DNA from: Macrostomum hystrix
Taxonomy: Eukaryota > Animalia > Platyhelminthes
Direction: 5' to 3'
Length of the DNA stretch: 64,000 nucleotides
NCBI GenBank assembly: GCA_950097015.1
Contig: CATNEN010000033.1
Span: 1,054,001-1,118,000 of the forward strand
Numbering within the stretch: the stretch's first letter is position 1; the number at the start of each line of letters is the position of its first letter. Positions 1 through 64,000 of the stretch are shown here, in pieces. The notes below the pieces were generated by a model. The model did not search any database. It was given only the letters and a program-made list of their open reading frames with translations, and was not told where the DNA came from. Made by a program: the position numbers and the translations under genes.

Positions 1-2764
<2,764 letters not shown>

Positions 2765-3320
2765 GCTGCAGATCATTTGCTTTGTTAATAGCAATGCACA
2801 GTGTGACTATTGACTGCTTGGATGAAATCTTCCTACCTTAGATAACCGCGAGGAGTTTTGAATGCTACTTTTTGTATCTCGCTTTTCTACCCTGCCTTGC
2901 TTTCCTCTGCATGAAGCGCCAGTCTGTCCAGATTGATTCCGGCCATGGACTAACAGAAATTCACAGACTATTTTGCGACTATTTTTCTATCGTGATCTAG
3001 TTTCTAAAATCTATGTGTATTCCGATGTACATTTCGTGTGGATTCCGTTTTGCGCGACTTTTTGCCCCCTTAAGAGTTTGATAAATAAAGAAATAAAAAC
3101 TTCTGATAATTTTTCCGAATGCTCAAGATAAATGTTGTCCCATGATTTCGCGGGCCGCACGGCCATTAGAATCGTCAGTGTTTGCCGGCGAATTTAGTCT
3201 ATGGCATTCTTCAATAAGAGTAAAATATTGTAACGGAAACAAATTAACAGTATATTAATCAACAACACAAAAGTACATGTTGAAACATTAGTTGTTATTC
3301 ATAGTTCAATAATTAACGAG

Positions 3321-4158
3321 TATAGCTTTTTGCTAATGAATTCAGCCTATCTGCAAAACATTTCAGCCAGCCAGGGCCAGCCCATTGAGTGGAAGCCAGA
3401 ATTCCCCATAGACAACTGGCTCATCCCGCAGAACTTTTTGCAAATCAATTCAGCCTATCCGCAAAACCTTTCAGCCAGTCAACTTAACGTTGTTTGTCGC
3501 AGTGGCAGTCCCCCATAGAACTCCAGTGAGAAAAGTTACGTAGGGTGCTTTCTGCCATAGACAACTTGCTTCTGCTACCCACAAAGCCGCAAAACCTTTC
3601 ATTACTCAACCTTACTCTCCATTTCTCAACCCTGCTGAGTGCGCCGGTTCATGCGTCAAGGCTGCAGTCAAGCGAACTCTGTCGGCTCCCAATATGCAGC
3701 AGGAGATTGCAAATGGGCCAGCTGCGGCAAATCTGACTCTGCATGCTTGGCGAATGCTCATTCTCAAACGGGAGGTGGAGGCTGCACTGCCGGTGATTAC
3801 CAGGGAGAAATGCATGCAGTGGAGCCATCACACCACTCGCTACTACGGACGGTGCTTGAACCGCGAAGACATTCTTTTCTAATTTTGCTATAATTCATGA
3901 ACTCAAGAACTTACCAATTGTTTTTATATTTTTCAATGTTGGAGCCCATGTTACATAGTTACAGAGTTACAGAGTTATTTTGTATTGGTTTGCATGCAGT
4001 TAAAAATTGGCATTGGACGAATTATATTGCAGATTGGCTGAATTGTTCTGCGGGATGAGCCAGTTGTCTATGGGGAATTCTGGCTTCCACTCAATGGGCT
4101 GGCCCTGGCTGGCTGAAAGCTTTTGCAGATAGGCTGAATTCATTTGCAAAAAGCTATA
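3321..4158. mobile_element. Non-autonomous TIR element (MITE-like) with ~114-bp terminal inverted repeats
   Basis: 3321-3434 is the reverse complement of 4045-4158 with only a few mismatches. Ends are TATAGC...GCTATA. A subterminal partial direct copy lies at ~3435-3480. No recognisable internal ORF. Confidence 0.75.
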
Positions 4159-4185
4159 ATACGTCATCAGCTAAGCCATCCAATG

Positions 4186-5647
4186 TTAAAAGTAGAAGCT
4201 GAGTCGCACTCCATCCTTTTCAAGAACCGCGGTAGGCTTGTCTGCATTAACCGATGGCGTAGCTACAGTCGACGGCACAATGATTGTGGCTCGCTTTGAT
4301 GAGGAGGCAACATCCGACAGAGAATCCGCATTCGGAGCGACGCTAAGCGATTCGGAAATTTGTTGCTTCCGCTTCTCAGAAATTCTGCTGACATAGCGAA
4401 CAACAGCCGCGTCACTCCGATGCCCTGTGAAATGGTCGCCGCATAAAAAATCTATTTAATAATCTGCCAATTAAACACACCAAAATACTACGCACGTACA
4501 CTCGTACCTGTCACAGATTTGATCTCCTGCAAACTGTGTCCGGCTTCCGTCAGGTTAGTAACAACTGTTGCGCTAATGCAATGGTTGGTGTACTCGAACT
4601 GTAGACCAGCGCGCTTTGAGATGCCCTTCATCAATAGTGTGTTCTTTCCCAGAACCTGCTAATGAGAATACCATACTGCCGAATCAGGCCTGACCTTGAT
4701 TGGCTTCGGAAACAAAACATCCGTTCCTGGTGGCAGCTTAGACACGAACAGGTCCACCGCTTCTACTGGACAATTCTGGCCTTGGATACTGAACATTCTT
4801 ATCTGCTTGCTTGTCCTGCACTTGCCACGGTCTTCGGCAGTGATAGTCTTCTCACGACCAGTTTGGATCATGTCAATGCACCTCACATTATTGACCACAG
4901 AGAATTGCAGTGAAGACAACTTCAGATCCCTAATCCATTCACGACCTCGAAATCCGAAATGGTAGACGATATTAAAAAACACTTCATCCTGAAGCCGCAC
5001 TGGATCCCGTCCAGTAAAATATTATTTCAGAAGGGCCATGTCGGAATCCGTGATCGCGCTGAATCCAGGCTGTTCGCCCGAAGTTCGCTCTCGTAGCTGG
5101 CAACTAAGGCGCAGAACACACGAATAGGTTTCGTTGCTCAGCCGGAATACTTCGTTGCCAATGACATCAATGGCGACCCTCAAATCCTTTACAAATCGGT
5201 GAATGCTTGCCCGAAAGCCACGAATCGTATAGGTCTTTGTTCCAAGCGCAGGATTCGCTCGCAGACTAACATACCATAGGCGAAGATAGCCGTCTAAGTA
5301 GCGCAATGGCATGCTCTCGATGTCGTCAGGCAGGTTTTTCTCTCTCGAAGAAATTTCTTGAACCGATCAACGTGATTCTTAGTAGTCGCTACGGTGGATG
5401 GTGACTTGGACGATTGCTCAAGCCGTTTGATGTCCTCTAGCTCTTGCACATCCAAGTCACGATACGAAACTTCCGGATCCCGTAGATCCGTCAGAAATGT
5501 CTCCACCTCATTGAGGTCCAGGATTGGCAGTCCCGACCACTGATCGATCGTCGCCTCGGCGCACTTGGACAATTTAGACATGAAATCCAACTCAGCACTA
5601 TCCAAGCCACTAGTATCGCCAGTGGCAATTCCTTGCAAGTTAATCAT
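4186..5647 (-). pseudogene. Decayed Crypton-type tyrosine recombinase (DUF3504/KCTD1-ZMYM-like YR domain)
   Basis: The joined fragments read ...KNHVDRFKKFLRE / YLRLWYVSLR...YTIRGFRASIHRF / VFFNIVYHFGFRGREW...NCPVEAVDLFVSK...WYS / YTNHCISATVVTNL...IKSVTG|HRSDAAVVRY. Lesions: frameshift near 5310, in-frame stops at 5022 and 4659, and HxxR changed to HCIS. An 83-bp GT-AG intron at 4425-4507 splits the G-H motif. Stop at 4186. Confidence 0.82.
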
Positions 5648-5730
5648 TTTCAGGTTAACGCTCCTGAATTATATTCTTTCCCTCCGAATTCTCTCGGCTT
5701 CTTAAAAAAATAGAGTAAAATCTCAGTCTT

Positions 5731-5808
5731 CCATAGACTAAAGTACCGGGCAGGAATGATTTAGACGCGGGCAGGAATGCATTCCGTGCCCGCTACTTTA
5801 GTCTATGG
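5731..5808. repeat. Palindrome (CCATAGACTAAAGTA...TACTTTAGTCTATGG) just upstream of the Crypton ORF; candidate element end
   Basis: 15-bp perfect outer arms plus imperfect inner arms (cgggcaggaatg / cattccgtgcccg), read directly from the sequence. Confidence 0.6.
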
Positions 5809-6260
5809 ATCATGCTTGTGGCGCCCTTGAAATTATGAGACAACACAGCTCTGTCTAAGCGAAGCAGACCGAGGATTCCACTCATTTCGACCCTCAAATC
5901 CGTAGACAGAACTATTAGTTGTGTTATCTGATTCATGATTAAGAAAATTCCATGCTAACATGAGTCGTAAAAGTTCACAAAGAATATTTCAATTTAATCA
6001 TTAGCTCGTCTAAAACCACGAAGACGAATTCGTGGTCCTAAAACAAGGCACGAATGTTAAGTCATATTAGCGCGCAGTTTGCTCCAGAAAACAATTAAAG
6101 TGAAGTGAATATTCATTAGAGTTTCCTGAGGTACTCGTATAATATCCTAATACAATAATTGATTTCACCAGTCCATGTACATTGGTGGAGCTAATGCTGG
6201 TACCTATTTAACAGCTGAGTACTTTTGAACTGAAGTATTCAGAATTTAGCGTCTTTTTTC

Positions 6261-6332
6261 GGATTGAGTCAGAAATCGAACCATCGACCTTCAAGTCACG
6301 AGTCCGACGATCAAACCACTAGACTAAAAGCC
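6261..6332 (-). mobile_element. tRNA-derived SINE head, family B
   Basis: Minus strand TAGTCTAGTGGTT...GGTTCGATTTC. Similar to the heads at 12580, 20050 and 49278; poor acceptor stem. Confidence 0.6.
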
Positions 6333-6378
6333 GTTAAAAATCCTAATCAAGGCTGACGAATTCTTATCCAGGATCAAT

Positions 6379-9300
6379 CTAAGCTTTGTCTTCGTCAGTT
6401 GGATACGAGCCGCATGGCCGGTACACAACGCCGTCAAAACCGAACGCCTGCGGGCCAACGACAGCCAGCGATGCGGCCGTGGCCATGCGCGGATGCACCG
6501 GAGCGGTCAGCAGCGCCACCCGGAGTCCGTAGCGGAGCTCATCGGTTGGCACGGGCTCGCCAGTGTCCGCGTCCATCACTATGATGAGGTCGGGCGTGCA
6601 GGCCACCGCCTCAGAGTTGAGCGCGCCGATTAGCTTGGCCAGAAGGAACTCATTCTGAAACTCAACCTCCATGCCGCATTGGTCGCTACTGTCTTGTCCA
6701 CCGCGTCTGTCCTCCATCACAGTCAACGTGCCGCGTGCGAAGCCTCCGCTGGTGACCCGCCGGACATCCGTAATCTTGCCACGCGCTAGCAGCGTGCGGC
6801 CGTTTAGCATCCGGCGAGCTGCCTCCACAGGGTCCGCTTTGGATGCACGCGCTCGCAGGACGCAGTCGCCGAGACGCCATGCCCTGGTGTAGCTTCCGGG
6901 CAGAAGGTGCTGGCTGCACTGTTCGAGTGTCAGCGGAGCGAAGGCGATGCCAACAGCGCAGCCATTGCGGATGCAGATCTCGCGGAAGTGCGTTTCAAGC
7001 TCCTTGGCGGTGTCGCACTGGACAATCACAGCGCCTCGTTCGAATTCGTCTCCAACAGCGGCCGGAGCCACTGGACAGCCGTCGATCATTGGAAGGAACA
7101 TCTGCAGCTCCGGGAATGCCCGGCCCATGCCGTCCATGTCGACAGCAGGCAGGCCAAGCTTGGCCGCCGCTACGAGTGGCTCAACGCTGTTCAGCCCGCC
7201 GATCTCCGCGGAGGCCACGCATACAATGGCCTCGTCTCGTTTGGCACAGCTTTCGTTTGCACTATCGACGAAATGCAGCCGCTTTTCCGGCGCCCTCAGC
7301 CGCAACTCGTCTGCGAGGCCGACAAGGCGGATGGCTGTCGCCGTCTCAACTCCGGCCTGCAGCTTCTCTGCGCAGACGGTCGGTGAGCCCATGAAGGCGG
7401 GCAGAACTGCTCGGGCGTTTTTCCCGTGGCGGTCGATCAGCTGGTCCAGTTTGACGATCCGAGGTCGGTAACCGCGGCGCATTAGGCCCTTCAGTGTTAA
7501 CAGACCAATGTAGGGGCTGCCGCCTCCGCCACAGCCCAGAAGCCCAGCGCCAACGCTCAGACAATAAGAGTCATATTCACTGACGAGCCATTCGCCTTGA
7601 TCGTTGAACTCTCGCGTTGATGGAGCCGGTACATTGTTGTCCATCTCAGAGACATTATCGGCGTCTTTCACGCGCTCCTCTTCCACTGGAGGAGGATCAA
7701 AATCTCCCACAGCGCTCTCGTCCCTGAGAACGGAGTCAGTCTTGCTACTCAGCTGAGCGGCGGCTGCGACATCGAGCTCGCCGATTGCTCGAGCTGTTAC
7801 GCGGGAAGCTCCGCTCGGCACGTAAGGCATCTGCACCTCGTGCAGCTCTGCAAGATGCGTTGATGAGCGCAGCGAGCCCCTCGCCACGGCTGCATTTACC
7901 GCGGCAGCTGAAATCGCAGCCAGCCGTCTTGCGCTCAGTAGGATTAGTCAGGTTTAATGTGGCTTCCACGCTGCCACCAACCTGACAAAGGGCTGCGCCA
8001 ACCGCGTTGGCAATACCGGCATCGGCCGGGATGTGCACCGGCATGCCAGCCAGGGTTCGAGTCCCAGAAAACAGAGCAGCGCCGCCACCAACTAGCACTA
8101 CGGGAATCTGGACGCTTGATACGCGAGCAGAGTCCACAGCAGCCTCGAGTCGAGTCAGCGCAACCGAGTGAGCTGCCACGAGTAGGCTGCTCAGTGAGCG
8201 ATAGTCTGCATCGAAATTCAGTCTGCTGCGGAGTTCAGCAGAGTCACCGACATGTACGTCATTCTGATTGGCCGCAACAGCAGCATCGGTCAAAGTGGGA
8301 ACCTTTCCTCCGAAGACCAGCGCCTCCTCAACCAGTTTGTAGCCCACTGACAGCGGACCGACTCGTGGCGACGCCTCGGTCGTTGGACCAGCGGACACTA
8401 TGGAGCCGCCACCCAGAGCAATGGAAACTACGTCTGGCTGAACGAAGTTGATCGCCACACCGCTCACGCGAACCCTGGCTGCTGCGGGCTTTGGAAAGCC
8501 TCCAACAAGCATGCCGATATCCGTTGTGGTTCCGCCTATGTCGGCCACAATGGCCTCGCTGAGGCCGGTGAGAAATGCGGCGCCGCGCATGCTATTCGTG
8601 GGACCTGAGCCTAGCAGCGAAACCGGTCGATTTAGGCAGTGCGGTGCGGCGGCCACCGTGCCGTCGCTGAGTGTCAGCACCAGTGGGCAGGTCAGGCCGA
8701 CCTCGCCCAACGCCACGTTGAAGGCGCGAATGGCCCTGGTGCACGCCGGCTTCAGGCATTCGTTGAGCACGGCCGCATTCTCACGTTCCAGCAGGCCTAG
8801 CTGGCCCGCCACCTGGTGCGACAGGCTGACGCTCGCTCCGGGCACCGCCTCCTCAATCCAGCGACCGGCCTGCAGCTCCTGGTTAGGCCGCACCGGTGCA
8901 AACACGCCAACCACGGCGAATCGCCGGCAGCCGGCTTCAAGGCTTGCTGCCCTGGCGAATTCCTTCACCTGGCATGATTTCAGATGGATTTTTAAAGGCA
9001 GCATTGCGAGAACTTTTTAGTTGGATACAATTATGTTTGACCATAGACAACCTGGAGCTACTCACCTGCGCTTCGTTTAGAGGGGTGATGGGAGTTTCGC
9101 CATCGTAGTTGTAGCCTCCGTCGGCCAGCAGGTAGCGGCAGCTGACGGCCTTTCGCAGCGCAGCGGGCCAGTCAGCGAAGGGCTCCACGGCGGCTGTACT
9201 GGGACGGCCGAGGCGCACAACGCAGGTTTTGGCAAGGCCGCGGCGCTGCAGCACTGCGTTGATGAGGTGCGTGGTGCCGATGCTGACCAGCCGAACCTGG

Positions 9301-9746
9301 TCCTTGACTTCATCGAGAGAGTCGAGACGCAGGACGGAGCGCAGAGCGTCACGGACGCCACCTGTGACATCTGACGTTGTTGGACACTTGACGCTGCGAA
9401 GGATCTGCGGGACGTTCATGCGGTTCATGGCGTCTTAATCTCCGAGCTCCGAGGGGACCAGGCACGCATCCCCCTGAACTCCTGGGGTGGTTGCTGCCGG
9501 CTTCGAGAGCCAGTCGAGGCAGACTTCATCCCAGATGTGTCAGCCAAGGGTGCCTTGGCTGCGATCCTCGCTGTCTGCGAGTCGCTAAATGATGCACCAG
9601 TGCCAACAGCCCCCCAAAAAAATACTATCATGCTCTGTTTAAATCAATGGCAAACTCACAACTGGTCTACTGCCGCTGTCTGCGCTGCTTGTCAGCAGTA
9701 CGGCATCAGTATTGGTGCCACCGACGTCAATGCCGATGGAGAGCAT
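6379..9746 (-). CDS. Hydantoinase/oxoprolinase A - DUF917 fusion protein (~1000 aa), with one apparent +1 frameshift near 7920
   Basis: Exon 1 (9746-9660) encodes MLSIGIDVGGTNTDAVLL. Exon 2 (9404-9066) contains VSIGTTHLINAV. Exon 3 (8968-6379) contains LLERENAAVLN, GSGPTNSMRGAA, DIGGTTTDIG and IANAVGAA, then the DUF917 motifs GAGLLGCGGGGSPY, EIGGLNS, DGMGRAFPELQM, EFQNEFL, PDLIIVMD and ELRYG. Both introns are GT-AG and phase 0. Total exon length 3016 nt = 3n+1. Confidence 0.9.
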
Positions 9747-10655
9747 GGCTTTTCGCTTGCAGTTTTTATAGGGCTTGACGAATATTTCGACCCTAGAGCT
9801 TTGCTAGAACTAAACTTTAGTGGTCACTGAAAACTTTAGCTGCCGCATGCTTTTGCTAGCTATTTCCTCTACCCCATTGCGGAGGGCTCGGAGGGGTAGG
9901 GTGGCCCGTGGTAATGTACGTACTGGAGTGTACAGGTAAGTCACACACCCCATGCTTATTTTTAGCTCTTAGATAAGCTTTATTTTATGCTACTTGTGCG
10001 CTTAGTTCGTGCAATCGAGTACAGAGATCGAGTATATAGAGAGAAAACGAGTCGTCACGATTTCATTAGTTTAGCTCCATGTTCCCCTGCTGCTTGCATA
10101 TGTTCCATTTTCTCGATGACTTCAGTGATCTTTTTGCTCATAATTTCCTGTATTTCGTGAAAGCTTGGTGCTCTTTGAAATGCGGAAATGAAGAGCGGGC
10201 AAAGCGCTTATGAAACTGGCAGAAATAATTTCATCAGATTCATTTTTAGGCATGCTAGGCAGTAACTACATTTGTATCCTTACATAAAAGCACTGACAGT
10301 CTATAAAAAGTTGGCAAGTGAAATTATGAATTTTTTTCATCCTGACCATCCTGAACAAATAAACAAACTTCAAATCGTACATTTCCTGCGTACATCATAC
10401 ATGTACAACTGTACTATACCACTAGCAAGCTGCAGTAGTTTTTTTTTTATCTCATATCAGTGATGACATCCAGTTCCTGGATAATTCATGCTCGCTTTCA
10501 ATAGGCTGAGTAATGTTTTTTTAGTCTTGAAAAATGTATTTTTAGAACTGACGCTCGTACATATGCGATTCTATATAAGAGAAGCTTTCGACTTTAGTTC
10601 GGCCCCCTTTTTGTTCCCAGCGATCATCGGCAAGTTTTGCAGCAGAGCCTCATGA

Positions 10656-12323
10656 ATGATACTCGGTAAAGCCATCAGCCGATTCAAAGAGAAACTAGAA
10701 AAATGTAGCGCCGAACACTCGAAGCTTGAAGACGCAACTTCAGCGAGGCGCGAGGCGATCGCTGAGGCCGAGAAGCTCAGCGCCCGAGTACTTTCTGGAG
10801 TTGCACCCGGAGCTCCGCCGACGCCGACTCAACAGACTCGGTCGACCTTCGATCAACAGACTGGTATTGCTGGGAGCCTTCGATACTACACTGGCGGAGT
10901 GGGCGGCACACCCAGACTGCCGCAGCAGTTGAAATTCAATGAAGCCCAGCTGTCCGCAGATTCTCAAGCGTCGGAGATGCGCTCCGAGGCGGCTCGACTA
11001 GCGACCTTCGGGGAGGACAACGAAGCCGCTGCCGAACTGGCCGCAGCAGGCTTCTACTCGAATGGCGGTAACCTTCGCTGCGCCTTCTGCCACGGGCTGC
11101 TTGGACCCAGACTACCTGGCGAGTCCGTCATGACGGCGCACGCGCGCCAGTTTTGCACCTGTCCTTTCGTGCTTCGCATGGACGTCAGAAACGTGCCGAT
11201 CGACGATGATCACTCGACCACGACCCGCTGCCGGTGCCGACCAGCTGTACAGTGCGGCGATCTGGGCAACGTAGCCTGGGATACAGAGGCCACCATGCAA
11301 GCTCGGGGTGGACGCCACAAAGGGCTCGAAACACCGGATGCTGCAGCACTCCTGACCAGCGCCGGGTCCCCGATCGTGTCAGCCAGGGTCGCCTCCGTTG
11401 CAGCAGCACCAGACATCTTGGTCAATCTGGAGACCCTGGAGGCCTGCGCTGCCGACGTACCTCCACTATCACCGGAGCTTCGAGATCTAACAGCTCGACA
11501 ACGCACTTTCGTGCCTGGTTTCAGTGACCTTCCAACGATGCTAACTGACACGCTGGCTGAGGCGGGGTTCTCGGTCTTCAAGATGGGGGCTGTCGCTTGC
11601 TTCAGCTGCGGCCTTTGCTTGCAGCGCTGGCCAGTCCACGAGGACCCCTGGGTGCTGCACGCCACCTGGTCACCCCGATGCGCCCACCTGCTGCTGGCCC
11701 GCGGTGCAGCTTTCGTCTGCGCCACGCGAGCATCGATGCTGACTGTCGTCCGAGTTGCCGCTGATGCTCGCCGTTCTGACATGCCACCTTCAGTGCTCAA
11801 AAACAACCATTTTCAAGACGAAATTTCCGACACGGCCGCTCTGAGTGCGTCAAACTCCGGTGCTGTCCTGCGCTTCCGCAACGGGCCGCGTGACGTCCGC
11901 GCCCGCTTCGACTGGCCGATGCTGCGCGACGCTCAGCGCATCCTCAGCCTCGGTGCGGTCCCCGAGCTCCGTGCGCTAATAGAACTGCAACTCGCGCGCA
12001 CCGGCGCTGATTTCTCCAGCCCGGAGATTCTGCTGGCCTGCGCCCTGCAGCTCCGCGTTGAGCGTTTCTCGCTGGGACTGGAAGCCGAGGATTTCCTGGC
12101 GGAGCAGTTGAGCCGGTTGCGCTCCGCCTGGCCGGCAGAGCCGCCAGCGCTGGCGGAAAACGACGAGCCCTGGCGCTCTTGCAAGGTCTGCCTCGATCGT
12201 CGGGTCGACGTTTTGCTGCGAGACTGCGGCCACCTCTGCTGCTGCAGCCGATGCTGCCGGAGCCTCGTGATCTGTCCGATCTGCCGGTCCGACATCCGGG
12301 CTGAGCTTCTGGTTCGGCTGTAG
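10656..12323 (+). CDS. Inhibitor-of-apoptosis (IAP/BIRC) protein: 2 BIR domains + C-terminal RING, single exon
   Basis: Two exact CX2CX16HX6C BIR signatures (CAFC...H...C and CFSC...H...C) and a C-terminal IAP-type RING (CKVC-X11-CGH...CSRC...CPIC). A polypyrimidine-AG at ~10610-10620 precedes the ATG; AATAAA at ~12405. Confidence 0.92.
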   Translation: MILGKAISRFKEKLEKCSAEHSKLEDATSARREAIAEAEKLSARVLSGVAPGAPPTPTQQTRSTFDQQTGIAGSLRYYTGGVGGTPRLPQQLKFNEAQLSADSQASEMRSEAARLATFGEDNEAAAELAAAGFYSNGGNLRCAFCHGLLGPRLPGESVMTAHARQFCTCPFVLRMDVRNVPIDDDHSTTTRCRCRPAVQCGDLGNVAWDTEATMQARGGRHKGLETPDAAALLTSAGSPIVSARVASVAAAPDILVNLETLEACAADVPPLSPELRDLTARQRTFVPGFSDLPTMLTDTLAEAGFSVFKMGAVACFSCGLCLQRWPVHEDPWVLHATWSPRCAHLLLARGAAFVCATRASMLTVVRVAADARRSDMPPSVLKNNHFQDEISDTAALSASNSGAVLRFRNGPRDVRARFDWPMLRDAQRILSLGAVPELRALIELQLARTGADFSSPEILLACALQLRVERFSLGLEAEDFLAEQLSRLRSAWPAEPPALAENDEPWRSCKVCLDRRVDVLLRDCGHLCCCSRCCRSLVICPICRSDIRAELLVRL

Positions 12324-12579
12324 ACCTGGACCAGAAGTGAGAGACCTGTTGGCGGTCTTCTTTTTCTGAATTTCTTGTGATGGCTCCACAGAATATAAAC
12401 GACTGAATAAAACAGCCAGTGAAAGGCAAGATTGATCTTTTTGTTGCTTTTCTCATAAATACTGACAAGAACTCAGCCCCGTGATTATGATTTAGGTGTA
12501 TTAAGCCAGATCTAAAGAAATGATGTTGAACGTCCCCTGTCCGTGGACTGAACAGCTGGTACACAGTAAGGGATTGAAC

Positions 12580-12790
12580 TCTAGTGTCTAGAGCGTTGGA
12601 CTCGTGCACGTCTTGATAGTCGTTGGTTTGATTCCCGACTATACTCGAACAATTAGTGGGACACTTCACTTTTTTATTGCTTCAGTTCACCCTGCTAATC
12701 CTGGTTATTGAGGTTGTTCTGGCGTCCCCCAGTCCATGAACGGCCTTCCACAGCCTTCAGATGCGCCGCGCAATTGCTGCGGCTGTGCAG
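12580..12790 (+). mobile_element. tRNA-derived SINE, family B
   Basis: Degenerate head (GGTTTGATTCCCGACT), then gcttcagttcaccc and ctggcgtccccc...cagccttcagatgcgcc, blocks shared with 19715-19950 and 49278-49420. Confidence 0.65.
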
Positions 12791-14090
12791 TCTGCTGCAC
12801 ACCTGGTCCAATAGGGACAGGTGTAATAAAATTCTCATTTTTTTAATTCAAGAATTTTATTTTCTCGAAATTTAGAGACCAAGCAAACTTTTTGCCTCGA
12901 AAAAACCTTTTACGCTAAGCTTGCTTTAAAAAATGCACTTTAGTGCTACTGTTTTGTTGCAAGCAACAAAACAGCGAATGAAAAATTATTTGTATCTTAC
13001 ATTCAAGCATTATTTCGAGTTGAAAATGCGGACAGCAGTTTTTTGTCCTTTTCTCACCTTCATTTATATTTTAACCTTTCGTTAAAGCACTTTCGAAATG
13101 AAGGCCCAGTAAATTTCTATGTGATATATTCAGCTTCAAAGATGAAAGTATTATTATATTTTACGCAATTTTGTAAATAAATGTTTAGAAATTTACCTTT
13201 TTATTGAAAAAAACTACTTATTCCACCGAGAAACTCATTGACTTGACTGACTGGTTTCGGCGAAACAAGAATTTTCTATGGAAATTAACTTCAGAAAAAT
13301 TGCTGTCCTTCCGAGGACTTATGGTTGTTTTTAGTTCGGAGGCCGGGTAATCATTTATTGTAATAAAAACAAGTATTTTTTAAAGCAAAGTAAAAAATAA
13401 GCTTTTGAGACCGGATAAAATGTTTGTTGGGTTGATTTTGCGATAGAATAAAAAGATACAAAACTCATATAGTTCTGATAGATAGATAGTGCGTGATAGT
13501 TCTTTAGTGAAAAATATTTTCTGTGAATTTTGTGAGTCACCACTTAATAAAAATATATAATTTCACAAGCTTGCTGTAAAAAATAAACTCGACACACATG
13601 TAAGATATAGCATAGGTGAATAGTGAAGCCAAGAATGTTATAATAAAAAGATTGTAACGCACACACTCCGTGTTCTATTCGATAAAAGGGTTCAATAATA
13701 TTTGCAACTTAAGCTGCTAAGTTTTAAGGGTGATCGGTAAAGACATGGAATTAGCGATTGCCTTTTGCTTGGTGTTTTTTAGTGGTGAAGTATTTCATCA
13801 ATGTCCCACTGTGACGCTATTAGTAATTACATAGTAATAATAATAATATAGTAGTATAGTAACAATAAAATTAATAATTAATCCAATCTGTCTAATAATG
13901 TCAAACACCAGTGGACAAAAAGAGTAAAAAAATAGGTTAAATTAGCTTATCATCAAGTAGTAAGCTCAGGTCTTCAAGTAAGCAGAGAACTGGTCAATTC
14001 GTTGGCAAAAATTGTTCTCTCTAAGAGTTCTATGTTAATTTACTCGCTGATTTCCAACACACAAGTTCCTGTATCCTCCATCCAACAGAC

Positions 14091-17000
14091 TCATACCATG
14101 AGTTGCCAGCGGTTGACAACGGAGGCGGCACCCAGTGCGGCGGTCAGAAGAAGGAGGTTCGCGGCCAGGTTGTCTGCAGTTGTAGTGAGACGAAGCGGGT
14201 GTTGAGGGAAGAAGCAAGTAGGTGTTTTGAGACAAAGCCTGTGTTTTGAGACGAAGCGGGTGTTATAAGAACAAGCAGGTTTTTTAGACGAAGCGGGTGT
14301 TGTGGGACGAAGCAGGTGTTTTTAGACGAAGCGGGTGTTTTGAGACGAAGCGGGTGTTTAGAGACGAAGCATGCTTTGAGACAAAGATGGTGTTTTTAGA
14401 CGAAGCGGGTGTTGTGAGACAAATCGGGTGTTGTGAGACAAAGCGAGTGTTGTGAGACAAATCGGGTGTTGTGAGACAAATCGGGTGTTGTGAGATGAAG
14501 CGGGTGTTGTGAGATGAAGCGGGTGTTGTGAGACGAAGCATGTGTTGTGAGACGAAAACATGTGCTGTGAGACGAAGCGGGTGTTCTGAATCATCAGTAG
14601 CAACCACAATGATGAAGCTCTCAATGAGCTTCCGTGAATATTTATGAGTGCCTTGGTGTTTCAGTTCAGTTCAGAGCTTGACTCACTGGCACCGGAGGCG
14701 GTGCTGTAGCCCAGAGCCTGTTTCTGACTGTCGCTCAGCTCGGCCAGTTGGCTGCTGGTCACCGCCGATTTCTGCGAGGCGCTGAACGAAGCCAGCTGGC
14801 TGGCGCTGAAATCCTTGAATTTGCTGGTCGACATGCCTGAGATGACCGAGGCGTCGATGTAGCCGATCTGACCGGAAGTCAAGGTCCGAATGTCTGTGGT
14901 CGACAGGCCACCTAGTTGGCGGGGTGGGTGCCGGGTTGGGTGGCGAAATCAACGTGATTTTGGTCTCGCAAGACAAATGTCTTGGGGGAGTTTGGTTTGC
15001 TGAAGCTGGTCTCTCAAAGACAAATGTCTTGGGGGGGAGTTTGTTTTCGGCTTTTTAAAGTTGTTGTCTTTAAAGCCATTGCTGAGTTGGGAGGCTTCCA
15101 AGAAAGCTGTCAATATGTGAGTTGTGCTCACTGATGAGGTTGGCCAGGCTTGTGAAGTAGCTGGTCTGCCAGCTGGTCACGCTGCTGCCCAGCGAGGAGG
15201 CCTTCAAGCGGTTGACGTAGCTCTGCATGACGTCTGCTGAGCAGGGCCCTGGCGTGCCGAGCTCGGTCATGGAGTTGCTGGGAGGTAAACCAGCGGGAGG
15301 AACAAGGGTTCAATGAGCTTGAGCACTATAGAGCATATGGCCTTCCTTTCTACAGAAGAAAAGTGCATCAGTTGAGTTCTCTTTCCCTTTCTCCCCTTCA
15401 TTTTCCACTTCTCTGTTGTCCTCTAGTTTTTTATTGCAAACTGCATGTCTCATCACTCACTCTCTCCTCTACCATGTATCATGAAATTTCCCAGTTACCA
15501 TGGCAACTAGGCAGTAGAGCTTCAATGCAGAAGCGGCTATAGAAAAATGCATTTCACCCTCCCGTTTGGCTTGTGCGGGCAGGAATGCTTCTTGTGCCGC
15601 TCATTGACAAAGCACAATGCCTCTCTCGTTGCCCAACCTCCCTTCTACCCGTCTCTGTCGGTCGCCAGTCGACCTTTAATGTGCACACAATTGGTGGATT
15701 TCGCGCAGGTCGCTGCCGTGACGACCCAGCCGCCAAAGCGTTTGATAGTTAGTTACGGTGTAGGTCTTCATTTTTGTCTCTAACTGGCTTCATTGTCTGC
15801 CTACTCCGCGACAATGCCGGTTGCGGGTAGAAAATCAATTAGCTAATTAGCATTCGCATTGCAGCCCTGGCTCACAGCACGTTGTTCTCGTTGAAATTGT
15901 TGACGTAAGTCGGTGAGGCGCCGCAGGCCAGGTAGCCCAGGGAGCTCAGCTCGCTGCGCGTCATGCGGCTGGAGTCGTTCGTCTTGGCGTTGGCGATGTA
16001 GGCGCTCACAATGGCCGCTTTCTGCGCGAATTCAATTCGAGAGTAAATCAATAGGCTAGGATGATGAGATTGTGCAGATACTCGTAGTGAAGTCGGGAGG
16101 ATTAGCCGCGGCCAAGGAGAATAGAGAACTACTAGGGCGAGAGAGCGAGTAGAGGACGGAAATAGCCTAAAAGTGAAGGGGACGGAGAATAGGCGAGGGC
16201 GAAGGTTGGTGAGGGCGATGAATAATAATAATAACCGTTATCTTATGATTACGAGGATAAATTCCCCAATTAATAAGAATTGCAGGGCTGTGGGCAATGG
16301 CACATTATTTGGTGACACTCGACCCGCAGCCAGCGAGGAGGCAATTCTGCCCATTTCGCTGACTTGGAGCACACAGATACTGTACGCAGGCACTCGCTCA
16401 CACATGTGTGAGCATATTTCTCTGATTTTCTCATCGTCAGGCAGTTTACACTTTCACTGTGCCTTGGAGGTTGGCCCTCAAGGGCGTAAATTGCACGACA
16501 AGCCTCCAAGTCTTCTCTCCGCGGCTGCGCCCCAAATAAATGTGGCCTCGCCGTGGAATCGAACTTAGGGACCGTGGTGCGAGAGGCAAACGCGTTAACC
16601 GCTCTGCCACCGACCCCCCGAGGGCGATAAATAAGCTTCCGCACTCACCGAAGCGTCCGGCATGAGCTTGCAGTACTTTCCAATGTCGCTGATGTGGGCC
16701 ACGTCAGAGTAGGGGATGCGAGCGATCTCGGCCGAGCTCCAGCACTGCGTGAGGCAGCCGACGGTCAGCAGGACGCTGCTGGTCCACATGCTGGTGCCGT
16801 TGTAGGCGGCCTCCGTCTTGGCCTTCAGCTGCGTGCACTGGTCGCTGCTCCAGGCGGCGTTGGCCAGGCCGAAAGTGCTGAAGCAGGTCTGGAACTCGCT
16901 CTGCGCCATGGCCTGGATCTGGGCCGCGGTCAGCTAAAAAATTTGGTCCGTTAGCGAACTTGACTCACCTTGTTGACAGTTATAATTGAATTTCCCGGTT

Positions 17001-20000
17001 GATTGAAGCTCACCTGAGCGACACCGCTAGCCAGGTTCTGGACATCGTTGCAGGTGAGCGCCGACACCGAGCGCCTACGACGCCTTCCGGAGCCGCCACC
17101 AGTGACGACGCTGCCGTCGATGACGCTGATGATGTAGCGCTGCGCATCCGCGATGGCGCTGGCGTGCGCCTGCACCTCCGCGCTGTCGCAGTCGGCCCTG
17201 TGTCCGTGGGAGGCCCGCTCGAGGCAAGAGTCGTTGGTCTGGGCGGCGTCGGTGGCGACAGCACCGCAGTCGGTGCGCACATCGTCCCGGTTGATCTTGC
17301 TGACATTGCCGAGGCTGGCCATGAAGGCGAAGCACATCCGGACAGAGCTGGTGCTGTAATTGCCTGAGCTGGGGTTCTCGCTGCGAGGTGCGTTGGGGCG
17401 GTTCGGGATGCTGTAGCTTCAGTATGGATTGGGAATGGATTGGGAATGGATTGGGGATGGATTGGGAATTGATTAGGAATGGATTGGGAATGGATTGAGA
17501 ATGGATTGGGAATTGATTGGGAATTGATTGGGAATTGATTGGGAATTGATTGGAATGGATTGGGAATTGATTAGGAATGGATTGGGAATTGATTAGGAAT
17601 GGATTGGGAATGGATTGAGAATTGATTGGGAATTGATTGGGAATTGATTGGGAATTGATTGGGAATTGATTGGAATGGATTGGGAATGGATTGGGAACGG
17701 ATTGGGAATTGATTGGAATGGATTGGGAATTGATTGGAATGGATTGGGAATTGATTGGAATGGATTGGGAATGGATTGGGAATTGATTGGAATGGATTGG
17801 GAATGGATTGGGAACGGATTGGGAATTGATTGGAATGGATTGGGAATTGATTGGAACGGATTGGGAATTGATTGGAATGGATTGGGAATTGATTGGAATG
17901 GATTGGGAATGGATTGGGAATTGATTGGAATGGATTGGGAATGGATTGGGAACGGATTGGGAATTGATTGGAATTGATTGGGAATTGATTTGAATGGATT
18001 GGGAATTGATTGGGAATGGATTGGGAATTGATTGGAATTGATTGGGAATTGATTGGAATGGATTGGGAATGGATTGGGAATGGATTGGGAACGGATTGGG
18101 AATTGATTGGAATGGATTGGGAATTGATTGGAATGGATTGGGAATTGATTGGAATGGATTGGGAATGGATTGGGAACGGATTGGGAATTGATTGGAATGG
18201 ATTGGGAATTGATTGGAATGGATTGGGAATTGATTGGAATGGATTGGGAATTGATTGGGAATAGATTGGGAATTGATTGGGAATGGATTGGGAATTGATT
18301 GGAATGGATTGGGAATTGATTGGAATGGATTGGGAATTGATTGGAATGGATTGGGAATTGATTGGAATGGATTGGGAATTGATTGGAATGGATTGGGAAT
18401 TGATTGGGAATGGATTGGGAATTGATTGGAATGGATTGGGAATTGATTGGGAATGGAATGGGAATAGATTGGAATGGATTGGGAATGGATTGGGAAATGA
18501 CTGAGGATGTATTGGGGAGTGGCTCACTTGTACAGCCTGAAGTATCTGGCGCAGATGGCCCTGAGGTAGGTGACATTGGGCGGGCACTGCGCCATGCGAA
18601 GGATGACAGATTCGGCTGCGCTCTGGTCCAGCTTGTTGATCTGGGCGGAGGTCAGGACGCAGGGCATGACAGCGCTGACCACACTGGAGTTCCAAGTCAC
18701 CAGGCTGTCCAGATTCGTGTCATTGGAGCCGCCTGAGCCGGACATGTCGCCGTGGGCGGTGCAGAGCTCGTGCACCAGCCGTTGGTGGGCCATAGACAGC
18801 TTCGTGCTCTTCTCGAACGCGCCGACTCCCTGCAGGGCCTGGCAGAAGGTGGGCAGCGCGCTGCTCGGAACGCTGCGAAGCAGCCCGACGCTGCGTTTGG
18901 CGATTTCACGGCATTTTGTTAGGACTTGCCTCGCTGCTCAAGGATGACTGGATCAACCCCACCTACCCCACCTGCCAACCTCAGCTTCTTCGCGTACATA
19001 ACCACTCTACCTCACCAGCCCAGTCTACTCCACCTACCCAGTCTACCCCACCTACCTAGTCTACCCAACCTACCCAGTCTACCCCACCTACCCAGTCTAC
19101 CCACATTCCCAGTCTACCCCATCTACCCAGTCTACCCAACCTACCCAGTCTACCCCACCTACTCAGTCCTACCCCACCCACTCAGTCTACCCCACCCACT
19201 CAGTCTACCCTACCTACCAAGTCTAACCCACCCTCCAACCAATCGTTTCTTCACACTATACCCAGACTACCCCATCTAACCAAGTCCACTCAATTAATTC
19301 ACCCTACCCCACATTCGCAGACTACCCCACCTACCAATCTTTTTTACCCCACAATCCACTTAGTATGCGTCAGTCTCTCAGCCAATAGCAGCTCACGAGA
19401 TGAACATGGCGAAGCTGCCAATGTCAGCCAGCGCGGTGGTGGTGATGTTGCTGCATTTGGCGAAGGACTGGCAGATGCAGCCAGTGACGACGCTGCCAGC
19501 TCCGACGCCCACGCTGCCGTGGTAGGCCTTGGACTTGTAGGCCACCACGGACATCTGCGAGCAGGGCAGGCGGCTGAGCTGCTCGGAGTTCAAGTGGCAC
19601 AGCAGGCTGGCGTCTACGTCGGATGCGCTGAAGGAGCTGAGGCTGGAGCCCTGCAGGAAGGTGCTCTGGAACTGGTCGACCATCGCGCCGATGGTACTGC
19701 GTCGCTTCTGCAGTGGAAGATTGTTCAGGGGATTCGGCTGTTTAGTCTGCAGACTGGGAAGGTCGCCACACTCACTAAATTGTTCAGCTGGTGCCAATTC
19801 TACTCGTACAGCTGGGTGAACTGAAGCACTTGGAAATTTAGACATAATGCTTCCTAAATGATTCGGAAACTGGGCGTCTCGGCGCATCTGAAGGCTGCGT
19901 ATGGCTGTTCAGTCCATGGACATGGGGGGACGCCACACTCAAACCCAAACCCTAACCCTAAACCTAACCCTAACCCTAACCCCAACCCTCAATTACCCCA

Positions 20001-23000
20001 TCATAATACTGGCAATGCTGACTTAATTGTCTTGCTAAAGGAAAAAAATTGTTCCAGTTGATTCGGGAATCGAACCCACGACCTTCGAGTCGCGAATTTG
20101 ACGCCCTAAGCTCTGGGCTACAATCACTTCAGAATGCAGACCTGGGCGCTGATTCTGTCAGCAATGCCAGACTTCGCCGAGTCGCCGCCGCTGCTGCTGC
20201 CAGTGCTGGCAAAGGGGGACAGCAGCGACTGGAAGGTGGCCTGGTCGGTGGTGCCGGTCAGGGCGCTGCGGACATCCGCCGGAGTCATCTGCGTCATGGC
20301 GTTGATGCCCAAGCTGGCCATGGTCCTGGCGGTGGGTGGCGGACGCTGCAAGAAAGTTATGTAGGATTTATATTTAGTTTAGGTAGGATTTAGGTTTAGA
20401 TTTAGTTGGATTGAAGCTTAGGTAGGATTTAGGTTTAGATTTAGTTTAGGCAGGGTTTAGGTTCAGGTTTAGTTTAGGTAGGGTTTAGGTTCAGATTTTT
20501 CTATGGTTGGGGTTAAGTTTAGAATTTTGTTTAAGATCGGTTCAGTTTTGGATTTAGTATAGTCTTGAGTTTCTTTTGGGTTAGTTTGAGTTCAGCGCCC
20601 ACATTTTCCTGGCAGAACACAGTGTTGGGGTGGTCAGGCATGATGCTGCACATCTGCTTGAAGCAGGTGTCGTTCCGGCACAGTCCTGGGTCGATCTTGT
20701 CTCTGGGGAAGCTGAACAGGCTGTTCATGTAGATCATGCAGTTGCTCGCATCAGCCGTCACATTCTTTAGCATGTCGCGCAGGGCCGAAGCGCTGCGAGC
20801 GATCTGGGGCGGCGAGGTTGGCGACAGATGAGCAAGGGGAGATAATAGATCTAGCTGGGAAGATCTCGATGGGAATATGTAGATGGGAATATCCAGATGC
20901 TAATATCCAGGTGGGAAGATCAAGATGGGAAGATCTAGATGGGAAGATCATGTTGTGAAGATCCAGATCCAGATGGTAAGATCTAGATGGGAAGATCTAG
21001 ACGGGAAGATCAAGATGAGAAGATCTAGGTGTGAAGATCTAAATGGGAAAATCCAGATGGGAATATATAAATTGGAAGATCTAGATGTGAAGATCCAGTT
21101 GGGAAGATCTAGACGGGAAGATCTAGATGGGAAGATTTAGATGGGAAGATCTAAGTGGGAAGATCTAGATGGGAAGATCAAAATGGGAAGATCCAGATGG
21201 GAAGATCTAAATGGGAAGATCCAGATGGGAAGATCTAAATGGGAAGATCCAGATGGGAAGATCTAGATGGGAAGATCTAGATGGGAAGATCTAGGCCGGT
21301 GAGCGCCCTCACATCTCTCGGTGCCATGCCGCTAAAGTTGAAGGCTTGGACCGCCTGCTCGAGGTCAGCTCCGTTTCTGAACAGGTCTCGCAGCTTCTCT
21401 GGCGCGATCTTGTCGATGCAGGCCTTGAGTCGCCCCAGCAGGGTCTGGTTGACTCGCTGCACCAGCTCCTGGCACTGCAAGGGACATTAATTTTGTTTTA
21501 ATGTGCTTGGGATCTTCGAATTTCCCAACAGCAGGGAGATCCCAACCCTTGATTTTATATTCCCACAATTGCCGAATTCTTTGATCACTCGCGCTCACCT
21601 TTGACTCCCTGTCCGGATCGTCCTTGAGTCGGTCGGACAGCGCAGTCAGCTCTTCCGGTGTCATGTTGCGCCAAATGGTCACTTCAATGCGACCAATGAC
21701 GTCAGCCTTGAGAACCCGGATCATGCCCCTGTGTGACAGAATGGCACGTTGCTACGCTCGTAACATACTCCTAGTCGTCAGTCAAATTGAGACACCCTCC
21801 TTGACCCCATCACTCCAATTGAGACACCCTCCTTGACCCCGTCACTCCAATTGAGACACCCTCCTTGACCCCGTCACTCCAACTGAGACACCCTCCTTGA
21901 ACCCTCACTCCAACTGAGACACCCTTCTTGGACCCTCACTCCAATTGAGACACCCTCCTTGAGCCCTCACTCCAATTGAGACACCCTTCTTGGAACCTCA
22001 CTCCAATTGAGACACCCTTCTTGGAACCTCACTCCAATTGAGACACCCTCCTTGAGCCCACCTCTTTAAACCCCTTCCTCGATCGCGGACATCACCTGAC
22101 ATCGCTGGCGTCCAATCTGGTCGGGTCTAGGTTCTGCGTCACTGCCTTGTCCACCGCGGCCTTGACCTCCGGGCAGCCGTTCAGTCGCTCCTGCACCATT
22201 GCGCCCAGGGTCGGCGCACCGCCCCCGGAAGTGACTGCGCCAGCGGGCACCGATGTCCGGCTCAGCAGCGCCTGCTGCAGCTTTACCGGCTGCAAATGGG
22301 AGAGGTTTCAGAGGAAATTGTGATTGGTGAGGAAACTCTGTGCTCCTTTTTAATTCCGAATTCAGGGGGGCTTGGTTTAAAATCAATCATTTCAGAACAA
22401 GACCTTCCAATCTTGGACCTCCCCGGTCCGGCACCCACCGCGTCAGCAGCAATGCGCCTGATGTCGTCGGCGTTAAACTGGCAGTTAGCCAAAGCGTTGG
22501 CGACGTCCTCGCTTGTGAGATTGGCTGGCTGACCGCCTCCCGTGCAGCCCATAAGCAGCCCGCGCATTCGCTCCCTGGCCGCGTTCAGCAACTGGGCGTC
22601 CGCGCAGCCCGAGCCGATGCGCTGCATCAGCGCGTTGAGGAAGTCGACGCTGAAAATGTTTTGTTTTTAGTGGGTTTCAAGGATAGCGTTCCTTTTTAGA
22701 ATCTTAACCAACTGAAACATCCTCGCAGGCAAAACCCTCCGACAGTTTCTGTCACCCACCACCCCATTATGACAGACCCTCTCACCCACCGCCCCACTGA
22801 CTGAGCCAGTCCCCCTCACCCGTCACCCCACTGACAGAGCCAGTCCCTCTCACCCACCACCCACTGACTGAGCCAGTCCCTCCCACCCGCCGCCTCACAG
22901 ACAGAGCCAGTCCCTCTCACCCACCACCTCACAGACAGAGCCAGTCCCTCTCACCCACCACCTCACAGACAGAGCCAGTCCCTCTCACCCACCACCTCAC

Positions 23001-25360
23001 AGACAGAGCCAGTCCCTCTGACGCACCACCTCACAGACAGAGCCAGTCCCTCTGACGCACCACCTCACAGACAGAGCCAGTCCCTCTCACCCACCACCTC
23101 ACAGACGGAGCCAGTCCCTCTCACCCACCACCTCACAGACGGAGCCAGTCCCTCTCACCCGCCACCTCACAGACAGAGCCAGTCCCTCTCACCCACCACC
23201 TCACAGACAGAGCCAGTCCCTCTCACCCACCACCTCACAGACAGAGCCAGTCCCTCTCACCCACCACCTCACAGACAGAGCCAGTCCCTCTGACGCACCA
23301 CCTCACAGACAGAGCCAGTCCCTCTGACGCACCACCTCACAGACAGAGCCAGTCCCTCTGACGCACCACCTCACAGACAGAGCCAGTCCCTCTGACGCAC
23401 CACCTCACAGACAGAGCCAGTCCCTCTGACGCACCACCTCACAGACAGAGCCAGTCCCTCTCAACCCACCACCTCACAGACAGAGCCAGTTCCTCTCAAC
23501 CCACCACCTCACAGACAGAGCCAGTCCCTCTCAACCCACCACCTCACAGACAGAGCCAGTCCCTCTCACCCGCCACCTCACAGACAGAGCCAGTCCCTCT
23601 TACCCGCCACCTTACAGACAGAGCCAGTCCCTCTCACCCACCACCTCACAGACAGAGCCAGTCCCTCTTACCCGCCACCCCACTGAGCCAGTCCCTCCCA
23701 CCCACAGTAGGCGAGCCTGTACTCACACGCAGGGATTTCTGAGCTCCATGCAGCCCAGTCCATCGAACAGGGCCAGTCCCGGCGGCCTGTTGTCGGCAGT
23801 TTGGTTGGCCACTCGGCCCGCCATGCGCTGGAGGATGCCGAACTCAAACGGCGAACTGCGATTGCAGCGGCAGCCCTGCAGCAGCTCCTCCATGTTGATG
23901 GACTGCACGCGAGCTACGCAGGGAGACTGGGACTGTACCTTGGCCATGCAGGTCGCGCCGCGGCTAATCACTCTGGTCAGGTTGGCCTCAAAAGTGTTCT
24001 GAAAGAGTCAGTGCGAATCTATGATTAGTATTGTCAACACATTAATAAATATGTTCATCTTTTGGGAGAGGCAAAAGCACTCACCAGGAAGGGTGCAATG
24101 TCCGGCAGAGCGGACAAGGACAATGAGCCGACGATGCTTGGTGTCAAGTTGTTAATCTGGACCAGAATGGTGTCCAGGCCGGATTTGATGAGGGGCTGCG
24201 GTCTGGTTGTACAGCTTGGCGATGCAGGCAATCGGCTCCCGGCAAGTTGGCGAGGTGACTCGCTGCACCACCTGGGGCAGCAGGGTCAGGTTGCGCAGGA
24301 AGGCGCCGACCTTTTCCAGGTGGGCCTTGCGGTCAGCCAGTGTCATTGGCGGCGGCGACGTCGGCGGTGGCATCGAGGACATCATCGAGGACATCATGGA
24401 GGACATCTCGGCCATGATGGGGGCGCCGGTCATGGGTTTGGCGTCCATCATTAGCAGCTGCATGAGCGGCGCCAGGTCCGACTCTGAGCAGACGCGGCGG
24501 ATGAGGTCAAAGCTGAACTGAGAGTCGTCTGAAAGGCGATTGGGCGGTGCAATGCTTCAGGTATACAAGTGAAGGTCACTGGTTACCAACTTACCACCGT
24601 TAACTCATCGATACCTAATTGATACCTCATCGATACCTCATCGATACCTCATCGATACCTCATCGATACCTCATCGATACCTCATCGATACCTCATCGAT
24701 ACCTCATCGATACCCAATCAATACCTTAACGTGACCTTATCAATACCTATTAGATAACTAATTGACATTTAATCGATACCTCAAAAAACTTGATGTCGCT
24801 CACCTCGCCGATCGTCGACAGGCTGCAGCCGGCAGTTGCCTAGCGGATCGCACACGGGCTGCCCGGTTCCCCGAGTCTGATTGAATCGGCAATGAAGCGG
24901 GCTGGGCGGATTGCTGGAGGAATTCCTGTTGCACTCCGGGCAACAGTCGGCACCTAGGAAGATCTTGTCGGCTTGGCAGTTCTGCACCTTGCTGGCGTTG
25001 CAGCAGCGGCTGCCGCCGTCCACTGGCTCGCCGCAGAGGAGCGCGCTGACAGCCGGCCTTGCCGCAGGCGCTGAAGCACGGCGTGGCGGAGAGGTTGAGG
25101 TTCAGGCAGGTGGAGTTGCACACGGTGGACGGGCTGTAGCGGGCGCAGGACGGGCAGCAGTGGCCGGGCACGTCGTTGCTGGACACCAGCGAGCGGCCGC
25201 GGCCGCAGTCGCCAGCCGGCGCCGGGCACTGGGGAGCGAACATTGGGTCCCACTGCATCGGCGGCTGCTGCTGCGGTGGCTGCTGCTGCACTGACGGATG
25301 CGGCAGCAGTAGGCACATCAGAGCGGCCAACACGGCCACCCCTAGTCGATGCTTGAACAT
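14091..25360 (-). CDS. Otoancorin/stereocilin/mesothelin-superfamily GPI-anchored surface protein, ~16-17 exons
   Basis: ATG at 25360 starts a signal peptide (MFKHRLGVAVLAALMCLLL), followed by a Cys-rich CCPxC module. GC-rich exons lie at ~24530-24085, 23990-23725, 22660-22410, 22295-22095, 21740-21600, 21480-21290, 20810-20590, 20350-20130, 19710-19395, 18930-18528, 17400-17015, 16930-16650, 16020-15860, 15290-15130 and 14910-14687. There is a furin-like RRRRRS site. The C-terminal TLTSGQIGYIDASVISGMS...FSASQLASFSASQKSAVTSSQLAELSDSQKQAL resembles the OTOA/STRC C-terminus (recognised from memory). The last exon, 14173-14091, encodes the hydrophobic NLAANLLLLTAALGAASVV tail. Apparent frameshifts at ~25050 and ~24200. 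Confidence 0.72.
14190..14590. repeat. Intronic minisatellite, ~19-20 bp unit (gagacgaagcgggtgttgt)
   Basis: Direct tandem copies visible. Confidence 0.9.
15494..15507. promoter_or_regulatory. RFX X-box (intronic)
   Basis: GTTACCATGGCAAC, a perfect match to GTTNCCATGGNAAC. Confidence 0.6.
16280..16620 (-). mobile_element. tRNA-derived SINE, family A (longest copy)
   Basis: A-box TGGCAGAGCGG and B-box GTTCGATTCC on the minus strand. The body matches 2235-2440 and 59655-59810. A possible (TTA)n tail lies at ~16220-16235. Confidence 0.8.
17425..18500. repeat. Intronic satellite of 10/11-mers (ggaatggatt / gggaattgatt)
   Basis: About 1.07 kb of tandem copies between two exons. Confidence 0.95.
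18955..19350. repeat. Intronic degenerate repeat (ccacctacccagtctacc-like)
   Basis: Tandem 9/18-bp C-rich units. Confidence 0.85.
19715..20122 (-). mobile_element. Composite family-B SINE pieces interrupted by a (CCCTAA)n-like tract
   Basis: Head at 20050-20122 (GGTTCGATTCCCGAATC). Telomere-like run at ~19945-19990. The 3' block and the tgcttcagttcacccagctgta block lie at 19715-19945. Confidence 0.65.
20365..20525. repeat. Degenerate (TTTAGG/GGTTTAG)n intronic tract
   Basis: Repeated ggtttag and tttagg units. Confidence 0.7.
20835..21292. repeat. Intronic minisatellite, 14-bp unit gggaagatctagat
   Basis: Direct tandem copies. Confidence 0.9.
21785..22062. repeat. Intronic minisatellite, 32-bp unit gagacaccctccttgaccccgtcactccaatt
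   Basis: About 8-9 tandem copies. Confidence 0.92.
22770..23700. repeat. Intronic minisatellite, 34-bp unit cacagacagagccagtccctctcacccaccacct
   Basis: More than 25 tandem copies. Confidence 0.95.
24605..24782. repeat. Intronic minisatellite, 11-bp unit atcgatacctc
   Basis: Direct tandem copies. Confidence 0.9.
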
Positions 25361-25561
25361 TGTGGACTCAGTGCTACTATGGGATTCCAGTTTAGAACCG
25401 GGCATTGTCCCCGCCTCCCGCATAGTCCTCCCTTTTTGTACCCGAAGGCTTATCCTCATTTTTACCTCACCGCTCTTCCCTTCCCTGCCGCATCAGCCAA
25501 TCCCAGCCCGGATCTCATGAGGAGGCGAGCAGCGATGGGCGAGAACCGGGTGGGCGACTCG

Positions 25562-25575
25562 GTTGCCATGGTAAC
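25562..25575. promoter_or_regulatory. RFX X-box ~200 bp upstream of the otoancorin-like ATG
   Basis: GTTGCCATGGTAAC inside the extended palindrome tcgGTTGCCATGGTAACcga. Confidence 0.75.
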
Positions 25576-26054
25576 CGAAAAACACAGAAGATTTACGGAA
25601 TCGACGGTGGGTGGGGCACCGAGTGCGGGCCGGGTTAGTATGTTTTTTTGACAAAACTGGGCGTGCAGAACAAGCAGGGGCTGTCCAACTCAACACCCCA
25701 TTTCTGTTCTCCCATTTGTAGGGCGAGACACCCAACCCAAGCCGAAAAATACAATGGAACGACCTCAGTTCTGCAGTAAAATCCCTTCCTTCCCTGGGTG
25801 GGAAAATTCTGGAGCTTTGTTTTACTGCTTAGGCTTGGGACGCTAAACGCAGGCTTTAAATGCTCCTTTGAAGGTCATATCACTCAGCGTTATTGTTCGG
25901 CTCGCTTTTCCCATGCCCAGGATAATGGATGACCAAATTCTCAACTCAAAATAACGCGTTGATCAATTTGCTTCTGAGAGTGCATTAGACCTAGATAACA
26001 AACTGCCGATCATCCAGCCAGAATTATACCCCAAAATCTAGATTATATAATTAT

Positions 26055-26480
26055 ATTCCAATATCTAGCTAGAATCCCATTCCAATATCTAGCTAGAATC
26101 CCATTCCAATATCTAGCTAGAATCCCATTCCAATATCTAGCTAGAATATATTTCTAATATCTAGCTAGAATATATTTCCAATATCTAGCTAGAATATATT
26201 TCCAATATCTAGCTAGAATATATTTCCAATATCTAGCTAGAATATATTTCCAATATCTAGCTAGAATATATTTCCAATATCTAGCTAGAATATATTTCCA
26301 ATATCTAGCTAGAATATATTTCCAATATCTAGCTAGAATATATTTCCAATATCTAGCTAGAATATATTTCCAATATCTTGCTAGAATATATTTCCACTAT
26401 CTAGCTAGAATAATATTCCAATTTCTAGCTAGAATCCCATTCCAATATCTAGCTATAATCATATTCCAGCATCTAGCTAG
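26055..26480. repeat. Minisatellite, 24-bp unit ttccaatatctagctagaatatat
   Basis: About 17 tandem copies. Confidence 0.95.
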
Positions 26481-27149
26481 ATTCCCAGCCAATTATCCAG
26501 CAAGAATCCCACCTCAATATCAAGCTTAGATATTAATGCCAGCCCAAAAGCCACCTGACTTTAGTCATTGTGCGTATTCTCAAAACTCATCGACTGGGCT
26601 CAAAATAACTAGCTGTTAGTTGTTGTAGCAACGGAATCAAAGCACAACGGAGCGGCAGCGCTGGCAAGCAGTCAAGGCTGTGATTTGTTTATCTGTCGTC
26701 TTTTATCATTGCTCAGCTATTCCAAAGTTCCATTGTCTGTTGGTAGACAATGCCTGCTGCCATTGTTCCGTATCAAGCTGAGCAGCCATTCTCAATACCC
26801 AAATTGATTTTAGAAATAGTATTTAGCAATTTTATATTTTATATTTGTGAGAAAGTAAATCGATGCATTTTTCGAAGCAACAATCCATCTAACTGTTAAC
26901 TAGTCTAACACATTAACGTATCTTGCAGTTGACATATCTAACACATTAAATGTTTAGTAAGAAAAAATTCCATTAACTGGACATTAACCAGCAAGACAGA
27001 GATATATAAGCACCAAAATGAATTGCTTATTGAAAGACATCGAAAGTGTCTATATCTATATCAATGTGAGTACTATTATGTGCTCATGATTCGTAATAAT
27101 AGTGATCCCAAATCACAGCCCACGAACGCTTGTCTCAGCCATCCCAGTA

Positions 27150-27665
27150 TAACAGGGGTGAGATTTCCCTAACTGTCTCATCCCTCCCGTTTTATCAGGG
27201 GTGAGATTTCCCCAGCTGTCTCATCCCTCCCAGTTTATCAGGGGTGAGATTTCCCCAGCTGTTTCAGCCCTCACATTTTATCAGGGGTGAGATTTCCCCA
27301 GCTGTCTCATCCCACCCAGTTTATCAGGGGTGAGATTTCCTCAGCTGTCTCATCCCACCAAGTTTATCAGGGGTGAGATTACATAGCTGTCTCATCCCTC
27401 CCAGTTTATCAGGGCTGAGATTTCCCCAGCTGTTTCAGCGCTCACATTTTATCAGGGGTGAGATTTCCCCAGCTGTTTCGTCCCTCCCAGTTTATCAGGG
27501 GTGAGATTTCCTCAGCTGTCTCATCCTACCAAGTTTATCGGGGTGAGATTTCCTCAGCTGTCTCATCCTACCAAGTTTATCGGGGTGAGATTTCCTCAGC
27601 TGTCTCATCCTACCAAGTTTATCGGGTTGAGATTTCCTTAGCTGTCTCATCCCTCCCAGTTTATC
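27150..27665. repeat. Minisatellite, ~43-bp unit ttatcaggggtgagatttccccagctgtctcatccctcccagt
   Basis: About 12 tandem copies with no unique spacers. Confidence 0.92.
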
Positions 27666-27789
27666 GGAGATGAGACCCAGAACTCGTGGCCAATGGCGGG
27701 AGCGCACAGCAACGGACATCAATATTTAAGTCGCAGCATGCGGTCTCTGTATGAAAAAAGTAACATTACTATCTCCTTTTAAAACAGCG

Positions 27790-29878
27790 ATGACTTTGTG
27801 GCTGATCCTGCTGTCAGGTGAGATAATTAGGTCTGATTTGTTGGTTTTTTTCGATCTGTGATGCCTCGATCCGTTTTACTTTGTGTCCAAAATCACGTCA
27901 GGATTTTTGTTAAAAATTAAATTTAGGTACCTTTCTAACTGATTTGCAGTTTTTGAAAATGTGCAGTTTAGGGAATGTGCAGGTTAGGGAATGTGCTGTG
28001 AAGGAATCTAACGTAGACACTAACGTGTTACGTAGTTACGTTTATGTTACGCGTTATGTATTCATCAGACGTAGATGAATACATGCAGTGGAGCAGGTAT
28101 GTATGTGACTTTATCTCTGATCCACCTGATTAGGCTTACAATACAGTAGCAATCGTTAAATAGAGAATCAGATTCTATTCATGATATTATATACTAATAG
28201 CAGTCCAAGTCAATTGGCTTGCAATGGCGATGTCTGTTTATCGGACTTCAGAATGCAGAAAATTGACACTAAACAATGTGCAAATACCCGGGTTGTATCT
28301 AGGGCTCTGGCTTGGCATATGATGCAGCCTCTTGGCTTGATCTGAGAAAGCTTCAGCGGGAGCCTGTCCTTGGGAGTAGGTTAAAAAAGCCAACTCAAGC
28401 CTAGCTTTGAGCTGCCTCCGACAAAATATTTTTTGGCAGCTTGCAAGCCCCATCAGGCAGATTAGTTGAGGTCAGGGCACTCAAGCTAATGAGTTGAGTT
28501 CTACACTTCAGCGGATTAAAGTTTCCTCCATTTTCTTAACTCTTTGAGTCCAAGGTAGAGGACTTAAGGAGGTCTGGGTAACTCGGAAAGAGTCGGAGCC
28601 TGGTGTCTAAATGTTGTTTAAACCAACCAACCAACCAACCAACCAACCAACCAACCAACCAACCAACCAACCAACCAACCAACCAACCAACCAACCAACC
28701 AACCAACCAACCAACCAACCAACCAACCAACCAACCAACCAACCAACCAACCAACCAACCAACCAACCAACCAGCAAACCGCCTTTTTGCAGCTGTCTGT
28801 CAGACTCAGTTGCTAGCGCCGGAGGCCATGAGCTTAAATCAGCGTTGGGAAGGCTTTTTAGATTCGGCCGTCTGTCGTCACAATCTGCAGCCGGGCGCGC
28901 TCATCGTGGGATCCGAGGAGGCGCTACTGCACTGGCGCCCGTTCCCACCCAAAGAGCTCCCAGCCTGTCGAGAAGTGGAAATCTCCCTGGCCTCGGGACC
29001 GCTTGGCAACCTCACGAGACTTTCCGCGGAGTTGCAGCTTCATGTCAGCTGCCAGGACACCCAGCATCTGCTGACCGGCCTGCGAACCGGTCGAGTCTAC
29101 TCGGCCAGAATCTCCGTGCTGCGGCATTTCAATGGCCTGTTCTGCCCGCGCCCAGCCATGGCTTCCTTCGTGATGACAGACCGAGCATCTGCGGCCACCA
29201 ACAGTGAGAACTAGATAGGCCCAGCATAGCTTTGCACACTTTGCAACATGTGCTAGCGCCCATCAATAACACAATCTGTTTTACAAATTGACAGTCTCCG
29301 CCAACTCGCAGCTAGCGGCGCCCTCCTCTGTAGCTGAGCCGCTTCTGTTCGCTATGGTGCTGAGCGTGTGGGCGCTGGCGCTGGCCAAATTCCTGCGCAA
29401 GCTTCAACAGCTGCGCATCGGCAGGGCCACCGTCAGCTCGCTGAGGCACATGCGGCCTCTCAACATCGAGCAGGTGCAGGTGTGCAAGGAGGCCACGGAG
29501 ACAGTCATCTACCGGTCCTACGCCAAGGACTCCCGCATGTCCGCCTGCCTGGAGGAGCGGCAGGCCCGGGTGGCACACCTCAGACGGCTGTACGCCGAGG
29601 AGCTGCAGCGCGAGGTCGAGGATCTCGAGCAGCAGAGGATCCAGCTGTGCGGCCTGCGCCAGCTCAGGTCACAGCTGTTGCACCTGTCGCAGCCCTCACG
29701 CCATCGCGGTAGCAGCTCGTTAATTAGGATTGAGGACGATCTCAACGTGCCGGAAGTTTCAACGTCTCGGCCAACGGCAACGGTGCTCGATGCGAGGCGA
29801 AATTTTTGCGATCGGCTGCAGTTGTCGGAGAGCCTGCCAGATGGTCTGCGGCTGCTGACGGAAGCCGATGGTCGCTGA
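27790..29878 (+). CDS. Uncharacterised type I membrane protein (signal peptide, beta-rich/FN3-like ectodomain, one TM, conserved-looking cytoplasmic motif)
   Basis: Exons 27790-27817 (MTLWLILLS, phase 1), 28793-29203 and 29295-29878 join in frame. The [20 protein letters not shown] is followed by [23 protein letters not shown]. The FN3 assignment is inference. Confidence 0.75.
28621..28772. repeat. (AACC)n microsatellite in intron 1
   Basis: Perfect tetranucleotide run just before the acceptor at 28792. Confidence 0.98.
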
Positions 29879-30550
29879 CTGCGTCAGCTAGCGAAACGAA
29901 GCTTTTGCAGTTTAATAAATGAGAAAACACAGAAGCGGCAAAAATATTTAAAGTATCTTTGGACTTAAAAAATGGCTTCAGAAGTCTTAAGAAAAGTATA
30001 AATATATTTTTTGACTGGAAATAGTGTCATGGTAAAGGCAAGGAAATGGAATATTTGACATGAGCAGAAGGCCAGATATGAATATAATTCGTTAATATTT
30101 TTAACTTTTTTGCGACTTAAAATGTAATTCTCATCGATTTAAATAACCATTTTGGCACAACCACGATCGGGGTGACTCAGTGAATGCGCAGTTCGCAACT
30201 ATTTGCTGATCGTGATCAATTACTATGAGTAATATCATTTCATTTGAATGGAAACGATTGTGTTAGCTTAAAAACTACATAGAACCACGTTACTAAACGA
30301 TACTTAATCGCCTTGACAATTTTTTTTCAAGTCAGTTGGCAAATGCGGTAAAGGCATATTTCAATGCGCTCGTAAGAACTGGCCAGTTAAAAAAATATTC
30401 TTAAGTCCAATCGATACTGGATTCAGAGTTCATGAGGTATCAAAAAAGATTGTCAATGATCTACGTCTGGCGAGCACCGATTTCCTTTAAGGCGAAAGCG
30501 CGCTGGTCAGCCAGCGGTTGGCAGGCAGTGGCGGGCCTGCTCCTCAGCGG

Positions 30551-33500
30551 TTACACTTCGGACTCGCCGAACCGCAGCCGCTGCCTTCGCTGACTCGCGG
30601 GTCTCGGGGGCAAAGGAGGCGTCACGGTAGACGGCACAGAGCGAGGCGGCGGCGGCGGCGGCGGCAGCGGCAGAGGCCTGGTTGACGGCAGCTGCGATGA
30701 CGCAGTGATGCCGTTGCTGACGTGAGGCGGTTCATCGATCTGATATTGAGTCCGGCCGGCATCAAACTCAAACTCTAACACGACTGCCTGGTGCCGGCCA
30801 ACAAGCACCAGCAGCCACCAGCTCAGGCCAAACAGCACGGCAAAGAAACAGGTGGTGAGCAGCAGCAGGAATGCAGCGGCATTTGCCTGGGGCACCGCCT
30901 TGGAGCAGAGGTCAACGGACAGTGTCTCTACGGCCAGCCGCAGATCGTCGCAATGGCCGACACTGGCCAGCAAACCAGCGGCGAGGGGGTCGAGAAACTC
31001 GGCGAACAATGGCAGGTGTCGTGCCAGGCAGACTTCAAAGCGAGCATCCACGCGGGCCAGCATGCCCGGCTTGTCGGCCAGGGTGTCTTGCACCACTCTG
31101 AGGGCCGCCAGCAGCGCTTCTGTCAGGCTGGTGAAGTTGCGTGAGCTCTGCAACAGCTCAAAATTCTGACGCAGCTCGACCAGACGGTCAGCGAGGCCTG
31201 CTGAGCGAGTCATTGAAGCGTTCAGCTGCGTCACGGAGTGTCGCAAAATCGCCGCATCGTTGTTACTGGGCTCTGCGTTTAAAGCAACGCTTGCTAAGTT
31301 CGCTACGTCGGCGATAAAGCGGTCGCTGCGCGGCATGAGAAGCAGCGGCCGTCGAAGCTCCGCAATGGAGTCAGTGTAGTTCTCAGCGTCCAAGAGGCCG
31401 GCCAACTGGGGCAGCACGGAGGTGATGCTGCCGAGCTCCGGTGGGATCAGTGCGTTGGCATCCGTGGCGTTGATCTGATCCTTGACAAGTTTGGCGCCGG
31501 TGAGGAACTGCGACTGCGTCAGATTGCTGGAGAGCAAGGCAGTAGCGTTAAGCAGACCTGTGGAAAAGTGTTCAGGTATAGCTCAGGTAGTGTTCAGGTA
31601 GTGCTCTTTCGTCTAACAGTAGAATATTTTCAAAGATTAAATGCTTTTTTCTTAGATTAAAGTATACAAAAGTCGTGAAAAATGACAGAACTAGTCAAGC
31701 AGAAAAAACGATCGACTAATTATGAAGTTATAGGCTTGCTTATTAGATCAACTACCAAATATACTTTTATTGACCTCTGCTCTCTAAGATCACCTGTGAG
31801 TCCGAAGACGCTGAACAGTGTCGCATTGGGATTGCCGCACCTGCCACGGATGGTCTCAATCAGCCGACTTGGCAGCCGAGCTGGCAGTGAGATCGGCAGC
31901 TCCTGTCGCAGTTTCAGCGCCTCGCGCACCATCGGCCAAAGTCGGACTTCGGCGAATTCGTCCAACCGCGAGTCCCAGAGCTGGTTGCCAGACTGGCTGG
32001 CCAGGTAGCGGCAGGCTTCCACCTGCAGCTCGCCGGTTGCGTAGAAGAACGCCAGGCCGAACAAGAGCGGCAGCAGGGACAGCAGTGCAGCGGTGAGCAG
32101 TACTAGAGAGCAGTCGAACGAGCAGCAATACAGAAACCCGTTCCACTCTCGCTTCTGCAGGCGGCGCATTTTCTGGCTGCGACCTGACAGTCGACTGCAG
32201 TACGCGGATTTCCCTTGCTCCATGTCGCGATCGGGAAAATGCGGCGATGACCAGGGCGAACTGGAAAAGCCGCCGCTGGAGGTGCCGGAGGTCTTGGAGG
32301 AGGGCGATGAACAACAGAGCGGTGAAGAGTTGGTGGACAGCGGCACTAGAGTGTGACTGGGTGTCGGGACAGTGCCCTCCTCGAACGAGGCGTCCAAGCG
32401 ACAGGCGGTGCACAAGTAGCGGGTCAGAGACCACAGCAGCACGCAGCAGATCGCGCAGGCCAGCAGGAACACCAGGCAGGAGACAACCACCAGGACAACC
32501 ACCGCTGTGCCAGCGGCTGCGACGGCGCCCCACAGGCTGGGATCCGTGGCCGCCCGATCAAAGCCGGACTTGACGCCGATAATGGTGAGTTCCGCCTGGT
32601 CGAACTGCGAAGACACACTGTCAATCAGGCCGTTTAACAGCTGGCGGATCACGCCTGAGATGGCTTGAAGCCCGGTGGACAGCGAGTCCTTGGCCTTCTC
32701 CACCTGCCGCTGCACAGTTGTCAATGTCCAGCTTGACCATTTTTTTCAGAAGCGTAACTATGGCAACACTGGAGTCCTGTGTCTAGCTTGGTATCGTTCA
32801 CAGCCAGTCTAAGGTTGGCCAGGCTAGTAACTAGGGAGGCGCAGTGGCCAGGTGCGAATAGATGACCAAACCGGTTGCAGACGGTGCTCAGGGGGTCCTG
32901 CAGAGTCTCCCGGTGGACCTGCAGCTGAGCGGAAAACTGTTGCAGTGGCTTGATCACGGTGTCCCTGGCGTTGTCAATATACCGCATGGAGTTCACTGTG
33001 CCGTTCACTGTCGCCAGGAAGAACTGCAAGTGACCTGACATCGGGGCAGGCGATGAAATAGCACGGATAGATTTTCAGCACATAGCAATAATAAAACACT
33101 GCATAAAGTATATGTTTGAGCAGCGCACCTATGAGCTTGTCGATCCCGTAGTCGGACATCAGCAAATCCAGCAGCTCCGTGCCGAAGTTCAGAAACAGCC
33201 GCTCCACCGATGGATAGGCGCTCTCAAATGTGTCAATGATGGTCCGGTTGGACTCGACTAGGGAACGGGTCAGGAACCTGTCCAGGTGGCTCACTGTGGT
33301 GGACACGATTGCGCGCGCGGAGTTGGAGCCGCTTGAGGAGGAGGTGAGAGCTACGATGCCGCCAGCCTGCGTGCAGTAGGCGATGAGCACGGCAATGCAC
33401 AGCAGACTAGCAGCACCCATCATCCCGATCTGGACAAGTAGGCAACGGTCTCTACCGGACAGCGTCTTTTTGGACAGGCGCACCGCTCTGGTGTCCTCCA

Positions 33501-34222
33501 AAGCCAAGGACTGTTTTGTTTCAGACGTCTTTGTTGGTGTGGACCACGCACCAGCGAGATCAGTGGTGTCGACTTCATAGCTGCGGCTGGGAATGCTATT
33601 GTTATTGTGGTGATGGATGCCCTGGACGCTGCTGAGATTAGCGTCCTTGTCAGTCGCACGTTCGGCGTCGTTGTTCGGATGGTCGTGGCGCTGTCCCCGA
33701 GTCAACCGGCGCACCCGGCGCAGCACCATGGCGCCAAAAAGTCGATACTGTGAGCGGCGAAACGGCGCTCCGCCGCCCTTTGCTGCTGCGTCTACTTGGT
33801 CTCCGACTTGGTCTAATTGAGCGCTTCGCAGCAGTCGAGCACGCCTGTGACGCTCGCGGCGTACGGTGACGCCGAGCAGGCAGCAGCAGGTGAGCAGCCA
33901 GGCCAGCAGCAGGATACCTGACAGCGTAAAATAAGCCAGGTGTGAGTGCAGACGACCGCTCATCCAGCTTGTGAACACGGAGCCCAGGCTGTCGCTGCTT
34001 GGCTGATTGGCGTTGGCTGACACCACGCGACGAAGGACGTCGGCCGGACTGTCAGTGGTCGACAGCTGGTCTGGAAGGGCAGCCGAAACCCAGGCTAGCA
34101 GCGGGTTGAGCAGTCCACCGTTGAACGCTGGCTCCAATGGATCAACCAGCAGATTCGTCATGCCCGACTTGTCCATGCGTCGCTGCTGCAGCCATGTCCG
34201 AGGTTCGACCCTTTGAGTCCCG
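30551..34222 (-). CDS. Prominin (CD133-like) pentaspan membrane glycoprotein; 5' exon(s) not identified
   Basis: Five hydrophobic segments in the prominin 1-2 / loop / 3-4 / loop / 5 layout, with Cys-rich TM boundaries, GELQVEACRYL after TM4 and VGHC...DLCSKAVPQAN before TM5. Phase-1 GT-AG introns follow 33129 and 31794. Apparent indel(s) at ~32725-32790. Confidence 0.82.
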
Positions 34223-35529
34223 CTAACAAATTATGAGCAGAGACGGGTCCAGCTTGAGATCCCGAGTTTAACTTGTGTGTTGCGCGCGCCAAAAAATGCC
34301 GCGACCTCAGGCCTCAGGTAGCCCTTGAGTGCCCGCTTATCAGCGGCACCGAAAATCTTTGTGTGGGCTACTTCTTAGTGCCAGCAAGCAAAATGCATGA
34401 ATGGAGTTTTCCAGTCGTGAACCAAGTCAGCAGCTACGAGTATCTGTCACTATCTAGAGATATTTTCGTCATGGCTTTGCGCCAGAAAAAGGCGTTGCCT
34501 GCCAAGATTACTCGCCTCGGGCCGAGCAGGTGAGCTCTGGATGGCCAAGCGGGCGACGCACGTTAAGATCGGCCGACGTGCGCCTCACCTGGTCGCTCGC
34601 GGAGTGAGGTGGTCTGGTGCAACTCTTTGTAATTCTATCGCGGCTGGAGCACCTTGCTTTTTAGCCAGAAGCGAGGCATATTCTACTCAGCGCGGTCCGC
34701 TTTTACTCGCTAAGCGGGCCGAGATTGGCCTTCGATTGACTCTACGCGGGAAATTTCGGTATTTTCTCTCCGCCTCGGCAACCCCCTGCCTCCCCCCTCT
34801 CTCTCTCGCTAACTATGGCGATTCTCCCTGAAGACCTCACTCTCGCAACCCATGCGCTCGCTGGCTGATAAGGGCGCGTATTACACGGGACACAGTTCTA
34901 CACTGTGCTGGGTGGGACACGCTGCACACTGACCTGAATGCGACTAGGTCCGAGCATTGTATGCGTGACATTGCGCATATTGTTTTTTCTCCCCAAATCA
35001 GCTCCTCTCCTCCTCTTCGTCTCCGTTCTTCAAGTCCGAAGCCCGGAAGCGAGCTGTTCTGTTATTGAGCTCAAGCGAGCAGCTTTAACGCATGGCCTTA
35101 ACGCTCGGATTCCTCTTCTCCCACTCTCACTGCCCTGTTACTTTTGGGGATCTAAGCTGAGAAATTCAATTTAGATTTATTTGTATTCCCCATTCTTTAT
35201 TTCTCCACACACTGAAATGCATTTTGAAACCGAATCGCAAAATCATTATAGTGCCATGTTAAAATAATAATGTTATAGTACCGAGTCGGTAAAAATAATT
35301 TTAGTGCCATGAGCTTTCATTATCAGCGCATTGTTCACCTGCTCGCTTAATTAGCCTGACTGTCTGCGCAGTCAGGTTAGCTAGTTATCGCAGTTTGGTT
35401 CAAGCACACTTATCGTGCCTAATTAACTTGTTGTCAGCCAAAGCTTGAGGCTATTTTTAGAAACAGGAACGCCTGACTCTTGAGAACTTGAGCTTGTTAG
35501 CGAGCCGCGATTAACTCCTAGGCCTCGCT

Positions 35530-35835
35530 GTGTCTAGTGACTGAGGTACAGAAGGACAGGTTACTAGTGGCTGAGGTACTGAAGGACAGGTGTCTAGTGG
35601 CTGAGGTACTTAAAGACAGGTGTCTAATTGCTGAGGTACTGAAGGACAGGCGTCTAGTGGCTGAGGTACTTAAAGACAGGTGTCTAGTGGCTGAGGTACT
35701 GAAGGACAGGTGTCTAGTGGCTGAGGTACTTAAAGACAGGTGTCTAGTGGCTGAGGTACTTAAAGACAGGTGTCTAGTGGCTGAGGTACTGAAGGACAGG
35801 TGTCTAATTGCTGAGGTACTGAAGGACAGGTCTCT
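35530..35835. repeat. Minisatellite, 30-bp unit gtctagtggctgaggtactgaaggacaggt
   Basis: About 10 tandem copies. Confidence 0.95.
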
Positions 35836-36700
35836 AGGGGCTGACTTGCTTTTAAACTTAATTTCCTCGAATGTAAGTTGACACGTGTTATTAACAGTAA
35901 GCTAACTGTATTAGTTTAATATGAGTCTCACAAGATTGTAGCAGAGTTTCAAATAATCCTGACAAAAGTTTATTTGCTCTTCTTAAAAGCAAAACCGAAG
36001 AAGCATGTACAATCATAAACTGTTAGATAAATAAACAAATATAATAGCAGATTTAAAGATGCACTTTCTGCAAAAACAGACAATGTGCATCCAATTGACC
36101 TACGTTTACATCAGCTCTAGAGTACGAAAAGATATGAGTAACGAAGAGGAAAAAATGGTTCAATTTGAATTGAACAATTATCATTAGATAATACGAATGA
36201 AAAAAATATATTAAGTGACATAAGTTCAGACATTGCGAGTGGAAAACATTGAGACTAACTTTATACTATACAAACAAGAGTTTTAGTTTAAAATATATTT
36301 GATACTATCTAAAGAAGCATTTTCTAAATAAATTATAGTATGCCCATTTATGATGGCAATGATTGTAACTTATTTATTAAATATCAAGTCAGTAATTAGA
36401 AAAATACCAGAGCTAGGACACAAGTAAAATTAAGTAGATGATGATGCATGGTTCTGAAAGACTGTGCAGTGTTGAGGTTAAACTTAATGCCTGCCTACTG
36501 ATAGGTATGTAACTCATCAGTGTACTTTTGTACTCAACAGTGTACTTTTGAACCCCAAAATGTACTTTTGTACTCATCAGTTCATTTTGTACTTCACACT
36601 GTACTTTTGTACTAATCAGTGTACTTATGCACCCATAGCATACTTTTGTAATTTTGGAAGGCTAAGATCAGTAGCAGGCATCTCCGAGGTGATGATGCAG

Positions 36701-36888
36701 TTACAGATGCGTTGCTATAGCAACGGAAGCAGCACACGCAGCTATGAACAAAAAGCAGGCTGAATTGACTGCAGCATTGTTAGTCTCCGTGTCCGACGGA
36801 TGCGACTGCTGCTGCTGATGCTTCTGCTGCCGCTGTTGCTTGTCAAACTCGGAGTCCAACTTTGCTGCGTCATTCAGCATCGGCAGCA

Positions 36889-36925
<37 letters not shown>

Positions 36926-39900
36926 AGGCGGCTGCTGATGCAGCCTCCCAGCCGAAAGGTACTTGTCCACAAAGTAGCTGACGGTGAAGTTCAGCGGTTG
37001 ATAGCCACCTGAGCAGTCGATTTCATAGCGCCTCTCCGAGTTCTGCATAGCAACCAGGACGCCAAAAAGCCGGCCAACCACCGCGCCGCACTGCCTGGTC
37101 ATTGCGGAGGACAGGCAATCGATTGTGGCCTCCCATTCCTGGCTGAGGGCCTCGCGCCTCTGCTTCAAGTAGTCTGTGCAGCGAATTTGCCAGTGGTTGA
37201 AGAGCAAGCGCTTCACTGAGTCCATGTGGTGCTCACAGCTGCGAAGGCTGGCGGCCTGCATGCAGGGCAGGCTAGCTGAGTAGCCTTACAGGGGGGTGTC
37301 GAGGTTTTACACTTTAATGTTTCTAAAATATTTCAGAATTGTACTCTCGAACATTCCTAAACCGTAAATTTCCAAAAAAACATTACAATTTCGAGTCGCT
37401 AAGTCGTTACTTTTTTATCTTTACCTTTCAATATTGAAGCTCAACATACTGCAGACTTTCGCGAAATCCAACGGTACTAATAAGTAAAATCACAAAAATT
37501 TTATAATCACAAGAATTCTAAAATCGTTAAAAAAAGTTGATTCAGTACAAAACAAATCGTTAAAACTCTCTGATCGTTACACTCCATAATATCATTGCAT
37601 TTGGAAATAGTTTTCTGAAAATCCGTCGCCTCTGTTTTTAAATCTTCCGATTTTTACAAACCAGCATTTTCTTCAAACAAGTTTACACTGAATTGTTCGT
37701 TTCAAACTCTAAATCACACAAATTAAAGTGCAGCTCTTTCAAAACGATCTCAAAATAAGGCAATCTCTATACTGTTTCTTAAACAAACGGAGCTGATAAC
37801 AGAAATCGATGCCAATTTCACTGCAAGATTTCTCTTTTAAGTCGGAGACGCCTGTCAGGCCGATTTGTGGCAGAATTTGAGTTGGCAATTGCAAAACTGG
37901 ACAGGCCAGACAGGCCAGACTCCCCAAATGATGCAATATTAATCAGCGCAGCGGGCATTAAACTTTGCCGCCACGAGCACCCTCCCCAGCCTCCGCCCTG
38001 CTCCCCATATCTGCTTCATCAACGTCAGTCTTAGCTCTTTCATCCCGGAGTGGCTCAAATGCTCGGTTAAAAAGGCCCAACACTTCTGGCTGGCAGCGAA
38101 GAGGGATGAGCGAACTCGATGGCTGAGGAAACTTTCTATTTCTTGACTGGCTTTTCCCACTAGGAAACGGAAACACCCACGCTGTGTGGAGTCCGACTGG
38201 CGCAGTCTGAGAGTCTCTGGGGAGCTTTTGGCTTGCGCTTAATGCTAGCTAGCCAAGGCTGCTGAGAGGCTGGCTCGATATGCGTCTGCTGCTGCTGCTG
38301 CTGTCAGCGCCCGTCTCACTGTCTCAATTGCTATCTCGATTTCCTCTTTCTACCCAGCCGTGTGCCGACTGCGTACTCCGTGCTCCGTGAGCAGGCCTGT
38401 CTCGATTAGACAGTTTGGCAAAACAGCTCAAACCCTGCCCGCTGTCGCCAAAAGAAGTCTGATCAACTCACTGTCGATGTTGTCGCAGATGAGCTCCAAC
38501 TGGTTAGTGAGCAGTCTCCAGTCGAACGTGGCCTGAATCAGGTTGTAGCCGTCTTTGCACTGACTCTTCACTTCGGTTGACCGGCTCTCGTATGTACGCA
38601 GAGCCCTGCGGATAAAAGTACACGGATAAATGTAGAGGAGAACATTGCTCGGTGTTGATTGCACAACGAATATCGACATGCACTTGCAAATACGCATTTA
38701 ACAAATAAGTAGCAAATATTTAGTTACTCGTTACTTAGAAGAAAATCTGTATCCAATCAGCATGTATCATAACTACAATGGGATCGAATGATCCAAATAT
38801 AAGTGGGATTTAAATTATTGACAAACGCTAGCCGTGGAGGAGGGAATGAGTGAGGATTGAATGCTCCTCAAGGTCTGCTGTAATCCCTAATCCCTCAGCC
38901 TCCCGGGGAGTCACGTGCAACGCCCAACAAGTTTCATGATCCTCACGGGCACACTTCCGTCCGCAGCTTGTGCCGCAGGTCGGGCCGCAGGATGGGATAG
39001 GGATTTGAGTAGGAATTCGACTGAAATGGCTCGCCGATGACGGTGATGAAGTCGTCGCGAATATTCTTTAGCCTGTCCTGGAAGCCGTGCACGCACATTG
39101 GCCGATCGTAACCAAAAGCTGTGAAAAATATGGGGCCGGTCAAGCGGAGTTGAAAGTGCAAATGCGGTTGAACGATAGACAATGATTCTGATACATTTTA
39201 GTAAAATTCTTGAGGCGAGGAACAATAGCTGGACAGAGAATGTACTTGCCGAGGGGCAGAGAGAGAGAGGAATGGTGCGCATAGCTGGACAGAGAATGTA
39301 CTTGCCGAGGGGCAGAGAGAGAGGAATGGTGCGCATAGCTGGACAGAGAATGTACTTGCCGAGGGGCAGAGAGAGAGGAATGGTGCGCATAGCTGGACAG
39401 AGAATGTACTTGCCGAGGGGCAGAGAGAGAGGAATGGTGCGCATAGCTGGACAGAGAATGTACTTGCCGAGGGGCAGAGAGAGAGGAATGGTGCGCATAG
39501 CTGGACAGAGAATGTACTTGCCGAGGGGCAGAGAGAGGAATGGTGCGCATAGCTGGACAGAGAATGTACTTGCCGAGGGGCAGAGAGAGAGGAATGGTGC
39601 ACATAGCTGGACAGAGAATGTACTTGCCGAGGGGCAGAGAGAGAGGAATGGTGCGCATAGCTGGACAGAGAATGTACTTGCCGAGGGGCAGAGAGAGAGG
39701 AATGGTGCGCATAGCTGGACAGAGAATGTATACAGTGAGGGGCAGAGAGAAAGTGTACGGAGCTGAGTAAAAAAATAAATGGAGATAGCAGGAAAAACAG
39801 AAGAAACGTGGTTAGTCTGAACATGTGCAGGGCGGGACAGAAGACTCCTGCTATGCAATCAGTAAGGCGTGAAAACGAGCTAAAGTGCAACCCAGACAGT

Positions 39901-42803
39901 TCCGAGCTCACCAAAGCTGGGCCTGGCAAAGTCGTACCGGCCCTGGCAGGCTGCTGAACCCAGCAGGTGCGGCGCTACGCCACAGAATCTCGCATTGGCG
40001 CCGCGTTCGACACAGCCGGTGGCCACTAGGGCGCTCAGGCAGCCCAGGTATTCGTTGCTGAGGCCGCACTCGTCAGCAGCCATTAGCCTGTTGCGGATTG
40101 AGAACATCAGATTGCAGCGCTGGGCCAGGTAGCTGTCCAGCTGCTTGCTGATGCAGTGGGCGTAGCTGCTGTAGTCTGCAGAAATTGGTGTAGATTTGCT
40201 TTTCGTTTTTTAGAGACGTTCCACACATTCTTGATCAAAATCTGGCGAAATCCTCACCCCCTTTTTGATCTATCCAACACTGCCCGGGAGCAATGCCGAC
40301 TTACTTGTCTCGCAGATCCCATCGAAGAATCCGTCAAAACGGTAAAAGTACTCGTCCTGCTTCGTCTGCCACCAGGGGCAGACGGACCAGCTGGATCGGA
40401 ACCGCCGCAGCGCGCTGTCCTGGCACACCTTGTAGAAGCGCAGGTTTCTGCCGGTTGATGGGCGGAGGTTGCAGTGTGAGGACAGATTGATGGTTGGAGG
40501 TTTGCAGTGTGAGGACAGATTGATGGTTGGAGGTTGCAGTGTGAGGACAGATTGATGAGCGGAGGTTGCAGTGTGAGGACAGACTGATGAGCGGAGGTTG
40601 CAGTGTGAGGACAGATTGATGAGCGGAGGTTGCAGTGTGAGGACAGATTGATGAGCGGAGGTTGCAGTGTGGGGACAGATGGATAGTTGGAGGTTGCAGT
40701 GTGGGGACAGATTGATGGTTGGAGGTTGCAGTGTGAGGACAGATTGATGAGCGGAGGTTGCAGTGTGAGGACAGATTGATGGTTGGAGGTTTGCAGTGTG
40801 AGGACAGATTGATGAGCGGAGGTTGCAGTGTGAGGACCGGTTGGTGAGCGGAGGTTGCAGTGTGAGGGCGGGTTGGTGAGCGGAGGTTGCAGTGTGAGGA
40901 CAGATGGATAGTTGGAGGTTGCAGTGTGGGGACAGATTGATGGTTGGAGGTTGCAGTGTGAGGACAGATTGATGAGCGGAGGTTGCAGTGTGAGGACAGA
41001 TTGATGGTTGGAGGTTTGCAGTGTGAGGACAGATTGATGAGCGGAGGTTGCACTGTGAGGACCGGTTGGTGAGCGGAGGTTGCAGTGTGAGGGCGGGTTG
41101 GTGAGCGGAGGTTGCAGTGTGAGGACAGATGGATAGTTGGAGGTTGCAGTGTGGGGACAGATTGATGGTTGGAGGTTGCAGTGTGAGGACAGATTGATGA
41201 GCGGAGGTTGCAGTGTGAGGACAGATTGATGAGCGGAGGTTGCAGTGTGGGGACAGATTGATGGTTGGAGGTTGCAGTGTGAGGACAGATTGATGAGCGG
41301 AGGTTGCAGTGTGAGGACAGATTGATGAGCGGAGGTTGCAGTGTGAGGACGGGTTGGTGAGCGGAGGTTGCAGTGTGAGGACAGATGGATAGTTGGAGGT
41401 TGCAGTGTGGGGACAGATTGATGGTTGGAGGTTGCAGTGTGAGGACAGATTGATGGTTGGAGGTTGCAGTGTGAGGACAGATTGATGAGCGGAGGTTGCA
41501 GTGTAAGGACGGATTGATGAGCGGAGGTTGCAGTGTGAGGACAGATTGATGAGCGGAGGTTGCAGTGTGAGGACAGATTGATGAGCGGAGGTTGCAGTGT
41601 GAGGACAGATTGATGAGCGGAGGTTGCAGTGTGAGGACAGATTGATGAGCGGAGGTTGCAGTGTAAGGACAGATTGATGAGCGGAGGTTGCAGTGTGAGG
41701 ACAGATTGATGGTTGGAGGTTGCAGTGTGAGGACAGATTGATGAGCGGAGGTTGCAGTGTGGGGACAGATTGATAGTTGGAGGTTGCAGTGTGAGGACAG
41801 ATTGATGGTTGGAGGTTGCAGTGTGAGGACAGATTGATGAGCGGAGGTTGCAGTGTGAGGACGGGTTGGTGAGCGGAGGTTGCAGTGTGAGGACAGATTG
41901 ATGGTTGGAGGTTGCAGTGTGAGGACAGATTGATGAGCGGAGGTTGCAGTGTAAGGACGGATTGATGAGCGGAGGTTGCAGTGTGAGGACAGATTGATGA
42001 GCGGAGGTTGCAGTGTGAGGACAGATTGATGAGCGGAGGTTGCAGTGTGGGGACAGATGGATAGTTGGAGTTTGCAGTGTGGGGACAGATTGATGGTTGG
42101 AGGTTGCAGTGTGAGGACAGATTGATGAGCGGAGGTTGCAGTGTGAGGACAGATTGATGGTTGGAGGTTTACAGTGTGAGGACGGGTTGATGAGCGGAGG
42201 TTGCAGTGTGAGGACCGGTTGGTGAGCGGAGGTTGCAGTGTGAGGACGGGTTGGTGAGCGGAGGTTGCAGTGTGAGGACGGGTTAGTGAGCGGAGGTTGC
42301 AGTGTGAGGACAGATTGATGGTTGGAGGTTGCAGTGTGAGGACCGGTTGGTGAGCGGGGTTGCAGTGTGAGGACGGGTTGGTGAGCGGAGGTTGCAGTGT
42401 GAGGACGGGTTGGTGAGCGGAGGTTGCAGTGTGAGGACGGGTTGGTGAGCGGAGATTGCAGTGTGAGGACGGGTCTGTGAGTGGGGGGGACTTCAGGAGC
42501 GTCACAGCTGTGTCACAGGTGCGTCACAGGTGCGTCACAGGTGCGTCACAGGTCTCACGAGCAGATGGTGATCAGCTGTGCTGGCATCTGCAGGCTGAGC
42601 TGCAGCACGGATACGAGGCCGGAGGTTTTAGATTCGAACGAATAGTTGAACACGTGGCCGCGGGTGCTGGGCCCCAGCTGATTGATGCAGGCGTCTAGCT
42701 CTGTGTTGAACACGCCCTCGTCGCACTTGGCAAGGACCAGCGCATCTCCGGGAACTGCGGATTGTTGCGGATCTGAAGTATCAGTTTGCCTGCAGCCCGC
42801 CAT
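36701..42803 (-). CDS. Uncharacterised Cys-rich, helical-looking extracellular protein with a C-terminal hydrophobic (GPI-like) tail; 5' end not found
   Basis: Exons ~42803-42559, 40447-40305, ~40175-39931, ~39118-38946, ~38604-38468, ~38160-37980 and ~37280-36701. Five consecutive junctions are GT-AG with matching phases (2,1,1,2,1). The protein ends NAAVNSACFLFIAACAASVAIATHL*. No family recognised. Confidence 0.7.
39225..39745. repeat. Intronic minisatellite, 54-bp unit
   Basis: agctggacagagaatgtacttgccgaggggcagagagagaggaatggtgcgcat, about 9.5 copies. Confidence 0.95.
40450..42480. repeat. Intronic minisatellite, 32-bp unit (two variants: gatgagc- and gatggtt-ggaggttgcagtgtgaggacagatt)
   Basis: About 2 kb array abutting the acceptor at 40448-40450. 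Confidence 0.97.
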
Positions 42804-42809
42804 CTCACG

Positions 42810-43505
42810 ACCTCACTGAGCCTGCCTCACTGAACCTGCCTCACTGAGCCTGCCTCACTGAGCCTGCCTCACTGAGCCTGCCTCACTGAGCCTGCCTCAC
42901 TCAACCAGCCTCACTCAACCTCACTGAGCCTGCCTCACTGAGCTTGCCTCACTCAACCTCACTGAGCCTGCCTCACTGAGCTTGCCTCACTCAACCTCAC
43001 TGAGCCTGCCTCACTCAGCCTGCCTCACTCAACCTGCCTCACTCAACCTGCCTCACTCAGCCTGCCTCACTCAACCTGCCTCACTCAACCTGCCTCACTC
43101 AACCTCACTGAGCCTGCCTCACTGAGCTTGCCTCACTCAACCTGCCTCACTCAACCTGCCTCACTCAACCTGCCTCACTCAACCTCACTGAGCCTGCCTC
43201 ACTGAGCTTGCCTCACTCAACCTGCCTCACGCAACCTGCCTCACTCAGCCTGCCTCACTCAACCTGCCTCACTCAACCTGCCTCACTCAACCTGCCTCAC
43301 TCAACCTGCCTCACTCAACCTGCCTCACTCAACCTGCCTCACTCAACCTGCCTCACTCAGCCTGCCTCACTCAGCCTGCCTCACTCAACCTGCCTCACTC
43401 AGCCTGCCTCACTCAACCTGCCTCACTCAGCCTGCCTCACTCAACCTGCCTCACTCAACCTGCCTCACTCAGCCTGCCTCACTCAGCCTGCCTCACTCAA
43501 CCTGC
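42810..43505. repeat. Minisatellite, 14-bp unit cctgcctcactcaa/gag
   Basis: About 50 tandem copies. Confidence 0.95.
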
Positions 43506-44419
43506 TTCGCTAAATCAGAAATTCGGGACAGCACAATGTTGCTTGTCACACAAGCTTTTTCTGCTCGCTCCTCCACAAAAATGTTTTCACATTTCTAGGA
43601 CACTTCTCACACGAGCGTTTCATCGTGTTTATCCTTTGCACTAGATTGGGATAATATATTTGTCAGCCGATTCTCTTCCGCTCCTTCGAGACATCCCGAA
43701 CTCAAGTTGAAGAGGCGAACGAACGAAAAAAAGCATTAGTTTTTCTTGCGCCATCTGAGCCAGCTGCACTCAGTTTCTCGATTGCGAAATTTTCTGCCGC
43801 TGAATAAAACATTCCAGCCGCAACTGGGCCTCAATGAATGAGGAGCTCCCTGCAGCCTTCTGAATTATTGACAGGTCACAGAAAATCCCAGGCTGGGAAG
43901 CGGTCCTCACACCATTCCTAGCAGAATCCGCACCTGTTGCTCCCTCTCGGCTGCCAAATCCCACTCAGCCGTTTGAGTTGGGATCAACCTCTCTGCTCAG
44001 AGGAACACGAATTCAGCAATTCAGAAAACACATTGCCAAGTTTGACGTGTCCACAAGCTGAGGGACAATGTGGAGCAGTGCTCAATTATTGACATGAGGC
44101 TGACAGGTGGCCTGTATCTATGATATTATAATCCAATGCATCTTGCGCCTCGTTGCACGGAATCCAAAATCTTTTTTTCGCGCTGATTCAGACTTTGAAG
44201 CCAAGCGTATCAAATTAGAACAGCAAATCAAGCCTAGAATCATGGCTCACTGACTCCCAATGCGAACACAATGCTCCAGACACCACATGCTGTCTGCGTG
44301 ACCCGGGCGTCTTATACCAGCGGGCTGGCAACCTCCGGCCCGCGGGCCAGATGCTGCCCCTGACCCGATTTTATGACTAACTCTGCTCCTTCTCATTTCC
44401 CCATGCCTCATCTCTACCT

Positions 44420-45345
44420 GCCTCACCTCTTCGCTGTCTCAACTCTCCCCTGTCTTATCTCTCCCCTGTCTTATCTCTCCCCTGTCTCAACTCTCCCCTG
44501 TCTTATCTCTCCCCTGTCTTATCTCTCCCCTGTCTTATCTCTCCCTGTCTTATCTCTCCCCTGTCTTAGCTCTCCCCTGTCTTATCTCTCCCCTGTCTTA
44601 TCTCTCCCCTGTCTTATCTCTCCCCTGTCTTATCTCTCCCCTGTCTTATCTCTCCCCTGTCTTATCTCTCCCCTGTCTTATCTCTCCCCTGTCTTATCTC
44701 TCCCCTGTCTTATCTCTCCCCTGTCTTATCTCTCCCCTGTCTTATCTCTCCCCTGTCTTATCTCTCCCCTGTCTTATCTCTCCCCTGTCTTATCCTCCCC
44801 TGTATTATCCTCTCCCCTGTCTTATCTCTCCCCTGTCTTATCTCTCCCCTGTCTTATCTCTCCCCTGTCTTATCTCTCCCCTGTCTTATCTCTCCCCTGT
44901 CTTATCCCTCCCCTGTCTTATCCCTCCCCTGTCTTATCTCTCCCCTGTCTTATCTCTCCCCTGTCTTATCTCTCCCCTGTCTTATCTCTCCCCTGTCTTA
45001 TCTCTCCCCTGTCTTATCTCTCCCCTGTCTTATCTCTCCCCTGTCTTATCTCTCCCCTGTCTTATCTCTCCCCTGTCTTATCTCTTCGCTGTCTCAACTC
45101 TCCCCTGTCTTATCTCTCCCCTGTCTTATCTCTCCCCTGTCTTATCTCTCCCCTGTCTTATCTCTCCCCTGTCTTATCTCTCCCCTGTCTTATCTCTCCC
45201 CTGTCTTATCTCTCCCCTGTCTTATCCCTCCCCTGTATTATCCCTCCCCTGTCTTATCTCTCCCCTGTCTTATCTCTCCCCTGTCTTATCTCTCCCCTGT
45301 CTTATCTCTCCCCTGTCTTATCTCTCCCCTGTCTCAGCTCTCCAC
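44420..45345. repeat. Minisatellite, 16-bp unit cttatctctcccctgt
   Basis: More than 50 tandem copies. Confidence 0.97.
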
Positions 45346-47825
45346 ATTGATGCGTTTTTGTATTAGCATTTGGGCCCGCGTGGTTTATAATGATGCCTAG
45401 CCCTGTCTTATTACCTGGACACAATGAAAGATGGCGTTCGAACTAATATACTTTGTTTCTAAGAATGTAAGGCCAGACAAATCCTCTGAATTATTAAACC
45501 TGCCATTGGAATGTCTAGCTTAGGAATCCAAGAGCCCTCAGAGACACCTGGGGCAGTCAGGGGATAATTGGGTCGCTCTGCGCCAGCTATTATCGAGTGC
45601 ATGGAAACTGACCAGACACAACGCAGCGAGTTTTTGATTGACTGAGATGGCCACTGGCCACCACGCAAACCTGACCTCGGTTTAAGAATTCACTTAAAAA
45701 TGCGGAGATTTCAGGGTTTGAAAATCTAGCGAGGCGGCGGCTTTCACTCCAAATCAAGAGGCTGTTAAGTATTTTAAGCTTCCTTCGATAAGAAATGCTG
45801 ACCTGAATCCTGACACGGCCAACAGTCACTTCCTGTGGCTGCAGCCCTTTCACCTTCCTGTTCTTTTCTCATTCTCTAGCGAAAAAAACCTTCTCAACAA
45901 TGATTTCTTCTCCCTAGTTATTTAATTTTTCAATTTCGGTCAATCAAACTGGAATGTAGACACACCGTTCTCCATATCTTCGTTTTTCTTCTTGAAATCC
46001 ACAGATCTGCCGTTAATAATGGGCGCGTCTATTTACCTAGAAGCAGAAAGTGAACCTGGGATTCCTTCGCAATGGGTTGTCAATCAAGCCGCAATCAATC
46101 TGATGTGGCCGCCGCATGCAATCAAACCAGACAAAGATTAGCAAAGCTGTTGAATAATTATCCGAAGCAAGTGCTCTCAACTATAATCCGATTAAGCACG
46201 AGGGATGCACGCAGAGCCTTGACCTCGAGACTCCAGCACGAGGCCGTTGACAGGTCAGCTAAAGCTCCATTAAAACATGACAGAAAGTGTGAAAGCAGGC
46301 ATTCAGCGAACCGAGTGGTACAAAATGAAGATCCGGCAGCAAAAATTATTCTTTTTGCGGCTCTGTTGGCCAAGATTTTCAATAAAATTCAAACTCATTT
46401 CCTTTTTCCTTCTGCCCTCTTTTATTTGCTTTCTCTGGAACCAGATCGCACCAGTTAAACTATCCTTCAGCAGTTTAGAGAATAAAAATGAAACGGAAGT
46501 TTCTGTTGCACGAACGACCGAAATCATTAATAATCGCGACCTTTTTTCGCGGCAATTTTTCTTCCACTGTAAAATTTGCCCACGGGGCCGGTGGGAGATA
46601 TTTTAGGGACAATTTCTGCCGCAAATCTCTTCGGTGGCACACCGGGAGAACGGAAAGACTGACAGCTTTCGGTACGGAGAGACAGACGGACAGGACTACG
46701 GGGCATTGTGCCGTAAGAAAATGCAAAAGGAAAATGCTGACATGAAATAGAGCGCAGAAGATGAAAGGAGAATTGCTTAGAAAAAGAACAGGAGTAATGG
46801 GGATACAGGAGTGTGGTAGGGATCATCGTTTGGAGGATTAATGAGTGAAAGATAAGATCGTAGATGGCAGATAGAGATAGGAAGATAGACCTAGCGATAA
46901 CGTGGAATCAAGATTCTTATTAAAGGAGAGGAGAGGAACAGTAAGAGTAAAGAGCTTCGAGGGTGTAGACTTAGGGTTTGTGTGGTAGATGGGGCGGGAA
47001 TATACTGGTAGATGGAGTCGGTGTAGACGCACCTGTCAGTGGGCAGTCAAAGGGGCTTATATATGCGGTTCGCCGGCAAAGACAAACGCCCAAGAATGGC
47101 TGGCCATCCAAGCTAATGTTTATTTATGCCCAGTTGGCTTGCACTGGCTCCAAGCCATTTTTATGAGGACCATCTGAAGTTGACAGAAGCGCGCTGGCCT
47201 ATCCTACTAGATACATTTTGATTCCAAAGCGCTCTGCCAGGTTTTTTCAAAAGTAAAAATCACATTCTCTGCGTAGCACTTTCGCAATCACTGGCAGCCA
47301 CCCCGCTGTGACCTTTTAAGCGCTCTCCGGCCGCACCACGCTTGGGTCAGGCTTGGAAAGGCACACAGCTTCCTCTAAACGAGAAAATAGTTTTTTTCTC
47401 TAAACCAGCGCATGATAAGGCAGCGAGAAGGGAAAAGAACTTTGGGAAAATTGCTTGCACTGCTTTTGCATCCGTGAAACCACTGCGTGCTCCCCTCCCC
47501 GAGGGGTTGCTTCGTCATTTGGCTCGTGGCAGCGGCCTTTTTAACACCTTTCTCTGGTGTAGGATCCAGGGGGCTGTCTCCAAGGGCCACAAGCCGACAG
47601 ATCCATCTGGTCCAAAGTGGAGACATGGCAGCTGCTTTAGGAAAGGTGGATTTCATGGCCACCGGCTTGTCGCGACTGTTAACAGCCTCCAAAACACGAG
47701 CGGCATCCTCAATCATTATTTTGGGGACTAATTTTAGCGGCTACGGCTGACAAAATGAGATCAGCAATTGCATCTTGCCGTTTCCCCAATTTCTTGTCTT
47801 TTGGAAGACAAGAACTGCCGACAAG

Positions 47826-47861
47826 AACAGACAGACAGACAGACAGACACCCAGCACAGCC

Positions 47862-47894
<33 letters not shown>

Positions 47895-48178
47895 CCCAGC
47901 ACAGCCAGACAGACACCCAGCACAGACAGACACCCAGCACAGACAGACACCCAGCACAGACAGACAGACACCCAGCACAGACAGACAGACACCCAGCACA
48001 GACAGACAGACACCCAGCACAGACAGACAGACACCCAGCACAGACAGACAGACACCCAGCACAGACAGACAGACACCCAGCACAGACAGACAGACACCCA
48101 GCACAGACAGACAGACACCCAGCACAGACAGAGACACCCAGCACAGACAGACAGACAGACAGACAGGCAGACAGACCT
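47826..48178. repeat. Compound (CAGA)n / cacccagca repeat, ~21-bp unit
   Basis: Direct tandem copies. Confidence 0.92.
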
Positions 48179-49277
48179 GATATGCAGCAGGATGGAGCAC
48201 GGCTGGCTCCCAAGGAGCAAGAAACCGAAAAAATCTGACTGCCGAAGCCACTGGCTTCCCGCTAATTAAGCCGCAGTTTACTTCGGCACAGATTATCCCA
48301 TTTCCCACTCTTCTCTCCCTTCCACGCCTACTAGAGGAAAGAGTCGCAATTTCCTTGAGCTGTCTCAAACCCGACTTCCTTCCCCATTGCCTACTCCACC
48401 CGTGAGCAGAGGACTCGAAACTCTCCAGCGAGAGGAGTTATCCCAAACCTGCAACCAACGAAGATAACTCGCAAGGTCGGACTGTAGCGCCTTGTAATTA
48501 GAACCAGAGCTCACACACACACCCACACCCATACCAACACACACACTTGAATTACATGCCACATACGCATAGAAGAATATTGCTGAATATTGAATAATAG
48601 TGTCAAATCAGGGATAACTGACTGATCAGGGATAAATACCTGTGACAAGAAATTTACTGTTAATTGTTTCTAGTTTAGTTTTCTGTGACAAACCCCAAGC
48701 CCCGGATCCTTTTTACAAACCAAAGGGTCAAGCCGTGTCTTTCAACTTTCAGCAGAGATCGAGCGTGAGCAGACTCAGACAGCGGACTCACTTCGTATAG
48801 CTCAGTCTTTATTACTGTAGTTAAACTACAAAATTGACAGTCTCCTAGGACTCAGTGGGGATCGATAAAAAGGGGTTCAGCTCATACTGGCGGGGGCCTT
48901 TCTTTCGTGCACAGCAGCGTCAGCAGCTGATGAGGCGCACTTGCCAGACCAGCCTCTCCACTTGAGCCTGCAGAGTTGAGTTTCTTTTATCTTGAGATCA
49001 GCTCTGTGAGGTACAGCCCTATAGCTGACCCAACCGATTCGATAATTTGTAGTCGAGTGGAATGCCTCCATCCTCATCCGGCTCCAAGCTGCAGAGTATT
49101 TCACATGCCTCAATCAAGCTTAAGAAGTGGTCAAATGCTTGAGCAAAACATTAACTTCGAAATAAGCTATAATTTAAGGCAAATCTCACGTACAAGCTTT
49201 TAACTGATAAAAAAACGTTTTTCTGAAAGAACTGTTTTATAAATTACGGATATCAGTTGTGAAATACAAAACACCAA

Positions 49278-49420
49278 GGTGGTTGTAGCCTTGTGGTTAG
49301 AGCGTCGGACTCACGACTCGAAGGTCGGGGGTTCGACTCCCGACTCCACTGAACAATTTGTGACATTTACGAGCTTAGCAAGACGCTTCAATTAACTCTG
49401 AGATGCTTCAGTTCACCCTT
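49278..49420 (+). mobile_element. tRNA-derived SINE, family B (best-preserved head)
   Basis: TAGCCTTGTGG A-box and GGTTCGACTCC B-box, followed by gaacaattt...tgcttcagttcaccc. The acceptor stem is imperfect. Confidence 0.72.
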
Positions 49421-50634
49421 ATTATATAAATCAAATTTAGAGGTATACCAGTAGACAGCTTCCCGCAGTTGAAGCATTCCAATTGTACATTTAGCAACTA
49501 TTTAAGTCGATTGATTTTTAAGCTTAATATAAAACAGCTGTCCGAGTTAGATAGCAGTCCCGCTAGCTCATTGTGCCATACAGTGTAACTATTGAGTTCT
49601 CAATGTCTTTCGTTTCACTCACCCGCTGAAAGCAAAACCAGGACAAGCAGGAGGGTGGAGCCGCAAGGCACGCACACAGCAGCGCATTCTCTTTGCATTG
49701 CTTGACTCAGTTCTGAGTTTTCTGCAGCGAAGACGATAGTCAACAAGCCCTGGGGTTTTTGCTTGCGCTCCCGTTGAAGAAGCAGAGTAGAAGCGCGGAG
49801 GTCAGCCAATGATCTATTTGAGCACAATTTATCAATAAGCTGATCTGGGAATACTCAATAACGATGGCAGCAAATGTGATTGATTCTGGTATAAATGATT
49901 GCTGTTTGATGCCGCTTTGCTGTGCTCGGATTCGGACAGGGGGGGTAGCAGCAGACACTAAATCGAAATTAAGTGGGAGCGGCTAGCCAATCAGATTTCA
50001 GCTGGACTTCAGGCTCGCTAAAAGCCAATGGGGCTGGGCCGAATTCGAGACTTGGCTAACAGAAAAGGCTGGCTGATTCGCTAATGCAAAAGCAGACCTG
50101 ACCCCAAAATTAGATTTCATGTAGCAGATCTTCAAGAGTTTCAAAGCTATAATCTTCTTGATAACTTTCATTTTTAGACTTGAAAGCAATTTCAATTCAC
50201 TACATCTCGCTTCAAGTTAGGAATTGCTAATAGAGAACACTGATGGTTAAGTCGAGAACACAACTCTTCCAGAAGCTCGCAACTGATGGCTGGAGCCAAA
50301 AATACTCGATTGCCACTTTGATATAAAGCATATATATTTGGAATTTAGCCTAGAGCGCAAACATTATGCTTAGTACGAGCAACTCGTATCGTTGCTAATA
50401 TTGGCTGAAAATCAAAACGCTGGATGGCAAACAACTTAATTATAACAAGAAGAACTAGAAACTAATAGCTTTTCTAAAGCCTTTGCTAAAAAAGGACCAA
50501 AAAAATATCAATATTTTCTGCATGACCAGAAAACAAAAGCTATAGTAGAATCCTCATTTAAGGTCCACGCAAAGGCGCCATGCTTGAAGGTAACTAGTAG
50601 AACATAATCACTTAGGATCGATTGTGGGTGCTAA

Positions 50635-50900
50635 GAATAGTCACACAAAAACTTCCTGTGTCAAGGTCACTGATTGAAATAACTATACGTCAACTATATT
50701 TGCTTCTTTATATAGTCACGCGAAGAGTTCGTGTCTCAAGGTCACTGATTAGAAATAACTATACGTCAACTATATTTGCTTCTTTATATAGTCACGCGAA
50801 GAGTTCGTGTCTCAAGGTCACTGATTGAAATAACTATACGTCAACTATATTTGCTTCTTTATACAGTCACGCGAAGAGTTCGTGTCTCAAGGTCACTGAT
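50635..50900. repeat. 76-bp tandem repeat (~3.5 copies), each containing a small hairpin
   Basis: agtcacgcgaagagttcgtgtctcaagg... recurs at 50714 and 50790. Confidence 0.88.
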
Positions 50901-51077
50901 TTGAAACGTGACAAGACTAACAATATGGACTTCTATAAGTACCTTTAAAAATATACCGTACGTATTCAATCAAAGCCTTTGCCTCAAAGGCTTGCTAATT
51001 GCGATCTTGACCACTACAATAGCTTCGTGAAGTTAAGTTCGAATTTCACGCGAAGACTTCGTGTCTAGCTCGCAAGG

Positions 51078-53275
51078 TCATGCGGAAAATGGTGGCAGGT
51101 CGAATAGCTCCGGTTGGAATTCTTCTAGCGAGCGCAGTATGAAAACATTTTGATTGCCGGCGTGAATGGAGGTGTCGGCGCGCGGGTCAGGACACCAGAC
51201 AACCTGCACTATGGAGAGCAGTTGGGCCGCATTTAATATATGTGAGCGAATAAGCCTTACTACTGGTCATTACCAGTAGTATATTAAACATTGAATACTA
51301 AAAATGTATTTAACAAAAAATGCAAACACGCCTTCATGCCAGCTGCCAGCGCCGCTTCAACTCCGTTCAGAGCGTCCTCGAAGACCAGCACCCGTGCCGG
51401 GTCAGCTGGCGCAGGCTTGAAGCGGGCAGCAGCCACCTGGAAGCAGTCTGGCGCCGGCTTGCCGCGCTTCACATCAGGGTCGCTGCCGGCCAGCACCCAA
51501 TGTTTGAAATGGCGCAGCAGGTCAGGTCGGCCGGACATTTTTGCGTCGAATCCGGTCTGATCCGATCCCGTGGCGATGCACATTGGCAACCCATGCTGCC
51601 AAAGGTGCTCCAGGAGGCGACTGACTCCTGCAAATGGCAGTGACCCACTAATGATCCTTGGAGTGACCAAAAATGAGGCTTGGAATGACTCACTAATGAG
51701 CCTTAAGGTGACCCACTAATGAGTCTTGGAGTGACCGGATAATGAGCCTTTAGGTGACCCACTAATGAGTCTTGGAGTGACCGGATGATGAGGCTTGGGT
51801 TGACCCACTAATGAGTCTTGGAGTGACCGGATAATGAGGCTTGGGTTGACCCACTAATGAGTCTTGGAGTGACCGGATGATGAGGCTTGGGTTGACCCAC
51901 TAATGAGTCTTGGAGTGACCGGATGATGAGGCTTGGGTTGACCCACTAATGAGTCTTGGAGTGACCGGATGATGGGGCTTGGGTTGACCCACTAATGAGT
52001 CTTGGAGTGACCGGATGATGGGGCTTGGGGTGACCCACTAATGAGTCTTGGAGTGACTCACTAATGAGCCTTTAGGTGACCCACTAATGAGGCTTGGAGT
52101 GACCCGGTGATGAGGCTTGGGGTGACACACTAATGAGGCTTGGGGTGACACACTAATGAGGCTTGGAGTGACCCACTAATGAGGTTTGGAGTGACCCGAT
52201 GATAAGGCTTGGGGTGACCCGATGATGATGCTTGGGGTGACGCACTAATGAGGCTTGGGGTGACCCACAAATGAGGCTTGGAGTGACCCAATGATGATGC
52301 TTGGGGTGACCCAAGTTAATGATGCTTGGAGTGATCCACTAATCAAGAATATGGTGGTAGATTCACTAAGGAGTGTGGCAGATTATTAGAAGAAAACTTA
52401 CCAGGCATTATTTTGCTCTTAGGGAACTCTGTTAGTATGAGCTTATTGATCATCTCATGATGCTGATCAATTGTTATAGGCAAGTCAAGAAGATCTAAAA
52501 TATGTTTTAAAGGGTTTAAATGTTTTCTAGCTAAAAGTAAATAGGCAGCTAACTTATGTAGTTCATTTTCATTTTCATTTCATAGTTAATTTTCACTTAC
52601 CAATTATGACTTTAGCTGACTCATTGGGAGGCTTGCCCATCTGCTTCTGCTTAATTTCCCATGTAAATTGCTTGCCAAATCGAGCACAGAAAATATTATA
52701 GCAGTCTGTATATACAGATTCTGTATCTAAAATTTGATATATAAGCTATTCAATAAACAATAAAATTATCATTAAATTCATGTTACAAAATTTCTAGAAA
52801 AATTAGGATAGCTGCTTAAAGCTAGGTTGCTATGTTCTTATTTCAGATAATTAAATTGTTTTATTAGCCAAAACTAAATTCCAATGCATTTCAGAGCTTT
52901 TATTGTTGTAAACATTGAAACACAAAACTTTAAAAGGTGCAAAGATTTCTTTAATTTGAATTTATCCAGTAAGTATTGTCATATTAGGCTCAAATAAGGA
53001 AATCTAAAACCAAGAGAATAATGAGCTGTATAATTCTTGCTTCTGACAACAAATAAAAAACATGATAATCAATATCATTTATACTCTATAGTATTATTTA
53101 AAGATTGTAATTTAGAAGTAGGACAGCCTTGCCCTTTGGAAACTTCAGAATAAAATAAATATACACATACCAAGCCCAATATTCAACACCAGAGCATACC
53201 TATTAAGAGACCATCCATATCGAAAATGATGTGAGTAATTTTTCTAGAGCTTTCATTGTTACTTGTCACCTGCAT
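51078..53275 (-). CDS. PUDP: Pseudouridine-5'-phosphatase (HDHD1/GS1-like HAD hydrolase)
   Basis: Exon 1 (53275-53200) KITHIIFDMDGLLI|D; exon 2 TESVY...KQKQMGK; exon 3 LDLP...FPKSKIMP|G; exon 4 (51627-51332) IATGS...VKRGKPAPDCF...LVFEDALNGVEAALAAGMK; exon 5 (51203-51078) VVWCPD...LRSLEEFQPELFDLPPF*. One apparent 1-nt deletion at ~51140. Confidence 0.92.
51645..52335. repeat. Intronic minisatellite, 23/46-bp unit (gacccactaatgagtcttggagt-like)
   Basis: Fills most of PUDP intron 3. Confidence 0.92.
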
Positions 53276-56200
53276 CGAAATCACTGATTTAAAACCAGGC
53301 TATAATAGTTCAGGTTTTGATTTTGAATATATTTATAAGTAAAGACTGACAAAGTGAAGTATATTTCAATGTTAAATTACGAATTGACGTTTAAAGATTC
53401 GTTAGTATGCTTTTTGTTAGGCTGCAACACGCTTCAATGCAGTACAAATGTCTAACTAAGTTTATTATATACTCTCGCTCGCTAAATTAAAGTTGAATAT
53501 TTAAAAGATACCGTTTATCGTTTCTAGTAATGATGCCACTTTAAACTTTCCTCTTAGATTTCAAGCGAAAGTCTATAGAAACCAGGTCCAGTGTTAGACG
53601 AAAATTAAAACACCAAACAACAATTTTATTACAGCAATGGCAGAATTTAACGAAAAAAATAGTGACAGTTCATAATTTTTAATGAAACAATTGCCTAAGC
53701 CGGACACGCCGCGATTGTAAATTCTAGGTCCAACTAACATTAAAACTTGACCTCATACTGTAACTTAACGTAACTTAACTTAACTTATGAAATATTTTAT
53801 ATAAATGAAACTGCTTAATAATTAAAAATTTATCAATTCAGTTTTTATGCCTGTGGAAAAATATCCTATAATTCTGTCGCTTCCATAGAAATTCTAAATG
53901 ACTGACATGCGCGAAACGTGGCAAAGTCGTATACTTATGCAGCGTGCAACTTGATCAACTTAGGCAAAATAGAGTTCCGAATTGCTTCCTCATATACTCT
54001 GATAATTATAAGTCCAAGGTGATCGCACTTTGAAATTCATACAAAGCTACGGCAAGCTTCGGGGCCGGTTTTAACTGGCTCTGTAATCGTGTTTAGCCGC
54101 CTGGGCCGACCCTCCGCCTGTCTGTTCGTGCGCTCGCGCGTGTGCATCCCTGCCGCAAGGTGGGGTGCTGGGTGCCGGCCGACAGGTGGGGTTGTTTGGT
54201 TGGGGGGTGGCGGCGTCGGCCCCGCTTTTATTTGTGCGCTCACGCTCTCTCGTGCGTGCTGCGTGAGCGCTCTGGCTCGTAAAATTTTTTTCTGTATTGC
54301 TTTTATTCCGTTGCTTCGTGACTTCCTTTTTAATCCTTCCTTCGTGACGCCTCAAATCCTAAAATATATTCGCTATCGCAGGACTCGTTCGTCCGCTGCC
54401 TTTGTCGCCACGCCTGTGCCTTCCCTCTTGCTGCTTTTGGCCCTGTTGGCTAATGCAACCAAAGACAACTAGCACAAGGCACATTTAAAAATGAATTTAG
54501 AAGTGAGAACTCAGTTCAGGTTACAGTTGACCTAGGTGTAAAAAAATGGATACGCTCGTAGTACCCTGCAGCATTAGCTCGGGTAGAAATTTTGGTTGTT
54601 GTTTTCCGCCCCAGCTAGCTATAGTACGTCAATTGACTGAGCAGCGAGGTGCGATTTCTGCACTGGCTGCCAATTAAAACAAAAAATACTTCGAGATGTC
54701 AACGAAAATCCATCACGCCAGAATGGCTCTGATTGGCAAGGTGTGCACGAAGCAAACAAACTCTAGAACTGACTGCAAGTAAAACTGTATACAAGTTGCA
54801 AGCAAGTGTTTCAGCTGTGACGTGATATTTAACTGACAATTCTCAATATTACGCGTTGAAGTTGAAGTGGGATTTAACGAATCTATTACCATAGACAAAA
54901 TTTACGAGTAAATCCGCCCGACTTCCTCACTAGCAGTGTACACTATCACTGTAATCCCCTATCCCCTGGGGGAAAATTATGTGGCATAAAATATTTTTTA
55001 ATTCCAAATCTTCTTATAAACTCAAAAAGGCTTTGGTTGTACGTATCAGTTCTTGTAACAGAACTGCGCATCCACACACACAAGAAAAGGGCGATTCCAG
55101 TAGGTTTGTCATGCCTGAATGCAAAAGCTAGCAAAGCATCCTTCAAAACGTTTTATTCAAAGATCCAATGCTCTGCCATGCGAAAAGATGAAATATACGT
55201 GAAAGTGCGACTTACTTTTGTTGTGCTGGTCCTATATTTATGCTGCTGTGGAGTCTTGCCACAGGGAAGGAGCAGGTCTTCTTTAAGACTCACATGGCCA
55301 TGAGAGCAGTTGCTTGAGTGGTCTCACAGAGACCCTGCCCCCACCCGCAAAAGAAAGACAATTGGGATCGCAACTACTGCAGTGCTTGCCTGTGAGCTTC
55401 TGCAGTTGCATCTGAGTCTCCTACAGCAGGGCATCCTTGGAGCAAAACTGTTGACAATTGAGAAGTCATGAAACACTGTCAGGAAAATAGTTTGGCATTA
55501 TTTTGAATAGTCTTATATCTTTTCTAAGCATTCTCAAGGGCCAGAACTGCAGGAATTCCAGAATTCCATAAAGAGCTATGCTAGTATTATTATTCTGCTA
55601 TCGAACAGTACCTGCCACTTTCTTTATCAATTTATTTCTATTTGGAACATAAACGGACCAATCGCATCTGAAGAGAATACGAATTTCGTTCTCTACCTCG
55701 ACTCTACATTTTGGACATGTTCTGTTTTCATAGGCGATTTTTGGTCTTACAGTGCGCAATGTCTCACAGGCTCACTGGTTTCCTAGACGAAATCGGGACA
55801 TTGTGCGCCTTTGTTCTGGGTTAGAGATTAGTATTAAATTAGTATTAAGATAGTAATAACCCACGTATAAACGGATTGGAAATATATTCTAGAATTCTAG
55901 GACTCTTTCTTTCTAATATAGAACCTGAACTCATGGATCATAAAATAACAGCGCGAGTCATATACTTTAAGTGCCATTGCTATAGGGTATTTGGATGTGT
56001 CATATAGATGAATAGATCAATGTGACGCAGCTTCTCCAAGCACCGTGAGCATCGATCTTTGCAAGGCTGAGCCTCTCGACTTATTTGCAACTCAAAATGT
56101 GCCAGTGCGATATGAAAATACTTTGAATTGAGCCACCGTTCTTCACAAAGATCCTATTGTTCAGCTAGCTTATCAGAATTCAAACTGATGTTGCAAAACC

Positions 56201-56405
56201 ATCAGAAAGATGAAAGACGCCCACTGGCTTTACTGAGATTCTCAGGCGCCACTCTGCATAGGCATTGTTAATCTCTTCTTTGACTGCAGGCAACCGGCAT
56301 CGTTCCACCCTTCCCCAGCCCAAAGCCTTCTCTCTATGTCGGCCACGCTTCACTAATAGACAATGAGCTGCTGTGTTTAGAAGGGTTTTGTTTCAGCATT
56401 TGCCT

Positions 56406-56419
56406 GTTTCCATGGCAAC
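56406..56419. promoter_or_regulatory. RFX X-box ~240 bp upstream of the lectin-like gene ATG
   Basis: GTTTCCATGGCAAC, a perfect match to GTTNCCATGGNAAC. Confidence 0.7.
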
Positions 56420-56655
56420 CGATACGGTGGAGCGTGGCCTCGCCTCGCTGAAAATTTCTCAATCCAGTGGCGAAGCAGTTGGCTCCAAGTACACGATCTG
56501 CAGCCAATTGCAGCTGTAGATTTTGAGAGAAAGTCTCCTTATAGTGAGCTGACCGAGAGCATTTCCCCAACCACCTGTCCCGTAGAAGCCCCCCCATTCC
56601 TTGGCTTTCTGTTCCAGACCAAACGTTCAGAGACAGCAACCAGACAGCCGGCGCA

Positions 56656-59600
56656 ATGTGGCAGCTTTTGCTTTCACTAGTTGCCCTACTTCTACTTCAC
56701 AATGCTGACATTGCGAACGGCACGCAGTGCAACTCGTCCGTGCATTGTCCGGGGAATTCCGATGCCTGTTATAAGTTTGTTTTTCAGCAATCATTGCCGC
56801 TGTGCTCTCCTGCGACGAACGCTTGCGGCAGTGCACTTAGTAAGACTGGTCTAGAGCTTCTGCGGTCGAATCCTAGCCTTGTACCGAGCAGGTAAGAAGA
56901 CAAGCAGTGGCTGAACTGTGCTCCATAAAATTTGAGTATTATGGATGTCTTATGTTCTTTTGAAAAGCTTTGTCTGCTGTCGGTGTTGTGTATTTAACAG
57001 TGTTTGAAGGTTGTGGCAAGTACAGAGGTTCTGCGACCCCACGCTCTATATTTATATTAAGCTGCATGCATGCGGTGTTACACACGGCGGGGCCTCTCGT
57101 TGGCGTTACAAATCAATGGACAACAAATGAACTAATAGATCACGTGGCCCACAACACCCTTCCCTACATGGGATTCCCGATCGCAATCACATGTCAACTA
57201 ATTCACTTCAGTCAGTGTTAGTCTGTCACGTCGGGTACCGAATAGGTGCTTGGCGCACGCGGTTCGACCTCCGTGGGCGCGCCGCAGGCGGTCCCTTGAT
57301 TGGGCCGTCATCGCGCTCTGCCGACGGCTCCATCAGGTTGTCTGTGCTTAACCCGCCGTCGCTGAAGTCAGTGATCGAAGTCGACTCGTTGCTGTCAGGG
57401 GCCAGCGCGCAGCGGCGTTGCAGACAGAGCAGAGTGGCATCTTATTGTTTAAATCGCGACTGTGCTCACAACCCCAACAGCCAGCACATGAAACAAAACG
57501 ATAGCCTCAAACCTGCGCAATTTCAGAGGCATAAAATACTTCGCCGGCGCTGTATCCAACGCATCAGTGTTTCCCAGTGACATGACCCCCGTCTGCTGGA
57601 ATCGGAACAGCTCGGTAAAAGCGTCCATTGTGCCAGTCATCAGCATCAGCATCAGCAGTCTTCAGTTTGTAAGCGTGAGCTGGTCACTTGGAGTCCCGCG
57701 ATTCCAACTAGTTAATAAAACTGCGTTGCTAAGAGCAGTCTGCCAGATTCAAACCGGCTTGAACTCCAGCGATGCAGAAGGTAAGCCAAAGTGAGATAGA
57801 TTCGCTAATAATTTCTCAATTCTCAGGTAGAATAGCATCAGAGAAATATCATCCAAAAACATAATAACATGCAGCAACATGCTACAGCGAAATCGGCAAG
57901 TGCTTCTTTCTGTCCAGCAATGCGCTGGCGTACTTTGATCACGACAATGGAGCCTGCGGTGGCGCTCCAATGGCCACGATTGCAACGGCGAGAAACTCCA
58001 CCGAGGAGGCCCAACTTTTGTGAGCGTTGCGAACTCGGGATTGACAAGGCCACCAGGGTGACGGGTTGATGAGTTCCGATTGAGATACTGACAAGGCCAC
58101 CAGGGTGACGGGTTGATGAGTTCCGATTCAGATACTGATAAGGCCACCAGGGTGACGGGTTGAAATAAAATGCTGTACACAGCCTTTAGAAGCTTATAGC
58201 TTTTAACACAGCCTGTGCCAGTGGCTGCACAACGGGGTTGGTGTCCAGTCTTTCTGTCAGATTAAGTAATTCGCAAATTCGAAACGAATAAGGTAGTGAT
58301 GTGTCCAGTTCAGGTGACTGATGCCACTTATGCAGACTTTCGTACATGACCATTTTAGCGACTATCTGAGCTACAAGCTGTCTTCATCTTCGGACAGCTT
58401 CTACATCGATGCGACCATCTGCTCACAACCGTACCAGTTCCCCAACGGCGAAGTGCTCGACATGAGAGAGCAGTGGACCGCACTGTCAGTGCGCAATCAG
58501 TCGGAGCCAGCGTGCGCTTTCATCAGCGATGGCGGCACGATCGGCTGGCAGCAGTGCCAGGGCTGGCTGCCCCAGACTGAACAAGTCTGCCAGCAGACAT
58601 TCGGTTGGTTCAGCGCCACCATTTCACTACTAGTAGATTGGCGTCATGTTTCATTTCTATGTACAATCGTAGTAGAAATCGGTTCCTTATACACCCATCA
58701 ACAGCTGTCGTAGCCAACAGCACTACGTGCCGCGGTAGCTACTGCGCCAACTTCTGGATGGTTGGCGGTGGGGCCGACTACGCCACCGCCCAGAATCGTT
58801 GCAGAGGTGGCGGCAGCCTGCCGCAGAAGGCCGGCCTACTGGAGCTGTTGTCAGAGGCTGACATTCTGCCGCCTGAGGTGGTGCCGCAGACGACAGCGCA
58901 GACTCGGTGGGTTGAATTTCAGGCTTTAATAACGAGAAAATCGTCGAAGTGGTTTCAAAGTGGCTCTGGTACTAGACTTGTTGGTGACGAAAATCCCTTT
59001 AGTCTAGCATTAACAGTAGAAAGACCACACCATTTCCGCCAGGGTGGTATTTCAAATACCCACTGCCTATTTCACTATAGCTCCCAATTCGAATGACCGA
59101 TTTTTGTGAAACTCCAACACATGGATCAAAATTTTCCGCCCTTTACGATGAAATTACTTTTAAAGTCGTCCGAAGTCAGCATCGTCGAGATATTCAAGGA
59201 TTCTTGCTGAAGACCCTGGTGACAAGGACAAGTAACGTAGCTCTGTGTGAACCTCTATGGATCCATTTTGGCAAAAGTATAATACTTGAAGTATCACGAC
59301 GATGTCGATGCTTTGTGTTTCTGAAAAAGTTGATTCATCGGATAGAATGAAAATTCTATCGCCATTTTCATGGCGATTGGTTGAATATTTCGGAAGATAC
59401 AGAAACATGTGGTTCTTGATATACTCCCCTGTTCTTTCTAAATTTAACAGGCAAAGTGACAAGGGGAAAACTGCTTACCTCATAAACATTTTTATGCGTC
59501 GGAACAGAGCAATCAGAATTTCTGCTGTCAAGAATCAAGTCACCATCTCACCAGAACGTCGTGGTTTTAAATGATTCTTTCTGAAGGTCCTTATTTTCCC

Positions 59601-62600
59601 ACATCTTTGCTAAGGGTTTAAAGTTCAATTGGGTTCAAAATAAAATATAATTGTAGGAGGGCTGCGGGCAATGGCACATCATTTGGTGACTCTAGATCCG
59701 CAGCCGTCGAGGAGGCAATTCTGCCCATTTCGCTGACTCCTGAGGACACACGCACACAGATACTTTACGCAGGCATACGCTCACACAGGTTGTACATCTG
59801 CCCTGACTCTCCCACTGACCCCCTAGCTTGTTAATCTCACGTGTCTGCATGAACTCAGTATTCGATGACTACTTGGCCGAGCTTCTGAACCTTCAACGAG
59901 TGGCACTGTGGAGTGGCTCTGTTCAAGCGCGGCAGAAAACATTGTATCTGGGGGATATCCCTTGGTTCTTCAGTAAGCATAATACACTTAAATCCGAAAT
60001 TTCAGACGCTTCGTTTTGGGCATCCTCAAAGAGACAACTAATGAAGGCAGGAAGTTTTACTTCAACGATAGCACCGCCTCGTTGGTGCCGAATGTCACAT
60101 TCAATGAAGGCGATGCCAATGTCACCAGTCGACACTGTGTTTATTATAACTACTCAGCACTCACCTTTGTAGCTGTTGACTGCAGCCTAAGCTTTTACGG
60201 CTGTGTGGTTTGCTATAACTCGACTAGCAATACAATTGCTTCTGCGCATGTTAGCACGATGAGTTTCAATGAAGCCCAAAGGCATTGCCAAAGTACCGCG
60301 GGTCACAAGCTTATTGACTCGAGTTTCTTCCGAGCAATGGCTTGCCCAGATGCTGCCGTGGCCTGGGTGAACGCCTACGAATATCAGCCCTGGCGCTGGG
60401 CTGACGGCACCTTCTTGTACAATTCGTCCACGACGACCGATCCAGTAGCCAATCAGCTGGCTGACACGCTAATCAGACAGCCTGCTGTGTTGTACAACAA
60501 GAGCCAATGCTTCTACCTGACGTTGGCCTCCGATGCGGCGATGAATCTGGAAGTTTCGGACTGTACTCCCAAAGCGGACATTGTGTGCCAGTACAGTGAG
60601 TACTACTACAGTATGCTGCAAAAAATATGCACATTTTAACTCTCAGCCTCAATAATTGTTGTCGACTATCTTTAATGTTTCCTGTCTACCACATTCCATT
60701 CTTGCTGTCTACTTCCAAATAGATGCGTCTACCTCTTAACCTTCCTTGTCTACCTTATACATAACCCGCTGCAGATAGGACGGTCTGTGGCCAACCTCCA
60801 GCCTTCAGCCTGGGCTACATGAGCGGCATGGTGACGCTGAACTCCAGCGACCTCAGCTACAATGTCGACCTGCTGAATGCCAGCTGCACAATCAACGCTA
60901 ATCAGGCTTTCTCACCGAATTCGGCCGGCTTCTACGACTGCAACAGATTGAACGCCAGCTTCCTGGGCAACGATACCACATTGATGGAAAGCCGCTGCAT
61001 TCTGGGGACCAACGGTCTGGCCTGGTCGACAATCTCCAACGCAGAGCTGTGCCGCAGCCATCAGTGCAACGCCAGCCAGGTTGTGGACTTTAACTACTCC
61101 AACAATCTGGCTTACTTGAACGTGTCTCTGGGCTCGCAGCTCGTGAGCTCTGCGGCACCGCTCGTTGTCAATTCCAGCCGCTTGCTGCTTAGCTGCAAGC
61201 CAGGCGCCCTGCTAACCAAAAGCGACGATTCCCTGGAGCCTGGAAGCGCCATCGGAAACGAGTTCACCTGCCAGGAGTCCGAATGGATTTACTCCATAGC
61301 CACCTTTGTGAACGCCACTCTAGTCCAGGTGTGCGACAAAAAATCTGACGGGCGAACCAAGTTGCTGCAGTGCGAACCGATCAGGTGCAATACCTCCGAC
61401 TTCAAAAGCTTATCGATTGTTGGAAAGCCCATCGTGAGGACGTACCTGAACCAGGACGAAAGCATCGATATAACATGCATGAAGGCAGTGGCCACCAATC
61501 GCACCAACGTCAATCCGACCCTAAACATCCGATGCAAACTCTGGGCTGACTACAGCTACCAGTATGAGATTTATAACACATTCAATATATCCACCTTGGT
61601 GTCCGTGAGCAACGCGAGCCTGCTGTCCGAGAAGATGAGCGCCGTCTGCAGTGCCACCGAGTTCGTCCTGTGTCCAAGAAACGAGACCTGGCTGAACACC
61701 TCAGGATTGGAAATTGTGGCTTATGAGCCTTCCCAATGGGCCAGTAGCATTGATTCCTTCTTATACATGGCGCCCAATGACAGTCTCAAAGTGCGCTGCC
61801 AGCTGCCGAGTACGTCGGGCTACTTCCAGACCAGTCTGCAACAGACTAGCCGGCTTCGCTGCCCAATGTCCGCGTTGAAAGATCAGCTCGTCTGGGACGG
61901 GCCGGCTTTGGACTGCAGCCGCACCGCTTGTCAATCCGTCAATAACGAACTGCCGCAATTCTCGATCGCCACGAGAATCAAGGTGAACTTGTCCGATGAG
62001 TGGCTGCCTTTCTTCAACGCAAGTTTCTACGCGCCCGGAAGCCAAGTGCTGGTGAACTGCACTTTTATCGAGCAGGTGTCAGAGATTTTGAATTGCAATG
62101 ACACTGGTGCATGGGTGCCGTTTCATTGTAGCTCAAACGGAGGCGGCAACTTCAGCTTATGCTTCGGACAGCACATTAATTGCACGACGGTCGTGCCGTA
62201 CACGCCTTGCCCACGAAATGGGTCCTGGTTGAACGATTCGAGTCTAGAAATCCTGGAGACGATCGACTCGCAGTGGTCCGGCGGCTTCGACAGTCAGTAC
62301 TACCTGGCGCCGAACGCCAGCCTTCGAGTCCGCTGCCGGCTGCCAAGAACAGGCGGCCACTTCACGGCTGGCTTAAACCTTACTGGCAAGCTTCGGTGTC
62401 CCCTGAGCATCGCGGGCAATAATCAGCTGGTTTGGGATGAGCCGGGGCTACAATGTGCCTTTAGTGTCTGCCAGACAGTTTTCGACGAGTTGCCGCCTCT
62501 ATCCATTGCCACTGGAATTAAGGTGAACCAATCTGAGCAATGGCTGCCTTTCTTCAATTCAAGCACCTACCCACCTGGAAGCCAGGTGTTAGTCAACTGT

Positions 62601-63872
62601 ACCACATACGAGCAGGTATCTGAGATCATATACTGCAATGATACCGGCACTTGGGTACCGGTGCAGTGCAGCAGGGATGATAGTGGAAACAAGACCTTCT
62701 GCATTGGGCAGCACATCAACTGTCTAGTCACAACAACTGCACCGATAGAGTACGCGCCGTGCCCAAGGAATGAGTCCTGGCTTAATGAAACGGGCTTAGA
62801 AATCCTGGAGGTGATCGAGTCGCAGTGGTCGGGAGGCTTCGACAATGCCCAGTTTTTAGCGCCGAACGCCAGTCTGAGAGTTCGCTGCCGCTGGCCCAGG
62901 ACCGCTGGCCGCTACCCAGCCAGCCTCGAGCTGACCGGGACACTCCGCTGTCCTATGAGAACTGCTAGGAGCGAACTCGCCTGGGACGAACCTGCACTGA
63001 ACTGCGCTTACAGAGTGTGCCCGCCCGTGTTCGACATGTTTCCGCCGCTGTCCGTTGCTACTGGAATTCGGGTGAACCAGTCTGACGTGTGGCTGCCGTA
63101 CTACAATGCCAGCTTCTATCCTAGTGGAAGCCAGGTGCTAATCAACTGCACCACCTACGAACTGATCTCCGAGATCCTGTACTGCAATGACTCAGGTTCG
63201 TGGGTCCCTGTCCAGTATAACACGGACAGCACGGGCAGCATCAGCATCTGCATCGGGGAGCACATCAGCTGCTTCGAGACGACTCAACCGCCTACCACCA
63301 CGCCTGCCCCTCCCGAGACTGTTCTCAGTACACTAATCACCGAGGTGCAAATTACCACAAATGGAGTGATCAGCACCGATAAAACCACGGTTACCGAGAC
63401 TCAGAACACTGTCACTGTAGAGATGGTCAGCACCACGGGGAGCTATCAGACGTCTCGGTTCCTGATGACGACGACAACCGTGTCAATATCGACGGTCTCC
63501 ACCACAGAAGGTGTCACGCAGTCAGCCGAATCGACCCTGCCTTCACTTTCAAACAGCTCAGAAATTAACCTCGGTTCCGTGTCATTGGAGAATACGCCAT
63601 CGCCTGCGCCATTGTTAAACACTTCAGGGCCCAGCATCGATGTGGCATCCTCAGCAAGCTTGCCATCGCCTGCGCCATTGTCTAACACTTCAGAGCCCAG
63701 CATCGATGTGGCATCCTCAGCAAGCTTGCCATCGCCTGCGCCATTGTCAAACACTTCAGGGCCCAGCATCGATGAGGCATCCTCAGCAAGCTTGCCGCCA
63801 TTGATAAACGTGTCTGTGCCAGGATTGGGTGAGCTAATCAGAACAAGTTTCAAAACAATTACTTTTATCTAA
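56656..63872 (+). CDS. Large secreted/surface glycoprotein: divergent C-type-lectin-like domains, sushi/CCP-like Cys modules, three ~185-aa internal repeats and a Ser/Thr/Pro-rich stalk; probably continues beyond the window
   Basis: Signal peptide MWQLLLSLVALLLL. Exons 56656-56891, ~57919-58019, 58359-~58602, ~58704-58907, ~60007-60594 and ~60775-63820+ join with matching phases. CTLD-like motifs MSFNEAQRHC...AWVNA...WRWADG...C...DC...IVCQY. Many NxS/T sites. A possible donor (gtgagc) at ~63830. Confidence 0.78.
57226..57430 (-). mobile_element. Possible LTR-retrotransposon (Gypsy-like) pol C-terminal remnant in intron 1
   Basis: The minus-strand frame ends PAARPRRSNRVRQAPIRYPT*, resembling the RRSxRxRxxPxRY tail of Gypsy integrases. 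No other domains seen. Confidence 0.35.
58035..58165. repeat. 47-bp tandem repeat (~2.7 copies) directly after a splice donor
   Basis: gacaaggccaccagggtgacgggttgatgagttccgatt recurs with no unique spacers. Confidence 0.88.
59655..59810 (-). mobile_element. Family-A SINE body (headless copy) in an intron
   Basis: gggcaatggcacat...gaggaggcaattctgcccatttcgctgac is near-identical to 16290-16365. Confidence 0.75.
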
Positions 63873-64000
63873 ATAACGCCTCGTTACCAGAAATTTTCCG
63901 GAGATTTTCAGTCGCTGCTCACATGAAGGCACCTCCATTGGGAATATAGTTTTCGTAAGTAATTAACTTGATATTTTATTTTACTATTTTTTCGATCGTA

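What the first reader, a model, noticed from the sequence alone, without database searches (positions are those of the whole stretch)
25562..25575. Perfect RFX X-box in the promoter of the otoancorin/stereocilin-like gene
Seen: GTTGCCATGGTAAC lies ~200 bp upstream of the ATG at 25360, with the palindrome extended by the flanks (tcg...cga). Established: RFX factors bind this motif and drive ciliary gene batteries, and vertebrate OTOA and STRC are GPI-type tethers of sensory hair bundles. A 12-fixed-base motif is expected about 0.004 times in 64 kb at uniform composition, yet three perfect copies occur in this window. Inference: this is an invertebrate cilium-associated mechanosensory or adhesive tether gene under RFX control.
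Basis: partly seen in the sequence, partly recalled or inferred. Interest (0 to 1): 0.72.

Follow-up and report, generated by a model that had tools for sequence, protein, structure and literature searches.

The report
Conserved RFX X-box, flatworm stereocilin-like gene
A textbook binding site for the cilia-gene regulator RFX lies about 200 bp upstream of a flatworm relative of the inner-ear protein stereocilin and is kept at the same place in a second flatworm species, so it is very likely a working promoter element, though where the gene is expressed is still untested.

Summary
GTTGCCATGGTAAC is at 25562-25575, 202-215 bp upstream of a minus-strand ATG (25360) that opens a signal peptide. 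GTTNCCATGGNAAC occurs three times in the window, against none in any of 100 shuffles, and the flanks are unrelated.

The gene has 17 GT-AG exons (25360-14091). It is the syntenic ortholog of a 1408-aa Macrostomum lignano "secreted protein". The C-terminal 270 aa of that protein match turtle stereocilin at E=6e-12 in a 5.8-billion-sequence database. Two window exons align to the same stereocilin residues.

Both M. lignano gene copies keep the X-box (GTCTCCATGGCAAC) at -229/-230, against -215 here. It is followed at spacings fixed to within 1 nt by an inverted CCAAT box, a TATA-like block and a block where the M. lignano transcript model begins. Sequence between the blocks is at random-level identity. 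The window's second X-box (15494) lies in an intron of the same gene and is also conserved.

Two single-base frame changes in the CDS are probably assembly errors.

The scan noted X-boxes at other loci of this genome, but not this gene family.

Verdict: a new member of a known kind, of moderate interest.

The parts
25562..25575 (-). Promoter-proximal X-box. It reads GTTACCATGGCAAC in gene orientation and starts 215 nt upstream of the ATG.
   Evidence: The orthologous box GTCTCCATGGCAAC is at -229/-230 in both M. lignano copies. Chance of such a match at that position is about 10 in 4000 simulations.
25497..25501 (-). Inverted CCAAT box (ATTGG in gene orientation), 74 nt downstream of the X-box start.
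   Evidence: The spacing to the X-box is 74 nt in the window and 73-74 nt in M. lignano.
25432..25442 (-). Conserved block GGTACAAA(A/T)AG. This is a TATA-like element about 35 nt upstream of the inferred transcript start.
   Evidence: Conserved at -82 (window) and -98 (M. lignano), 58-59 nt after ATTGG. It lies 35 nt upstream of the start of the M. lignano transcript model.
25400..25409 (-). Conserved block GACAAT(G/T)CCC at the inferred transcription start.
   Evidence: Conserved at -49 and -64. The 5'-partial M. lignano model PAA56041.1 begins at the A of this block and is not preceded by AG.
14091..25360 (-). Coding span of the stereocilin-family gene, about 1432 codons in 17 exons. Approximate exons: 25360-24804, 24528-24085, 23998-23727, 22649-22439, 22289-22096, 21728-21599, 21474-21313, 20803-20603, 20345-20142, 19707-19397, 18890-18528, 17380-17014, 16933-16649, 16021-15876, 15277-15132, 14911-14687, 14173-14091.
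   Evidence: tblastn of the M. lignano ortholog gives 16 collinear HSPs at 45-87% identity. High GC3 marks the exons. Junctions were fitted. All 16 introns are GT-AG, and the total of 4301 nt equals 3n+2.
25286..25360 (-). Signal peptide.
   Evidence: Basic n-region followed by a 13-residue hydrophobic core with Kyte-Doolittle mean 2.8. UniRef names the orthologs 'Secreted protein'.
25036..25042 (-). First frame change, in exon 1. One extra base relative to the reading frame of the ortholog.
   Evidence: Adjacent HSPs end at 25040 and start at 25038 in different frames. M. lignano exon 1 is uninterrupted.
24185..24200 (-). Second frame change, in exon 2, at a run of four C.
   Evidence: Coding continues in another frame with high GC3 and leaves no room for an intron.
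17071..17085 (-). Run of five arginines, a furin-type site about 290 residues before the C-terminus.
   Evidence: It is conserved as RRRKR in M. lignano. The mesothelin precursor is cut by furin to leave a 327-residue GPI-anchored C-terminal part (PMC2628672).
15494..15507 (-). Intronic X-box, GTTGCCATGGTAAC in gene orientation, in the intron between exons 14 and 15.
   Evidence: The orthologous M. lignano intron has GTTGCCAATGGCAAC (3-nt spacer) aligned to it within otherwise unalignable sequence. Chance is about 13 in 4000.
14687..14911 (-). Exon 16, carrying 8-residue SxxQxxxL-type repeats of the stereocilin C-terminal homology region.
   Evidence: BLASTP to turtle stereocilin residues 1736-1802 gives E=1e-9. 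Pfam ALTTAQ_rpt scores 27.6 bits against a cut-off of 26.4. The AF2 model has pLDDT 82-90 over the repeats. Mesothelin gives the top structural matches, with Z up to 5.9.
14091..14173 (-). Last exon. Small residues are followed by a hydrophobic tail of about 19 residues and then 7 more residues. This is a GPI-signal-like or short membrane anchor.
   Evidence: Read and hydropathy. The same pattern (NLLLL..AA.G.AS...RWQ) is in the M. lignano protein.

Best explanation
The 14-mer is a functional RFX-type X-box in the proximal promoter of a flatworm stereocilin-family gene. The window comes from a Macrostomum-like flatworm.

Shown:
- The motif fits the strictest X-box consensus.
- It is kept in sequence and position in the M. 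lignano ortholog. Surrounding sequence has diverged to random-level identity.
- It heads a fixed-spacing module of X-box, inverted CCAAT box (74 nt), TATA-like block (59 nt) and a start block (33 nt).
- A second X-box in a 3' intron of the same gene is also conserved.
- The protein is homologous to stereocilin over its C-terminal ~280 residues.

Inferred:
- An RFX dimer binds the two half-sites about 160 bp upstream of the transcription start. Together with a CCAAT-binding factor (NF-Y type), it switches the gene on in cells that run the RFX programme. In a flatworm those are most likely ciliated epidermal or ciliated sensory cells.
- The product is secreted, probably cut at the poly-arginine site, and held at the cell surface by its hydrophobic C-terminal signal, as mesothelin and otoancorin are.
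For: - Motif and enrichment. It is not part of a repeat.
- Ortholog and synteny: the single hit of the exhaustive search is M. lignano A0A1I8J2W6, collinear over 16 HSPs. The loci share prominin-like and hydantoinase neighbours.
- Conservation: boxes at L001:9835 and L002:6575, alignment A3 and block positions. Ungapped background identity is 2-3 of 10, against 13 of 15 at the box.
- Chance levels: 0.0025 for the promoter box and 0.003 for the intronic box.
- Intronic box.
- Transcript start: the M. lignano model starts inside the fourth conserved block, with no AG before it.
- Predictive value: in Drosophila, X-boxes conserved in sequence and position between two divergent species predicted true dRFX targets in 16 of 25 tested genes, and palindromic boxes were over-represented (PMC2375033). 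This locus meets their criteria, with 2 of 12 bases different and a 14-nt shift.
- Gene identity.
Against: - There are no binding or expression data.
- The TSS inference rests on where one 5'-partial M. lignano model begins.
- The left half-site of the M. lignano proximal box is degenerate (GTCTCC).
- Only two lineages are compared. The two M. lignano copies are near-identical and count as one.
- RFX factors also regulate non-ciliary genes (PMC3493443), so the box does not by itself place the protein at cilia.
- The window CDS has two frame changes. If these are real, the gene is broken here.
- Pfam Stereocilin scores only 10.3 bits on the ortholog. No similarity to stereocilin is detectable outside the C-terminal ~280 residues.
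Confidence: 0.68

Rival explanations
1. The box is a real RFX site, but it serves a non-ciliary RFX programme, as RFX1-, RFX5- and RFX7-type factors do in other animals. The gene would be expressed in non-ciliated secretory, gland or other surface cells. The stereocilin-like protein would be a general surface or glycocalyx component, not a cilium- or mechanoreceptor-associated tether.
For: RFX proteins are implicated in many processes besides ciliogenesis (PMC3493443). The third X-box of the window (56406) heads another secreted, heavily glycosylated protein with no ciliary signature. Mesothelin, a family member, is expressed on non-ciliated mesothelium (PMC2628672).
Against: In invertebrates studied so far (C. 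elegans, Drosophila), conserved palindromic X-boxes mark mainly ciliated-cell genes (PMC2375033). Other scan notes place X-boxes next to known ciliary genes in this genome (unchecked). Most of a flatworm's surface cells are ciliated (own knowledge).
Confidence: 0.2
2. The conserved palindrome is bound by a factor other than RFX, or has another role such as a boundary element. Its fit to the X-box consensus would be coincidental.
For: No binding data exist. The M. lignano proximal copy has one weak half-site. Neither the window nor M. lignano was checked for an RFX gene.
Against: Two independent sites in the same gene fit the strictest X-box consensus, RTNRCC N1-3 RGYAAC. The intronic pair tolerates a 2-to-3 nt change in spacer, which is exactly the flexibility known for RFX sites (PMC2375033). 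No other factor is known for this motif (own knowledge).
Confidence: 0.07
3. In this genome the gene is a recently inactivated pseudogene. The promoter module would then be a relic that no longer matters.
For: Two single-base frame changes sit in exons 1 and 2, while the M. lignano exons are intact.
Against: All 17 exons keep high GC3. All 16 introns are GT-AG and there are no in-frame stops. The neighbouring hydantoinase gene shows the same kind of frame change relative to M. lignano. One of the two sites in the stereocilin-like gene is at a C4 run, where consensus indel errors are common. Assembly indel errors explain all three frame changes more simply.
Confidence: 0.1
4. The motif and its copies are chance occurrences or were spread by a mobile element.
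For: Other scan notes describe X-box arrays in a Helitron-like end and in a minisatellite elsewhere in this genome (unchecked).
Against: No matches occurred in 100 shuffles. The flanks are unrelated. Both gene-associated copies are conserved at orthologous positions in another species.
Confidence: 0.02

Closest known systems
X-box promoter motifs of RFX target genes (C. elegans xbx genes under DAF-19; Drosophila dRFX targets, Laurencon et al. 2007, PMC2375033)
   Same: A 14-nt imperfect palindrome fits RTNRCC N1-3 RGYAAC. It lies within about 250 bp upstream of the ATG. It is conserved in sequence and position between divergent species. The gene carries more than one box.
   Different: The organism is a flatworm, where no RFX regulon has been described in the papers searched. 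The target is an extracellular stereocilin-family protein, not an intraflagellar-transport or axonemal component. One of the conserved boxes is in a 3' intron.
Stereocilin (STRC), with otoancorin and mesothelin as the same superfamily
   Same: - Signal peptide followed by a long all-helical body.
- C-terminal ~280 residues homologous to stereocilin: 26% identity over 283 residues with 9 gaps, E=6.4e-12 database-wide.
- Poly-basic site about 290 residues before the end, as in the mesothelin precursor.
- Hydrophobic C-terminal tail.
- Mesothelin gives the best structural matches for exon 16.
   Different: - The Pfam Stereocilin and Mesothelin models do not reach threshold.
- There is no detectable similarity in the N-terminal 1100 residues.
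- The N-terminus has two CCPxC cysteine-rich motifs that no Pfam family matched; whether vertebrate members have such motifs was not checked.
- Only one 50%-identity cluster, from Macrostomum, matches the exon used in the exhaustive search.
MHC class II X-Y module (RFX complex on the X box with NF-Y on an inverted CCAAT Y box)
   Same: An X-box is followed on the gene side by an inverted CCAAT box at a spacing that evolution has kept fixed. This suggests cooperative binding by RFX and a CCAAT-binding factor.
   Different: The gap is about 60 nt, against roughly 20 nt in the MHC module (own knowledge). There are no S or X2 boxes. The RFX5/RFXAP/RFXANK complex is a vertebrate feature (own knowledge). 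This is a resemblance in working principle only, not membership.

Membership tests
RFX X-box cis-element | Match to the restrictive consensus RTNRCC N1-3 RGYAAC / GTNRCC N0-3 RGYAAC | tested here: met
   for 25562 and 15494. The consensus is quoted from PMC2375033.
RFX X-box cis-element | Promoter-proximal position, upstream of the ATG and near the TSS | tested here: met
   The box is 202-215 nt upstream of the ATG. It is about 160 nt upstream of the start inferred from the M. lignano model. The TSS in this genome is not mapped.
RFX X-box cis-element | Conservation of sequence (at most 4 of 12 bases changed) and position (within 500 bp) in a divergent species | tested here: met
   Two of 12 bases differ and the shift is 14 nt. 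The intronic box is also conserved. Chance is 0.0025 and 0.003 respectively.
RFX X-box cis-element | Bound by an RFX protein, and expression depends on RFX | not testable with these tools
   Needs ChIP, EMSA or RNAi.
RFX X-box cis-element | An RFX gene is present in the organism | not tested
RFX is widespread in animals (PMC3493443).
Stereocilin / otoancorin / mesothelin superfamily | Significant sequence similarity to an accepted member | tested here: met
   Ortholog residues 1113-1380 against turtle stereocilin (which carries PF21058) give E=6.4e-12 in 5.8e9 sequences. BLASTP gives 79.7 bits. Window exons align to the same stereocilin residues with E=1e-9 and E=2e-4.
Stereocilin / otoancorin / mesothelin superfamily | Pfam PF21058 (Stereocilin) or PF06060 (Mesothelin) above the gathering score | tested here: not met
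   No hit in any window exon. The ortholog scores 10.3 bits against a cut-off of 26.6. The region that is homologous lies outside PF21058 in turtle stereocilin, where PF21058 covers residues 810-1205.
Stereocilin / otoancorin / mesothelin superfamily | Helical (ARM-type) superhelix | tested here: inconclusive
   The single-sequence AF2 model of the ortholog C-terminus failed, at pLDDT 41. The exon 16 model (pLDDT 73) has mesothelin as its four best Foldseek hits, though with E of 0.7 or more. Mesothelin is also its seven best VIA hits, with Z 3.5-5.9 against at most 3.2 for unrelated chains. Z in this range can arise from common helical arrangements.
Stereocilin / otoancorin / mesothelin superfamily | N-terminal signal peptide and C-terminal GPI-attachment signal | tested here: inconclusive
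   The signal peptide is clear by reading and hydropathy. The C-terminus has small residues and a hydrophobic stretch, but 7 further residues follow it, and no GPI predictor was available.
Stereocilin / otoancorin / mesothelin superfamily | Furin-type cleavage that releases an N-terminal part from a C-terminal membrane-bound part of about 300 residues (mesothelin precursor) | tested here: inconclusive
   RRRRR at 17071-17085 is conserved as RRRKR in M. lignano, about 290 residues from the end (PMC2628672). Cleavage itself is not testable here.
Stereocilin / otoancorin / mesothelin superfamily | Localisation to sensory hair bundles or ciliated sensory cells | not testable with these tools
   No expression data could be reached. 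The M. lignano gene ids occur in no paper searched.

The most novel reading that the evidence does not exclude
The gene encodes the flatworm counterpart of the stereocilin/otoancorin-type surface link. It would be made in collar-type ciliated mechanoreceptors, which have a central cilium ringed by microvilli, under direct RFX control. On this reading, both the link protein and its transcriptional wiring predate the split between flatworms and vertebrates, and vertebrate hair-bundle links have a deep bilaterian origin.
Probability: 0.15. Interest if true: 0.8.

Novelty: new member of a known kind. Interest (0 to 1): 0.5.

Why it matters
Stereocilin and otoancorin are human deafness genes. In the library searches run here no paper turned up that discusses stereocilin in an invertebrate or flatworm. 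This locus shows a clear flatworm member whose promoter carries a conserved RFX module. M. lignano, the species holding the ortholog, supports transgenesis, RNAi and in situ hybridisation (own knowledge). Both open questions can therefore be tested directly with an X-box-mutant reporter and rfx knock-down: which cells make the protein, and whether RFX drives it. The fixed-spacing arrangement of X-box, CCAAT box, TATA-like block and start block is also a compact, ready-made example of promoter grammar in a phylum where almost none has been described.

Tried and rejected
- Pfam on about 20 exon-sized pieces gave only ALTTAQ_rpt and no Stereocilin or Mesothelin hit.
- phmmer of three exons and of the whole ortholog against PDB sequences gave nothing relevant.
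- A word search with exon 11 gave nothing. A word search with ortholog residues 850-1408 found only the ortholog itself, because low-complexity words filled the candidate list. Narrowing to 1113-1380 then worked.
- The language-model search on one exon was uninformative.
- Exact look-up of ten window ORFs found none in the collection. The representative P0001 has no contig on record.
- Direct tblastn of turtle stereocilin against the window was not significant, because the exons are short.
- The stereocilin N-terminal 1540 residues show no significant match to the ortholog's residues 180-1112.
- AF2 of the ortholog C-terminus without an alignment failed. MAFFT misplaced exon fragments, so no exon-fragment alignment was used for folding.
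- A profile of flatworm plus turtle C-termini hit no mesothelin chain in the PDB, only the designed repeat protein 9ZEM.
- A small upstream ORF starting at the ATG inside the box is not conserved beyond three residues, so the box is not a coding start (read).
- No ncRNA or tRNA lies at the promoter.
- Literature searches for ALTTAQ, the M. lignano gene ids, Macrostomum with RFX, and stereocilin in invertebrates gave nothing usable.
- A joined spliced model was neither built nor searched. Exons were searched one at a time by reference, and the full-length database ortholog served as the proxy.

Full report
**Observation**

The 14-mer GTTGCCATGGTAAC is at 25562-25575, flanked by tcg and cga. On the minus strand an ATG at 25360 opens a typical signal peptide, so the motif lies 202-215 nt upstream of the start codon. 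No match occurred in any of 100 dinucleotide-preserving shuffles. With the C. elegans consensus there are five sites against 0.1 expected. The flanks of the three copies do not align, so they are not copies of a repeat. No tRNA or Rfam family lies at the promoter.

**The gene**

High third-position GC marks a chain of minus-strand exons from 25360 down to about 14100, separated by introns full of minisatellites. Exon-by-exon Pfam, PDB-sequence and word searches left the protein open. The only hit was the ALTTAQ repeat in exon 16.

The exhaustive representative search with exon 11 returned a single protein, P0001. This is UniRef A0A1I8J2W6, a 1408-aa "Secreted protein" of Macrostomum lignano, 70% identical over the exon. 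tblastn of P0001 on the window gives 16 collinear HSPs at 45-87% identity. Fitted junctions give 17 exons with 16 GT-AG introns.

Two cluster members lie on M. lignano contigs, fetched here as L001 and L002. Gene order is the same as in the window: prominin-like gene, this gene, hydantoinase/S-Me-THD gene. The window therefore comes from a Macrostomum-like flatworm and holds the ortholog. Earlier scan notes about spliced-leader AUGs in this genome pointed the same way. I did not build or search a joined spliced model. Exons were searched singly by reference, and the database ortholog served as the full-length proxy.

**Family**

- Restricting the word search to ortholog residues 1113-1380 found turtle stereocilin (P0006, 1917 aa, Pfam PF21058) at E=6.4e-12 for a database of 5.8 billion sequences.
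- BLASTP aligns 283 residues at 26% identity with 9 gaps to stereocilin 1533-1809.
- Window exons 16 and 14 align directly to the matching stereocilin residues, with E=1e-9 and E=2e-4.
- The language-model search puts the ortholog nearest to Stereocilin, Mesothelin and Otoancorin_N clusters at 0.83-0.84, which is a lead only.
- An AF2 model of exon 16 (pLDDT 73, and 82-90 over the repeats) has human mesothelin as its four best Foldseek hits among 350,542 chains, though with E of 0.7 or more.
- The same model has mesothelin as its seven best VIA hits, with Z 3.5-5.9 and rmsd 2.6 A over 70 residues for the best. Unrelated chains reach Z 3.2 at most. This is modest support.
- Against membership: the Pfam Stereocilin model scores only 10.3 bits, and nothing upstream of residue about 1100 resembles stereocilin.

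The architecture also fits the family:

- a signal peptide;
- a conserved poly-arginine site about 290 residues before the end (17071-17085; RRRKR in M. lignano);
- a last exon (14173-14091) that encodes small residues followed by a conserved hydrophobic tail.

This matches the furin-cut, GPI-anchored mesothelin precursor described in PMC2628672. I accept stereocilin-family membership for the C-terminal domain. The GPI anchor and the cleavage are inferences.

**The decisive test: conservation**

Both M. lignano copies carry GTCTCCATGGCAAC at -229/-230 from the ATG, against -215 here. In the promoter alignment the box is an island, with 13 of 15 positions identical. Ungapped background identity around it is 2-3 per 10, which is random level.

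Three further blocks follow at spacings conserved to within 1 nt:

| Block | Distance from previous block |
|---|---|
| Inverted CCAAT box | 74 nt after the X-box start |
| GGTACAAA(A/T)AG | 58-59 nt |
| GACAAT(G/T)CCC | 33-34 nt |

The 5'-partial M. lignano model PAA56041.1 begins at the A of the last block and is not preceded by an AG. That argues for a transcription start there and not a trans-splice site. The third block then sits at about -35 (TATA-like) and the X-box centre at about -160.

The window's second perfect X-box (15494) lies in the intron between exons 14 and 15. The orthologous M. lignano intron has GTTGCCAATGGCAAC aligned to it. Both half-sites are intact and the spacer is 3 nt, not 2, within otherwise unalignable sequence.

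Simulations put the chance of such matches at 10/4000 for the promoter box and 13/4000 for the intronic box. The Drosophila study that introduced this criterion found that X-boxes conserved in sequence and position predicted true dRFX targets in 16 of 25 tested genes. It also found palindromic boxes over-represented (PMC2375033). This gene passes that criterion twice.

**Mechanism**

The motif, its conservation, the module and the family are shown. The following steps are inferred.

- An RFX dimer occupies the two half-sites and cooperates with a CCAAT-binding factor.
- Together they activate transcription about 160 bp downstream, in cells that express RFX.
- The intronic box acts as a second input.

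Which RFX programme is involved, ciliary or other, is not settled, because RFX factors also control non-ciliary genes (PMC3493443). No paper in the library links RFX with Macrostomum or with stereocilin.

**Caveats**

- The CDS has two single-base frame changes, at about 25039 in exon 1 and at about 24190 in exon 2 at a C4 run. The summed exon length is 3n+2, which is consistent with this.
- M. lignano is intact at both places.
- The neighbouring hydantoinase gene shows the same kind of frame change relative to M. lignano, and all downstream exons look fully coding. Assembly indel errors are therefore the likelier cause, but this could not be checked.
- Conservation rests on two lineages only.

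**Verdict**

The gene identity and a conserved RFX-type promoter module are supported. A ciliary or mechanosensory role is open. This is a new member of a known kind, of moderate interest. The scan has noted X-boxes at other loci of this genome, but no note mentions this gene family.

Noticed in passing
window 56406-56419 (+), with the ATG at 56657 and the large exon 60819-63872: The third X-box (GTTTCCATGGCAAC) lies about 240 bp upstream of another signal-peptide start on the + strand, with a CCAAT box 97 nt downstream of it. Relative to its gene it has the same orientation as the 25562 box, and the two share CCATGGCAACCGA. The gene's 1017-aa exon encodes N-glycosylation-rich repeats of about 190 aa and a Ser/Thr-rich tail. 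It has no Pfam or PDB match.
   Followed up: partly
window 32754-32767 and 36711-36724: There are two further X-box-like sites by the C. elegans consensus. GTAACTATGGCAAC lies inside the prominin-like gene, between its large minus-strand ORFs. The perfect palindrome GTTGCTATAGCAAC lies at the end of an ORF with weak similarity to a mitochondrial fission regulator.
   Followed up: no
window 7884-7927 (-), hydantoinase / S-Me-THD gene: The two large ORFs of this gene are in different frames. Their M. lignano counterparts are contiguous in one frame, with 45 nt there against 43 nt here. This is a third apparent frame change in about 7 kb of conserved coding sequence and points to consensus indel errors in the assembly.
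   Followed up: partly
window 14687-14911 (-); ortholog residues 1307-1375: The 8-residue SxxQxxxL repeats at the end of the stereocilin homology region pass Pfam ALTTAQ_rpt. As a flatworm-plus-turtle profile, they match PDB 9ZEM 'HeliScrew4' at E=1.6e-10. HeliScrew4 is a designed 8-residue-repeat helical screw presented as a novel structural unit in bioRxiv 10.64898/2025.12.04.691947. Natural stereocilin-family proteins and ALTTAQ repeats may be natural examples of that geometry.
   Followed up: partly
L001:8850-8863 and L002:5630-5643: M. lignano has an additional distal X-box (GTCACCATGGCAAC) about 1.2 kb upstream of the ATG. It has no counterpart within 2 kb upstream in the window, where a 24-bp minisatellite sits.
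   Followed up: partly
L001:18871-19041 against L002:15681-15908: One M. lignano copy (the PAA56041.1 model) lacks parts of the 8-residue repeat exon and is only 47% identical there. The other copy is intact. Either the homeologs differ or the model or assembly is faulty.
   Followed up: no
window 14221-14589, 17424-18496, 19002-19232, 20847-21294, 21778-22059, 22773-23705, 24604-24783, 26052-26481, 27131-27665: Nearly every long intron of the gene, and the upstream intergenic region, holds a different minisatellite. Units are 11-43 bp with up to 100 copies. Several give long spurious ORFs.
   Followed up: no
window 10656-12323 (+): A BIR plus RING (IAP-type) gene lies between the stereocilin-like gene and the hydantoinase gene. 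The corresponding 4-kb interval of M. lignano L002 has no called gene.
   Followed up: no
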